From NCBI GenBank assembly GCA_963796275.1, contig CAWCKY010000006.1, positions 1,472,001-1,536,000 on the forward strand: a DNA stretch of 64,000 nt. The letters are read 5' to 3'. The stretch is from an uncultured Acidobacteriota bacterium. GTDB taxonomy: Bacteria > Acidobacteriota > Blastocatellia > RBC074. Shown one piece after another: positions 1-64,000 of this stretch (position 1 is the first letter of the stretch; the number at the start of each line of letters is the position of its first letter). Both the position numbers and the translations under genes were made by a program. The notes under the pieces were generated by a model. That model was not told the DNA's origin. It saw only the letters and a list, made by a program, of their open reading frames with translations, and did no database searches.

Positions 1-265
1 CCTGGTAAGGCATCATCCGCTTCTCCAGCACCTCTTCTTTGATCGCCTTCGCCCAGGGGCGCGATTCTTCGTAAGTCGTCAAGGGGATATCAGCCTTGAT
101 CTTCCCTACGCTGTGACACCCGAGGCAATTGCGCTGAAAGATGCGGATGATCTCCTTATTGAACATCACTTTGGTGGTGATCGGCTCGTGCGTGCTGCCG
201 GAATGAGGGAAGAGCAGAACGATGAGGGTCGTAATAAGGATTAGTGCGAACTTCTTCGGATGCAT
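1..265 (-). CDS. Exported c-type cytochrome protein, 3'-partial (runs off the window); heme domain related to the adjacent monooxygenase array
   Basis: Not in the ORF track. Manual translation: MHPKKFALILITTLIVLLFPHSGSTHEPITTKVMFNKEIIRIFQRNCLGCHS...TYEESRPWAKAIKEEVLEKRMMPYQ. Signal peptide, CxxCH, and the RPWAK.I.E.V block shared with its neighbours. Confidence 0.85.
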   Translation of the reverse strand, partial: MHPKKFALILITTLIVLLFPHSGSTHEPITTKVMFNKEIIRIFQRNCLGCHSVGKIKADIPLTTYEESRPWAKAIKEEVLEKRMMPYQ

Positions 266-294
266 AAATTGAGCAAGTGAACTTCAGCGCAATA

Positions 295-356
295 ATCACA
301 AAAAGGACTAAAACCACAAAAAGTCCGTTTGTGATTTTGTCCTTTTTGCGATTTTA
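295..356. repeat. Intergenic imperfect inverted repeat built from short A-rich/T-rich units
   Basis: ATCACAAAAAGGACTAAAACCACAAA ... TTTGTGATTTTGTCCTTTTTGCGAT. Confidence 0.6.
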
Positions 357-362
357 TGTTGA

Positions 363-1631
363 TCACTCCGCTGCTTTCTCAGCCGGTTTCGATCCAGTAA
401 CGTTATAATAGCTCAACCAGCCGATCATCATCTCCTCCCACGTCTGCTCGCCCCACTTAACATCCTTGGAAGGGTCAGGATTGAATCTGTTGTTGGACGA
501 ATTGTCGAAGTGTGCGACGCATTCGATCTTCGTGCCTTTCGGGATCACAATCGGTTCCTTCGGAACGTAATATGTCTGCCAGTTGAAATCATAGTTCGGC
601 ACATTGAGCAGTACTTTCGATGTCCCGTCAGCGTAGATCGCCTTGATTTCGAAATCTTTGCCGCGCAGATGCATATGAGGCATGAGGTTCGAGAGTTGCA
701 CGTCCTCCTTGAACGTATAGGTGGATTTAACCTCATGGCTCGCGGCGCCGGCCGGGATAACAAAAGTCGTGTTGAGGACCGGGCGGGTGAATATTTGATG
801 CTTCGGCGGCTCTTTCGCGTATTTCAGACCGACCGTCGTGATATCTTTTGTCGCCGTTCCATTGGGAGTGTAATGCATCTGGAAGATTAGAGTCGCGCCG
901 GCCGGAACCTTTTTCGCCGTTCCGGGCCGATAGATCGCCGGTTGTTCGCCGGGCGCTGTTCCGACCAACAAATTGCTGTCGATGCGCGCCGGCGTCTTCG
1001 GGTCTTGGATGAACACGATAACGTGGTGCACGGCTGAACGGGCAGTGCTGCGAATCTCCGCCGCCGTAATCCAGCGGTCTTCTTTGAAATTGGTCGGCAC
1101 CCTGAGATAGAGGTATTTGACAACGCCGGTCGAGGGAACCGATTGCTCTGGGATTGAGAAGGTTTCATCCGGCTTACCGATACCCCATCCTTCGACAAAT
1201 TTCGGCGCGGGGGGCAGAAGCTTCGGATCGCCCTCCTTTGCTCCCCCGTCGACCCAGGAGACTATGGTGTCTATCTCGCTCTGCGATAAGCGGCGATCAT
1301 TAAGCCATTCGCCGTGGTTCGGGTCGGCGTGCCAGGGCGGCATTTCGCGCGAGACCACCTTTTCGCGAATCGATTTCGCCCAGGGACGGGCATCTTTGTA
1401 GCTCATTAACGAAAACGGCCCGATCTCGCCCGCCCGGTGGCACTCGGCGCAGTTCTTGAATAAGATCGGCGCGACATCTTTAGAAAAAGTAATATTCTTC
1501 GCCGCCGTCTTATCGCGCCCGGATTCGCCAAAGGATGCTTTGCCATCAGCTGTAGCGAATGGTTGTAAAAATAGACAAAGGGGGCCCAATATGAGAATGG
1601 CGGCAGTGACAATCAACTTTTTTTTCATCAT
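363..1631 (-). CDS. Heme c / type II copper monooxygenase (PHM-like) fusion protein, exported
   Basis: Signal peptide, CAECH, REMPPW, VHH, QMHY, MPHMHLRG, WEEMM; AGAGG upstream. Confidence 0.8.
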   Translation of the reverse strand: MMKKKLIVTAAILILGPLCLFLQPFATADGKASFGESGRDKTAAKNITFSKDVAPILFKNCAECHRAGEIGPFSLMSYKDARPWAKSIREKVVSREMPPWHADPNHGEWLNDRRLSQSEIDTIVSWVDGGAKEGDPKLLPPAPKFVEGWGIGKPDETFSIPEQSVPSTGVVKYLYLRVPTNFKEDRWITAAEIRSTARSAVHHVIVFIQDPKTPARIDSNLLVGTAPGEQPAIYRPGTAKKVPAGATLIFQMHYTPNGTATKDITTVGLKYAKEPPKHQIFTRPVLNTTFVIPAGAASHEVKSTYTFKEDVQLSNLMPHMHLRGKDFEIKAIYADGTSKVLLNVPNYDFNWQTYYVPKEPIVIPKGTKIECVAHFDNSSNNRFNPDPSKDVKWGEQTWEEMMIGWLSYYNVTGSKPAEKAAE

Positions 1632-1683
1632 CTATACCTCTTGATCTTTACTTATCGGGCACTCTCGTTCCGATCATCTTGAC

Positions 1684-1908
1684 TCAGATTGACTCAGACC
1701 GTTTATAGAGCCAGAAAGAAAAGCCTATAACTATAATGCCGATGGGGATTAAGCCTAGGCTTCTATCCCAGGACTGAACGACAGGCGGTAAAATAAGATT
1801 TTTTTGCAACAGGAGAAGGATACCGCCGAATACGGATTGCGTGAGCAACAACAACCCTGTGACGAGCAGGATGCGATTAAACATATGCAATCGATGTGAT
1901 TTACTCAT
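1684..1908 (-). CDS. Small membrane protein with two TM segments
   Basis: 74 aa, two hydrophobic stretches, GAGG upstream, same strand as the array, more AT-rich than its neighbours. Confidence 0.55.
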   Translation of the reverse strand: MSKSHRLHMFNRILLVTGLLLLTQSVFGGILLLLQKNLILPPVVQSWDRSLGLIPIGIIVIGFSFWLYKRSESI

Positions 1909-1923
1909 ATGTTAACCTCGAGT

Positions 1924-3636
1924 TTACCGGGGGCGCTCGCTTCCGTTTTTATCGACCTTCTTCGCCCGGATGTTTCGACGGTTCATCTCGAAAAGTAATT
2001 CGCTGACCTCGCCTCTATCATTTTTGATAAATGTCACCTGCGCATCCACGACTTTGAAGAAGAACTTCGTCTCCGATTCCGGAAATGCCTGAATCCGCGG
2101 CTGGCCGGGAGCGACGAAGAAAAGTTTATCATTTTCGCGCAGTATGGTGAATTTCGGACCCAAACCAGTCGCGTACTCGCCTGTATAAGAATCGTAAATA
2201 TTGGCATCAACCCGGGCGACGTTGCGTTCTTTCGGTTTTTCTCGAATGAAATCGATAAAGCCGACGAGCATTTCATCGTAAGTAGGTTCGCCGAAGCGAA
2301 CAGCCCGGGTAGGGTCGGGGTTGTGCTCGTTCTTCGCCGAATTGTCAAAATGCGCGGTGACCATAAACTTTGCGCCTTTGGGGACGGGGACGGGCTTATT
2401 AAGCTTGTAGAGCGTTTGCCAGTTGAAGTTGTAATCGACCGACAGCAGAGTCTCGCGACGCCCGTCCGGATATAAGACTTCAAACTTCATATCTTTTCCG
2501 CGCACGTGCATATGTGGCATGTAATTGACCAGTTGCACATCGCGCGGAAAAATATAGCAGGCTGTGGCTTCATGATTTTCAGCCCCCGGCGGAATCTTGA
2601 AGAAGAAGTTGGTCACGTCACGGGATTCGATCATATGCTCGACGGGAGCTTTGGCGAACTGCAGGCCGACTATCGTGCGGTCTTTCTCGGGTTTGCCGGT
2701 AGTCTTCGCGTAGTGCATCTGGAAGATGAAGTTCGATCCGGCCGGGACGCGTTTGGCGGTTCCCGCCGGCCAGACATCCGCGTTTCTGCCGGGAGCGTAT
2801 ACGCACAGCAACCGCGCTCCTGCATTGCCGCTGATCGCCCCTCCATTGGGGGAACTGCAGCCATCGTCAATCACCTGGGCATCCGGAGATACCCTCCTGA
2901 CCGTGCCTTCTTTTCTTAGGACGGAGCCCGCTTCGCTCTCGAAGAGCGAAGGTGCGGAGCGCGGATCGAATCGCTGTCCCCGCCGGGCTGCATTTGCTTG
3001 GGCCATCTCCAATAGTTCCGGGGACTCTATGAAGACTGCCGCGTGATGCACTATGCGCTTGTTCCCCGGGCGAAATTCGACGGCCTGTATCCATTTATCC
3101 TCGGTGAAATTGGTCGGCACGCGGAAGTAGATGTAATCATCGGCGCCCGAAGCCGCGAGCGTGTACTCCTCGGGCATGGCGAGAGTGACATCGGGTTTTC
3201 CGATCTCCCAGGTCTCGTCGAATCGGGGTGCCGGCGGCAGGTCTCGCGGGTTGCCTTCTCCCGCTCCCTGATCGATCCATGCGACGATCGTGTCGATCTC
3301 CCGTTGCGACAGGCTAGGATTGTTGGAGAAATCGCCGTAACGCGGATCGGCGCTCCAGGGCGGCATTTCGCGATTAATCACCTTCTCGCGGATAGATTTC
3401 GCCCAGGGGCGGACATCTTTGTAGCTCAGGACCGAGAAGGGAGCGATGTCATCGGGTTTGTGGCAGCTCGCGCAGCTCTTGTAGAGGATGGGCGCCACAT
3501 CTTTGCTGAAGCTCACGTGCTTGGATGTTGGCAAAAATGGCAAGAAAGGCAAGAGGGAGAAAAATGAGGCGAAAACGAAAAAGGCCTGGAATCTCCCCCT
3601 TTTGCACATGCCTATTTTTGTCTTTTTTGTTTCCAT
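1924..3636 (-). CDS. Heme c / PHM-like copper monooxygenase fusion with C-terminal DUF3471-like domain
   Basis: CASCH, REMPPW, VHH, QMHY, MPHMHVRG, DEML; tail IYDSYTGEY...FPESETKFFFK...VTF. Start placed at METKK (3636) rather than 3714 to avoid overlap with the upstream gene. Confidence 0.8.
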   Translation of the reverse strand: METKKTKIGMCKRGRFQAFFVFASFFSLLPFLPFLPTSKHVSFSKDVAPILYKSCASCHKPDDIAPFSVLSYKDVRPWAKSIREKVINREMPPWSADPRYGDFSNNPSLSQREIDTIVAWIDQGAGEGNPRDLPPAPRFDETWEIGKPDVTLAMPEEYTLAASGADDYIYFRVPTNFTEDKWIQAVEFRPGNKRIVHHAAVFIESPELLEMAQANAARRGQRFDPRSAPSLFESEAGSVLRKEGTVRRVSPDAQVIDDGCSSPNGGAISGNAGARLLCVYAPGRNADVWPAGTAKRVPAGSNFIFQMHYAKTTGKPEKDRTIVGLQFAKAPVEHMIESRDVTNFFFKIPPGAENHEATACYIFPRDVQLVNYMPHMHVRGKDMKFEVLYPDGRRETLLSVDYNFNWQTLYKLNKPVPVPKGAKFMVTAHFDNSAKNEHNPDPTRAVRFGEPTYDEMLVGFIDFIREKPKERNVARVDANIYDSYTGEYATGLGPKFTILRENDKLFFVAPGQPRIQAFPESETKFFFKVVDAQVTFIKNDRGEVSELLFEMNRRNIRAKKVDKNGSERPR

Positions 3637-3661
3637 CACAACTTCTCTCAGGCGGCTTAAT

Positions 3662-5056
3662 TCATCGCCTCGCCGTCGAGGCCTTCGCTGATTTGCCATC
3701 GATCGTGTACTCAATCATGCCGACCATCATCTCATCATAGGTCGGATCGCCGAATCGGACGGACTGAGAAGGATCCGGGTTGTATTTATTCTTGCTCGAA
3801 TTGTCGAAATAACCGGTGACGAGTATCTTCGTTCCTTTGGGTATCGGGATCGGCTTCGCGGTATAGTAGACCGTCTGCCACGAGAAACTGTAGTTCGGCA
3901 CATTGAGCAGGACTTCGGTTCGGCCATCCGGGTAGATCGCCTTGAAATCCATCGCCACGCCGCGCAAGTGCATGTGCGGCATTAAATTTACGATCTCTAT
4001 ATCGTCTTTCACCGTCCAGCAAGCGGTCGTGCGATGCCGCTCGGCGCCTGGCGGAATCATGAAGTAGCCGTTGGCGATGCTCCTGGTTAAGAGTTTTTTC
4101 CCGCTCGGATTTTTGGCGAAGATCAAACCGACGCTGGAACGGTCTTTTTGCACCGATCCCGCGGACTTCGAGTAATGTAATTGGAGGAATATCTTTGACC
4201 CGGCGGGAATCTTTTTGATCATACCCGGTTCCAGGACCGTCTGGTTCATCCCCGGGGCATATCCCGTCAGATACGTTACATCTCCCTCGTCCCCGCCCCC
4301 GTCTCTCCTGTCGCCCTGTCCCCCATTCGGCAACGAGCACCCGTCGTCATAAATGGGAGCTTCCCTTCTGGTTCGCCGCAGAAACCCGTCGTTGTAACGG
4401 ACGGTCTCTTCACCTTTCTGCGTGCTCTCTACTTTGGCCGGCTTCGGACCCGGTTTGGCGGGTTCGGCCGGCGGCTGAATGATGGCCGCGATGTGATGCA
4501 CTATCTTGCGATTGCCGGGGCGCGCCTCAGCCAACTGCACATACTTATCTTCCGTGAATTTGGGATCGATCTGGAAGTATCGATACTCATCCGGCCCGCT
4601 GGCTTCGAGCGTGAACTCCTCGGGCATCGTCAAAACGATATCAGGCTTGCCGATCGTCCAGCCATCGGCGAACTCAGGCTGAGGCGGCAAATCTTTCTCA
4701 TCGCCTTCGGGCGCGCCCTGGTCCACCCAGGCGACTATCGCATCGATCTCCTTTTGCTCTAAACGGCGATCGTTCGCCCATTGGCCGGTATGCGGATCGG
4801 CATGCCAGGGCGGCATTTCACGGCTCAAGACTTTTTCCCGAATCGATTTGGCCCAGGGCCGCGCATCTTTGTAGCTCAAAGTCGAGAATGGCGCGTTCTC
4901 ACCCGATCGATGGCACTCGGCGCAATTCTTGAAGAAGAGCGGGGCGATGTCTTTGTTGAATGTCACGCCGTGCGCCCCCTGGCTTGTCGGCATCGACCAA
5001 AGCAAGAGCGCCGCGACGCTGGCCAGAGAAATGACGGTCGTGTGAACAATTTTCAT
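3662..5056 (-). CDS. Heme c / PHM-like copper monooxygenase fusion protein, exported
   Basis: Signal peptide, CAECH, REMPPW, VHH, QLHY, MPHMHLRG, DEMM. Confidence 0.8.
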   Translation of the reverse strand: MKIVHTTVISLASVAALLLWSMPTSQGAHGVTFNKDIAPLFFKNCAECHRSGENAPFSTLSYKDARPWAKSIREKVLSREMPPWHADPHTGQWANDRRLEQKEIDAIVAWVDQGAPEGDEKDLPPQPEFADGWTIGKPDIVLTMPEEFTLEASGPDEYRYFQIDPKFTEDKYVQLAEARPGNRKIVHHIAAIIQPPAEPAKPGPKPAKVESTQKGEETVRYNDGFLRRTRREAPIYDDGCSLPNGGQGDRRDGGGDEGDVTYLTGYAPGMNQTVLEPGMIKKIPAGSKIFLQLHYSKSAGSVQKDRSSVGLIFAKNPSGKKLLTRSIANGYFMIPPGAERHRTTACWTVKDDIEIVNLMPHMHLRGVAMDFKAIYPDGRTEVLLNVPNYSFSWQTVYYTAKPIPIPKGTKILVTGYFDNSSKNKYNPDPSQSVRFGDPTYDEMMVGMIEYTIDGKSAKASTARR

Positions 5057-5172
5057 TTATTTCACCTTTTTCACTGAGCCGCCGGAGAGAGGATCAGCTC
5101 AAACAGATATATCTCTTTCCACTCTCCGAGTCTTTTTGTGCTTCGATGGTTAGATTCGTAATTAAAGTTTCG

Positions 5173-6849
5173 TCATTGCCCGACCTGCCGGGCAGCTGCC
5201 GTCTCCTTGACTCTCTTCACGCGCGTGGTGCGCCCGCCCTCCAGCAGAGCTTCGGATACCTCGCCTTTGTCATCCAGGATGAAGGTGAGGTCTACATCGC
5301 TGCCGCGCATGAAGAACTTCGTTTCGGACTGCGGCAGAAATTCCATCTTCGATTGCAGCGGGACCTGTATGATCAGGGAATTGCCGTTTCGCGTGACGGT
5401 GGCGAAGATATTCGGACTCACCTCGTACTTGCCGGTATATTTGTCCAGTATCTTAGCTTCGACATGTGCCACTGCGGGCGCCTCCGCGACGGAGTCCATG
5501 AAACCGAGCATCATCTCATCGTAGGTCGGCTCGCCATAACGCACTTCCTTCGACGGGTCCGGGTTGAATCGGTTCTTCGCGGAATTGTCGAAATAGGCCG
5601 TGACCATCAGCTTACTCCCTTTGGGCAGTCGCTTGGGCTCCTTCAAAATATAGTTGGTCTGCCACGCGAATTCGTAGTTGGGAACATTGATCAGCGTCTC
5701 CGATTTCCCATCCGGGTAGAAGACTTTATACTCCATTGCTTTGCCGCGCAGGTGCATATGCGGCATGAGGCCGTAGATGATCGTATCGCGGCGCAGCGTG
5801 CGGCAGGCGGTTACGCGGTGATTCTCTGCGCCCGCCGGAATCTTGAAGAAAATATTGCCGATCGAGTTGGTAATGACGATCTTCTGAGGCGGCTCCTTGG
5901 CGAAGATCAGTCCCACCATCGACCGATCTTTTTCGACGGCATCGCTCCCCAGCGTCTGATTGGAATAGTGAATCTGGAACCGAATAATCGAGCCGGCCGG
6001 AATTTTCCGTGCGATCCCGGGCTCGAAGACATCCGCGTTTCTCCCCGGAGCATAGCCAGTCAGAATGCTCTGATTTTCGCCGCCGCGTGCGGCACTGGAT
6101 GATCCGCAGGCGTCATCGACCACCGGTTGATCGGGTTTCACGCGCAGCAGATATCCATCGCGATAAAACGGCGAGTTCTTGAGCAACATCTCCATCGCTT
6201 TATATCGCTGATCGGTGGTCATCTTAGCCATATTAGGCGAGCCGGGCGGGATGATGAATGCGAGGATATGATGGACGATCTTGCGATTCCCGGGCCGCGC
6301 CTCGACATTCGATACATACTTGTCCTCGGTAAATTTCGGATCGATGTCGAAATATTGATACTCATCGACGCCGGCCTTGTAGGTGTACTCCTCGGGGACC
6401 TGAACGACCATATCCGGTTGGCCGATATTCCAGCCGTTCGCGTATTTGGGAGCAGGCGGAAGGTCCTTTGCGTCTCCTTCCTTGGCACCGCCGTCCACCC
6501 AGGCGATGATCGTATCGATCTCTTTTTGCGAAAGGGAGCGGTTATTTTTAAATTCACCGTGAGAATCCGCATGCCAGGGCGGCATCTGCCGATTCAACAC
6601 CTTCTCGCGGATGGATTTCGCCCACGGCCTCACGTCCCTGAAACTCAAGGCCGAGAAGGGCGCGCCTTCACCAGGGCGATGGCACTCAAGGCAGTTCTGG
6701 AAAAATATGGGAGCGACATCTTTGGTGAATGTAATATCAGTCTTGGCCGTCTTTTCGTCATATGCATTGCCGGTCTCGCTCATGAAATAAAATGCAATTA
6801 AACACATGACGGCTGCTAAGGACAGGTAATAGGAACGTTTGATAGGCAT
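5173..6849 (-). CDS. Heme c / PHM-like copper monooxygenase fusion with C-terminal DUF3471-like domain
   Basis: Signal peptide, CLECH, RQMPPW, VHH, QIHY, MPHMHLRG, DEMM; tail LDKYTGKY...PQSETKFF; GAGGAG RBS. Confidence 0.8.
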   Translation of the reverse strand: MPIKRSYYLSLAAVMCLIAFYFMSETGNAYDEKTAKTDITFTKDVAPIFFQNCLECHRPGEGAPFSALSFRDVRPWAKSIREKVLNRQMPPWHADSHGEFKNNRSLSQKEIDTIIAWVDGGAKEGDAKDLPPAPKYANGWNIGQPDMVVQVPEEYTYKAGVDEYQYFDIDPKFTEDKYVSNVEARPGNRKIVHHILAFIIPPGSPNMAKMTTDQRYKAMEMLLKNSPFYRDGYLLRVKPDQPVVDDACGSSSAARGGENQSILTGYAPGRNADVFEPGIARKIPAGSIIRFQIHYSNQTLGSDAVEKDRSMVGLIFAKEPPQKIVITNSIGNIFFKIPAGAENHRVTACRTLRRDTIIYGLMPHMHLRGKAMEYKVFYPDGKSETLINVPNYEFAWQTNYILKEPKRLPKGSKLMVTAYFDNSAKNRFNPDPSKEVRYGEPTYDEMMLGFMDSVAEAPAVAHVEAKILDKYTGKYEVSPNIFATVTRNGNSLIIQVPLQSKMEFLPQSETKFFMRGSDVDLTFILDDKGEVSEALLEGGRTTRVKRVKETAAARQVGQ

Positions 6850-6908
6850 AATTACTTCTCCTCGCTGATCGGTTGAGTACCAGATTGTTTGTTTATGACC
6901 TCGCCGCT

Positions 6909-6938
6909 AATCTACGGGTAAAAGCTGCGCCATGTCAA
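6909..6938 (-). promoter_or_regulatory. Putative sigma70 promoter for the monooxygenase array
   Basis: Minus strand TTGACA-18 nt-TAGATT, about 60 nt upstream of the 6849 start. Confidence 0.55.
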
Positions 6939-7012
6939 GCTCAATAAACCTCCAGTTTATCCAATCATTTCAATAATATCGCGCCGTTACGCCGCCTTAT
7001 ATCTGTAATTGA

Positions 7013-7060
7013 TTGACCGGTCGGACAATAGTCGAATCGAGACTGAATGAGCGTTCAGTC
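7013..7060. promoter_or_regulatory. Two TetR-operator-like palindromes
   Basis: TTGACCGGTCGGACAA (7013-7028) and GACTGAA-TGAGCG-TTCAGTC (7041-7060) in the divergent intergenic region. Confidence 0.5.
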
Positions 7061-7273
7061 ATTTATTTTTATAGCTCAAGAATCTGGATCTGGAGAGCAA
7101 AGTAAGTCGTAACGCGAGAAGCGACCCGAGTAGAGCTTACCGCGTTTGCGGACGGTGTGGATAAATTCCAAGAGACCGAGATAGAGCGGTAATTCTTTCC
7201 CATGTCGGTTCGCCGGTTAACGCGTTATAATTTCTATGTATTACCTGCGGTCAGCCAAACAAATGGGAGGGGG

Positions 7274-7855
7274 ATGATTCCTGTGCCACAGGATGTAACT
7301 CAGCTATTGGCAGATTGGAGCAACGGCGATCAGACAGCGCTCGATAAACTGCTGCCGCTGGTCAACGCCGAGTTGCGGCAACTTGCCAGGCGCTATATGC
7401 GCCGCGAAAATCCGGGCCACACTCTGCAAACTTCGGCGCTGGTCAATGAAGCTTATCTGCGACTGATAGATCAAAAGAGCGTGCACTGGCAGAACCGCGC
7501 TCACTTCTTCGGGATCGCGGCGAAGCTGATGCGGCGTATTCTGATCGATCACGCGCGCAGCCGTCATTACGCGAAGCGCGGCGGCGGAGCGCTGAAGGTT
7601 TCGCTCGACGAAGCCGACGCCGTGACCGAGCCGCGGGCCGCCGAACTGCTCGCGGTCGACGAGGCGCTCGAGCAACTGACTGCGATGGACGCGCGCAAAG
7701 GCCGCATCGTCGAGTTGCGTTTTTTCGGTGGGCTGAGTCTGGCAGAGACAGCGGAAGTATTGGGCATTTCATCACCTACGGTGCAGCGCGAGTGGCGGGC
7801 GGCCAAAGCGTGGCTGCGACGGATCTTGTCGGAGGGCAAAGTTGATGACGCCTGA
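7274..7855 (+). CDS. ECF sigma factor of the kinase-associated (TIGR02999-like) type
   Basis: [13 protein letters not shown]...[16 protein letters not shown]...[22 protein letters not shown]...[10 protein letters not shown]...[12 protein letters not shown]; GGGAGG before the ATG at 7274. Confidence 0.92.
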
Positions 7856-10628
7856 GCGGTTTAGGCAAGTCGAAGCGATATTCCACTCGGCCCTCGAGCG
7901 CGCGCCTGGGGAGCGCTCGAGTTATCTAGATCAAGCTTGTGCCGGGGATGATGCGTTGCGCCGCGAGGTCGAACTGCTGATTGTCGCCGACGAGCGGGCC
8001 GGAAGCTTGATTGAACTCCCGGCTTATCAGCTCGCTGCCCCGATGCTCGCTGAGGATGGTTCGCGCTCGCTCATCGGTAAGAGCATCGGCCATTATCGAA
8101 TCATCTCTCTCCTGGGTAGGGGCGGGATGGGCGAGGTCTACCGCGCACACGACACCCGGCTGGGCCGCGAGGTCGCGATCAAAGTCCTGCTTCGCGAATA
8201 TTCCGTCGATGCCGACCGCTTGCGCCGCTTCGAGCAGGAGGCGCGCGTCGTCGGGAGGCTAAATCATCCGAATATCCTGACGATCTATGACATCGGCACT
8301 TACGGCGGCCCACCCTATCTGGTCGCCGAACTGCTCGAGGGCGCGACGCTGCGTGAGCAACTGCGCGGAGCGGCGTTGCCGTTGCGCCGGGCATCGGACT
8401 ATGCCGTGCAGATAGCGCGCGGGCTGGCGGCGGCGCACGATAAAGGGATCGTGCATCGCGACTTGAAGCCGGAGAATATCTTCGTCACCAAAGATGGGCG
8501 ACTCAAGATTCTCGACTTCGGGCTGGCGAAATTAAGGCGAAAGCTGCCTGGCGGCGCGGTTGACACAGGCGCCCCGACCCATCCATTGGGTACCGCTCCC
8601 GGCGTGGTGATGGGAACTGTCGGCTATATGTCGCCGGAGCAGGTGCGCGCCGAGGAAGTGGATCATCGCTCGGACATCTTCGCCTTCGGAGCGATTCTCT
8701 ACGAGATGCTCGCGGGACAGCGGGCGTTTGGCGGCGCGTCGACGGTTGAGACGATGAACGCAATCCTGAAAGAGGAGCCGCCGGAGCTGTCGCAGACGGA
8801 CCCCAAAGTCGTCCCCGCGCTTGAGCGCGTGATGCGGCGCTGCTTGGAGAAGAGCGCGGAGGAACGCTTCCAATCGGCGCGCGACCTGGCCTTTGCCCTG
8901 GAAGCATTGTCAGGCGTCTCTGCTCCGAGCACGGTTGCTCAGGCGGTTGAGCCTGCGCGAGCGGGACGGCGCCTATGGCTCTGGCCCGCTAGCGCATTGA
9001 TGATAGTCGCGGTCGCCCTGGCGTCATTCTTCGTCGGCAAGCGGGCGGAAAAGGCGCCGCCTGAGTTTCAGCGGCTCACTTTCCGCCGCGGGGTGATCGG
9101 GGAAGCGAGATTTGCCCCCGACAGCCAAACGATCATTTATAGCGCAATGTGGCAGGGCGATCAGCGCCAACTCTACTCGACCCGTCCGGAAAGCCCGGAG
9201 TCACGCCCGCTCGGACAGCCAGACGCCGACCCCCTGGCGATCTCAGCTTCGGGCGAGTTGGCTATCGCGCTCCACCCTTTTCGCCTCGGCTTTGGCCTCA
9301 AGGGGACACTGGCCCAAATGCCGATTACAGGTAGCGCGCCCCGCCCAGTTCTCCCAGATGTTTTCGCTGCTGATTGGGCTTCAGACGGAAGGCGGCTCGC
9401 TATTGCCCGTGAGGTTAACGGGCGAAACCGGATCGAATTCCCGATCGGAACAGTTCTCTATGAGACAGCCGGCACAATCTTCCGACTGCGCATCTCGCCG
9501 AAAGAGGATTGGATCGCCTTCACGGAGGACAGTTCCATTGCGGTGATTGACATCGCGCGCCGGAAGAAGATTCTCTCAAGCGGGTGGAATAGCACAAATG
9601 GTATCGCCTGGTCTCCCAGCGGTGATGAGGTCTGGTTCACTGCTGCCGAAGTGGGTTACAACGCTGCCCTCTATGCCGTCACGCACGCGGGTCAGCAACG
9701 CCTGGTGGCGCGCGTGCCGCATGGGATAAGACTTTTCGATATCTCCCGCGACGGGCGAGTCCTGCTGGTGAGCTATCATGTCAGTAAAGGGATCATGTGC
9801 CTTGCCCCAGGCGAAACACATGAGCGAGATTTGTCCTGGCTCGGGTGGGGACACATGGCCGACATTTCAGCCGATGGAAAACTGCTCCTCTTCACTGAGG
9901 CCGGGGAAGGAGGTGGAGCAGGCCAGGCGGTCTATTTGCGGGCGACCGACGGCTCGCCGGCTATCCGGCTCGGCGAGGGTGAGGCAAACGCTCTCTCACC
10001 AGATGGAAAATGGGCGCTCACGATTCGCCGCATCCGTTCGTCATCGCAGGTGATCTCACAAGTAATGCTGCTGCCAATCGGGACGGGGGAATCAAAAACG
10101 CTGACCGATGACCAGATCAACTGGCAGAGTGCGAGATGGTTTCCAGACGGGAGGCGCATTCTCCTGAACGGCAACGAACAGGAACGGGGAGTGCGCGGCT
10201 ATATCCTGGAACTCGAAGGCGGGAAGCCGCGTCCGATCACGCCAGAAGGGATAGCCGGGAGGCTCGTTTCACCTGATGGTCGATGGTTGATTACCTCAGA
10301 TGCCCTACAAAAGCTCTCTCTCTTCCCTCTAGGTGGGGAGGAGCCACATCCGGTTCCCGGTCAGGCCGATGGAGATGAGCCGATCCAATGGAGCGCCGAC
10401 GGACGGTCAATTTACGTGCGTCAGGACAGACAGGATCTCAACACCATGAGAATCTATCGGCTTGAGCTTTCGACCGGGCGCAGAGAATTACGGAAAGAAT
10501 ATATCCCCGCCGATCCATCGCGAACTGCTCGATTGCTCCCGCTGGCGCTGGCACCTGATGGGAAATCGTATGCCTATACCTACGCGCGTAACTTTTTTGA
10601 TCTTTATCTGGTCAAGGGATTGCGGTGA
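7845..10628 (+). CDS. Membrane Ser/Thr protein kinase with extracytoplasmic TolB/PD40-like beta-propeller
   Basis: [33 protein letters not shown]; TM near aa 380-400; repeated W/FSPDG motifs; overlaps the sigma gene stop. Confidence 0.92.
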
Positions 10629-10632
10629 GACC

Positions 10633-11379
10633 TCAATTGAACTGCTGGCACAAGAACTTGTTCAGCTTCATGCGCTCGTCCAGCGACGGGTGCGTGTTGG
10701 ATTTTTGCCACTTCGCAATGCCTGATTTAATGGCGACGACCCCCATGCGCAAAAGGATGCGGCCATAGCTCGCCGGGTCATCGCCGATCTCCTTCAGAGT
10801 AAATGCCGCCACCGCATCGCAGAAAAACTCGCACTCTCGTATCAGTTTCCAGTCCTTCTCCCTCAGCGCGTTGACTCGTTCATTCCAGACGTATTCGTGC
10901 GCCAGTTCGTGCGCGATGATGCCGCGAATCTCTGCATCGTCGGCGATATCCATCATTCGAGTCGTGATGATGATGACCGCGCGCGCGACCAGATAGGCTT
11001 GGGGCTGATCTGACCGCAATACGTAAATCGGTAGCCGGCTTCGCCCGTGGTAGTCGAGCACAGGTTGCACGACAGCCTTGAGTCTATCGGCGCTCTTGCT
11101 TTTCACGACTGGCAAATATTGCAACTCGACGATCTTGTTAATAAGCAGCGGGCCAGGTAGATAAGCCGGTAGACTCATCTGCGTTAAACGTTCACGAATC
11201 GCAGCGGGTGAGAGACCGCCGAGGCGCTCAAGAGCGTTTGCCGCCTCCTCTCCTCCCATAGATTCTTCCTGCTTGCCATCTGCACTGATACCACTGGCGA
11301 GGTTCTTTGTAGTCTGTCCAACTAATGTAACTGTAAAGGCGATGATGAGAATAGAGTTGAAGAAGACTTGCTTTAACAT
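10633..11379 (-). CDS. M48-like zinc metalloprotease, exported
   Basis: AHELAHE, E-FFCD, THPSLDER; start MLKQVFF with AAGGAG RBS. Confidence 0.75.
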   Translation of the reverse strand: MLKQVFFNSILIIAFTVTLVGQTTKNLASGISADGKQEESMGGEEAANALERLGGLSPAAIRERLTQMSLPAYLPGPLLINKIVELQYLPVVKSKSADRLKAVVQPVLDYHGRSRLPIYVLRSDQPQAYLVARAVIIITTRMMDIADDAEIRGIIAHELAHEYVWNERVNALREKDWKLIRECEFFCDAVAAFTLKEIGDDPASYGRILLRMGVVAIKSGIAKWQKSNTHPSLDERMKLNKFLCQQFN

Positions 11380-11901
11380 GGCTTCTCCTTTTCGAAGCGC
11401 TACGACCGCGCTCTCGGCATACAGCCGACATCCGGACACACTTTGGCTCGAAGGCCTCCAAAGCTGACCTTTCTGCGGCGTTGAATCTGGAAATTTGACT
11501 TCGGGCGCTGAACGAGGTCGTTTCAGCCTCTCGCTGCCTTCATCATCTAACGCGAGAGATGGGGCAAACCCCCATCACGATTTCGGAGGATTTTTTTGGC
11601 CGAGGGGCTTGGGAATATTGCTAAATTCTTGAAAACAATGGCGACGTGGCGACTAGAGCTACGGTTTGCAGCGGCTGCTATCTTGGGAGGTAGAGAAATC
11701 AAGCTCCTGATTCGCATATTGAGCCATGTTTTATAACGAGGCTTCCCAATTTTTCGTTGTTGCTTTGATGCAAGCTGATAATCCCCGCATCGTTCTGGCA
11801 TCGGTGAGTTAGAAGTGTTGGAACTTTCGCCTACGACTGAGTGTCGAATCAGAACAAGAAACGGGAAGAAAGAAATGGGAAGAAAGATGGGAGGATAAGC
11901 C

Positions 11902-14418
11902 ATGAAGCCGAAGCTTGTAGTCTCTTTACTCTTCACGACGGGGATACTTCTCCTCAGCTATTTCGCATTCGCCAGGTTTGTGAAATCTGGAGGTATAGGA
12001 TCGGTCGAGGCAGCTCAGCGGGAGATCACGCAGGGGGCGCTTCGAATTCTGGACAAAGACGGGGGCGCCAAAGGCGGGTGCCCGCTCAAACATACAGATG
12101 TCAACGCGGAGATAAGCGGCCATCTTGCGCGCGTTACTCTCACGCAGGAGTTCCACAATCCGCTGCCGGAGAAGATCGAAGCCGTCTATGTCTTTCCCCT
12201 GCCTCAGAACGCGGCGGTGGACGATATGACGATGTTAGTCGGGGATCGTTCGGTGAAGGGAAGAATCAAGCGGCGTGAAGATGCGCGCGCCATTTATGAG
12301 GCGGCGCGCGAGGCCGGCCACGTCGCCAGCCTGCTCGATCAGGAGAGACCCAACATTTTCACGCAATCGGTCGCGAATATCACACCGGGAGCAACGGTGA
12401 AGGTCACGATCAGTTACGTTGAGAATCTGCTTTATAGGGATGGGACATACGAATTCGTCTTTCCGATGGTAGTAGGGCCGCGCTACATTCCGGGAACGCC
12501 CGCCGGCAATTCGGGCGGGGGATGGTTGCCCGATACAAGCCAGGTCCCGGATGCCTCTCGCATCACGCCCAAAGTCTCACTGCCGGCAACGCGCGCGGGT
12601 CACGACATCTCGCTCGCCGTCACGCTCGATGCCGGCGTTCCGATCGACTCCCTCAACTCTGCGACGCATGACGCCGATGTCCAACGTCCCGACGGTCGCC
12701 GAGCCGTCATTCGCCTGAAGAATCGCGCGACGATCCCCAATAAAGACTTCATTCTCAAATTCGATGTCGCCGGCAGAAAGATCGAAGATGCTGTCCTGAC
12801 GCATCGCAGCCAGCCGGGCGGTTTTTTCACGATGATTCTGCAACCGCCCGAGCGGGTTAATGCAAAAGACATCACGCCGAAGGAGCTCGTCTTCGTGCTC
12901 GACACCTCGGGCTCGATGCATGGGTTTCCGATCGAGAAGGCCAAAGAGACGATGAAGCTGGCGCTCGAAGGTCTATACCCGCTCGACACTTTCAACTTGA
13001 TCACCTTTTCCGGCGATACGCATATCTTGTTTCCCGAGCCGGTTCCGGCCACGCAAGAGAATTTGCGCATGGCGCAGGATTTCCTCACCTCCCGCCAGGG
13101 CGGCGGGGGCACGGAAATGATGAAAGCTATCCGTGCGGCGCTCGAACCATCCGACCAGCAGCACCACATTCGCATAGTCTGCTTCATGACCGATGGATAT
13201 GTCGGTAACGATTTCGAAATCATCGGTGAAATCCAGAAACACCCGAATGCTCGCGTCTTTTCTTTCGGCATCGGTCAATCGGTCAATCGCTTTCTGCTCG
13301 AGAATATGGCCAAACACGGGCGCGGTGAAGTCGAGTATGTGACTTTGCAGGATGACGGCTCCGCCGCGGCCAAACGTTTCCACGAGCGCGTGCGCAACCC
13401 GCTGTTGACCGATATCTCGATCGATTGGGGCGGGCTGCCGGTCGCCGACGTCTATCCCCAGCGCATCCCCGACCTGTTCGACGCGAAACCGGTCGTATTG
13501 AGCGGGCGTTATACGTCGGGCGCGCGCGGTTCTATCCGTTTGCGCGGCAAGCTGGCTGGGCAGGAATTCACGCGCGAGATTCCGGTCGATCTGCCGGAAT
13601 CGCAGCCGCAGCACGACGTGCTCTCGACATTGTGGGCGCGCGCGCGGATCGATGATCTCGTGAGCAGGGATTTTAAAGGGATGCAATACGGGAATCTGAC
13701 CGGTGAAGCGCGCGAAGCCATCACGCAACTAGGGCTCGAATACCGGCTGATGACCCAATTCACTTCTTTTGTTGCGGTAGAAGAGATGATCGTGACGGAG
13801 GGCGGCCAGCCGCGGCGTATCGACGTGCCGGTCGAGATGCCGGAAGGCGTGAGTTATGAAGGGGTGTTCGGTAAGAACGAAGAGAGTGTGAGGGTCAGTG
13901 CAAAACTGCAACCTGCTCCGATGGTCGTTTTAAGAATGGAGGTAGAATCCAACCAATCAAAGCTAAGCAGAAGAAGCAGTGGAAGAGGCAACGGCGTAGG
14001 GGCGGGTGGAGGTAGCGGGGTTGGGCCGGGCGTTGCCGGAGGAATTGGCCGTGGCGACTCAAAACCGGCAGTGCTGGCTGGAAACGCTCCCGGATCCGGA
14101 CCTTCCTCACCTGAAGAATTAAAACGTCAACAATTGTTGGCGAAGCTGCACCCATCGGTTATTGCGGTGATCGAGCGCTTGAAAAATATCCAGCAGGGCA
14201 TGGGCGAGGCCCAATTTGTTCGTGATGGAAAGGCCGAGATTCAAATATGGTTAAGCGATAAATCGAACGAGACGATCGCCGCGATCAAGCGTCTCGGCTT
14301 CGAAGTGATCCTCGATCCGCAATCTTCGAAGCTGATCATCGGGCGATTGCCGATCGAGAAACTCGCGGCGCTTGCGGAAATGTCTTCGGTGAAATACGTC
14401 GCGCCATTTACGAAATAA
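11902..14418 (+). CDS. VIT + von Willebrand A domain protein (inter-alpha-trypsin inhibitor-like) with C-terminal extension
   Basis: VIT: EAVYVFPLP...LLDQERPNIFTQSVANI; MIDAS: VLDTSGSM, GGGTEM, MTDG; N-terminal signal/TM; Gly-rich linker. Confidence 0.9.
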   Translation: MKPKLVVSLLFTTGILLLSYFAFARFVKSGGIGSVEAAQREITQGALRILDKDGGAKGGCPLKHTDVNAEISGHLARVTLTQEFHNPLPEKIEAVYVFPLPQNAAVDDMTMLVGDRSVKGRIKRREDARAIYEAAREAGHVASLLDQERPNIFTQSVANITPGATVKVTISYVENLLYRDGTYEFVFPMVVGPRYIPGTPAGNSGGGWLPDTSQVPDASRITPKVSLPATRAGHDISLAVTLDAGVPIDSLNSATHDADVQRPDGRRAVIRLKNRATIPNKDFILKFDVAGRKIEDAVLTHRSQPGGFFTMILQPPERVNAKDITPKELVFVLDTSGSMHGFPIEKAKETMKLALEGLYPLDTFNLITFSGDTHILFPEPVPATQENLRMAQDFLTSRQGGGGTEMMKAIRAALEPSDQQHHIRIVCFMTDGYVGNDFEIIGEIQKHPNARVFSFGIGQSVNRFLLENMAKHGRGEVEYVTLQDDGSAAAKRFHERVRNPLLTDISIDWGGLPVADVYPQRIPDLFDAKPVVLSGRYTSGARGSIRLRGKLAGQEFTREIPVDLPESQPQHDVLSTLWARARIDDLVSRDFKGMQYGNLTGEAREAITQLGLEYRLMTQFTSFVAVEEMIVTEGGQPRRIDVPVEMPEGVSYEGVFGKNEESVRVSAKLQPAPMVVLRMEVESNQSKLSRRSSGRGNGVGAGGGSGVGPGVAGGIGRGDSKPAVLAGNAPGSGPSSPEELKRQQLLAKLHPSVIAVIERLKNIQQGMGEAQFVRDGKAEIQIWLSDKSNETIAAIKRLGFEVILDPQSSKLIIGRLPIEKLAALAEMSSVKYVAPFTK

Positions 14419-14535
14419 AGACGAAATAGAAATAAAGACGAAATAAAATGCTTGTTTGATCCTTGCCCCGGAGGTGCATGAAGCAGGTAGTCAGGGGGTT
14501 ACGTTGTGCTCCAACCCCTGGCTACCTGGCACCTC
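14412..14535. repeat. 17-bp tandem duplication followed by a nested GTAG-type REP-like hairpin between convergent genes
   Basis: GAAATAAAGACGAAATA x2 (14412-14445); GAGGTGC..CAGGTAGTCAGGGGGTT / AACCCCTGGCTACCTG-GCACCTC (14471-14535). Confidence 0.6.
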
Positions 14536-14630
14536 TTCGAGCTGGAGATCAACTCACGATGCTTTGAAAGCATTATCAAATCATCGAATCATCAACCTCA
14601 ATCGGCATCGTGATCGAGCGCAAAACGCCA

Positions 14631-16265
14631 TCATTTTTCGGCTACCTTCTTAATCTCGTAATTCTTCACTATCGGCAACAATATCCGTGACGGATACGGC
14701 CGGCTATGGTGGATCGTATTGGTCGCCACTTTCGTCTCCTTATCCGAGCGCAGCGGCTTCCCGGTATTCGGATTGGGATCGAAGCGCGGATCGTTTGAGC
14801 TGGTCACATGGACCGCGATGCGATGACCCTTATTGAAAATCAGGCTCGTCGACCAGAGATCGATCTTGAATTTGTATATCTCGCCCTTCTTCATGGATAC
14901 CTCGCGGTCGAAGCCCTCGCGAAAACGCGCGCGCAGAGCGGAATCGAGCACGATCCGTTCCGTCCCGTCAGGATAGACATCGACCAGCTTCGCCATCCAA
15001 TCGGTGTCGGTGCAGTCAGATTCGGCCCACAATTCGACGATCACCTGGCCCGTGACCTCGACCGGCGATTCGAGCTGAGCCGTCGTGAACTTCAAGACGT
15101 CTTTCCGTTCTCCGATCGGACGTTGATCCATCGGCCCCTTCTTGCCGAAAAGTAGCTGCCCTCCAATGGTCGGGACCGGATTCGCCGGATCGTAACGGTA
15201 GGTGCTGGCGCTTTTCTCATCGCCCGCAATCGCCTGGCTCAGTTTGCCGTTCGGATGCAGGAAGTACGAGGTGTTCCTGGCGGGAACCGGCCACGCCGTG
15301 GCGGTACGCCATTCGTTGCCCGGGGCTTTCGAATCGGTCGTGTCGCCCATCACGTAATACTTCACCGGCGGCTCGTCCATTATTCCGTTGTCGATGCCTT
15401 TGAGCCAATGATCGAACCAGCGCAGAGCTTCCTTCGGGTCGGGCGTTGCCTTCGGATAACTCACTTCTTCGACCTTGCCGTGCGCCCACGGCCCCATCAA
15501 TAACTTCTGATTTCCGGCCGCCATACCTCCACCGCGCGTCTGCAAGCCGACAAAATTATCGATGTTGCCCTGCGAAAAGATGTCATACCAACCTCCGGAG
15601 TTATAGACGGGTACCCGTACATTCTCCCAGTGGAGACGGCCCTCGCGAATGTTCAGATAACCGTCATCTGTATAATGTTTGAAGGTAGTCTCCAGCACAT
15701 CCAGCGCATTCTGGCTTCTGAGCCACAGTTCGTTCATCTCTTTGCGGAAAATGCCGCCGGTGTATATCGCCTGTTGATATGCGCTGGCGGGCGCCACCTG
15801 CACGTACATCGCGACCAGATGCGGCGGGGCAGTGATAGATGCCTGATTCGCGGCGATGCCCATCGCCGAAGCTCCGATCATTCCGATCTTGCCGTTCGAC
15901 CACTTCTGACTCGCCGCCCATTCGACCGTGTCGTAACCGTCCAGATGGTCATTCATGAACGGCAGGTATTTTCCCTCGCTCTTGAACCGTCCGCGGCAAT
16001 CCTGGACCAGGAAAGCATATCCGTTGCCCGTCCACTGCTTATGTTGTAATCCCAGCGGCCCTTTGTTGTATGGTGTGCGCATGAGGATCACCGGCCACGG
16101 CCCCGCGCCTTCGGGCAGATAGATGTCGGTCGCGAGCTTGATCCCATCCCGCATAGCGACCATTTCGGAGGAAGGCTTGATCGTTTGCTGGGATTGATCT
16201 TGAGGCGGCGCAAACGAAAAAAGCAGTAATAGGGCAGGGAAAAATCTTTTTAGTTTCATGGTCAT
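14631..16265 (-). CDS. CocE/NonD family hydrolase (peptidase S15-like), exported
   Basis: MRDGIKLATDIYLP, RTPY, QDCRGRFKSEG, GASAMG nucleophile elbow, GGWYDIF, GPWAHG, PepX_C-like tail. Confidence 0.9.
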   Translation of the reverse strand: MTMKLKRFFPALLLLFSFAPPQDQSQQTIKPSSEMVAMRDGIKLATDIYLPEGAGPWPVILMRTPYNKGPLGLQHKQWTGNGYAFLVQDCRGRFKSEGKYLPFMNDHLDGYDTVEWAASQKWSNGKIGMIGASAMGIAANQASITAPPHLVAMYVQVAPASAYQQAIYTGGIFRKEMNELWLRSQNALDVLETTFKHYTDDGYLNIREGRLHWENVRVPVYNSGGWYDIFSQGNIDNFVGLQTRGGGMAAGNQKLLMGPWAHGKVEEVSYPKATPDPKEALRWFDHWLKGIDNGIMDEPPVKYYVMGDTTDSKAPGNEWRTATAWPVPARNTSYFLHPNGKLSQAIAGDEKSASTYRYDPANPVPTIGGQLLFGKKGPMDQRPIGERKDVLKFTTAQLESPVEVTGQVIVELWAESDCTDTDWMAKLVDVYPDGTERIVLDSALRARFREGFDREVSMKKGEIYKFKIDLWSTSLIFNKGHRIAVHVTSSNDPRFDPNPNTGKPLRSDKETKVATNTIHHSRPYPSRILLPIVKNYEIKKVAEK

Positions 16266-16397
16266 TCCTATGAAAAAATGTATCGCAGGTCATCCAACCT
16301 GCGAAAGATTCATTGCATAAAGAGATTCACTTACCGCCGGGCGGTTCGGTGCATAGAGCCCACCACCTCGGGTTGGCCGTCCTGGTGGCCCGATGTA

Positions 16398-17207
16398 TTA
16401 AAGCTGAATCAGTTGTGCCCCCGTATTGAACGTTTTCTTAAACGCGGTGAGCCCGTGTGCGCCTCCGTTGACAAGTTTCCGCGCTGCGTCAAGCCTGCCA
16501 TCCTGTATCGCTTCTCTGATCTTCTTCTCTTTATCTTTGAGGAAAGTGGCGAGCAATTTCCCTGCAATCTGTGGGGAGTTGGCCAACTCGGGGTTCTCTA
16601 GTAACTGATCATCCAATCCGATCTTCTCCCCATACCTTTTGTAGTTATCACGGCCCGTGAGCTGGATAAAACCGCGCCCCTTGAATCTTTCACCATCCGG
16701 CGGGCCCTGGTTTCCCAGGTCGGCGCGAAAGTCGTAAAGATTGAAGGGCGGACCGGGCGGAAGCGTATTGAAATGAGAAATCTGTTCACTGATCGGGCGG
16801 AACCCGGCAGTTTCGACCCGGATCGTCGCGAGCGCCATCAGCACCATATTTCTGTCCACCAGCTCAGTCTCCGTGAGAGCTTTCAGAATGAAAGGCAAAT
16901 ATTGTTCGATACTCGTCAGGTTGGCTCCAGGGAACATCTTCGCAACCAGATCGACCGTCACGCGGGGGATGACGGTGACGGCGGCCAGATACTCTTCCTG
17001 CATGATCAGTCCCAGCGCGCGTAAAGTTGCTGGGCCGGCATTTCCGTCAACGAGAAGCTTGCTGCTTCTCTGGAATTCGCTGACGGCCGATCTGGTGATC
17101 GGACCGAAAATGCCATCTGGAGTTCCCGCGCTAAAACCGAGCGCCAGCATACGCTGCTGAAGGTTTTTGACTTCTGCTCCTCTATCACCCAATCCGAGTG
17201 TTCGCAT
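16398..17207 (-). CDS. Peptidoglycan-binding domain + GH19 (chitinase/lysozyme-like) hydrolase
   Basis: PG_binding_1: G.EVKNLQQRM..LGF...DGIFGPIT..AV..FQ; GH19: ETAGF, FKGRGFIQLTGRDNY, VNGG. Confidence 0.88.
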   Translation of the reverse strand: MRTLGLGDRGAEVKNLQQRMLALGFSAGTPDGIFGPITRSAVSEFQRSSKLLVDGNAGPATLRALGLIMQEEYLAAVTVIPRVTVDLVAKMFPGANLTSIEQYLPFILKALTETELVDRNMVLMALATIRVETAGFRPISEQISHFNTLPPGPPFNLYDFRADLGNQGPPDGERFKGRGFIQLTGRDNYKRYGEKIGLDDQLLENPELANSPQIAGKLLATFLKDKEKKIREAIQDGRLDAARKLVNGGAHGLTAFKKTFNTGAQLIQL

Positions 17208-17315
17208 TTTTCCAGACGTGATGTATAGACGAAGAACTACTCGAGTATCTCAAATTCAATTTTAAAGATTCTCAGAGAAGGGGCGCCGTGGCCGGCGGTA
17301 GTCCCGACTGTTTTA

Positions 17316-18776
17316 TTAAGTTTTCTGACCGCGCTCGCGCCAGACCCAGCCGAACTGCGTGTTGGACGGTTGCGGGGCTAGGTCGTATTCACGCTTCAGC
17401 TCGGAGACCTTGTCGGCCTGGATAGCATTGCGTTGCGCTTTGACGTCGATTTTGTAGAGTTTCGCCGCGTTAAGACCGAATATCTTCGCTTTGATTTCGG
17501 GCGATACCTTCTTGTATCCGTACTTCTGGGCGATCTCATCGCTGATCTGGAAACGGCGCAGGCGCTCGATCTGCGATTGCGGACTTCCGCCCCAGATCGA
17601 ATCGGTGCCCCAGATGATGCGATCTTCGCCGCCCGGCAGGTTGAGAATCTGCCCGATGAAATGCATCGCTGCGACACCATTACCATTCGACATATAATTC
17701 CACGTGCTGCCTATCTCGAAATAGACGTTTTTCAGTTGGTTCTTCTTGACGATTTCGATCAATTCGGAGCACCACGGGATGTATTGCGGGCTGGCGGCGG
17801 CGCCTTCGCGGCGGCGCGTACTCGCCGCACCCGGATGCCAACCGGAGTGATAGATGATGAAGTTGAGGTCCGGGAAATCTTTTGCCGTTTTTTCGACATC
17901 CTTCGGATGGCAGTGCTCTTCGTCGAAGAGGCCGAGCGGAAGGCCCTTGTGGATGCAGATGTTCTTCACGCCCAGCTTGCGCGTGCGCTCCCAGAAAGGG
18001 TAAGTGCTCTGCTCGTCATCGAGCCAATAGGGGCCGCTTCCGATTCGGGAGCCAGTATACAGCTTCCACGAATTGATCTTGAGTTTTTTGACCTGGCGCT
18101 CCATCTCCTCGAATTCAGGTTTGCCCATGTTCGGCCGCAATAACCCATGGCTGAGCATGCGCCCGGTGCCGCCCGCCATTCTATTGATGGCATCGCGCGT
18201 CTGCACCATCTTGTCGGGAGGCAGTATGTTCTCGTTCCACTCAGCCGATGGCACACCGCTGATAATCGCCATCGTCGTATCGCTGTCCATGAATAGCTCT
18301 TTTATGTAATGGGCTTGATTGAGCAGGGCGAGCGCATCAGCCGTCGATTCGGCATTGCGGCGAAACGAGCGCAGGAAAGTGGCCGCCTGTTTGCCTGCCT
18401 CGGTCGTCTCGAACCAGCGGCTCTCGACGTCAATATGATGCGTCTGATTGTCGAAGATGAACCCGTCCTTCGGCCATTTTTCCGCATAAGCCGCCGGGTC
18501 GAGCGCCTCGATCGGGTCTATCTCATAGGTTTTACCGAAGACCTCGTTGTAGGCGAGCATGGCGACGGCCATTCCTCCCGTCGTCCCGAGAAATCGGCGA
18601 CGCGAGATGCCCAGCCTCTTCGCGCAGAGACCGGCGAGTTCGAAAGTGCGCTCCTCCCAGCGCGCTTCTTCGACAGTCTGCGAAGGCGGTATGAACTCTT
18701 CGTTCGAGCAGATTTCCGTAGGTATAGGAGATTGAAACGGCTTCTCCTCATCGGCGAAACATTTACGAATCCACAT
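17316..18776 (-). CDS. Amidohydrolase_2 family metal-dependent hydrolase
   Basis: DNQTHH, CIHKG, IIYHSG, WGTDSIW, KIFGLNAAKLY. Confidence 0.85.
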   Translation of the reverse strand: MWIRKCFADEEKPFQSPIPTEICSNEEFIPPSQTVEEARWEERTFELAGLCAKRLGISRRRFLGTTGGMAVAMLAYNEVFGKTYEIDPIEALDPAAYAEKWPKDGFIFDNQTHHIDVESRWFETTEAGKQAATFLRSFRRNAESTADALALLNQAHYIKELFMDSDTTMAIISGVPSAEWNENILPPDKMVQTRDAINRMAGGTGRMLSHGLLRPNMGKPEFEEMERQVKKLKINSWKLYTGSRIGSGPYWLDDEQSTYPFWERTRKLGVKNICIHKGLPLGLFDEEHCHPKDVEKTAKDFPDLNFIIYHSGWHPGAASTRRREGAAASPQYIPWCSELIEIVKKNQLKNVYFEIGSTWNYMSNGNGVAAMHFIGQILNLPGGEDRIIWGTDSIWGGSPQSQIERLRRFQISDEIAQKYGYKKVSPEIKAKIFGLNAAKLYKIDVKAQRNAIQADKVSELKREYDLAPQPSNTQFGWVWRERGQKT

Positions 18777-18863
18777 ATCTGATCCTTTCTACTCTAACTA
18801 TCGAGTGATGTGAGAATAGCCACAGAGTCGCGGAGAAAAGAGAAGTTTGATATCTAAAATATT

Positions 18864-19064
18864 TTAATTTTCAAGATTCACATCGGCATTTTCAGATATC
18901 GGTCGCGACCGGCGATATTCTTCGAGAAGTTCCTGCATAATGTCTGAAAAAGTCCAGTTCGGATCAAGCTGAGGGTCGGCTTTCAATCGCTCTTCCAGTT
19001 CGCTGTAGGCTCGAACTCTTGCCCATGCGAAAAAATGTGCTAATTCCAAATCTATTTCAGGCAT
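18864..19064 (-). CDS. Small hypothetical protein
   Basis: 66-aa ORF on the same strand as the next gene; TTGACA-17-GAGAAT on the minus strand near 19127-19155. Confidence 0.5.
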   Translation of the reverse strand: MPEIDLELAHFFAWARVRAYSELEERLKADPQLDPNWTFSDIMQELLEEYRRSRPISENADVNLEN

Positions 19065-20148
19065 ATTATTTCAAACCTTTGCAACCCTTTATACTCAATA
19101 CACGCAAGCATGCGTGACAGAAGGCGATTCTCAATCCTCCTTTATTGGCTGTCAAGTGAATCATCAAACTGCGATAATCCCGCATGCTCCGGAATACATA
19201 AAATTTCAGAATATAAATTTAGAATATAAATTTAACAGATAACGCCCAAAATTTATTTTATGAATTATCTCGAAATTTTAATGCTTCAGGGCTTCCATCT
19301 GACCTCATTCCATTGTATAAGTATAGGGAAGTTCAATAACTCAAATTCCCCCATTGACTAGATGTATTGGTTAGACTTGTAGAAAAAGTAGTGATTCGTC
19401 GAATCTCGTCGAAAGATGAGAGCATGCCCTTTTTATTGTCGCCCCAATTAACTGAAGGTGAAATCGATTGCCTGAGCTTATGCCAGCATAAATGCCTCTA
19501 GCCTGGGTTAGAGTGTGCTGTATGTTGCTGCTAGATATGCTAGAAAGGCAGGCGCGAAGAGAGCCGGAAAGAGCAAGAGACGGCCAAGATGGTCTGAGTA
19601 ATGAATGGCCTGAGCTGGGAAGAGGAATGGTGCTGGAGGATATAATAGGCAAGTACAAGGCTGGAAGCTAAAAGTGGGATTTTAGCGGGGTGTACGTGGG
19701 AAAGAGTGAAATAGAAAAGATTGAAATAGCTAAGATATAGCTTTAAGATAGATAAGATAGCTAAGATAGATAAGATTGAAGCCTTGAGGGATAACGGGGA
19801 GACGCAAAGCAAAAAAATAGTGCAATAATATAATAAATTAGAATAGAGAACAGAATAGATAGCGCATAAGTAAGTGTTATCGAAAGTTGCCTGCCAATTA
19901 GAAAAAGAAGATAGATGCGCCTCTGTGCCTGTGTGATGGTTGGCGTGGGATCTTCATCACACCCAAAAAGACAATTTGATAAAAATAGGGATAGGTCCCT
20001 GTTTTGTTTGAGCTAAGCACTTATAGCCGCCCCCTTGATGGCAGTCTCTCCCCCACCAAGAATGGCAGGCCAATGTGTGGCTGCCGTTCGAGAATTTTAT
20101 GTCGAAAAACCCCATAGCGATAAACTCGACAAAGAAAAGGAGAGCCAG

Positions 20149-22068
20149 ATGCTCGCTCCGAATACTCTGTTGCAAGATCGCTATCTCGTGATGCGCCTAC
20201 TTGGACAAGGCGGCATGGGAGCAGTATATCAAGCGACGGATAGAAAGTTCGGCAATGCAGTTGCCTTAAAAGAGACCTTCTATAACGACATTCAACTACG
20301 CAAGGCATTTTCACAAGAGGCACGCCTGCTCAATAGATTGCGGCATGCGGCGTTGCCGGTTGTGACGGATTACTTTGCCATCGGCGACAGACAATTTCTG
20401 GTAATGCAATATATTCCGGGCATGGACCTGGAGCAGTTGCTGGCGGAACGCCGCGAGCGGGGACAGGGAGTGTTTTTAACCACTCAGGTCCTGCGGTGGG
20501 GCGACCAGCTTCTCGATGCGCTCGAATATCTGCATTCGCAAAAACCGCCGATAATCCATCGAGATATCAAACCGCAAAACCTCAAGCTCACTCCGCGCGG
20601 CGAAGTCATCCTTCTCGACTTCGGTTTAGCCAAAGGCATATCAAATCAGCCGGCCGATGGCGGAGGCCAGAGCATACGAGGGTATACGCCAAACTATGCC
20701 TCGCTCGAGCAGATTCGCGGGACGGGCACCGATTCCCGCAGCGATATCTATAGTATCGGGGCGACGCTTTATCATCTGCTGACGGGCCAGATGCCGCAGG
20801 ACGCCATGACGCGGATAGCGGCGATGCTGATGGGCCAGTCTGATCCATTACCGCAGATCAACGAATTGAACAACGAAGTACCGCCGGCTATCGCGGCAGC
20901 GATTGAAAAGGCGATGTCGCCGCATCCCGATCAGCGTTATCAATCGGCGGCGATGATGAGACAGGCGTTGCGCAATGCCAGCCGCAACGCGCCCGATCTC
21001 AATTTCCATCGCACTCCGACGATCATCATGAACGGGCCCGCGAAGAACAGCAGCATGGTGGCTGCCGCCGCGGCGGTGAATTACGATGGGTCAAGGCAGC
21101 CGCAGCAGGGGCTGCAGCAGCGCGAAGCGCCCAACGTTCCGCAGCAGCAAGGTACGGGGGCGAGAGCTCCGCAGGGCGCGGATGCCGAGCATGTCATCAT
21201 TCTCCTTGATGAAGGGAAGCAGCAGCCGGTAAGGAGAAAATTAAAATCGCAAAAATTGAGCTTTGACATGCCGAATCCGAAAATGTCCGACTCTATTGCT
21301 TCGAGCAGAATTCCGGACATACCGAATCGATCTCTGTTGGCGGGCGTCGGCGCAGCTCTGGCACTATTGTTCATAGCAACCGGACTCTTTTTATTTATGT
21401 CACCGGACTGGAGAAATGCGATCATGGGGGGCACCAACAGTGTGCCCGTAGCCATGAATCGGAATAATCCCGGTGATGGCAAATCCAAGAAGACGGAGGC
21501 TCCGACTCCGATCGTCAGATCGACCGTTCGGGTCGAGGCATTACGTTATTATCTCGAGGTAGATTCAACCGGGAGTAGGACGAAGCGTACGACTGGATTT
21601 ACTTCTCTTGCGGCGGGAAGCAAGTTCAGGTTTCATTTCAAACCCCGGGAGAGCGGCTACCTCTATCTAATCGCATTGGGCCAAAGCGGTATTATGAGCT
21701 TTTTGACTGCCCAACCAATACCTGCAACTGGAGTGACGACCAACCGTTTGGAGGAGGGAGAAGATTTCAAATTCCCGGACGCCGGCCAATGGTTCGAGAT
21801 CCAGCCTGATTCGGATAAGACACCATTTATAGTCATCTTCTCGCCCACACAGCTCAAGACGCCGGCCTTTCTTTCTGCGCCATCAGGGCGTAACCTGAAC
21901 GACACCGAAAAATTGGAGTTGGATCAGTTGAGGAGAAAGTCCGCCGCGATTCCTCCAGAATTAGTTGAGACCGGTGATAAAAATACACCGGATATGGTCG
22001 TTCAAATTTCCCCTGACCGCCCGACCAATCAACCGCTGGTGTTCGAGTTGTCGCTCAAGAAAAAATAG
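20149..22068 (+). CDS. Membrane Ser/Thr protein kinase with C-terminal DUF4384-like domain
   Basis: LGQGGMGAVY, VALKE, HRDIKPQN, DFGLAK, YASLEQ; TM; FRFHFKPRESGYLYLI; start MLAPNT with AAGGAG RBS. Confidence 0.88.
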   Translation: MLAPNTLLQDRYLVMRLLGQGGMGAVYQATDRKFGNAVALKETFYNDIQLRKAFSQEARLLNRLRHAALPVVTDYFAIGDRQFLVMQYIPGMDLEQLLAERRERGQGVFLTTQVLRWGDQLLDALEYLHSQKPPIIHRDIKPQNLKLTPRGEVILLDFGLAKGISNQPADGGGQSIRGYTPNYASLEQIRGTGTDSRSDIYSIGATLYHLLTGQMPQDAMTRIAAMLMGQSDPLPQINELNNEVPPAIAAAIEKAMSPHPDQRYQSAAMMRQALRNASRNAPDLNFHRTPTIIMNGPAKNSSMVAAAAAVNYDGSRQPQQGLQQREAPNVPQQQGTGARAPQGADAEHVIILLDEGKQQPVRRKLKSQKLSFDMPNPKMSDSIASSRIPDIPNRSLLAGVGAALALLFIATGLFLFMSPDWRNAIMGGTNSVPVAMNRNNPGDGKSKKTEAPTPIVRSTVRVEALRYYLEVDSTGSRTKRTTGFTSLAAGSKFRFHFKPRESGYLYLIALGQSGIMSFLTAQPIPATGVTTNRLEEGEDFKFPDAGQWFEIQPDSDKTPFIVIFSPTQLKTPAFLSAPSGRNLNDTEKLELDQLRRKSAAIPPELVETGDKNTPDMVVQISPDRPTNQPLVFELSLKKK

Positions 22069-22116
22069 AGCGATGATGAGCTTGCTTGCGGGGTGGTCCT
22101 GGCAAACAGGAGTTAA

Positions 22117-23799
22117 TTGAAGATGTTGGTAGTAAATAAAACTAAACTAGATTTTCGAAGGCTCACGTTCATATTCACGGGTTTCCTCCTTTCAGGTTTT
22201 CTCACGAACCTTGCTTACGGCCAGGTTGCCCTCGTCAAGGGCACCAACACAACTGGGCGGGCAGAGAATTCGAGGTCGAAGGCGAAACCCAAATCTTCTG
22301 GAACGCGGACTCGCGGGATTAACCTGGGGGCGAGCAACAAGCCGCAGCAACAAAAAGGCGATACCGCCGATGGGCAAACGCGCACGCGCGGGATCAATAT
22401 CGGGGTCGGCAATTCGCTGCTCCCGAAGCAGATGCAGTTTCCCGTCTCTTCGCCGATCAATAACGCAAAAACCGCCACGCCTACAGCTAATGCGCCAGTG
22501 GCTAAAACTGCCGCTACAGCTACTGCGCCAGCGGCTAAAACTGCCACACCTGCTGCAAAACCTGCAACGAAACCCGCCGGTGCGGCTCCTGGCGTTTTCA
22601 CGATAAGCATGCCCAAGATGGGGTCTTCTCCGGCCATGACGGTGAAGCAGCCCGAGACGAAGAATAACGCGGCTGAGAAAGTTATCGCGATGGAGACGGC
22701 AAAGCCTCCTGTTCCCGCGCCTGCGCCTACTCCGGCTCCCACGTCGCCGGTGGCGGCGCCTCCGGTTGATCCGGGAGTGAAGACTGCTGCTGCGACATCG
22801 GCACCAACCCCGGCCAAGATTCCCGGGCCGGTTTTACCGCCGCCCGCGCTATCAAATTTCGGGTTTGAGGTTATTACATCTGATGACCGCGGCAGGATAG
22901 TCGGAAACCGCGTCGAGACATCCCGTTTTTTCCAGACGGAGTTGTCTGGCGGAATGTCGCTGGATATGGTGCAGGTTCCGGGTGGCGGCTATATGATGGG
23001 CAGCCTGGAATCCGATTTGGCAGATGTTAAGAAGAATTCGTCACGCGCGATGGAAAGGGATCTCAGCAACGACATCGCTGAGTCGTTGATCAGACGCTAC
23101 AACTGGGAGGCCCCGAAGCATATGGTAAAAGTGCCGGCCTTCTATATGAGCAAGTATGAGGTCACGCAGGCTCAATGGAGAGCGGTGGCCAGTCTGCCGA
23201 AGGTCAAAATCGATCTCCTCAGCGACCCATCGTCGTTCAAGGGGAGCGGCCTGCCGGTCGAAACGATCACGTGGGAGGAAGCGGTCGAGTTCTGTGAGCG
23301 ACTCTCGATTGCTACCGGGCGGCAATTCCGGCTGCCGACCGAGGCGGAGTGGGAATATGCGTGCCGTGCCGGCACCAACACGCCCTTCAATTTCGGCGAC
23401 TCGATCCGATCGGAATGGGCAAATTTCCAGGGGAAATTCCCATTCAATAATTCTCCCAAAGGCGAATTTCGTGAGACGACCGTGGCTGTAGGGACGCTGG
23501 GTGGGCCGAATGCTTTCGGCCTTTACGACATGCACGGAAATGTTTGGGAGTGGTGTTCTGACATTTGGAACGAGAGTTATGAAGGCGCTCCAACTGATGG
23601 CAAGTCGTGGGATACCGGTAAAATCCCATACCTCCGGATGATTCGAGGGGGGGCGTGGGATAGTCTGGGCGGTGAGTGCCGATCTAACTCGCGTAACAGG
23701 ATGACCTCAACCATTCGGCTTAACAACATTGGCCTCAGAATTGTCGCCGACATACCGGAACAGCTGACGCCAGTGCAGGCAAGTTTAAATACCCAGTGA
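22117..23799 (+). CDS. FGE-sulfatase (SUMF1) domain protein with signal peptide and Ala/Pro/Thr-rich linker
   Basis: MSKYEVTQAQW, PVE.ITW, RLPTEAEWEYACRAG, PNAFGLYDMHGNVWEWC, RGGAW, IGLRI. Confidence 0.9.
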   Translation: MKMLVVNKTKLDFRRLTFIFTGFLLSGFLTNLAYGQVALVKGTNTTGRAENSRSKAKPKSSGTRTRGINLGASNKPQQQKGDTADGQTRTRGINIGVGNSLLPKQMQFPVSSPINNAKTATPTANAPVAKTAATATAPAAKTATPAAKPATKPAGAAPGVFTISMPKMGSSPAMTVKQPETKNNAAEKVIAMETAKPPVPAPAPTPAPTSPVAAPPVDPGVKTAAATSAPTPAKIPGPVLPPPALSNFGFEVITSDDRGRIVGNRVETSRFFQTELSGGMSLDMVQVPGGGYMMGSLESDLADVKKNSSRAMERDLSNDIAESLIRRYNWEAPKHMVKVPAFYMSKYEVTQAQWRAVASLPKVKIDLLSDPSSFKGSGLPVETITWEEAVEFCERLSIATGRQFRLPTEAEWEYACRAGTNTPFNFGDSIRSEWANFQGKFPFNNSPKGEFRETTVAVGTLGGPNAFGLYDMHGNVWEWCSDIWNESYEGAPTDGKSWDTGKIPYLRMIRGGAWDSLGGECRSNSRNRMTSTIRLNNIGLRIVADIPEQLTPVQASLNTQ

Positions 23800-24014
23800 A
23801 TGATAGTTCGACAATCAAGATTTTAGTCAATGGTGAGCCATGCCTAATAGCAGATAATTTCAAGGTGACTGAGCTTGTCAGCGAGCTCAAGTTGCCGCCG
23901 GAGCGTGTCGCGATAGAACTTAACCTTTCCATCCTGCCTCGCTCAAAATGGGCAGAGACGGAATTGCATGCCGGCGATAAACTTGAAATTGTGCAATTCG
24001 TGGGAGGCGGCTGA
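23796..24014 (+). CDS. thiS: Sulfur carrier protein ThiS
   Basis: IKILVNGE...RVAIELN...GDKLEIVQFVGGG with C-terminal diglycine; GTGA overlap with the upstream stop. Confidence 0.88.
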   Translation: MNDSSTIKILVNGEPCLIADNFKVTELVSELKLPPERVAIELNLSILPRSKWAETELHAGDKLEIVQFVGGG

Positions 24015-24068
24015 GCTGACCATTTAGAGGCTGACGATTTAGAGATTTAGATAGAATTCAGGGAAAGC

Positions 24069-24115
24069 AAAAGGCAAAAAGCGGGAAAAAGGCTTCCTGC
24101 TTTTTGCCTTTTTTT
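24069..24115. terminator. Bidirectional intrinsic terminator-like hairpin
   Basis: AAAAGGCAAAAAGCGGGAA / TTCCTGCTTTTTGCCTTTT followed by a T-run, between convergent genes. Confidence 0.75.
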
Positions 24116-24132
24116 ATTTCCTTACCACTCAA

Positions 24133-25371
24133 TTACTCATATCTCAGCGCCTCGACCGGGTCGAGGCGCGAGGCGCGAACGGCTGGATAGATGCCGAAGA
24201 TCAATCCGACAGCCGCCGATACGCCAAAGGACATCGCGATCGATGTCGGTGTCACCACGGTATTCCACTCCGCATAAAGCGCAACGCCGCGGGAAACGAC
24301 GAAGCCGAAGAGTACTCCTATCAAACCGCCGACGAAGCTGATGGTCAGCGCTTCGATCAGGAATTGCTGCCAGATGTCGCGCCTTCGCGCACCGATAGCA
24401 CGTCGCACCCCGATCTCGCGCGTACGTTCGAGGATGTTGGCGAGCATGATATTCATAATCCCGATGCCGCCGACCAGCAATGAGATGCTGGCGATGCAGC
24501 TCATGACGATGTTGAAGATGCGCTGTGTACGTTGATTTTGCTCGAGAAGTTCGCGCGGCACCACGATCGAGTAATCGTCCGCGTTGCCGTGTGTGTTTGC
24601 GAGCACCTGGCTGATTAAGACAGCGCTAGGTTTCAAAGCTTCCGTGTTTTTGATGCTCAAAACGATCTCATCGAGCTCGGATTCAAATCGTTTGAACTCG
24701 AATTTCTTGAGCGCGGTCGCGAGCGGAATATAAATATCATTGCTGAAGTCCTGGAGCTTCACGCCTTCGAATTCATCCTTCGTCAAGTTATTGTCGGCCA
24801 GTACACCGATGACGGAGAACCACAATTTATCGATCTTGATCGTCTGTCCGATCGGTGATTGCGTCCCGAACAATTTCTGCTTGACCCGGGACCCGATGAT
24901 GCAGATCTGTTCGAAATCTTTCTCATCGGGCTCCGAAATGAAACTTCCCTCGCCCATGTCGTAGCGTGAAAGGCGAAAGTAAGACGGCGTGACACCGATA
25001 ACGTTCGAATCGTCGCTCTTGCCCTTGAATGAAAAGATTTGAAAGGTTTTGACGCGTTTGCGGGCTGAATATGTATCGAGATCGGGCGTGACGGCACCGA
25101 GCGCCTGCACGTCGCGTATCGAGAGGCCAATCGAATTTTCGCGGATCTTCTTGAGGTCTTCCTCTTTGAAATCGCGGTCTTTCACGATGATATTGCGCAA
25201 GCCCATCGTGTCGATAATACGCAGGCTCTCCTTTTCAGCTCCCGCGCCGATCGAAAGCATGGCGATCACCGCACCCACGCCGAAGATCATTCCGAGCATG
25301 GTCAGAAAGGTGCGCAGCTTATGCGTATACAGATTGCTGAAGGCGAGATTGATTTCGGTTAGATATTTCAT
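24133..25371 (-). CDS. MacB/FtsX family ABC transporter permease
   Basis: LRTFLTMLGMIFGVGAVIAM, SISLLVGGIGIMNIML..ILERTREIGVRRAIGA, PAVRASRLDPVEALRYE. Confidence 0.93.
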   Translation of the reverse strand: MKYLTEINLAFSNLYTHKLRTFLTMLGMIFGVGAVIAMLSIGAGAEKESLRIIDTMGLRNIIVKDRDFKEEDLKKIRENSIGLSIRDVQALGAVTPDLDTYSARKRVKTFQIFSFKGKSDDSNVIGVTPSYFRLSRYDMGEGSFISEPDEKDFEQICIIGSRVKQKLFGTQSPIGQTIKIDKLWFSVIGVLADNNLTKDEFEGVKLQDFSNDIYIPLATALKKFEFKRFESELDEIVLSIKNTEALKPSAVLISQVLANTHGNADDYSIVVPRELLEQNQRTQRIFNIVMSCIASISLLVGGIGIMNIMLANILERTREIGVRRAIGARRRDIWQQFLIEALTISFVGGLIGVLFGFVVSRGVALYAEWNTVVTPTSIAMSFGVSAAVGLIFGIYPAVRASRLDPVEALRYE

Positions 25372-25450
25372 TGCCTGAAGATAGGTTCTGTTTCCCGCTT
25401 CCGGCCCGCCAATTAAGGCCTGACAACCGGAAACCGATCACTGAATCCTC

Positions 25451-26734
25451 TCACTGCTCCTTACTTTTCTCTTCTTTGGATGCACGCTTCACGTCAGGCG
25501 GGTTGAGCGCGAGTATCTGTCCCGCGCGCAATCCTTCGGTCACGACCACCTGGATCAGATCACCCTGTCCGAGCTTCACCTTCACGGGTTCGAACTTTCC
25601 CGGCCCAGTTTGCACGTGGGCGAACAGCTCGGAGTCTTTCTTCACCACAGCGCTGCGGGGTATCACGATTACGGATTTCAACTCTCCCGCGCGGATCTGC
25701 GCTTTCAGCTTAACTCCTGGTTTCATGACTGCCGTATCGGTTTGATCGAGAGCGATGATAGTTTGAAAATATTTCACCGGCGAATCGCCTTCGATCGGCC
25801 GAGCGATGTTGTCGATACTTTTGACCTTCCCGGCGAATTCCATTCCGGGAAAGGGGTCGAGCGTAACCGTGACGGGTTGATCCTTGCGTAGCTCGCCCGC
25901 GTCCTTCTCGAGGACGAAGCATTTCGCTTCCATATGATCAGGGTTGACGAGGCTGAAGAGGGTCTGACCGATCCAGACGACGCGCCCGGGCTGGATCGAA
26001 GTGCCTCCGAAAAAAAATCCCGGATCGTTATAGACGATGATTCCTGATGCGGGCGATGTCAGCTTTAGCGAAGTCAGGGCGCGCTCGACCTGGCCGATCT
26101 TTGAATTGGCCTGCTCGCGTTCGAGCAGGAGGATCGCCTCGTCCAGCGTATAGACCTTGCCTTTCAGCTGCAATCGCGCATCGGCGTAGACGAGTTTCTT
26201 CTCCGTGAACTCCTTATCGATCTGCCCCTCGATAATCTGGCGGCGCGCGTAGATCATTTCATCGCGAGGCAGGAACTCATTGATCTTCTCCAATTCGAGT
26301 TCGGCAATCTTTTTGTCCTTGATGATGTCGGTCTTCTCGACGCCGGTCGCCAGCTCGACCCTGGATATCTTCTGTTTGGCTGACTCCAGACTCGACTGGT
26401 GTTCAAGCATCTCCAAGTCCAGTTCGGTCGGGTCAAACTCGATAATCATTTCGCCCTTTTTGACATGGCGGCCATCGGATATTACGGAAGCGATGCGCAA
26501 GCGTTGGACAGGAACGAACGGGACGGCGATGGCCATCGATTCGACCGATTGCAATTCGCCGCTGGCATTGATTTTCAGGGTGAAATCATGCTGTTGAAGA
26601 GCAACCGTGAGCGGCAGAACTTCGGCTGCCGAACCCGGCCACGCTCTGCGCGCCGCAAAAATGGCTATCGATATGGCGGCCGACAGAAGAAGGGGAATGA
26701 TACTGTAACGGATAACTTTCGGTAATCGCTTCAT
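25451..26734 (-). CDS. Efflux periplasmic adaptor (MFP/HlyD family) 3
   Basis: N-terminal TM, lipoyl-like G.HVKKGE, coiled coil, SPASGII, MKPG, IPRSAV, EGL.AG. Confidence 0.88.
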   Translation of the reverse strand: MKRLPKVIRYSIIPLLLSAAISIAIFAARRAWPGSAAEVLPLTVALQQHDFTLKINASGELQSVESMAIAVPFVPVQRLRIASVISDGRHVKKGEMIIEFDPTELDLEMLEHQSSLESAKQKISRVELATGVEKTDIIKDKKIAELELEKINEFLPRDEMIYARRQIIEGQIDKEFTEKKLVYADARLQLKGKVYTLDEAILLLEREQANSKIGQVERALTSLKLTSPASGIIVYNDPGFFFGGTSIQPGRVVWIGQTLFSLVNPDHMEAKCFVLEKDAGELRKDQPVTVTLDPFPGMEFAGKVKSIDNIARPIEGDSPVKYFQTIIALDQTDTAVMKPGVKLKAQIRAGELKSVIVIPRSAVVKKDSELFAHVQTGPGKFEPVKVKLGQGDLIQVVVTEGLRAGQILALNPPDVKRASKEEKSKEQ

Positions 26735-26824
26735 AAACTAATATAGAGTATTGGAATGGCCTAGGGTGCGCATCGAGCTCACAAATTTTGCGATCTCAAA
26801 TGCGGTCTCGTATTCTTAATATTG

Positions 26825-28069
26825 TCATTTCGCCTTGGCGAAATCGCCGGCGATATGGTCTCCGGCCTTCAAGCCTTCGACGATCAATATCTCTGCGCCG
26901 TTTGAATCCCCCAGTTTCACCGATTGCTCTCGCCAACCCTGCTCCGTCTTCACTTTGATTTTAGATCCTTCGGTGGTTGTCCGAACGGCTTTAAGCGGTA
27001 CGGCGAGACAATCGGGGAGTGAGGCGGTTATGATCCGTGTCTTGAGGCTCATCCCTGGCCGCATTATCTGGGTATCGAGCTGGTCGAGGGCGATCTGAAC
27101 ATCCAGAACTTTGTTGGGAATATCCCAGGACTTTGGTCTTACGAGTGTTCCCATGCTTTTCACGATACCCGGATATGACTTGCCGGGGAAGGCGTCTATC
27201 GTGATCTCGACTCGCTGATCGACTTTGATCTTGCCGATGTCCACCTCCGGAACGAACGACTCGGCTACTATCGTCTTGAGATCGGGAATTTCGAGAACTG
27301 ACATCCAGGGCCACACCGGTTCGCCGACCTGATATCGCTCGCCGTTCCATTTGGTTTTGTGAATGACCACGCCTTCACGATCGGCTTTTGCCTGAAAATT
27401 CTCGATCCCGCGTTTGATCTCGTTTACCTTATTTTCCGCGCGCGTTTTCTTGCTGACGATAATTTGTACGGTAGCTTCGCTCGATTTCCTGTGCCACACG
27501 ATGCGATCTTTTATAGCAGCGACTTCGCGTCGCGCCTGTTCGAATGCCAGGCGGTCCTCTTCAACTTTTGTCGGCACATCATATGTCGGATCGCTCTCTT
27601 GTTTGAGTTTGAGTTTATCGTAGTTGTTCTGGGCCACCGCTAGTTTTGATACGAGCTCCTGGCCTTCCAGGTCTATCTGCGCATTTGTCTTTTCGAGCTC
27701 TTTCTTGGCCTGATCCAGCTCATTTTCGAATTTCTGCAGGTCTTCTCTTACCTTCTGTGCGTCGAAGGTGATAAGCAAGTCGCCGGCTTTGACCTGTTTG
27801 CCTTCCGGCACCAGATTGACAATATTGAACTGCCAATAGTTGCCGAACGGCGGCGGGGGACCGTAATTTTTCATCGCGGTGGCGCGCAGGAAGCCTGTCG
27901 CGTCGACGCCGAAGCTAACGGTCTTACTGAAAACTACAAACTCCTCGCCACTGGCAGTCGCCCGCGGGAAAAAATTGGCCAGCCTTGAGGGAAGCAGAAA
28001 CCAGGCCGCAACTATTATCGCAATGAAGCTGATGAGCCCGATGAAAGTATTCTTGGTTCTTTTTGCCAT
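26825..28069 (-). CDS. Efflux periplasmic adaptor (MFP/HlyD family) 2
   Basis: EGKQVKAGDLL, coiled coil, VPEVDIGKIKV, MRPGMS, VPLKAV, EGLKAGD; AGGAG RBS. Confidence 0.88.
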   Translation of the reverse strand: MAKRTKNTFIGLISFIAIIVAAWFLLPSRLANFFPRATASGEEFVVFSKTVSFGVDATGFLRATAMKNYGPPPPFGNYWQFNIVNLVPEGKQVKAGDLLITFDAQKVREDLQKFENELDQAKKELEKTNAQIDLEGQELVSKLAVAQNNYDKLKLKQESDPTYDVPTKVEEDRLAFEQARREVAAIKDRIVWHRKSSEATVQIIVSKKTRAENKVNEIKRGIENFQAKADREGVVIHKTKWNGERYQVGEPVWPWMSVLEIPDLKTIVAESFVPEVDIGKIKVDQRVEITIDAFPGKSYPGIVKSMGTLVRPKSWDIPNKVLDVQIALDQLDTQIMRPGMSLKTRIITASLPDCLAVPLKAVRTTTEGSKIKVKTEQGWREQSVKLGDSNGAEILIVEGLKAGDHIAGDFAKAK

Positions 28070-28178
28070 CAATCGCTCCTCGAATTTGTAGGGGCCTTTT
28101 CTCTAAACCGCCGGTAAATTTTCGTCGTTCAGGGCGTCGCCCGCGAACGGGGAGCTGGGCGGTCTGGTTAGATAGGAT

Positions 28179-29486
28179 TTAAAAGTCCAGTTTCGCGAAA
28201 ATGCGGTCGCCTTCTTTCAGCGCGCCATTGCTCGCGACCAAATAGCTCGAGACATCTCCCGCCAGGATCGTAATGGCAACCGGCCTCTGAGTATCACCTT
28301 CAACTCGCGTCACCGTGTGAGACGCTCCGTCGAATCTGACCGCCGTACGCGGGACGAGCAATTGAGGCGCGGTTTCGGAGACCATCACGGCGATCTGGGC
28401 AGACATACCCGGTTTCATGATTTCCATAACCGTGCGATCGAGTGAAATCTCCACCCGGAAGACTTTCGCCTTCGCCATCCAGCTCGCTTTGATCGCAGTT
28501 TGCGATATCTCTTTTATTGCTCCGGTGATGACGGTGTCAGGATAAGTATCCAATCTGACCTCCGTCTTGTCTCCGATCGAGAGCCTCGGTCCATCGACTT
28601 CATTCACCTGAGAGAGCACTTCCATCTCAGTCAGATCCGGTAATCTGACGATCGGCACACCCATCCATACCATATCTCCCACCTGGAGTTTTCGTCGCTC
28701 GTTCCTGTTCCAGTGATCGCCATAGATAACCATCCCATCTGCGGGAGCCTTGAGTTGCATCCCATTTAAATAACTTTTATCTCGGTTCAACTGAACTTTG
28801 AGTTTATCGTTCTCAATTATCTTGACCTGCAGCTCGGCGGCCTGCTCCTTCTTTTTCTTGTCGATCTTATTGAGATGGTTATCGTACTCGGTTTTTGCTT
28901 TTTCGAGAGCTAGCTGCGCATCCTGGTATTCTCGGCGAGGCTGGACATCGGCTGGGATGATGGCCTTCAGCTTGGCTTGCTCGTACGTTAGCCAGAGTTT
29001 GCTTAATTCAATATCGAGGTCTCGCAACGCTGACTCGTGCTGCGCCCTGGATTTGACGATCTCGGTATCCGCGGCAAATATCTTCTCTTCATTATCTTTT
29101 ATCTTGTTCAATACCGTTACGCTGTCGAGCTCGACCAGCCGATCTCCGGCTTTGACTATGGTGCCTTCAGGCGGTAGATAGACGATCTTCACATCTTCCG
29201 GCGTGGTCCCATAAATAGTCCGCGATCTGACGGCGCGTAACTCGCCATCAAGTAATAAGTTCTTTTTCATCGAGCCGCGACGGACTTCAACCACTGGGGA
29301 ATCGGTAGAGGCGCCGTCAGCACCGGCGGATGAGCCGTTAGCACCAGCAGAAAAGAAGGTCAATGAGGGCGGTTGATAGAGAGAGAGGATGATCGGCGCG
29401 AGAATGGCGAGAAGCAGCAGAGCACTAATAATTAATGCGATTCTGCGCTGCTTTGGTTCACCCAGCTTAATAGAACGGCTGATCAT
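28179..29486 (-). CDS. Efflux periplasmic adaptor (MFP/HlyD family) 1
   Basis: PEGTIVKAGDRLVELD, KAPADGMV, VNEVD, MKPGMSA, VPRTAV; start MISRS with AGGAG RBS. Confidence 0.88.
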   Translation of the reverse strand: MISRSIKLGEPKQRRIALIISALLLLAILAPIILSLYQPPSLTFFSAGANGSSAGADGASTDSPVVEVRRGSMKKNLLLDGELRAVRSRTIYGTTPEDVKIVYLPPEGTIVKAGDRLVELDSVTVLNKIKDNEEKIFAADTEIVKSRAQHESALRDLDIELSKLWLTYEQAKLKAIIPADVQPRREYQDAQLALEKAKTEYDNHLNKIDKKKKEQAAELQVKIIENDKLKVQLNRDKSYLNGMQLKAPADGMVIYGDHWNRNERRKLQVGDMVWMGVPIVRLPDLTEMEVLSQVNEVDGPRLSIGDKTEVRLDTYPDTVITGAIKEISQTAIKASWMAKAKVFRVEISLDRTVMEIMKPGMSAQIAVMVSETAPQLLVPRTAVRFDGASHTVTRVEGDTQRPVAITILAGDVSSYLVASNGALKEGDRIFAKLDF

Positions 29487-29653
29487 GGGTATTCTCCTGA
29501 ATTTGAATTTATACAGATGTCTGCTGCTATGAACGCTGTGGCGACAATAATGTTTCAATTCCTTAATAGTTATTCTTGCGAAATCTGGCAAAGATGCAAA
29601 GATTAGTTTCTGCGCGTCTTTGCATTGGAGCATTCATTGTCGGCTGATCCATC

Positions 29654-31386
29654 TCACCGTTGTCTTGCCGGTGGAACAGTGGACATTTGCTCTTTACTGA
29701 ATCGCGGGAGAAGGTCATCACGCATTGCGAGGTAGTAGACGGCGGCGGCGATCACAATCGCCGATTTCTTGGCGTCGTCTTCGATGATCCGTTCATAGGT
29801 ATCGAGGTTGGTATGCCAGGTTGCAGATTGGTATTCGATCGGATCCTGAACTGCGCCAATGCCGGGGAGGCCGGCGCGATTGAACGAAGTATGGTCTGAG
29901 CCGCCCAGGCCACGACTGCGCGTGGCAACGGTTCCGAAAAAGCCGAGGTCTGAAAACGGTGCGAGGGCCTCACGCAGACTGTCGGCCGCCTCGACGGGGC
30001 CGAAGACGCTCATTCCGCGCGCGCGCCCCGTTCCCGAGTCGATATTGAAATAGCCGCCGAATTTGAAATATGCCGGCTTGGGCGCTTCGAAGCTGCCGAA
30101 ATGTTTATTGATATATGCCTGAGAACCGAGCAATCCCTGCTCCTCTCCGCTCCAAAGCGCAACCCGGATAGTGCGGCGGGGTTTGAGGCCGATGGCTTTG
30201 AGAATTCGAGCTGCTTCCATCATGACCGCGCAGCCGATGGCGTTATCGGTCGCGCCGGTCGCAGCGTGCCAAGAATCGAGATGACCGCCGAGCATTATCA
30301 CCTCGTCTTTTCTGTCCAACCCGGGAATCTCGGATACGACGTTATAAGCTGTTCTACCCTCCGGATGGAGCCGGTTTACGATATTGAACTCGAGTTCGAC
30401 CGGCGTCCCGCCCGCCATGATGCGCGAGATGCGGCCATAGTCTTCGTTGCTCATATAGACGGTCGGTACAACCTTCGATGGATCGAAGTTGCGATTGTGA
30501 AAGGCGCGAATCTGCCTATGATCTCGACCGCCATCATCGATCCGCAGCAGCGCACCATTCGCCAGCAGGAACGTATCAATTATCTCGCTCACCCGCCGGC
30601 GGTTGAGCCTCTGCGGTTCTTGTTGTGGTGGCTGTTGCCCCGATTGCCCCGATTGCCTCGATGATTGCCCCGATTGCCCTGGTTGTCCCGATGATTGCCC
30701 CGATTGCCCCGATTGCCCCGTTGGGGCTGATTGATTCTGTTGTTGATTTTCCCGGCTGCTGGCAACCGGCTGCGGCTTGCCGGAGAATCGATCTTTGGCA
30801 GCCTGATCATCAATTCGTTTGGGAGGCGGGGTGAGGTTGACGCTGACCTCCATGTGGTTACCCACCATCACGATCTTGCGTTTGATATTCTCCTTCATCG
30901 TGTCCAGATAAGCGTTAAGTTCAATCTGCGTCGGATTGCCGGGCGGAGACATCTGGATGACCGGTGCGGTGATCGTTCCGTTGGTGCTCGGCGTCCAGGC
31001 CATTACCTCGCACGTCAACGGCTCTTTGATGGGCGAAACGATGTGAGCGGTCAATCGTTCGTTGGTCCAGCCTTGATGGCCGAAGTCCCAGGGATCGAGA
31101 GCCCCGTTTTCAAATCCCCATTCCGCCATCTGTTTGATCGCCCATTTGCCGGCGTTTTCGAGGTTCGGTGAACCGGTCAATCGCGGGCCGTAGACATCGG
31201 TCAAATAATGCATTGACCGCATGATCCATGAAGTTTTCCATCGCTTCTTTCCGGTATCTTCTCTTGAATATCGCGGGCTATCAGCGGTGGGGGATCCGAT
31301 TGAGATTGTCCTCGGACGTGTGTGTAAGCGGCGTATGGAAGAAGTAGTGCCAGACAAAGCAATGAAATTTTGAGCGTACGCACCAT
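29654..31386 (-). CDS. M28 family peptidase (carboxypeptidase Q-like), exported; reading frame broken near 31231-31254
   Basis: [50 protein letters not shown]. The signal-peptide ORF 31201-31386 joins the main ORF if two duplicated bases are removed ([22 protein letters not shown]). Confidence 0.85.
30632..30722 (-). repeat. 9-bp tandem repeat encoding a Gly-Gln-Ser linker inside the M28 peptidase
   Basis: Repeated GATTGCCCC on the + strand; protein [28 protein letters not shown]. Confidence 0.85.
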
Positions 31387-31509
31387 AGATTCTCCTCAGA
31401 ACTGGTTGGCAGTCGCTTGATCAACCGCGACAATAAATAGCAAGATGCCAACCCTTCTTTATCGTTTTCAGGGTATTGTATCTATATATATTGTCTCTAT
31501 TCTCGGTTC

Positions 31510-31539
31510 TTGACAAGATTTGAACCGCACCTTTAGTAT
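31510..31539 (+). promoter_or_regulatory. Putative sigma70 promoter of glgA
   Basis: TTGACA-18 nt-TAGTAT, about 54 nt upstream of the ATG. Confidence 0.6.
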
Positions 31540-31592
31540 CACGCATCCGTCTCACATTTCAATCACAGGAAGGGCCGAAGTCCTCAAAAAAG

Positions 31593-33038
31593 ATGCGCGT
31601 CATTTTTGCTTCGTCAGAAGTTGTGCCTTATTCAAAAACAGGCGGGCTCGCTGATGTGGCAGGGTCCTTACCCAGGGCTCTCTCCCGCATCGGATGCGAC
31701 ATCAGTGTCGTCACGCCGCGTTATACCGGACTGGGCAAGCGTCACGGAGATGTCGTCGATAGCGCCAGGGGAGAAGTCTTCATCAACGATCTGAGCGTAC
31801 CTTTCGCCGCCACGACCAAATATGCCGTCGTTTGGCGGGACTGGCTGGATGGCGCGCCGGTCTATCTGATCGATAATGACGAGTACTTCGGGCACGGATA
31901 CATTTACGGCAGCGGCGATTTCGATGCCGAGCGCTTCGCCTTCTTCAGCCGCTCCTGTCTCGAGCTGGCCAGAAGGATCGGCGGGCCGCCCGATATATTC
32001 CACTGCAATGACTGGCAGACCGGATTCATTCCCGCCTACCTGAAGACGACCTACGCGCGCGATCCATTCTTCGCGCGCACTGCAACGCTCTTCACGATCC
32101 ACAACCTGGCTTATCAGGGACAGTTCGACCCAAATCTGCTCGCGCATTTCGGATTCGATTGGGATGTTTTCCGCTACGGTATGGAGTTTCATGGGACGGC
32201 GAGCGCGATGAAGGCCGGCATCTATTTTTCGACCGCGCTTTCGACTGTCAGCCCCAGGTACGCCGAGGAGATTCAAACACCTGAATTCGGTAATAAACTC
32301 GATGGTCTGTTACGGTCACGGCGCGACGTCCTGGTCGGGATATTGAATGGGGTGGATTATGAGGAATGGAGTCCGGAGACCGATATAGAGATCGCTTCGA
32401 ACTACTCGATCACCGACCTCGGCGGAAAGGCTGAATGCAAGCGCGAGCTGCTGGAACGTTATAACTTGCCGGCAGACACCGAGAAGCCGGTCGTCGGCAT
32501 TATCTCGCGACTGACGATGCAGAAGGGGATAGACCTCGTCGCTCAATCGGTCTGGCGTCTTCTCGATACCGGGGCATCATTCGTCCTGTTGGGCTCGGGC
32601 GCCGATAGTTATGAGAGCTACTTCCAGCACGCGCGCGATACGCGCCCCAATCAGGTGGGCGTCTATTTCGGTTACAACAATTCGCTGGCTCATCAGATCG
32701 AAGCGGGGGCAGATATCTTTCTGATGCCATCGGCATACGAACCGTGCGGGCTGAATCAGATGTATAGTTTGAAGTACGGCACAGTGCCGATCGTCCGCGG
32801 CGTGGGTGGGCTTGACGATACGATCCGTAATTTCGAGCGGTCGACGGCGATCGGAAACGGCTACAAATTCTACGACTATTCTCCCGATCGGCTGGTTGAA
32901 AAGTTCTATGAAGCATTAATGGTCTTTTACGATCGCGACCTCTGGCGTAAACTGCAGCGAAACGGTATGCGGGAGGATTTTTCGTGGAATCGCACGGCTC
33001 ATCAATATATCAATGCATATAATCGAATCGTTCAGTAA
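31593..33038 (+). CDS. glgA: Glycogen synthase
   Basis: [49 protein letters not shown]. Confidence 0.96.
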
Positions 33039-33295
33039 CGCCTGAAATCGACACAATGGCGCGAAATATCTCCCGATTTTTGTGTACGTGTCATTTTTTT
33101 ACATTTATTGAATCTATCTAGCCCCAGGCATTGAGGATTTACTTTAGATATGAGCACTGACACATTAGCTCTATCTTGTTATTAGATGACGATATGCCAG
33201 CAGCCGCATATGTTTGATATAATATGTGGTCGGAAGACCCGTATGGTAGTAGATTTGCCAGTGATGGCGGATAATTTAAAACGAAGGAGAATGCA

Positions 33296-33631
33296 ATGAG
33301 TGAATTTATCGCTGAAGTTACAGATACGAACTGGGGTGACGAGGTTTTGAGTTCGGATAAACCCGTACTCGTTGATTTCTGGGCAGCCTGGTGCGGGCCC
33401 TGCCGGATGCTTGCGCCGACTGTGGAAGCGGTGGCTGAAAAGTATCGAGACAAAGCTAAAGTCGTCAAACTCAATGTTGACGAAAATGTCGAGAGCCCGG
33501 CGAAATATGGCATCCGTGGAATCCCGACCTTGATTCTCTTTCATAATGGACAGGAAGTGGATCGCCACGTTGGCATTCCGGCCAACGCAAAAGAGACTAT
33601 TTCGCAAATGATTGAAAGAAGATTGGTGTAA
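33296..33631 (+). CDS. trxA: Thioredoxin
   Basis: VDFWAAWCGPC, GIPTL; AAGGAG RBS. Confidence 0.96.
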   Translation: MSEFIAEVTDTNWGDEVLSSDKPVLVDFWAAWCGPCRMLAPTVEAVAEKYRDKAKVVKLNVDENVESPAKYGIRGIPTLILFHNGQEVDRHVGIPANAKETISQMIERRLV

Positions 33632-33650
33632 TTTGAGATCCGACTCGAGA

Positions 33651-33682
33651 GTCCGGAGTCGATAACCCGAATGACTCCGGGC
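33651..33682. other. Intergenic hairpin between trxA and trxB
   Basis: GTCCGGAGTC ... GACTCCGGGC; no U-tract. Confidence 0.45.
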
Positions 33683-33697
33683 TCAGGACCATAAAAT

Positions 33698-34639
33698 ATG
33701 TCTACACTTTACGATGTTGTTATCATTGGCGGAGGGCCGACCGGGCTCGCCGCCGCGGTTTACACGGGCCGCTCGCTCCTCAAGACGCTTGTGTTGGAGA
33801 AGCATGTGCCCGGAGGGCAGATCGCACTCTCTGCCGCGATAGATAATTATCCTGGTTTTGCCGACGGCATATCCGGATACGAATTTGCTGAAGCTTTTCT
33901 GAAACACGCCCGGCGTTTCGGCGCGGAGGTCCGTGTCGGCGTTGGGGCCGAATCAGTAGTGCATAATGATGACGGGACATTCACCGTTGGCGTAGGAATG
34001 AGCGGCGAAGAGCCGGTCAGGGCGAAGTCCCTGATTCTGGCCATGGGACGCCATCCGCGCAAACTCGAAGTGCCCGGTTACGAGAAGCTGTTTGGCAGCG
34101 GCGTGAGCGTTTGCGCTACCTGCGATGGCGCCTTCTTCCGCAATGTGCCGGTGGCAGTGGTCGGCGGGGGAAACTCGGCAGTCGAGGAGGGTCATTTTCT
34201 GACTCGGTACGCCTCGGATGTATTCTCCATTCACCGGCGCGATAATTTCAGCGCCCAGAAGATTCTGATCGAGCAATATCTCAATGACTCAAAAGTTACG
34301 CCCGTCTGGGATTCGGTGGTCGAAGCGATTCATGGCGACCGGGAGGTCGAGGGCATACGCGTGCGTAACCTGAAGACCGATAAGGTCGAGGAGATTCCCG
34401 TAAAGGCCGTCTTCGTTTTCATCGGCTGGATACCGAATTCGGACCTGGTCAAGCACCTGGTCGAGCGGGACGAGCAGGGGCGCGTTTATGTAAACGAGTT
34501 GATGGAGACGAAAGTGCCGGGGCTATTTGCCGCGGGCGACCTGTGCGTCAGACCAATCTATCAACTCGCGAACGTCGTTGCGGATGGAGTCCAGGCCGCG
34601 GTCTCGGTCGAGAGATACCTGGAAAACAAGAGACACTAG
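33698..34639 (+). CDS. trxB: Thioredoxin-disulfide reductase
   Basis: [34 protein letters not shown]. Confidence 0.94.
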
Positions 34640-36004
<1,365 letters not shown>

Positions 36005-36105
36005 TCCCCCCTTTTCCGAACTGTCGAAAACTGGCGCAATCCATTTGTAATGGTAAGTCGTGACGGCTACGAACTGATACTGGCCGTCCGCGTACAGCCG
36101 AGCGC

Positions 36106-36300
36106 TTGAGTCTACGCGAAATTGAGAAAACACTATTAACTCACCCATTCGAGCGATGGCCATTGGGGCGCGTCATCGGAATCCAAGAGGACGCGGTGCG
36201 ATCGATAGGTGACGATGAGAGGATAGTAGAGAATCGGGAAGCGCTGAAACGCATGCTTGAACTTCACCGGATAAGGACAGACCTATGGCCGTCAGCATAG
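36106..36300 (+). pseudogene. Possible 3' remnant of a hypothetical gene
   Basis: Protein-like C-terminus (HPFERWPLGRVIG...TDLWPSA) but only a TTG start, no RBS, and an in-frame stop just upstream. Confidence 0.3.
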
Positions 36301-36332
36301 CTGTAGGTGCACTCAGTTAAGGATATAGCTCA

Positions 36333-36983
36333 ATGATCAAACTGGCGCTGGCCGATGGTCGACGTAGCCGCGCGATCGTATGCGACGCGATACTTTTCGA
36401 TATGGATGGGACGCTGGTCGATTCCACCATCTGCGTTGAATCGACGTGGCGGAACTGGGCCATTCGGCATGGCCTCGATTTCGAAATGCTGCTTAGTATA
36501 GCCCACGGCCGGCAGAACCATGAAACGATACGGCTCATCGCCCCCCACCTTAACACGCCAGAGGAGATAGCATCTCTCGTTCGCGCCGAGGAAGAATGTC
36601 ACGATGGGATTGTCGCGGTGGCGGGCGCACGTGATCTGGTGGATAAACTACCACTCGAATGTTGGGCAGTGGTCACTTCCGCCTGGAGGAGGCTCGCAGA
36701 GATTCGGTTGCAGTGTGCCGGGCTTCCGCTCCCGGGAGTTCTGATCACCGCCGATGAGGTCAAACGCAGCAAACCGCATCCAGACGGCTATTTTGCTGCC
36801 GCGGCTCGCCTCGGGGTCGAGCCCGCCGAATGCCTTGTCTTCGAAGATGCTCCGGCCGGGATCGAGGCCGCTACGGCAGCTGGTATGAACGTGGTCGGTA
36901 TTAAGACTACGTTCTCTCGCGATCAGCTTGGATGCGAATGGTGTATCGATGATTTCCAGTCGATTTCCGTATTGCAAGAATGA
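36333..36983 (+). CDS. HAD-IA family phosphatase (YfbT-like sugar phosphatase)
   Basis: FDMDGTLVDS, VTSA, KPHPDGY, FEDAPAG. Confidence 0.92.
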   Translation: MIKLALADGRRSRAIVCDAILFDMDGTLVDSTICVESTWRNWAIRHGLDFEMLLSIAHGRQNHETIRLIAPHLNTPEEIASLVRAEEECHDGIVAVAGARDLVDKLPLECWAVVTSAWRRLAEIRLQCAGLPLPGVLITADEVKRSKPHPDGYFAAAARLGVEPAECLVFEDAPAGIEAATAAGMNVVGIKTTFSRDQLGCEWCIDDFQSISVLQE

Positions 36984-37093
36984 GAATCTCGGCAATTCCA
37001 CATTTCAACCACAAACGCCGCTGAAATGTGACATCGTCGTGGTATTCGCACACGACCTTTCTTAATGGTGGTGTTCGGCTTATCATCTCGCCC

Positions 37094-37504
37094 ATGAACA
37101 ACGAGCTACAATCGAAAGTGCCATATCGCGTCAGCGAACCTCACTACTCAGTCGCCCCGCAGATGGTTACGACCGCATTTGAACTCCCTGGCTATCGGAT
37201 CAGGCGGAACCTCGGAGTAGTGCGCGGCATCGTCGTCCGCTCCCGCTCGATTGTGGCGAACATCGGCGCTTCACTGCAGACGCTCATCGGCGGCAACATC
37301 ACAGCCTGGACTCGTTTGTGTGAGGAGACGCGGGCTGAAGCGTTTGAAATCATGGTGCAGCACGCAACGGAGGTCGGTGCGAATGCCATTATCGGCGCCC
37401 GATATGACGCGACCGAGATCGCCACGGGGGCGACGGAGGTGCTGGCTTATGGGACCGCGGTGATCGTTGAGCCGCTGGAAGAGAACAGCTTATATAAAAC
37501 CTGA
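37094..37504 (+). CDS. YbjQ (UPF0145) family protein
   Basis: LGVVRGIVVRSRS...GANAIIGARYD...EVLAYGTAV. Confidence 0.9.
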   Translation: MNNELQSKVPYRVSEPHYSVAPQMVTTAFELPGYRIRRNLGVVRGIVVRSRSIVANIGASLQTLIGGNITAWTRLCEETRAEAFEIMVQHATEVGANAIIGARYDATEIATGATEVLAYGTAVIVEPLEENSLYKT

Positions 37505-37525
37505 TGCTCGCGAGATGGAATAGTT

Positions 37526-38230
37526 ATGGTGCCTCTCTCATATCTCTCTCCAAGAACGACTGTGAAGCCGAGCCCTATTCAGGGCAGGGGCCTCTTTGCC
37601 ACCGAGCCGATCCATAAGGGCGAGATCGTTTGCGTCAAGGGAGGGTATATTTTCAACCGGCAGAAATTGCAGGAAGTCAGCCAATCTCTTGGCCCTTCTG
37701 AAATCCAGATCGCAGAGGATATGTTTATCGGGCCGCTCAATGAAGAGGAGCGCGAGGCTAGCATGATCTTCAGCAATCACTCATGCGATCCGAACATAGG
37801 CGTACAGGGCCAGATCGTCTTCGTCGCCATGCGGGACATCGATGCTGGAGTATCCGTTCAATGGAGCACACCGGAGTTGCAAGGCGCGATCGGCGGCGGA
37901 GCCTTCACCTCGCAGTTCAATGGCGCTTTCGCAGGTGAACACGAATTGACTCAATACTTTCCCGATGGAACCCCACACGGGTCGTGGACAGTCAAGATTG
38001 AGAAGACCGCCAGCATTTTCGAGATTTTCTGGCGGAAAGGAGAGAATATTCATTTCAGCGGTTTAGGGCTTGAAATGTCGAACGGACTCGCGGTGAGTTG
38101 GTATCCGGACATCCGACAACTTGCCTTATTGGATTACATCATTGATCCTGAGGATCGTGAATGCCTTATAGGCACGTGGGCATTGGGCGGGTTTACTTCA
38201 TTGGGCACTGAAATATTGAAACGAAAGTGA
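37526..38230 (+). CDS. SET-domain N-terminus fused to an unrelated C-terminal region (probable chimera)
   Basis: SPIQGRGLFA..PIHKGE, NHSCDPN, VAMRDIDAG; the expected EELT.DY motif is absent. Confidence 0.7.
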   Translation: MVPLSYLSPRTTVKPSPIQGRGLFATEPIHKGEIVCVKGGYIFNRQKLQEVSQSLGPSEIQIAEDMFIGPLNEEEREASMIFSNHSCDPNIGVQGQIVFVAMRDIDAGVSVQWSTPELQGAIGGGAFTSQFNGAFAGEHELTQYFPDGTPHGSWTVKIEKTASIFEIFWRKGENIHFSGLGLEMSNGLAVSWYPDIRQLALLDYIIDPEDRECLIGTWALGGFTSLGTEILKRK

Positions 38231-38265
38231 GTCTGCCTTTCATCATACATAGGAGGATTGCAGCC

Positions 38266-39369
38266 ATGTATGTTAGATCACTGAGTACGGCCGAACAACT
38301 GAAGCGTTATGTTGACTTCGGGCAGGATGTCTATCGCCAGAACCCGTACTGGGTGCCTACCGATGTCGATCATATGATTGAAGTGCTGGGAGGCCGAGGC
38401 GGATTTGGGTCCGGCACACTAATACAGGCGTTCTGGGTGGAGGAGAACGACCGCGTATTGGCGACTGTCGCGGCAGTCAGAGATGAGGCGTACAACCGCC
38501 ACTGGGACGAACAGATGGGGCATCTCCTCTTCTTTGAAGCGCTTCCGGATCAAGACGAGGCAGTCGACACCCTCATACAGGCGGCATGTGACTGGCTCCG
38601 CGTTCGTGGCTGTCAAGCGGCGCGGTTCTCGATGCTGCCGGGAATGCAGATGCCGCTAACCATAGATGCATACGACTCGATCCCAACCATTTTTCATACC
38701 TATAATCCCCATTATTATCACGGCTACGTTAAGAATGGCGGGTTCATAACCGAGCACGGCGCCGTGCAGTATCAGATCCGATTCACACCTGAACTGGCTC
38801 ATCGCTACAGAAGTATGGTGGAGCGTGCCATAAACTCAGGAGTTTTATTACGGTCGTGGGACTTCAGCCGCATGGAAGCAGAGAATGAGACTTTTACTAA
38901 GTTGGTCAATGAGACATTCGAGGCGCATTGGGGATTCATGCCCCTGAAGAAAGATGTGATGAGCGGGCTGACGGTTGAGTTGAAGGACTTGCTGGTCGCG
39001 GATTTCACGGTTTTTGCCGAAATCGAAGGGCAGACGGCCGGGTTCGTCTATTCGCTGCCTGACTTAAACCAGGCATTCCAGCGAATGCGAGGGAAAGACA
39101 TAGGGGCGAACGTTCCCGAACTCCAGCAGCGACTTGGGGAAATAGATCACGGAGTGCTTCTGATCATAGGCGTGAAGCAGGATTACCGTGGGCGCGGGAT
39201 TAATCTTGCGATGGCCGCCAAGAGCTATCTGGCGATGATCGAACGCGGCTACAAAACCGGAAGCTACACTATCGTCTTGGATGATAATTGGCCATCGCGT
39301 CGCACCGCCGAGAAGTTGGGCGCGCATGTCACCAGAAATTTCAACGTTTATCGGAAAGAGTTGAATTGA
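38266..39369 (+). CDS. GNAT-fold acyltransferase (YghO-like)
   Basis: YRQNPYWVP, GHLLFFE, YNPHYY, HWGF.P, GVKQDYRGRG (acetyl-CoA motif A); AGGAGG RBS. Confidence 0.75.
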   Translation: MYVRSLSTAEQLKRYVDFGQDVYRQNPYWVPTDVDHMIEVLGGRGGFGSGTLIQAFWVEENDRVLATVAAVRDEAYNRHWDEQMGHLLFFEALPDQDEAVDTLIQAACDWLRVRGCQAARFSMLPGMQMPLTIDAYDSIPTIFHTYNPHYYHGYVKNGGFITEHGAVQYQIRFTPELAHRYRSMVERAINSGVLLRSWDFSRMEAENETFTKLVNETFEAHWGFMPLKKDVMSGLTVELKDLLVADFTVFAEIEGQTAGFVYSLPDLNQAFQRMRGKDIGANVPELQQRLGEIDHGVLLIIGVKQDYRGRGINLAMAAKSYLAMIERGYKTGSYTIVLDDNWPSRRTAEKLGAHVTRNFNVYRKELN

Positions 39370-39370
39370 G

Positions 39371-39925
39371 ATGAAAAGATGCCAGTGGGCAAAAACCGAG
39401 ATATCTATCAGCTACCATGACGAGGAGTGGGGAGTACCAAGGCACGATGATCGCACTTTATTCGAATTCCTCATCCTGGAGGGCGCGCAAGCAGGGCTCA
39501 GCTGGGAAACAATTCTGAAGAAACGGGAGAATTACCGCAAAGCATTCGATAACTTCGATGCCAGTATTGTCGCTGAATACAATCAACGCAAGGTGGATAA
39601 TTTACTCGCGGACTCGGGGATCATTCGTAATGAACTCAAGATCAAGGCTGCAATCGTGAACGCGCGCGCCTTTCTCGCAGTGCAGGAGGAGTTCGGTAGT
39701 TTCGATCTATATATCTGGGACTTTGTGGGCGGCCGCCCGATAAGGAATGCATGGAAATCATCTGGGGTGCCCGCAAATACGAGCGAGTCAGACGCGATGA
39801 GCAAAGATTTAAAGCGTCGGGGATTTAAATTTGTGGGAACAACGATCTGTTACGCATTTATGCAGGCGATAGGAATGGCCAATGATCATGAAAAAAATTG
39901 TTTCCGTTATCAAGAGATTGGGTGA
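39371..39925 (+). CDS. tag: DNA-3-methyladenine glycosylase I
   Basis: RCQW, YHDEEWGVP, LEGAQAGLSW, GFKFVG.TICYAFMQAIG..NDH...C. Confidence 0.95.
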   Translation: MKRCQWAKTEISISYHDEEWGVPRHDDRTLFEFLILEGAQAGLSWETILKKRENYRKAFDNFDASIVAEYNQRKVDNLLADSGIIRNELKIKAAIVNARAFLAVQEEFGSFDLYIWDFVGGRPIRNAWKSSGVPANTSESDAMSKDLKRRGFKFVGTTICYAFMQAIGMANDHEKNCFRYQEIG

Positions 39926-39953
39926 TGTAGTTAATACCTCGGTTTCAATCGAA

Positions 39954-41457
39954 ATGGCGCTCTGGTTGACCCTAGTTCTGCCGGGGGCTACGGCATGCTC
40001 CACAAAAACGCCATCGGCGCCCGCTTCGACCGGCGAGGCCCTCATTGCGCGCGCGAAGTCGCTCGAACTCGACACTCCGTACGTGCCGCCTCCGGGTGAT
40101 CCCCTCCAACATCACGCCTCCGGCTTCGCCAAAATCATGTGCTCGGCGGTTTTCATCACGGGCCTCGATCCCGAATTTGCGGCAGAGAACGTCGGGTATT
40201 TCACGAGCCCCTACGCAGAACGCGCGAAGTTGGGGAAGCCGGTGATCGATCGGGACAACAAGGCCGTGCACGTCACGCTTCCGAATGGCGTGAAGCGTAC
40301 CGCCAAATACATCGGCGACCAGGGGTGCGTGACGCTCCCGGCCGGCAATGATTCATTGAATTTCACGCCAGTCCGTCTCAAGAGCCGCTTACCGGATCCT
40401 TCAACGCAGCCGTGGCCAATGGGCGACGCCCCGTCTGATGCGCCTCTGCCGGCGCAACTCGATGCTGGCAAAGTGAGGCAGGCGGTAGATGCGGCCTTCG
40501 AGCCGGCTTCAGGAATGACGGCCGCGTTCGTCGTCACGTGGAGAGGGCGTATCATCGGCGAGCGGTATGGCGAGGGCATCACGTTGCGCACTCCGCTCGA
40601 GAGCTGGTCGATGGGCAAGAGCTTGACGGCTACGCTGATGGGCATGCTCATCAAGCAGGGCGTCTACGACTTGTGGCAGCCGGCTCCGATTCCCGAGTGG
40701 CAGGGCGAAGGCGATCCGCGCGCCCAAGATTCGCATCGCCGACATCCTGCACATGTCGAGCGGTCTGCGCATCAGGGCGCCGCAGGATCCCGACTACGAT
40801 CCGTCCGGCCCGTATCCCGATCACCTGTATCTCTACACGGGCGGCGTCAACTCTTTCCACTATGCCGCTACGCGCCCGCTGCAGTGGCCGCCCGGCACGG
40901 TCGGCCGCTATCGCAATACTGACCCGGTCCTGATCAACTATCTCGTGCGTCTCGGCGTCGAGAAGCGCAAGGAGGAATATCTGTCGTTCCCGCAGCGTGC
41001 GCTCTTCGACAAGATCGGCATCCGGACGATGGTGATGGAGACGGACCCGTTCGGTAACTTTCTCACGCAGGGGTACGAGTTCGCATCGGGGCGCGATTGG
41101 GCGCGGCTCGGCAACCTCTATCTTCAGGATGGCGTATGGAACGGTGAGCGGATACTGCCAGAGGGTTACGTCAAATTCGTGAGCACGCTGGCGCCCGCGT
41201 GGGAGGCCGACAAGCGCCCCATTTATGGCGGCTTCTTCTGGATCAACGGCGATGGCACGTTCCCGGTACCCCGAGATGCGTACTACATGGCGGGTGCGGG
41301 AGGCCAGACTACGCTGATCATTCCGTCGCACGAGCTCGTCGTGGTGCGTATGGGGCATTACAAGGGCAGTGAGCCCGGCACTGAGGCGTTCAAGAGAGCA
41401 CTATCGCTGCTGATGGAGGCGGTGCCGCAAAAGGTTCAGGGCATAACTGAAAAATAA
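39954..41457 (+). CDS. Serine hydrolase (beta-lactamase/class C-like), probable lipoprotein; frameshift near 40723-40725
   Basis: SMGK (SxxK) in the first ORF; YRN and MAGAGGQ in the second. Deleting one C restores DPRAKIRIADILHMSSGL. Lipobox-like ATAC. Confidence 0.85.
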
Positions 41458-41689
41458 CGATGAGGCATTTAAAGGCGAATGATGTACATTTACTAGAATA
41501 ACTGTTTAGAGATGGTTAAAAGAGATGGTTATGGTATACCGGGTTTACTTGGAATCCAGTTTACGGAAGTAAAAGTTGGAGATGTCTGGACGTTATTTTT
41601 ACCAGACGCTTGGAAATCTAAGTAATAATTACAGATAGTAGGACTAGCGCAGTTTAACAGCGATTGATTATTTAATGAGGAGCATAAAT

Positions 41690-42472
41690 ATGTCTGATAA
41701 ACTTCTGGTCACTCTTGAAAATGGAATCAAGCGCATAACATTCAACAACCCGTCAAGACGCAATGCGGTCGATTCCGAAACTATCAAAGCCTTTAGCGAA
41801 GCGGTAGCGCAATCTGCTGATGATGAAACGCGGGTTGTGATCGTCTCGGGCACCGGAGATTCTTTCTGCGCCGGGGCCGAGCTCCATTCGATCAACCCGG
41901 CTGAAATGGCGAAACGAGATGTCACAGCAATGATCCGGGAAGACGTCAATCCCGGCATCAGAGCGATGAGGGAACTGCCCAAGCCGATCATCGCGCGCGT
42001 TCACGGACACGCGGGAGGCTTGGGGTGCAATTACGCGCTCGCGAGCGACATCATCATCGCCTCGGAGAAAGCATTTTTCGGCCAGCTCTTCATCAGAATA
42101 GGATTGATGCCGGACGGAGGCGGGACTTACTTTTTGCCGCGCCTGATCGGTTACCACCGGGCATTCGAGTTGATGACGTTCGGCGACCCCATACCTGCTC
42201 AACAGGCATTCGAGTTGGGAATAGTCAATCGCGTCGTTCCATTCGACAAGCTCGATACGGTTGTCGATGCATTCGCAACGCGCCTCGCCGCGGGCCCCGG
42301 GCTGGCGATTGCCAAGGTTAAAGCCGGGCTAAATTTCAGCCTGCAAACCGACCTGGCAGGCGCTCTCGAGTTCGAAGCGGTGAATCAGGATGATTGTTTC
42401 CGCTCCGATGATTTCAAAGAGGGCGTGGCAGCTTTTCTACAAAAACGCAATGCTGTTTTCAACGGTCGATGA
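41690..42472 (+). CDS. Enoyl-CoA hydratase/isomerase family protein
   Basis: FCAGAEL, PKPIIARVHG.AGGLG, GLMPDGGGT, DFKEGVAAFLQKR; GAGGAG RBS. Confidence 0.93.
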   Translation: MSDKLLVTLENGIKRITFNNPSRRNAVDSETIKAFSEAVAQSADDETRVVIVSGTGDSFCAGAELHSINPAEMAKRDVTAMIREDVNPGIRAMRELPKPIIARVHGHAGGLGCNYALASDIIIASEKAFFGQLFIRIGLMPDGGGTYFLPRLIGYHRAFELMTFGDPIPAQQAFELGIVNRVVPFDKLDTVVDAFATRLAAGPGLAIAKVKAGLNFSLQTDLAGALEFEAVNQDDCFRSDDFKEGVAAFLQKRNAVFNGR

Positions 42473-42475
42473 TCA

Positions 42476-43240
42476 ATGATGCGAGGAGAGCGGGTCAAAA
42501 CCGATTACCGTATAAAGCTCAAGCTCTGTTTATTTAGCGTCTTCTGCTTCATGTTCCCGACATACGAATCGGCCTCACCGTTCGGAGATTCAAAAGCAGA
42601 ACCCGACAACTGCATAAAATGTCACATCCAGTCCACGGGCCGGGCCGCGGAAGTGGTTGCTATTCATCGCGCGAGCACACACGGTAAAGTTAACATCTCC
42701 TGCAATGGCTGCCACGGCGGCGATCTTGAGCAAGCAGATAAGGTAAAAGCTCACTCGGGAAATTTCTTAGGTAAACCCGAGAGATCGGCGCTTCTGATGA
42801 TGTGCGGTAACTGTCACGAGCGGCAACTCGATCAATTCAAGGCCAGCCGTCACTTCCCGGAAAGCAGCGGCGTTCCCCGGCTCGATTGCGCGGATTGCCA
42901 TGGAGTGCACAGCATCGGAAATCCCCCCGAATCGTTCAGCTTCGGCCAATATTGCGCGAGCTGTCACGGGCTTGAATATTTGCCCGCATTGGCGCAGCCT
43001 TTTCAGGATTTACTTACCCTCACGGATCAGTTGAACGATAGGATGAAAAAGTATTCAGCAAAGAATTCTGGCAATGCTGGCAAGTCGGATGATTTTATCA
43101 AGCAACGCAAAGAGATTCGCCGCCTGACAGCAGAGATTATCCACCCCACTGGCCACTCCACCGGCCAGGGAAGCGGGATCGAAGGGATTGGGAAAATCCT
43201 GTCGGATGGGGAAAAACTTAAACGAGCGCTAACAAAATAG
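42476..43240 (+). CDS. Multiheme cytochrome c (five CxxCH motifs) with helical C-terminus
   Basis: CIKCH, CNGCH, CGNCH, CADCH, CASCH; hydrophobic N-terminus. Confidence 0.85.
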   Translation: MMRGERVKTDYRIKLKLCLFSVFCFMFPTYESASPFGDSKAEPDNCIKCHIQSTGRAAEVVAIHRASTHGKVNISCNGCHGGDLEQADKVKAHSGNFLGKPERSALLMMCGNCHERQLDQFKASRHFPESSGVPRLDCADCHGVHSIGNPPESFSFGQYCASCHGLEYLPALAQPFQDLLTLTDQLNDRMKKYSAKNSGNAGKSDDFIKQRKEIRRLTAEIIHPTGHSTGQGSGIEGIGKILSDGEKLKRALTK

Positions 43241-43374
43241 ATAGTTGATAGTTGATAGTTGAGAGTGGATAGTTTAGTTGATAGTTGATATTCGATTTTA
43301 CATAAATCCGATCAGATTGAACTACGAGGATGCCAACTATCAACTATCAACTATCAACTATCACCTCTCAGCTA
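43240..43374. repeat. Inverted heptamer tandem repeats (STRR-like hairpin)
   Basis: (GATAGTT)n at 43240-43290 and (AACTATC)4 at 43335-43362. Confidence 0.85.
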
Positions 43375-43389
43375 TTCACGGGAGTCACC

Positions 43390-44775
43390 ATGAGCGAAGC
43401 GGGAAGGAAACAGGCAATATATGCATTGGCGGTGTTGTTTGCGATCAATGCGATGAATTTCTACGATCGCCAGATCATCGCATCGGTGAGTAAACCGATA
43501 ATCGATGAATGGCAGCTCAGCGATACAGCGCTGGGCGGAATCGGCACGGCATTCATCATAATTTACGCTATTGTCGGTTTGCCGCTCGGAGTCTGGGCTG
43601 ATCGGGGATCGAGGACAAAGCTGCTGTCATTTTCGGTATCTATCTGGAGTTTATTTACGGCAGCGTCGGGTCTGGCCTGGGGTTTTTGGTCGATGTTCTT
43701 GGCGCGGTTGGGAGTGGGGGTCGGAGAAGCGGGCTGCTCTCCCGCCGCCAATTCCCTGATCGGGGATCTCTATCCGGCCAACAAGCGCGGGCGGGCGATC
43801 GCCTTCTTTATGCTCGGGCTGCCGATCGGAATATTCCTCAGCAACATGCTCAGCGGGCTGATCGCTCAAGCGTATGGCTGGCGCTGGACATTTCTTATGG
43901 CGACGATCCCCGGCTTGATCCTCGCGTTCTTTGCGCTGCGGATAAAGGAGCCGGCGCGCGGTGCGAATGAGGTTATCAGGCGCGAGAACACACCGCACAA
44001 GCTATCTTCCTACTTGCGTGTGCTGACGATACCCACCATGTGGTGGATCATCATTTCGGGCGCGCTCCATAACTTCAATGCGTATACGGTGAACTCATTC
44101 ATTCCTCTTTATCTCGGACGCCATCACGGGCTCGATATTTTGCAGGCGAATAAGATCGCCGCTTTCGTGCTCGGCGCGGTGGGTGTCATCGGGTTGCTAG
44201 CCGGCGGATTGGCTGCCGATTGGGCTCGGAGGAAGAGCCCACGGGGACGAATGCTCGTAGCTGCCCTGGCACTATTGATCGCCACACCCTGCATATATTT
44301 GGCTATCGGACAATCCAGAGGCTCTCTCGTCCCATTTATGATTCTCATGGGATTCGGATGGATGATGATGTACGTCTATTATGTAGCGGTCTATCCGGCG
44401 ATCCAGGATGTGGTTGAGCCGAGTATGCGCGGCTCGGCGATGGCGCTCTATTTCTTCGGGATGTACCTCCTCGGCGGCGCCTACGGGACATTTATCACCG
44501 GTTACTTGAGCGACCGCTTCGCCAACCAGGCGATGATCGCTGCGGGCGCCACCGTACTTGAGCCGTTTAGGGCCATCGGCCTCCAACAGGCATTCTACAT
44601 CGTGCCGGCGGTATCGGTGGTCCTGACTCTGGTTCTCTTCGCAGGCGCGCTGACAATTGCAAGAGATGTGGAAAAACTGCAAAAATGGGTAGGCGAGGGA
44701 GCGTCCGAATCGAGGGGATTCGGGGCAACTGGTGCAACCGGGGCGACCGGGGCGACCGAAATGACCGCGGATTAG
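43390..44775 (+). CDS. MFS transporter (spinster-like)
   Basis: NFYDRQI, G.WADRGSR, RLGVGVGEA..SPAANSLIGD; about 12 TM segments. Confidence 0.92.
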   Translation: MSEAGRKQAIYALAVLFAINAMNFYDRQIIASVSKPIIDEWQLSDTALGGIGTAFIIIYAIVGLPLGVWADRGSRTKLLSFSVSIWSLFTAASGLAWGFWSMFLARLGVGVGEAGCSPAANSLIGDLYPANKRGRAIAFFMLGLPIGIFLSNMLSGLIAQAYGWRWTFLMATIPGLILAFFALRIKEPARGANEVIRRENTPHKLSSYLRVLTIPTMWWIIISGALHNFNAYTVNSFIPLYLGRHHGLDILQANKIAAFVLGAVGVIGLLAGGLAADWARRKSPRGRMLVAALALLIATPCIYLAIGQSRGSLVPFMILMGFGWMMMYVYYVAVYPAIQDVVEPSMRGSAMALYFFGMYLLGGAYGTFITGYLSDRFANQAMIAAGATVLEPFRAIGLQQAFYIVPAVSVVLTLVLFAGALTIARDVEKLQKWVGEGASESRGFGATGATGATGATEMTAD

Positions 44776-44777
44776 AT

Positions 44778-45842
44778 ATGAAAAATTACCGAAGGGATTT
44801 TTTGAAAGGTGGTCTGGCGCTGGCGGCGGCGAGCCTGCCTGTTGCCCTGGCGTTTGGGCAAGACCCGCCAGTGCCGGAGCCGGTCGTCTACCTCTGTCCT
44901 ATGCATCCGGATGTGCAGGCGAAGGTCGCAGGTAAATGCCCGAAGTGCAATATGAAGCTGGTGGGATCGCAGGGCTCGGCGGCAGGCAGCGGAGATTTCT
45001 ATATCTGTCCGATGCACCCGGACATAATATCGAACACAGCCGGAATTTGCCCGAAGTGTAATATGAAGTTGGTGAAGGGCGCACCGCCGGAGACGGGCGA
45101 TTTTATCGTGAAAATCGCAACCGTTCCGAAGTCGCCGAAAGCAGGTGAGAAGGTGAAATTCCGCTTCTCAATATTTCATCCGGCGACGGACAAACAGATA
45201 AAAGAGTTCAACATCCTGCACGACATGCCATTCCACTTTTTTATCGTGAGCCAGGATTTTGAACACTTCGATCATATCCATCCTGAGAAACAGACGGACG
45301 GAAGCTTCACGATTGATACCATTCTACCGAAAGCGGGGTACTACAAACTCTTCTGCGATTTCTTTCCCGCCGGCGGGATGCCTCAGGTGACCCACCATAA
45401 TTTGGTGACTGCAGGTTTCAGCGGCGATCTGGTCTCTTCACAGGCCAGGCTCGTGCCCGATGAGTCGCTGGCCAAAAGCATACAGGGCATGCGCGTAGAA
45501 TTGAAATTCGAGCCAGCGGCGCCGTTCTCGGGTAAACCGGCAGAGCTGCGTTATCACCTGATCGACGAAAAAACGGGCGAGCCGGTCAAGGATTTGCAGC
45601 CCTATCTGGGAGCCTGGGGCCACACGTTGATTTTGAGCGAGGATGGCACCGATTATCTGCATTCTCACCCGACCGAGATGATCCCGGAAGAGATTGACCG
45701 CAGTAATCTGAAGGGCGGGCCGAATATCGTGTTCGATACATTCTTTCCTCGTCCCGCAAATTACCGAATCTGGTCGCAGTTTCAAAGACAGAACAAAATC
45801 ATTACCGTTGCCTTTACGGTCTCTGTGCCGCGATTGCGGTGA
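44778..45842 (+). CDS. Tat-exported protein with two heavy-metal-binding (CPMH) motifs and His-rich Ig-like domains
   Basis: YRRDFLK Tat motif; Y.CPMHP...G.CPKCNMKLV x2; FHFF...HFDHIHP; YLGAWGH...YLHSHP. Confidence 0.82.
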   Translation: MKNYRRDFLKGGLALAAASLPVALAFGQDPPVPEPVVYLCPMHPDVQAKVAGKCPKCNMKLVGSQGSAAGSGDFYICPMHPDIISNTAGICPKCNMKLVKGAPPETGDFIVKIATVPKSPKAGEKVKFRFSIFHPATDKQIKEFNILHDMPFHFFIVSQDFEHFDHIHPEKQTDGSFTIDTILPKAGYYKLFCDFFPAGGMPQVTHHNLVTAGFSGDLVSSQARLVPDESLAKSIQGMRVELKFEPAAPFSGKPAELRYHLIDEKTGEPVKDLQPYLGAWGHTLILSEDGTDYLHSHPTEMIPEEIDRSNLKGGPNIVFDTFFPRPANYRIWSQFQRQNKIITVAFTVSVPRLR

Positions 45843-46013
45843 AAAAAAGAATACTTGCCACGGAGGCGCAGAGAGAAGACAAGGAAACAAACAAAGAGAC
45901 AAGGGAAGGGGAGACGAGGAGTCGTTGGGGGATTTCGCAATTTGCTATTTCTCCTCACGTCTGTCGGTCTCCCCTATCTCTAACTCTGCAGCTAAATAAA
46001 GGAGGTCTTCCCC

Positions 46014-48198
46014 ATGCGAAAGACGAGCCCTCGCATCATTACCATTCTGCTCGCCCTTATCGTCACCCCAACAACATTCGCTCAAGATAAACTGTTTACT
46101 CTAGACGATCTTTATGAGCCATCCAAGCGCATCAATTTCAGCGGCGATCCGCCGAACGGGATGATCTGGCTGGATGACAGTCACTATTTGTGGCGGGGAA
46201 ACAAAATTGATGCGCTGACCGGGCAATCCGAACCTTTCTACGATAAGGCGAAGATGCAAGTAGCGCTGGCCAAATTGCCGGCGATGAGCGCGGAGAATGC
46301 CAGACGATTGGCGGAAGGGCGACTGGAGATGAACGCGAGCCGCACGGCCGCGCTGATCAACTATGCCAACGATCTTTTCTATTATCAATTCGGCAGCGAG
46401 CAGGCGATCCGCTTGACCAATACGGCGGAAGATGAAGTAGGCGAGGAGTTCAGCCCCGATGGGCGGATGGTCAGCTTCGTCCGCAACTACAACATCTTCA
46501 TCGTCGACATAGCAACGCAGCGCGAACGGTCGCTGACGAAAGACGGCAATTCCCGGCTCTTTAATGGCCGTCTCGATTGGGTCTATCAGGAAGAGCTCTA
46601 CGGGCGCGGGAACTTTCAGGGGTACTGGTGGAGCCCGGATTCGACCAGAATCGCATATCTTCAATTGGATGAATCACCGGTGAAAGATTTCGCCATCGTC
46701 GATCACATTCCGAACCAGCAGGATCTGGAAATGTACGACTATCCGAAGGCCGGAATGCCGAATCCGTCGGTGCGTCTGGGCGTCGTCAACGCGATTGGCG
46801 GCGATACAGCATGGCTCGACTTGTTCCGCTATCAGGGAGTGGAGCCGCTGATCGTTCGCGTCGGATGGAAGCCCGACGGATCAAAAGTAATTTTCGAGAT
46901 AACAAACCGCGAGCAGAATTGGCTCGACCTGAACTTCGCCGATCCGAAATCCGGCAAAGTCGAGACCGCTTTCCGCGAGACTTCGAAAGCCTGGTTCGAA
47001 ACCGACAGCGCGAGCCTGCCGAGATGGTTGAAAGATGGATCGTTTCTCTGGCTGAGCGAGCGCGATGGGTGGAAGCATATTTATCACTATTCGCCCGATT
47101 GCAAGCTGATACGACCCGTAACCTCCGGCAAATGGGAGGTCCGCGCGCTCCACGGCTATGATGAGACAGGCGCTTGGGTCTATTTTTCCGGAACAGAGCG
47201 CAGTCCGATCGGCTCTGATGCTTATCGCATCAAACTCGATGGCTCTGGGTTGCAAAGATTGACGGAAACTCCGGGAGTCCACTCGGCCAACTTCGATCCG
47301 ACCTTTACGCGATTTATAGATTCGTGGAGCGATGCGATGACGCCTCCCCAGGTGAGACTGCACAGCATTGACGGCAAGCTCGTCCGCGCGATCTTCGAGA
47401 ATAAGGCCGATATTTTGCAGCAGTACCGGTTGAGCAAGCCCGAGTTTCTGCAGGTAAAAACGCGCGATGGGTTTTCGATGGAAGCGATGATGATCAAGCC
47501 CGTCGATTTCGATCCGAAGAAGAAATATCCGGTATTCCAGCACACCTACGCCGGCCCGCACGCACCCCAGGTGCGGAATACCTGGAACAGCGGAATGGGA
47601 AACATGTGGCACCAGCTTGCTCGCCCAGAAAGGCTACATCGTGTGGATCTGCGACAACCGCTCGGCTAGCGGGAAGGGGTTGGAGTCGGCCTGGACTATC
47701 TACAAAAACTTCGGCGAACTCGAAATGCGCGATATCGAGGACGGCGTCGCCTATTTGAAGACGTTGCCTTACGTCGACGGTTCGCGCATCGGAATCAACG
47801 GATGGAGTTTCGGGGGCTACATGACCGCTTATGCGCTGACGCACTCGAAGAGCTTTAAAATCGGCATTTCGGGCGCACCGGTGACCGACTGGCATCTTTA
47901 CGACACGATCTACACCGAGCGATATATGGGCACGCCGCAGAATAATCCGGAAGGCTATGAGAAGAGCTCCGTCGTCAAAGCCGCCAAGAATTTAAACGGA
48001 AAACTGTTGCTTATTCACGGCACAATTGACGACAATGTGCATATTCAAAACTCAATTCAGTTCATTTATGAATTGCAGAAGGCGGGCAAGCAATTCGAGC
48101 TGATGATCTATCCGAAGTCTCGGCACGGCGTATCGGACCCGAGATTACAGAGACAGATGCGCGAATTGATGTTGAACTTCATCCTGGCAAATCTATGA
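46014..48198 (+). CDS. Dipeptidyl peptidase IV-like S9B peptidase; frameshift near 47616-47618
   Basis: NGRLDWVYQEE, WWSPD, YPKAG in the first ORF; GWSFGG, HGTIDDNVH, YPKSRHG in the second. Removing one base joins them (WHQLLAQKGY). Confidence 0.9.
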
Positions 48199-48203
48199 AT
48201 AAT

Positions 48204-48497
48204 AGTTTTTAGTTTATAGTTTTCAGTTTTTAGTTTCCGATCGAGGCCGCGCAACTGAATCTAAAAAACTGAAATTAACTGCACAGCCTCTTCGCCGCGT
48301 CAGCGGAGGTTGATTGTAGCCGTGGGTTTTAACCCACGGTGGCGGTAAATTTTTTTCACGTCGCGTCAGCGACGGTTGAATTCAGGCGTCGCTGACGCGA
48401 CGCGGGAATATCCTTCAAACCTTCTTTAGTTTTTAGTTTCCGATCAAGACCGCAAAACCAAAAAACTGAAAACTAAAAACTAAAAACTGAAAACTAT
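48204..48497. repeat. Two heptamer-repeat hairpins flanking a GTAG-type REP-like composite element
   Basis: (AGTTTTT)n / (AAAACT[A/G])n arms occur twice; between them GTAG-CCGTGGGTT-TT-AACCCACGG (48316-48339) and CGTCGCGTCAGCGACG / CGTCGCTGACGCGACG (48359-48402). Confidence 0.8.
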
Positions 48498-48514
48498 TTT
48501 CTGAGGGGAAAAGA

Positions 48515-49817
48515 ATGAACCATATCAGCAGAAGAGATTTTGCGAAGAGGACTGTCGCGGCTGGCGCTGGGGTCGGCATGAGCACAGCGTTGAGTAATAT
48601 GCGTATTCTTGGCGCGAATGATCGCATCAACATCGGCCTCATCGGCTGCGGCGATCGCGGCAGATCGATCTGGACCAGTTTTCTGAAGCAGCCTGATGTC
48701 AACCCGGTCGCCGTCTGCGATGTTTTCGAGACAAATCTCAATCAGGCCGCTGCGGCCGCATCCAACAAGCTGAAGGGGCACGGCGATTTCCGTCGGCTGC
48801 TGGAGATGAAAGAGATTGATGCGGTGATTATCGGCACGCCCGATCATTGGCATACTCTTCCGGCGATCGCGGCCTGTCAGGCGGGCAAGGATGCTTATGT
48901 GGAAAAACCGCTCACGCTCTTTGTGCGCGAGGGCCGCGTGCTGGTTGAAGCTGCGCGCCATAATAACCGGGTCGTTCAAACGGGCAGCCAGCAGCGTTCC
49001 GGGCCACACTATCAACAAGCCGTAAAGTTGATTCGGGAAGGCGGAATCGGAGCCGTTCATAAGATCACGGTCGGCTATACGCGCAATATCATGCCGGGGC
49101 TTAAGCAGACAGAGATTGGGAAAGAACAGCCCAAAGATTTGAACTGGGATATGTGGTTAGGGCCGGCCCCGTATGTTCCCTTCGATTCGTTTCGCTGCAT
49201 CTATCATTTCCGCTGGTTTTGGGATTATTCGGGCGGACAGATCACCAATTGGGGCGCGCACAATCTCGATATTGCGCGCTGGGCATTGGATGCCAGAGGA
49301 CCGCTCGCGGTCGCGGGGTATGGCGGGCGTTACGAGCTCAAGGATGGAGGCGAAACGCCTGATGTGCAGGAAGTGATCTACAACTTTCCGAGCTGCGTCG
49401 TCACCTGGTCCGGGCGGGAAGTCAACCGCACGCGCGATGAATACCTGGCTTTTCACGGAACGAATGGAACGCTCAGCATTATGCGAGATGGGTTTCAGGT
49501 CATCCCCGAGGTTTGGCGGCCAACCAAAAAGAACAATGCGCCGGCAATGGAACCATTGGAGACGAAGGGTGAAAGCAAGAGCCATGGATGGCCTGCATAT
49601 CCGTAACTTCCTCGATTGCGTCAAGAGCCGGCAGCGCCCCGCCGCAGATGTCGAAGAAGGCCATTTGACCGCGACCATGTGTCACCTGGGAAATATCGCC
49701 ACCCGACTCGGCCGTTCTCTGAGGTGGGACGCAGATAAGGAAGAATTCATCGGAGACAAAGAAGCAAGCCAAATGCTCACGCGGCCATATCGCAAGCCGT
49801 GGAAACTGGAATCATAA
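48515..49817 (+). CDS. Tat-exported Gfo/Idh/MocA oxidoreductase; frameshift near 49572-49580
   Basis: SRRDF Tat motif, GLIGCGDRG, TPDHWH, VEKPLT, GSQQRS, WGAHNLD; the C-terminus HIRNFLDCVKSR...YRKPW is in the +1 frame. Confidence 0.9.
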
Positions 49818-49897
49818 CCATTTATAATCGCACACGGCGATTCAGAGAACCCAACAGTATAAAAAATAAAACGGCGAGCGACTTCCAGCCCGCAATA

Positions 49898-49968
49898 AAC
49901 ACGACGAAGAATCGAAGAGAACGAAGATTGTTTTTTATCTCTTCGTCTTCCTAGTTTCTTCGTTGTTT
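49898..49968. repeat. Intergenic imperfect hairpin of ACGAAGA-type units
   Basis: AAACACGACGAAGAA...ACGAAGA ... TCTTCGT...TTCTTCGTTGTTT. Confidence 0.5.
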
Positions 49969-49988
49969 TATTTCTGAGGAAAAGGTAT

Positions 49989-51476
49989 ATGAAAGTGCTT
50001 CTCGTTTATCCTGAATTCCCTGATACATATTGGAGTTTTCGTCGTGCGCTCTATTTCTATAACAAGCGAGCGGTCCTGCCTCCGCTCGGCTTGCTCACCG
50101 TCTCGGCCATGCTTCCGCGCACCTGGGAGCGGCGGCTCGCCGATATGAACGTGCGGGCGCTCAAAGACTCCGAAATCAAATGGGCTGATATGGTCTTCAT
50201 CAGCGCAATGCTCATCCAGAAAGATTCGCTGCGCCGCGTCGTCGAGCGGTGCAAGGCGCTCGGGAAACGAGTAGCCGTAGGCGGACCATATGTCACCACG
50301 CTCGAAGAACAACTGACCGGAGTAGATCACGTTTTTCTGGGTGAAGCGGAGACGACCTTGCCCGAGTTCTTGCGCGACTTACAGTGCGGCGAAGCGAAGA
50401 GCGTCTATGGAGCCGGAGAGCGTCCTTCGCTCGCGCTCACGCCGCCCGCCGAATATCGTATCGCAGACCTCAAACGATACTTCGCCATGCCGGTGCAATA
50501 TTCGCGCGGCTGCCCGTTCCAATGCGAATTCTGCGACATCATTGAAATCTATGGCCGCGTCCCGCGCACCAAGACCAATGAACAGGTGCTGGCCGAGCTC
50601 GATGAATTGCTGAGACTTGGATGGCGCGGCCGAGTCTTCATCGTTGATGACAATTTCATCGGCAATAAAAAGAACGTGAAGCGGCTGCTGCCGGAATTGA
50701 CCGAATGGTCCGAGCGACACCGCCATCCCTTCGCTTTTCTGACTGAAGCGAGCGTCAACCTGGCCGATGATGACGAGCTGCTTCTCGGGATGCAGCGCGC
50801 CGGATTTCGTTCGGTTTTTCTCGGGATCGAGACGCCGATCGAAGAGAGTCTGAAAGAGACGCAGAAGCATCAGAACACGCGTAACGACCTGCTCGACTCT
50901 GTGCGCAAGATCCAGAGCTCAGGGATGGATGTCATGGCCGGTTTCATCGTAGGCTTCGACAACGATCCGGAGGATGTTTTCGAGAGGCAGATCAAATTCA
51001 TTACGGAGAGCGCGATTCCGCTGGCAATGGTGGGAATTCTGCAGGCGCTGCCCGGCACGCAGCTCTGGCGCCGGCTCGAGCGCGAAGGGCGACTGCTGGC
51101 GGAAGGCACGGGCAATATTTCGGAATGCGCGCTGACCTTTATTCCAAAGATGGACAGCGAGCGGCTGATCGAAGGTTACCAATCAATCGTCCATACCATA
51201 TACGCTCCTCGCGAATATTATCAGCGCACGCTCGATTGTCTTTCGCGCGTTGTGCATCGGATCCCGGAACCGCGCCGGAGCGATATTTTCCGTGACCTGG
51301 CGGCTCTGACGCGCGTTTTGCTCACGCTCGGCGTACGCGACGAGGGGCGCGGTGAATTTTGGCGATTCTTCCACAAGGCTTTGACCGATCATCGCGGGAG
51401 ATTTGAGCTGGCCATGCGCCTGGCGGCGATGGGTTATCACCTGCGCAAACTGTCGGAGGCCAACGGTGGTACGTGA
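49989..51476 (+). CDS. B12-binding domain radical SAM protein (DUF4070-type)
   Basis: [25 protein letters not shown] (CxxxCxxC), [17 protein letters not shown]. Confidence 0.9.
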
Positions 51477-51523
51477 AAACATGCAGAGGGAAGGTAAACT
51501 CAGAACATATGAAGGAATTGAAG

Positions 51524-52840
51524 ATGGAGAAGAAAAAAAGGCTGATTGTTATAGGAGCGATTTTCTGTTGTGTGCTTGCGCTCGACATTTATGCGCCTGT
51601 CACGGGCAACCCGAAAATCGAAGGAGCTATCACTTTCGCCCGGGAGATCGCGCCGATCTTCCGCAATCGATGTGAAGAGTGCCATCGTCAGGGCGGAGTT
51701 GCCCCGATGTCGTTTGTGACATATGAAGAGGCGCGGCCGTGGGCGCGCGCGATTCGCGAAAAAGTCGTCAGCCGCGAGATGCCGCCCTTTCACGCTGCCG
51801 GTCCGATCGGCCGTTATCAGAACGATCCGCGCTTAACCGACGCGGAGGTAGCCGCCATCGCCAAATGGGTTGACGACGGTTCACCGAAGGGCGATTTGAA
51901 AGACATACCTGCGTCACGCGAATGGAAGAGCAAGTGGGCGCATGGCGAGCCGGATCTTATCGTGAAGGTGAAACAGCCGTTCACGGTCAGCGCGAGCGAT
52001 AAAGACCAATACGCTTTCTTCGTCTTCGATTACGTTTTTCCGGAGGACACGTGGATTCGCGCGGTCGATACGCGGCCCGGGAATCGAAAAATCGTGCATC
52101 ACGCCAACACCCACGTCGTTCCGCCGATGTTCAAAGCTCCACCCGATGGTGTCATCAAGGGCGACTTCGAGCCCGGAGCCCGCGGAACGGTGATGCTCTC
52201 GGGCTGGGCGCCGGGCGTTCAATCGGTCATGCTCTCTGAAGGGACCGCCGTGAGAATTCCGAAAGGGATGCGTCTGGGAATTCAGGTACATTACGCGCCG
52301 ACCGATAAAGAAGGCACGGATCAGACTTCGGTCGGGATATACTTTGCCGATGGGTTGATCAAGAAGCACATCAAAGTCCTTTTCGGCGACCGGCGCGACG
52401 TCGCTATCCCTCCGGGCGATCCGAACTACCGGCTCACCTCCACCAGGACTTTCGAAACCGATGCCATAATCAGCTTCTTCCACGTACATATGCATCTGCG
52501 CGGGAAATCGTACGAGATGAAGCTCACCTATCCCGACGGGCGGCAGGAGATGGCCATCGAAGTGCCGCGCTTCGATTTCAACTGGCAGCGGACATATACG
52601 CTGACCGAACCGAAGCGCGTGCCGAAAGGCACGAAGGTCGATTTCACCGGGGTCTACGACAATAGCGAGAAGAACAAATTCAACCCCGATCCGTTGCAGA
52701 CAGTGCGATGGGGAGAGAAGACGACCGACGAGATGATGCAGGGGCGCATCTTTTATGAAGCCGCGGATGAAAATCTCAACCTGAAAGTCAGGAAAGGCAT
52801 AGTGGTTCGCGAGGCTGAGACGGCTAATAAAGCTCAGTGA
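51524..52840 (+). CDS. Heme c / PHM-like copper monooxygenase fusion protein (fifth complete paralog)
   Basis: CEECH, REMPPF, VHH, QVHY, HVHMHLRG, DEMM; start at MEKKK after GAAGGA (alternative GTG at 51473). Confidence 0.8.
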   Translation: MEKKKRLIVIGAIFCCVLALDIYAPVTGNPKIEGAITFAREIAPIFRNRCEECHRQGGVAPMSFVTYEEARPWARAIREKVVSREMPPFHAAGPIGRYQNDPRLTDAEVAAIAKWVDDGSPKGDLKDIPASREWKSKWAHGEPDLIVKVKQPFTVSASDKDQYAFFVFDYVFPEDTWIRAVDTRPGNRKIVHHANTHVVPPMFKAPPDGVIKGDFEPGARGTVMLSGWAPGVQSVMLSEGTAVRIPKGMRLGIQVHYAPTDKEGTDQTSVGIYFADGLIKKHIKVLFGDRRDVAIPPGDPNYRLTSTRTFETDAIISFFHVHMHLRGKSYEMKLTYPDGRQEMAIEVPRFDFNWQRTYTLTEPKRVPKGTKVDFTGVYDNSEKNKFNPDPLQTVRWGEKTTDEMMQGRIFYEAADENLNLKVRKGIVVREAETANKAQ

Positions 52841-53099
52841 GTATCGGTAGATCGCTGTACCTCCTGTAATGAGCAAGAGCCAAGGCCTTCAGTCTGCTTT
52901 GACTCAATGCATACTGACAGACCTGCAAATTAATTTTTGTCTCAGTGGTACCAGGGACAAAATTCCACGTCTTATATAAGTGAAAAACGGTACGCCCCCT
53001 ATCTCCCCCTCACGTACCTAGATGGTACTAGCGGTTGAAGTGTGTTCAAGTCCTGTGCCACGTTATTTAAAAATATAAAAACTTAAAAGGAGAACGGCG

Positions 53100-54854
53100 A
53101 TGAATCAGATAAAACGAATCATTCACTCGACACTGGCCGGGACGCTGGTTGTATACGCATTCGCTCTCAGCATTCTGGTCACAGCACCGGTAATCGTTGA
53201 TTCCCAAGCGTCCGGAGTCGCCGAAGATCGGAACCGCTACGGCATAGCCAATAGTGATCTGGGCCTCAGGGGCCATGGGTTTGTCAGGAACAATGGGGTC
53301 TTCACCAAAATTGATGCGCCGGGCGCCAGCTACTTCACCGTGGCCTTCGGCATCGACGAGAATGGTAAGACGGTCGGCGGGTATGTCGATGGCGGAGGTA
53401 CGCTTCATGGCTTCCTGCTCGACCGGGGCAGGTTCTCCATGATCGATTATCCCGGCGCCAAGGCGACCTTCGCTGCGCGGATGAACGCTCAAGGGCAGAT
53501 CGTCGGCGCCTACAGCGATAAGCCGAACACGCCCGCTTTCACCTTACCCCATGGGTTTCTGCTACACAACGGCGTCTTCAAAAGTATCGATTTCCCCGGC
53601 GCCTCGCGGACCCAACCCTTCGGCATCAACAATCTCGGCCAGATAGTCGGCGAGTACGTCGATCAGAATGGGAGGTCACACGGGTTCCTATGGGATAACA
53701 ATGTCTTCACGACGATCGACGCACCAGGCGGCATGTCGACCATCGCCTTCGACATCAACGACAGCGGTCAGATTGTGGGCATCCCCTTCACTCGCTTAGT
53801 CATCGCTGGCTCAGGCCCCGCCTTCCTGCGAGACGCTAATGGAGTCTTCACTAAGATCAATCTCCCTGGCAGCTCGCGGGTCTTCCCCTACGGCATCAAC
53901 AATAAAGGCCAGATTGTCGGCGACTACATAGATGCCGTGGGTAATGCCCACGGGTTCTTGCTGGACAAGGGCGTCGTAACGAAAATCGCCGTCCCAGACG
54001 CGACAGGGATCAGCTTGGTCCACGACATCAACGAGGGAGGTCAGCTTGCCGGCGCCTATGACATCCTCTCTCACGGCTATCTCAAAGACACAAGCGGGAG
54101 CTTCACCACCATCGATCACCCGGACACCAACAGATTAACCGGAGAGCCTATTGGCATCAATAACCTCGGTCAGATAGTGGGCGGCTATGTCGATGCCGCA
54201 GGAACATTTCATGGGTTTCTGCGGGACGAACGCGGCTTCACCAAAATTGATTTTCCCGACGCCCTGGAATCCTTCTCGTCCAAGATCAACGAAAACGGGC
54301 AGGCCGTGGGTCGCTACATCGATCGCGAACGGAAAGTCCACGGTTTTCTGTTTGATAATGGCGACTACACCTCCATCGATGTCCCCCGCGCTCGGCTGAC
54401 TGAAGCGTTGGATATTGACAACAACGGCCGAATCGTCGGCCAATACCAAGACGACGACGAGGGAAGGAGGTTCCATGGATTTCTGCGCGTCAGCAGTGAC
54501 ACTTTCATCACCATCGACGCCCGCGTCCCCAACGTCATCGACACAGCAATCTATGGCGTCAATGACCATGGCCAGATGACAGGCCTCTACTCCGATTACA
54601 GCGGGATTCATGCCTTCCTGCAGAACCAGGATATCGTCACGAAAATCGATTTCCCAGGCGCCGAGGCAACCCAACCAACCAGTATCAACAACAGCGGTCA
54701 GATCGTGGGCTATTACATTGACGACGGGCGAGCCCATGGGTTCATGTGGGTCAATGGAAAGTTCACCACGCTCACCAACCACCCGGGCGCGCTCCTTGAC
54801 TCGGCTGCCTACGACATTGATGACCTGGGCCGGATTGTCGGCTTCTATTATTGA
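53100..54854 (+). CDS. Exported repeat protein (HAF-like extracellular repeats, about 12 units)
   Basis: Twelve roughly 43-aa units HGFL....G.FT.ID.PGA..T...GIN..GQIVG.Y; signal peptide; AAGGAG RBS. Confidence 0.88.
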   Translation: MNQIKRIIHSTLAGTLVVYAFALSILVTAPVIVDSQASGVAEDRNRYGIANSDLGLRGHGFVRNNGVFTKIDAPGASYFTVAFGIDENGKTVGGYVDGGGTLHGFLLDRGRFSMIDYPGAKATFAARMNAQGQIVGAYSDKPNTPAFTLPHGFLLHNGVFKSIDFPGASRTQPFGINNLGQIVGEYVDQNGRSHGFLWDNNVFTTIDAPGGMSTIAFDINDSGQIVGIPFTRLVIAGSGPAFLRDANGVFTKINLPGSSRVFPYGINNKGQIVGDYIDAVGNAHGFLLDKGVVTKIAVPDATGISLVHDINEGGQLAGAYDILSHGYLKDTSGSFTTIDHPDTNRLTGEPIGINNLGQIVGGYVDAAGTFHGFLRDERGFTKIDFPDALESFSSKINENGQAVGRYIDRERKVHGFLFDNGDYTSIDVPRARLTEALDIDNNGRIVGQYQDDDEGRRFHGFLRVSSDTFITIDARVPNVIDTAIYGVNDHGQMTGLYSDYSGIHAFLQNQDIVTKIDFPGAEATQPTSINNSGQIVGYYIDDGRAHGFMWVNGKFTTLTNHPGALLDSAAYDIDDLGRIVGFYY

Positions 54855-54911
54855 GCCCGGCGATTTCTAGCTAATGGTCTGCGATGAACTCACTGCTCAC
54901 AGCTGTTTTTC

Positions 54912-54944
54912 AGGGCCAGCATCGCAAGAGCTGGCCCTTTGGTT
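54912..54944 (+). terminator. GCAA-loop hairpin, terminator-like; insertion site of the intron remnant
   Basis: AGGGCCAGC-A-TC-GCAA-GA-GCTGGCCCT followed by TTGGTT. Confidence 0.75.
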
Positions 54945-55220
54945 GTGCGCCCGGCCGGGTGCACTCACTTGAAGGTGAAAGTCCTTTACCAACCCGACAG
55001 GGGGAATCGTTAGCCGAACAGCAAGGGAGGGTGTCCATCGCGAGATGGAATCTGAAGGAAGCTGTAAGCAAAGCGCAGGCCTGACGAACAGGAACTGCAG
55101 GGGCATCACATATGAACGAGCATTCCCCAGGTCATTCTTCGATCGGCTAGGTCTGGTGTCACGGGTAGATCAATTACGAAAGGTTCAATTTTCAGTGTGA
55201 ACCGCCGGATGCGGAACCGC
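54945..55220 (+). mobile_element. Internally deleted class IIC group II intron remnant
   Basis: 5' end GTGCGCCCGG directly after the hairpin; domain I-like GGTGAAAGTCC...GCGAG..GAATCTGAAGGAAG; then the maturase C-terminus [20 protein letters not shown]...* (55100-55200) and the domain V 5' arm GAACCGCCGGATGCGGAACCGC. Confidence 0.8.
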
Positions 55221-55221
55221 C

Positions 55222-56619
<1,398 letters not shown>

Positions 56620-56715
56620 GTTTTCCTCAAGAAGTTTCACCGCAAAAGTCACAAAATACAGATGATGCAAAAGGGGTCTCGTGTTCTGCGTTTTTGTGGT
56701 GGAACGCTCCTTTTT

Positions 56716-57990
56716 TTAGCGCGACTTGTAAATCGTCCCGCCTTTCATCACAAATTGAACCTTGCGAATACAAGAGATGTCACGTGTCGGATCGCCATCG
56801 ACTGCAATCAAATCGGCCAGCAATCCTTCTTTAACACGGCCGATCTGTTTTTCCATATGAAGAACGCGGGCATTGATCGATGTCGCTGATCGAAGCGCGC
56901 CCGCCGGCGACATTCCCAGTCGCACCATCGCTTCCAATTCGCGCGCGTTGTCGCCGTGCGCGAAGACCCCGGCATCGCTGCCCGAGGCGATTATTACGCC
57001 GGAGTCGAGCGCCGCCTTGAAACTGCCTTTCTTCTTTTCCTGATTGCCCACCGACAGGGTAGGGCAGAACGCCACGCCTTTCTCTTTCATCAGTTGAAAG
57101 ACTTCAGGAGTTCCCTCGTCGCCGTGTTCGATTGTATCGACGCCCGCGATACTGGCGCGGCGCATGCCTTCCGCCGTCGCGGCATGCGCCGAGACGGGAA
57201 CTCCCGCGCTGCCGGCTGTCGCAACGATGAGCCGCAATTCTTCGATAGTGAAGGTGGGAGATGCGCTGCCTCTGCCCCTGCCGGCGCCCCCGCCCCAGCG
57301 ATAATCCGCATAGACCTTGATCCAATCGGCTCCCTTGCCGATCTGGGTTCGGACGGCGCGAATCAAACTATCGACGCCATCGGCCTCTTCCGCCCCCTGC
57401 GGCACATCCCATTCGGCCGCGAATCCTTTCGGGCCGTAGGTGCCGCTTGCTACGATCGCGCGCGTGGCGATGAACATTCGCGGCCCAGGAATGACAGCCT
57501 GTTCCACAGCCTGCTTAAGCCCAACATCGGCAAAGTCCGCTCCCTCGGTCCCCAGATCGCGAATGGTCGTGAAGCCTGCCAACAATGTATTGCGGAGATG
57601 GTTGGTTGCGCGCGCCACCCGATAGCTCTGCGACTCGCGCGCGACTTGATCGTTCCACGGCGTTTCGCTGTAGGGGTGAAGCAACACGTGTGAATGAGCC
57701 TCAATCAGGCCAGGCAGTAATGTTGTTCCGGAAAGCTCAATTATTTTTGCATCAGCTGGGGCCTTGATTTCACCGATTTTACCGGTTGCCTCGATCTTCT
57801 CGCCTCGGACCAGCACAGCCATTCCCTCGATGATTTGCTGCGATTCGCTATCGAAAATTCGCGAAGGTTTGATGAGGAAAACGCCGGCTGGCTGATCTTG
57901 TATCGAGGCATTTGGTGATTTCGCCAGTGAGAAGGCAAAGACAAGTGCGAATAAGAAGGACACGAGTATTATCCATCTATCATTTACCAT
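56716..57990 (-). CDS. Amidohydrolase_1 family (prolidase-like) metal-dependent hydrolase, exported
   Basis: LPGLIEAHSH, GFTTIRDLG, GADWIKVYAD, AHA, TIEHG, GSDAG, GLLADLIAV.GDP; start uncertain (57990 or 58020). Confidence 0.88.
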   Translation of the reverse strand: MVNDRWIILVSFLFALVFAFSLAKSPNASIQDQPAGVFLIKPSRIFDSESQQIIEGMAVLVRGEKIEATGKIGEIKAPADAKIIELSGTTLLPGLIEAHSHVLLHPYSETPWNDQVARESQSYRVARATNHLRNTLLAGFTTIRDLGTEGADFADVGLKQAVEQAVIPGPRMFIATRAIVASGTYGPKGFAAEWDVPQGAEEADGVDSLIRAVRTQIGKGADWIKVYADYRWGGGAGRGRGSASPTFTIEELRLIVATAGSAGVPVSAHAATAEGMRRASIAGVDTIEHGDEGTPEVFQLMKEKGVAFCPTLSVGNQEKKKGSFKAALDSGVIIASGSDAGVFAHGDNARELEAMVRLGMSPAGALRSATSINARVLHMEKQIGRVKEGLLADLIAVDGDPTRDISCIRKVQFVMKGGTIYKSR

Positions 57991-57993
57991 TTT

Positions 57994-58119
57994 ACATTTT
58001 ACATTTGTCATTGGATTCACCGCGTTTCTTCGATGGATAAATAATAAATGTTCTGTTCATCTGTCACTTACCAATTAACATTTTACATTTGTCATTGGAT
58101 TCACCGCGTTTCTTCGATG
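57994..58119. repeat. Exact 42-bp direct repeat with 84-bp period
   Basis: ACATTTTACATTTGTCATTGGATTCACCGCGTTTCTTCGATG at 57994-58035 and 58078-58119. Confidence 0.85.
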
Positions 58120-58183
58120 ACAAATCACAAATCACAAATGATAAATGTAAAATGATCTTTGTTTTTGTGGATCTACTTTCAAG

Positions 58184-61471
<3,288 letters not shown>

Positions 61472-61746
61472 TGACACCTACCGGTAAGGGGACGCAATAT
61501 TTGAAATAATATTTCTTGATTTCTAGAGCGTTTGTAAGTTTATCGTCAGCTGAGTTTTTATTACAAGGTTTGAACGGCAAATATTGACGCCGTTTCGAAC
61601 AGGTAATATGGTTCTCCTTTCAACTGAGTCGGGGACACATTTAAGGGAAACAAAAAAACGAAAAGCCAAGAAGCGCAAAAAGTACAATAAAGTATCTTTT
61701 GCTCTTTATTGCCTATGCTGTTGTTCCAATTTGAAGGTTGAATCTA

Positions 61747-64000
61747 ATGCGAGAAAAATTTTTCACGAAGAATGTTAGAAGATCTCTGGCCATCTTAGGT
61801 TTCGCCCTTTTTCTGGCGGTTAATATGCAGTTTTCGGCTGCCAGTTTTCGTATTCCGGGTGTCGGTGCAATCTGGAAAACAGAAACCGTAAGCGTTACGC
61901 GGCAGGGGCCTGATGATTTCAAATCGGCGGTCGCGCCGATATTCGAGCGTAGCTGCACAATGTGTCACGGTGCGAGTCTCCAGCGCTCGGGCCTGGATCT
62001 GCGAAGCGAAGCGGCGATCCTGAAAGGTGGGGCGCGCGGGCCGGCGATCGTCCCCGGCAATGCCGAAAAGAGTCTTCTCTACAAATTGATATCACACAAG
62101 GAAGAGCCGGCAATGCCGATGGGGATGGACAAGCTGGCTGACGAAGAGCTTGCGGTGATCGCCAAATGGATTAACGGCCTTTCGCCCAGCCTGGCTTCCG
62201 CCGCCGCCGACGCTATTCCCGTGCGGGAACCCGGATACTCAATCACCGATAAAGACCGGAAGTTCTGGTCGTTCGTCAAGCCCTCGCCTCCGAAACTGCC
62301 AGCGGTGAAGAACCGCGCCTGGGTCCGCAATGATATCGATGCGTTCGTGCTGAGCCGGTTGGAGCAAAAAGGGATCAAGCCATCGCCTGCGGCGGAACCG
62401 CGCGCGCTGTTGCGCCGCGTATATTTCGATTTGATCGGGCTGCCGCCGTCGCCGGAAGAGGTTGCGGAGTTTTTGAAAGACCCCTCCGAAGCGGCCTATC
62501 TGCGTGTGATCGATAAATTATTGAGCAGCCAGCATTATGGCGAACGGTGGGGGCGCCACTGGCTCGACCTGGCGCGATATGCCGACAGCGGCGGATACGA
62601 ATTCGATGTAGATCGGCCGCACGCCTGGCGCTATCGCGATTATGTCATCAGGTCATTCAACGAAGACAAGCCCTACGATCAATTCATTCGCGAACAGCTC
62701 GCGAATGATCAGTTGAAGCCGGGCGACGCGGAATCCTTGATCGCGACCGGCTTCTGCCGCAACGGTCCGACCGTCGACAACGCCAACAACGAAGAGACGC
62801 GGATGGACGAGCTCGATGACATGGTGACGACAACCTCATCGGTCTTCATGGGGCTGACCGTCGGATGCGCGCGTTGCCACGATCACAAGTATGATCCGAT
62901 CCCGCAGCGCGATTACTATCGAATGCAGGCGGTTTTCTTTCCCTTCCAAAAAGCGGAAAAGGTGCTGGCAACGCAGACTGAGATTGATTCCTACAAGGCT
63001 AGACAGAAGGAGATCGACGCACTGGTCAGGCCGGTGAGAACCAAGATTTCGGCTATCGAGAAGCCGATCCGCGAAAAGTTACTGGCTGAAAAGGTCGAAT
63101 TTCACGTCCGGCTGGCGGAGATGAGCAACGGCTTCGGGGACAAAACCCGCGAGCTGTACCGGGAAGAGACCGCGAAACGATTTGCCAAGGACGTCAAGCT
63201 TCAGCCCGAAGAGATCGAAGCAGCGCTTCAGCCCGGTGATGCGAAGGCGCGCAGAGAGCTCATGAAAGAGGAAGAGAAAATCAACCAGACGCGCCCGAAA
63301 CCATTGCCATCGGCAATGGGCGTCACCGATGATGAAAAACCGGGCGTCGCACATCTGCTCAAGCGGGGCGATTGGCGGAACAAAGGTGATGCCGTTCAAC
63401 CTGGCTTTCCTGAAGTGCTGGCGGGCGGCACGAACATCGATACTCTAAATCGACGCAAACAACTCTCGGATTGGATCGCGAGCCCTGATAATCCACTGAC
63501 GGCGCGCGTCGCGGTCAATCGGATCTGGCAATACCATTTCGGTGCCGGGTTGGTGAAAACCCCGAGCGATTTCGGCGCCACCGGCGATCCGCCGAGCCAT
63601 CCGGAATTGCTCGACTGGCTCGCGCTCGAGTTCGTCAAGCGCGGCTGGAGCTGGAAGGCCATCCACCGTTTGATCCTGACGACGAACACTTATCGACAGT
63701 CGAGCCAGTTCGACCAACGGGGGGCCACCAAAGATCCGGAGAATCGTTGCTTGTGGCGCATGAATCCGCGGAGGCTGGAGGCCGAGGTCCTGCGCGACAG
63801 CGTGCTGGTGGCGAGCGGCAAAATGAATCGAACCATGTTCGGCCCGGGAATCTATCCGCGCATCGATCCCGACGTCATCAATACAGGATCGCGCCCGCGT
63901 TGGCCGCTGGATGCCAAAGAGGGGCCGGATGTTTGGAAGCGCAGCGTTTATATCTATGTCAAACGGTCCGTACTCCTGCCGTTGATCGAGGTCTTCGATT
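61747..64000 (+). CDS. Planctomycete cytochrome c + DUF1549 + DUF1553 protein, 3'-partial
   Basis: Not in the ORF track. Manual translation: [23 protein letters not shown]...CTMCHG...[20 protein letters not shown]...[11 protein letters not shown]...[14 protein letters not shown]; open to the window end. Confidence 0.9.

Follow-up and report, generated by a model that had tools for sequence, protein, structure and literature searches.

Organization of the gene array

The DNA analysed here is a window of 64,000 nucleotides. Its host is a soil-type bacterium. By ORF calling, positions 1-6849 of the window hold four full-length paralogs, W1 to W4, all on the minus strand, and a fifth and last tandem gene, W0, starts at position 265. 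A further paralog, W6, lies apart from the array. A sequence-only reading of this DNA had described four tandem paralogs and the separate copy with their motifs, and all five were found as described. The features to which we refer are as follows.

2-265, minus strand: N-terminal part of W0 (88 aa); the gene runs past the left window edge
363-1631, minus strand: W1, 422 aa, the shortest catalytic-type copy, without DUF3471; motifs CAECH, REMPPW, VHH, FQMHY, HMH, EEM
1924-3636, minus strand: W2, 570 aa from the ATG at 3636, architecture as in W4 and W3 with C-terminal DUF3471; motifs CASCH, REMPPW, VHH, FQMHY, HMH, DEM
1981-2226, minus strand: DUF3471 domain of W2 (Pfam, 38.5 bits)
3662-5056, minus strand: W3, 464 aa, the modelled copy, with leader (about residues 1-28), heme domain (about 31-128; 4673-4966) and copper core (about 136-458), as predicted; motifs CAECH, REMPPW, VHH, LQLHY, HMH, DEM
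4814-4924, minus strand: putative heme-ligand codons of W3, C45 (4922-4924), C48, H49 (4910-4912) and M81 (4814-4816)
4175-4498, minus strand: putative CuH codons of W3, H187/H188 (4493-4498) and H294 (4175-4177)
3728-3976, minus strand: putative CuM codons of W3, H361 (3974-3976), H363 (3968-3970) and M443 (3728-3730)
5173-6849, minus strand: W4, 558 aa, array gene 1, with leader, cytochrome c domain, PHM-like two-domain core and C-terminal DUF3471; motifs CLECH, RQMPPW, VHH, FQIHY, HMH, DEM
5239-5472, minus strand: DUF3471 domain of W4 (residues 460-537; Pfam, 45.2 bits)
6909-6938, minus strand: promoter-like site upstream of W4, TTGACA-18-TAGATT, 10/12 consensus matches
37028-37504: YbjQ_1 gene, heavy-metal-associated
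44685-45842: HMBD gene, heavy-metal-associated
49989-51476: B12-binding radical SAM gene, directly before W6
51524-52840, plus strand: W6, separate paralog, about 439 aa (GTG 51473 opens the longest ORF); motifs CEECH, REMPPF, VHH, IQVHY, HMH, DEM

The longest ORF of W2 covers 1924-3714 (596 aa, TTG start) and overlaps the end of W3, so the ATG at 3636 is the more likely start. Every full copy carries an N-terminal hydrophobic leader, judged by eye from basic N-terminal residues with a hydrophobic stretch after them, and residues 2-20 of W3 form a helix in the AF2 model. The copies differ in their loops, as had been claimed: W2-W4 have about 70 extra residues inserted after VHH that W1 lacks, and Pfam places a C-terminal DUF3471 domain in W2 and W4. 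Upstream of the array, the site at 6909-6938 is a consensus match only, one of 9 promoter-consensus sites in 1-7400 compared with 5.3 ± 1.8 in shuffled sequence. A search of RNA runs for the window stretch returned no run containing it.

The predicted two-copper core

A core of the kind predicted here is otherwise known from animal enzymes of hormone synthesis. Searched against PDB sequences, a family profile of 66 sequences matched peptidylglycine alpha-hydroxylating monooxygenase of rat (PHM, E 1e-10) and human dopamine beta-hydroxylase (DBH, E 2e-9). The alignment to PHM placed vHH on HH, lqmHY on LQVHY and HmHlrGk on HTHHLGK, by which five of the six copper ligands are aligned. M443 is likened to the copper Met of PHM because of its conservation, its spacing and the structurally aligned range in which it lies, a correspondence of range and not a residue-level pairing; a profile of the C-terminal domain only gave no match to PDB sequences. 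The domain profiles named by the sequence-only reading were found in part. Cu2_monoox_C (PF03712; cut-off 23) matched all five full copies, passing the cut-off in W3 (26.5 bits) and W2 (23.6) and staying below it in W4 (22.8), W1 (22.1) and W6 (21.6), and Cytochrom_C passed in W3 (see below), whereas the N-domain model Cu2_monooxygen (PF01082) matched no window copy.

The AF2 model of W3 (pLDDT 90.3, pTM 0.85) contains a PHM/DBH-type two-domain beta-sandwich core (Z 20-21). In VIA-align, the model matched DBH (4zel) with Z 21.3 and rmsd 3.0 over 266 residues, and PHM structures with Z 16.6-20.3 and rmsd 2.8-4.1 over 232-255 residues, while the next fold, PNGase F, reached Z ≤8.8; Foldseek gave E ~1e-11. 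Model residues 136-458 align to PHM 55-329, a range that includes M443.

Conservation was assessed in an alignment of 66 relatives (34-71% identical, mean column identity 27%; W3 numbering). M81, H187, H188 and H294 do not vary at all, and conservation is ≥90% for C45, C48, H49, H361, H363 and M443. As these ligands are conserved despite the low mean column identity, the sharing of motifs goes beyond chance. By alignment, H187, H188 and H294 would form a CuH-type His-His...His site, and H361, H363 and M443 a CuM-type His-x-His...Met site. The complete motif set is found in 89 of the 101 full-length family ORFs (85 loci). Eight of the 12 invariant columns (M81, P82, A86, W110, G118, W133, P138 and D139) lie in the heme domain or linker, which fits a putative fixed interface between heme and core. 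As far as computation goes, these sequence and model data indicate that W1-W4 and W6 are exported proteins with a predicted PHM/DBH-type two-copper core fused to a His/Met c-type heme domain.

The heme domain and the direction of electron flow

CxxCH and a distal Met are present in all six window copies, W0 included, and the heme-attachment CxxCH together with invariant M81 makes up the feature set of a monoheme His/Met class I domain (n = 66). In Pfam, Cytochrom_C (PF00034) scored 24.9 bits in W3, the only window copy to pass the cut-off of 21.3, and Cytochrome_CBB3 matched W4 with 21.5 bits. The best three of 48,161 chains compared with the heme-domain model (pLDDT 88.6) are all c-type cytochromes, namely PccH (Z 6.6, a middling fold match under 8), FoxE (Z 6.3) and YhjA (Z 5.5), and the first unrelated chain follows at Z 3.9. 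Foldseek with this model gave no match at E ≤0.001 (best E 0.3), and the family profile matches PccH (4rlr) by sequence with E 0.0028. Judged from the model, PccH-type monoheme cytochromes c are the nearest relatives of the heme domain. The window's own genome gives PF01578 matches of 136.5 and 114.1 bits for cytochrome c assembly genes, so the host is equipped for heme c attachment.

A fused cytochrome c can equally serve as electron exit or entry. In the opposite direction, the copper core would oxidise a substrate as an oxidase or dehydrogenase and the cytochrome c would feed the electrons into the respiratory chain, in the manner of quinohemoprotein dehydrogenases. Several observations agree with this. 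N-terminal cytochrome c modules are fused to many periplasmic catalytic domains in these phyla, FoxE, one of the nearest structural matches of the heme domain, was deposited as a putative iron oxidase, and 7 of the 85 loci have PQQ dehydrogenases only a few genes away from family members, one of these dehydrogenases having its own cytochrome c domain (L006:10024-11958). However, the complete His3 and His2Met ligand set is conserved, and in PHM, DBH and tyramine beta-monooxygenase (TBH) this set serves reductive O2 activation. To our knowledge, no member of the PHM/DBH fold acts as a dehydrogenase. We regard electron exit through the heme as unlikely.

Family size and accessory domains

The family comprises 17,035 clusters at 50% identity (E ≤1e-3). 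Among sampled genomes it occurs in 45 of 201 from Acidobacteriota and 53 of 151 from Planctomycetota, with copy numbers rising to at least 18 per genome and 31 in one genome. Databases label it only "cytochrome c". In the literature searched, we found no biochemical characterisation of the heme-fused PHM-like family, in line with what the sequence-only reading had stated.

Accessory domains among relatives are varied and include CBM48-like, esterase and GDSL domains. In 16 of 20 long relatives picked for scanning, an AhpC/TSA-Redoxin domain stands at the N-terminus, with a strong Pfam match to the AhpC-TSA fold, and in 61 of 140 representatives more than 150 residues precede CxxCH. A peroxiredoxin or TlpA-type active site in this N-terminal domain was rejected: of 61 sequences, 4 contain PxxxTxxC and 6 contain a CxxC of any kind, and the domain consensus, FLGTxCP, has a single Cys. 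Many relatives carry this extra thioredoxin-fold domain, and its role is not accounted for by the mechanism proposed below.

Such domains bear on whether the enzymes are linked to peroxide, either with H2O2 as co-substrate in a peroxygenase-like reaction, a use debated for LPMOs, or in the detoxification of reactive oxygen species, in which case the heme and the thioredoxin-fold domain would handle peroxide and thiol redox chemistry. The frequency of the domain among long relatives favours this reading, but the domain mostly lacks the motifs named above and Pfam finds it in no window copy. We consider a peroxide-linked function distinctly improbable.

Conserved gene order and the copper-less member W0

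The order W4-W3-W2-W1-W0 is conserved in other loci (L010, L011, L013, L015, L020, L021, L031, L032, L041, L051 and L076), and W1 orthologs adjoin W0 in L010, L020, L021, L051 and L076, among others. On a family tree of 107 rows with SH-like support, W0 (support 100), W2 (98) and W4 (99) each form a single clade, and W3 has support 82. The array is an old unit of fixed order whose orthologous groups have been kept across many genomes of Blastocatellia and Acidobacteriota, and not a recent burst. Among the loci compared, no recurrent non-family gene was found to flank the array. The adjacency of the radical SAM gene and W6 is not retained in L034, the sole locus found with a W6 ortholog.

Complete, the W0 gene spans L001:11024-12265 (413 aa). 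W0 keeps the heme motifs and the PHM-like body, but of the six copper ligands five are gone altogether. Among its 120 nearest homologs, CxxCH is present in 119 and M81 in all 120, while H188, H361, H363 and M443 are each present in none. The claim that all ligand motifs are intact thus holds for the five copies that it named and fails for the array as a whole. Directly after a GSA/GST/GGA site, 118 of the 120 homologs carry H[ED]P[IVL][TS]. A histidine-brace site of the LPMO, CopC or PmoB type was rejected for W0, since across 39 W0 sequences the heme His is the sole further His that never varies. W0 is most likely an electron carrier or a non-catalytic partner of the four catalytic members.

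The conserved-order cluster with its copper-less fifth tandem gene is new relative to the sequence-only reading, whose proposal of expansion for different substrates needs revision in the light of old orthologous groups in fixed order and a conserved member without copper ligands. W0 also raises the question whether the family consists of non-enzymes, that is, exported proteins that retain the PHM fold and serve to buffer or deliver copper or as redox relays. The W0 clade, in which fold and heme persist without copper ligands, is consistent with this, as are the heavy-metal-associated HMBD and YbjQ_1 genes in the window and a Metal_resist gene (L005:8968-9765) adjoining one paralog. Yet two separate catalytic-type sites are fully kept in 89 of 101 ORFs, and genomes with at least 18 copies and varied accessory domains look like those of a substrate-diversified enzyme family. 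A non-enzymatic role for the family as a whole seems very improbable to us.

Proposed mechanism and significance

With moderate confidence, we propose that the array encodes exported, periplasmic or cell-surface, non-coupled two-copper monooxygenases to which electrons are supplied via the fused heme. A single chain would combine a Sec-type leader, a monoheme His/Met c-type cytochrome domain and a PHM/DBH two-domain core, and would work in three steps: 1) the heme domain would accept single electrons from periplasmic respiratory carriers; 2) the heme would pass them to CuH at the His3 site (H187, H188 and H294 in W3); 3) CuH would deliver them to CuM at the His2Met site (H361, H363 and M443), where O2 would be activated and a C-H bond of the substrate hydroxylated. 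The fused heme would thereby take the role that ascorbate plays in secretory granules. Of the sequence-only reading, which had assigned these proteins to type II copper monooxygenases with a heme relay, the core and its fusion to the heme domain stand, given the profile matches, the fold match and ten conserved ligand positions, whereas the exchange of ascorbate for heme is still something that we infer. Electrons are probably supplied by the fused heme, and ascorbate use in the periplasm appears unlikely. Metal occupancy, the direction of electron flow and O2 chemistry are likewise what we infer for the family.

More speculatively, W4-W3-W2-W1-W0 may be a self-contained extracytoplasmic oxidative system run by the respiratory chain, in which four two-copper hydroxylases with differing substrate pockets and a dedicated W0 would together target the unreactive C-H bonds of soil organic matter or polymers, a reading that we hold to be doubtful. 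Under it, the invariant His of W0, which leader cleavage is predicted to leave as the N-terminal residue, might be a new metal or docking site, adjacent PQQ dehydrogenases could re-oxidise the alcohol product and return the electrons to the hydroxylase, and the array would be, by analogy, a bacterial functional counterpart of fungal pairs of LPMO and heme donor.

A table of PMC7435645 and passages of PMC8812541 list PHM solely among the cuproproteins of eukaryotes and count both PHM and DBH as eukaryotic enzymes; the two-copper core appears here as a very large bacterial family. If active, it would represent a major added class of extracytoplasmic C-H hydroxylases in soil and aquatic carbon turnover, and an example of the reductant problem solved without ascorbate. 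For bioinorganic chemists, it would offer a bacterial single-chain system in which the heme is a built-in optical and redox handle, with which electron delivery to CuH, and the long-debated transfer from CuH to CuM, could be triggered and timed. The copper-less W0 clade provides a natural control protein and possible partner.

Comparison with known systems

PHM, the catalytic core of PAM (1phm, 1sdw, 3mib and others), shares with the family two beta-sandwich domains (Z ~20, rmsd 2.8-3.5, ~250 residues) and a conserved Met about 80 residues past H.H. The family differs from PHM in being bacterial and leader-exported with a fused c-type heme domain, and its identity to PHM is only 14-18%. In PHM, the Arg at the second position ahead of the first CuM His binds the peptide carboxylate, whereas the profile alignment places a Met there in the family (YRVHTH versus lmpHmH). 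Peptidyl-glycine-specific PHM proper was rejected as an assignment on this ground, and peptidyl-glycine is unlikely to be the substrate.

Human DBH (4zel) is the best structural match of the core and, like the family, has an extra N-terminal domain. In DBH this is a DOMON domain, which carries no covalently bound heme, whereas in the family it is a CxxCH cytochrome c. At the C-terminus, DBH has a dimerisation domain, in contrast to DUF3471 in W2 and W4.

The best alignments of the heme domain are with PccH of Geobacter (4rlr), FoxE (5mab) and the N-terminal heme domain of YhjA (9qdt), at 18-23% identity. These are free-standing or multi-heme redox proteins, whereas the family heme domain is a module of a putative copper enzyme. 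Heme is joined to copper enzymes elsewhere, in cytochrome c-fused copper nitrite reductases and in cellobiose dehydrogenase or CYBDOM as donors of LPMOs. The copper folds of these systems (cupredoxin, LPMO) are unrelated to that of the family and their chemistry is different; the likeness, one of design idea alone, lies in a built-in or dedicated heme module that would give single electrons to a mononuclear copper site.

Gene organization in the window

Five tandem genes, W4-W3-W2-W1-W0, of which the last is only partly inside the window, occupy the first 6849 nt, and a separate paralog, W6, lies further along.

Genes of the array, the separate paralog and the upstream region (window coordinates)
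5173-6849, minus strand: W4, complete ORF, 558 aa
3662-5056, minus strand: W3, complete ORF, 464 aa
1924-3714, minus strand: W2 as the longest ORF; the ATG at 3636 (570 aa) is the likelier start, since an ORF starting at 3714 would run into the end of W3
363-1631, minus strand: W1, complete ORF, 422 aa
2-265, minus strand: first 88 residues of W0, which runs off the window; the whole gene (413 aa) is at 11024-12265 of L001, one of the fetched loci
51524-52840, plus strand: W6, separate copy
6909-6938: promoter-like site
7202-10628: ECF sigma factor and Ser/Thr kinase, which the array faces in this window

In each of W1-W4 and W6, the N-terminus is basic and then hydrophobic (signal peptides were assessed by eye alone), and the motifs CxxCH, (E/Q)MPP(W/F), VHH, Q.HY, HMH and (D/E)EM follow in this order. 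The genes and motifs are thus as the sequence-only reading had described them, with two corrections: the strand is minus throughout 1-6849, and W0 had been overlooked as a fifth tandem gene.

A search of sequencing runs for 1-6849 found no RNA run, and three DNA runs with small shares (0.06-0.11).

Several other genes of the window were noted. A B12-binding radical SAM gene with DUF4070 (49989-51476, plus strand) ends 4 nt inside the longest W6 ORF; this adjacency was taken as coincidental, since no such neighbour is present in L034, the only locus found with a W6 ortholog. Two overlapping ORFs (46014-47669 and 47617-48198, plus strand) encode a DPP-IV N-terminal domain and a Peptidase_S9 catalytic domain; they are probably one dipeptidyl peptidase gene, split either by a frameshift or by a sequencing error. 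Planctomycete-type PSCyt1-PSCyt2-PSD1 cytochrome proteins with a DUF1501 partner, another exported family with an N-terminal heme c module, are encoded at 55222-56670 and 58184-61477 (minus strand) and 61738-63999 (plus strand).

The core resembles PHM and DBH in fold and copper ligands

The profile check proposed from the sequence alone (Cu2_monooxygen, Cu2_monoox_C and cytochrome c models) succeeded in part. All five full copies had borderline but consistent Cu2_monoox_C (PF03712) scores of 21.6-26.5 bits, with W3 and W2 above the cut-off of 23, and cytochrome c models also matched, with PF00034 over cut-off in W3; the Pfam model of the copper N-domain matched none of the window copies. Among NCBIfam models, no family model matched these copies, and the best match, hydrazine synthase alpha (11.8 bits), covers the CxxCH region and was rejected as spurious.

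While a single-sequence search against PDB sequences gave nothing useful, a profile of 66 diverse relatives matched rat PHM (E 1e-10) and human DBH (2e-9), placing the family's vHH on the HH of PHM, lqmHY on LQVHY and HmHlrGk on HTHHLGK. In the 66-sequence alignment, which has 27% mean column identity, M81, H187, H188 and H294 (W3 numbering) are invariant, and conservation is at least 90% at C45, C48, H49, H361, H363 and M443. W3 gave a confident AF2 model (pLDDT 90.3, pTM 0.85), for which Foldseek ranked PHM and DBH at the top (E about 1e-11). In VIA-align, DBH reached a Z of 21.3, superposing 266 residues at an rmsd of 3.0, and PHM scored 16.6-20.3, with model residues 136-458 aligned to PHM 55-329; the next fold, PNGase F, reached a Z of at most 8.8. 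The copper core proposed from the motifs is supported by these profile matches, the ligand conservation and the fold match. The N-domain model gave no match, and a profile restricted to the C-terminal copper domain retrieved no PDB sequence at E<=10; the predicted equivalence of M443 to the copper Met of PHM therefore rests on conservation, spacing and the structurally aligned range. No bacterial family member was found among PDB sequences or structures by the profile, Foldseek or VIA-align searches.

The fused heme domain

Modelled alone, the heme domain had a pLDDT of 88.6. Foldseek returned nothing at E<=0.001 for it, its list being mostly c6-type and other class I cytochromes. Across all 48,161 chains in VIA-align, the top three matches were c-type cytochromes: PccH (4rlr; Z 6.6, rmsd 2.0 over 73 residues), FoxE (5mab; Z 6.3) and YhjA (9qdt; Z 5.5), followed by an unrelated fourth row at 3.9. 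The family profile also matched 4rlr in sequence (E 0.0028), and cytochrome c assembly genes (PF01578) are present in the window's genome.

Eight of the 12 invariant family columns (M81, P82, A86, W110, G118, W133, P138 and D139) fall in the heme domain or linker, which together with the pTM of 0.85 argues for a fixed heme-to-core interface. The covalently fused His/Met heme c would be the obvious point of electron entry to the copper core. Electrons could instead run in reverse through the same architecture, which we regard as unlikely.

W0 is a conserved copper-less member

W0 retains CxxCH and the Met without the copper ligands. The 120 database entries most similar to it, at 53-92% identity, are all named "hypothetical protein", none with a precomputed Pfam domain, and share this pattern as follows.

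Retention of heme and copper ligand positions in 120 W0 homologs (W3 numbering)
CxxCH: kept in 119
M81: kept in 120
H187: kept in 64; commonest replacement Tyr (47)
H188: kept in 0; commonest replacement Ser
H294: kept in 23; commonest replacement Arg
H361: kept in 0; commonest replacement Leu
H363: kept in 0; commonest replacement Phe (118)
M443: kept in 0; commonest replacement Ser (67)

Among 101 full-length family ORFs from the fetched loci, 89 have all motifs, nine are of the W0 type and three are one motif short by the patterns used. The claim that all ligand motifs are intact therefore stands for W1-W4 and W6 and fails for W0, the last gene of the array. That W1-W4 and W6 are non-catalytic copper or redox proteins seems to us highly improbable.

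Conservation is higher in W0 than in the catalytic copies, with column identity averaging 56% over 39 sequences. In 118 of the 120 homologs, H[ED]P[IVL][TS] comes straight after GSA, GST or GGA, a junction that looks like a signal-peptidase site with His as the first mature residue, and H26 of W0 is invariant in the 39 sequences. A classical two-His histidine brace was rejected, because the sole other invariant His in these sequences is the heme ligand. A complex prediction of W1 (45-422) with W0 (26-413) scored 0.00 in both runs, evidence neither way.

The array is an old, conserved ordered cluster

ORFs were called in 85 fetched loci (8 from the window's own genome and 77 from others), and family members were marked by HMM: 116 family ORFs occur in 73 loci, and 21 loci carry two to six copies. 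By best-hit mapping, the tandem copies elsewhere are orthologs of particular window genes in the same order, 55-73% identical to their own counterpart versus about 45-55% to the other paralogs.

Gene order in tandem arrays of fetched loci
L021: W4-W3-W1-W0
L010: W3-W2'-W2-W1-W0
L015: W3-W2'-W1-W0
L020: W3-W2'-W2'-W2-W1-W0
L051: W3-W2-W1-W0
L013 and L032: W4-W3-W0
L041: W4-W3-W2
L031: W4-W3-W2-W0

In a FastTree phylogeny of 107 rows, W0, W2 and W4 each form one clade (SH-like support 100, 98 and 99); W3 has a support of 82, and W4 and W3 are sisters (99). Since the ortholog groups were labelled by best hit, only these branch supports are independent of the labelling. In place of a recent expansion, the array represents an old cluster of conserved gene order that ends in a copper-less member.

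All-against-all clustering of 1,004 ORFs from the 85 loci revealed no non-family gene recurring beside the W4-W0 array, the flanks varying by genome; the largest "neighbour" cluster (12 loci) consisted of antisense shadow ORFs of family genes and was discarded. W4/W3/W0 arrays sharing 54-66% identity with the Blastocatellia-type genes of the window are present in L014, L032 and L034, whose MAG records bear the label Heliomicrobium/Heliobacteriaceae (Bacillota); this taxonomic assignment looks doubtful.

Family size, spread and accessory domains

A word-indexed search found at least 7,976 family matches among 8,000 candidates. Among the matches listed, names, where given, are "cytochrome c" or "mono/diheme cytochrome c family protein", two are "copper type II ascorbate-dependent monooxygenase-like", and most are annotated with PF03712. 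In an exhaustive search of 1.84 billion representatives, the cluster count fell from 17,035 at E<=1e-3 to 10,659 at 1e-10 and 3,202 at 1e-30, and the ESM Atlas gave only "c-type cytochrome family protein" clusters. The family is already flagged by automatic domain annotation, yet uncharacterised in the literature searched: no study of bacterial members was found in full-text literature, in agreement with the sequence-only reading, though a report is possible in subscription journals, which lay outside the search. In the table of a 2020 review, PHM and DBM are listed for eukaryotes alone (PMC7435645).

The taxa named in the records of the 77 related loci are Acidobacteriota (Blastocatellia, Vicinamibacterales, Bryobacterales, Thermoanaerobaculia), Planctomycetota, Nitrospirales and Armatimonas. 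With the C-domain profile (E<=1e-10), 45 of 201 sampled Acidobacteriota genomes were positive, a count that includes the window's own genome and G024, flagged unpublished, with copies reaching at least 18. Positive Planctomycetota genomes (53 of 151 sampled) have mostly 1-5 copies in frames of 600-700 aa. The largest expansion seen, 31 copper C-domain profile matches, is in the 4.3 Mb genome of L060 (G202), labelled Nitrospirales. In the 9.46 Mb genome of the window itself, the family occupies 15 places, namely 13 intact full-length genes, one fragment and one broken copy (G000:C4:586117-587350, L004:6326-7369 region) with an internal TGA and pieces in different frames. A second PSCyt-type/DUF1501 pair adjoins this broken paralog in L004.

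The array positions differ by variable inserts after VHH and by DUF3471 on W2 and W4. Among 20 long relatives, hand-chosen rather than random, accessory domains include CBM48/AMPK1_CBM, esterase, GDSL, PQQ propeller, EF-hand, TPR and an M56 membrane anchor. These features would fit position-specific substrates or localisation and name no substrate.

In 61 of 140 representatives outside the window (P0121, P0134, P0135 and others), more than 150 residues precede the heme motif. Of the 20 long relatives, 16 have an AhpC/TSA-type thioredoxin-fold domain as this N-terminal extension. The consensus of that domain has FLGTxCP with a single Cys and a conserved GCxIGR further on, and neither CxxC nor a peroxiredoxin motif.

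A module recurring with other paralogs (L003:6220-13389, L006:6046-11958, L013, L019, L020, L049 and L075) contains the family gene(s), an Amidohydro_2 protein of ~500 aa, a VOC/glyoxalase protein, a ~320 aa protein without a Pfam match and a PQQ dehydrogenase, which in one case bears its own cytochrome c domain. This gene content may point to a catabolic pathway in the periplasm for one subfamily.

Predicted function and comparison with known monooxygenases

In PHM, DBH and TBH, CuH receives two electrons singly from ascorbate, and CuM is the site of O2 activation and substrate hydroxylation. Since ascorbate is not expected in the bacterial periplasm and heme c is fused family-wide, W1-W4 and W6 are read as heme-fed, and we infer that they are probably heme-fed two-copper monooxygenases. 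A peroxide-linked role is a decidedly less probable alternative to such a monooxygenase function. Overall, the core of the sequence-only interpretation holds, a conserved ordered cluster takes the place of a recent expansion, and the function stays inferred.

The modelled family core shares the structure and ligand residues of PHM and DBH; different from these enzymes, the family is bacterial, leader-exported and fused to heme c. Two residues before its first CuM His, PHM has an Arg, the carboxylate anchor. Unlike PHM, the family lacks this Arg and has Met at that position, and because of this replacement peptidyl-glycine is not expected as its substrate.
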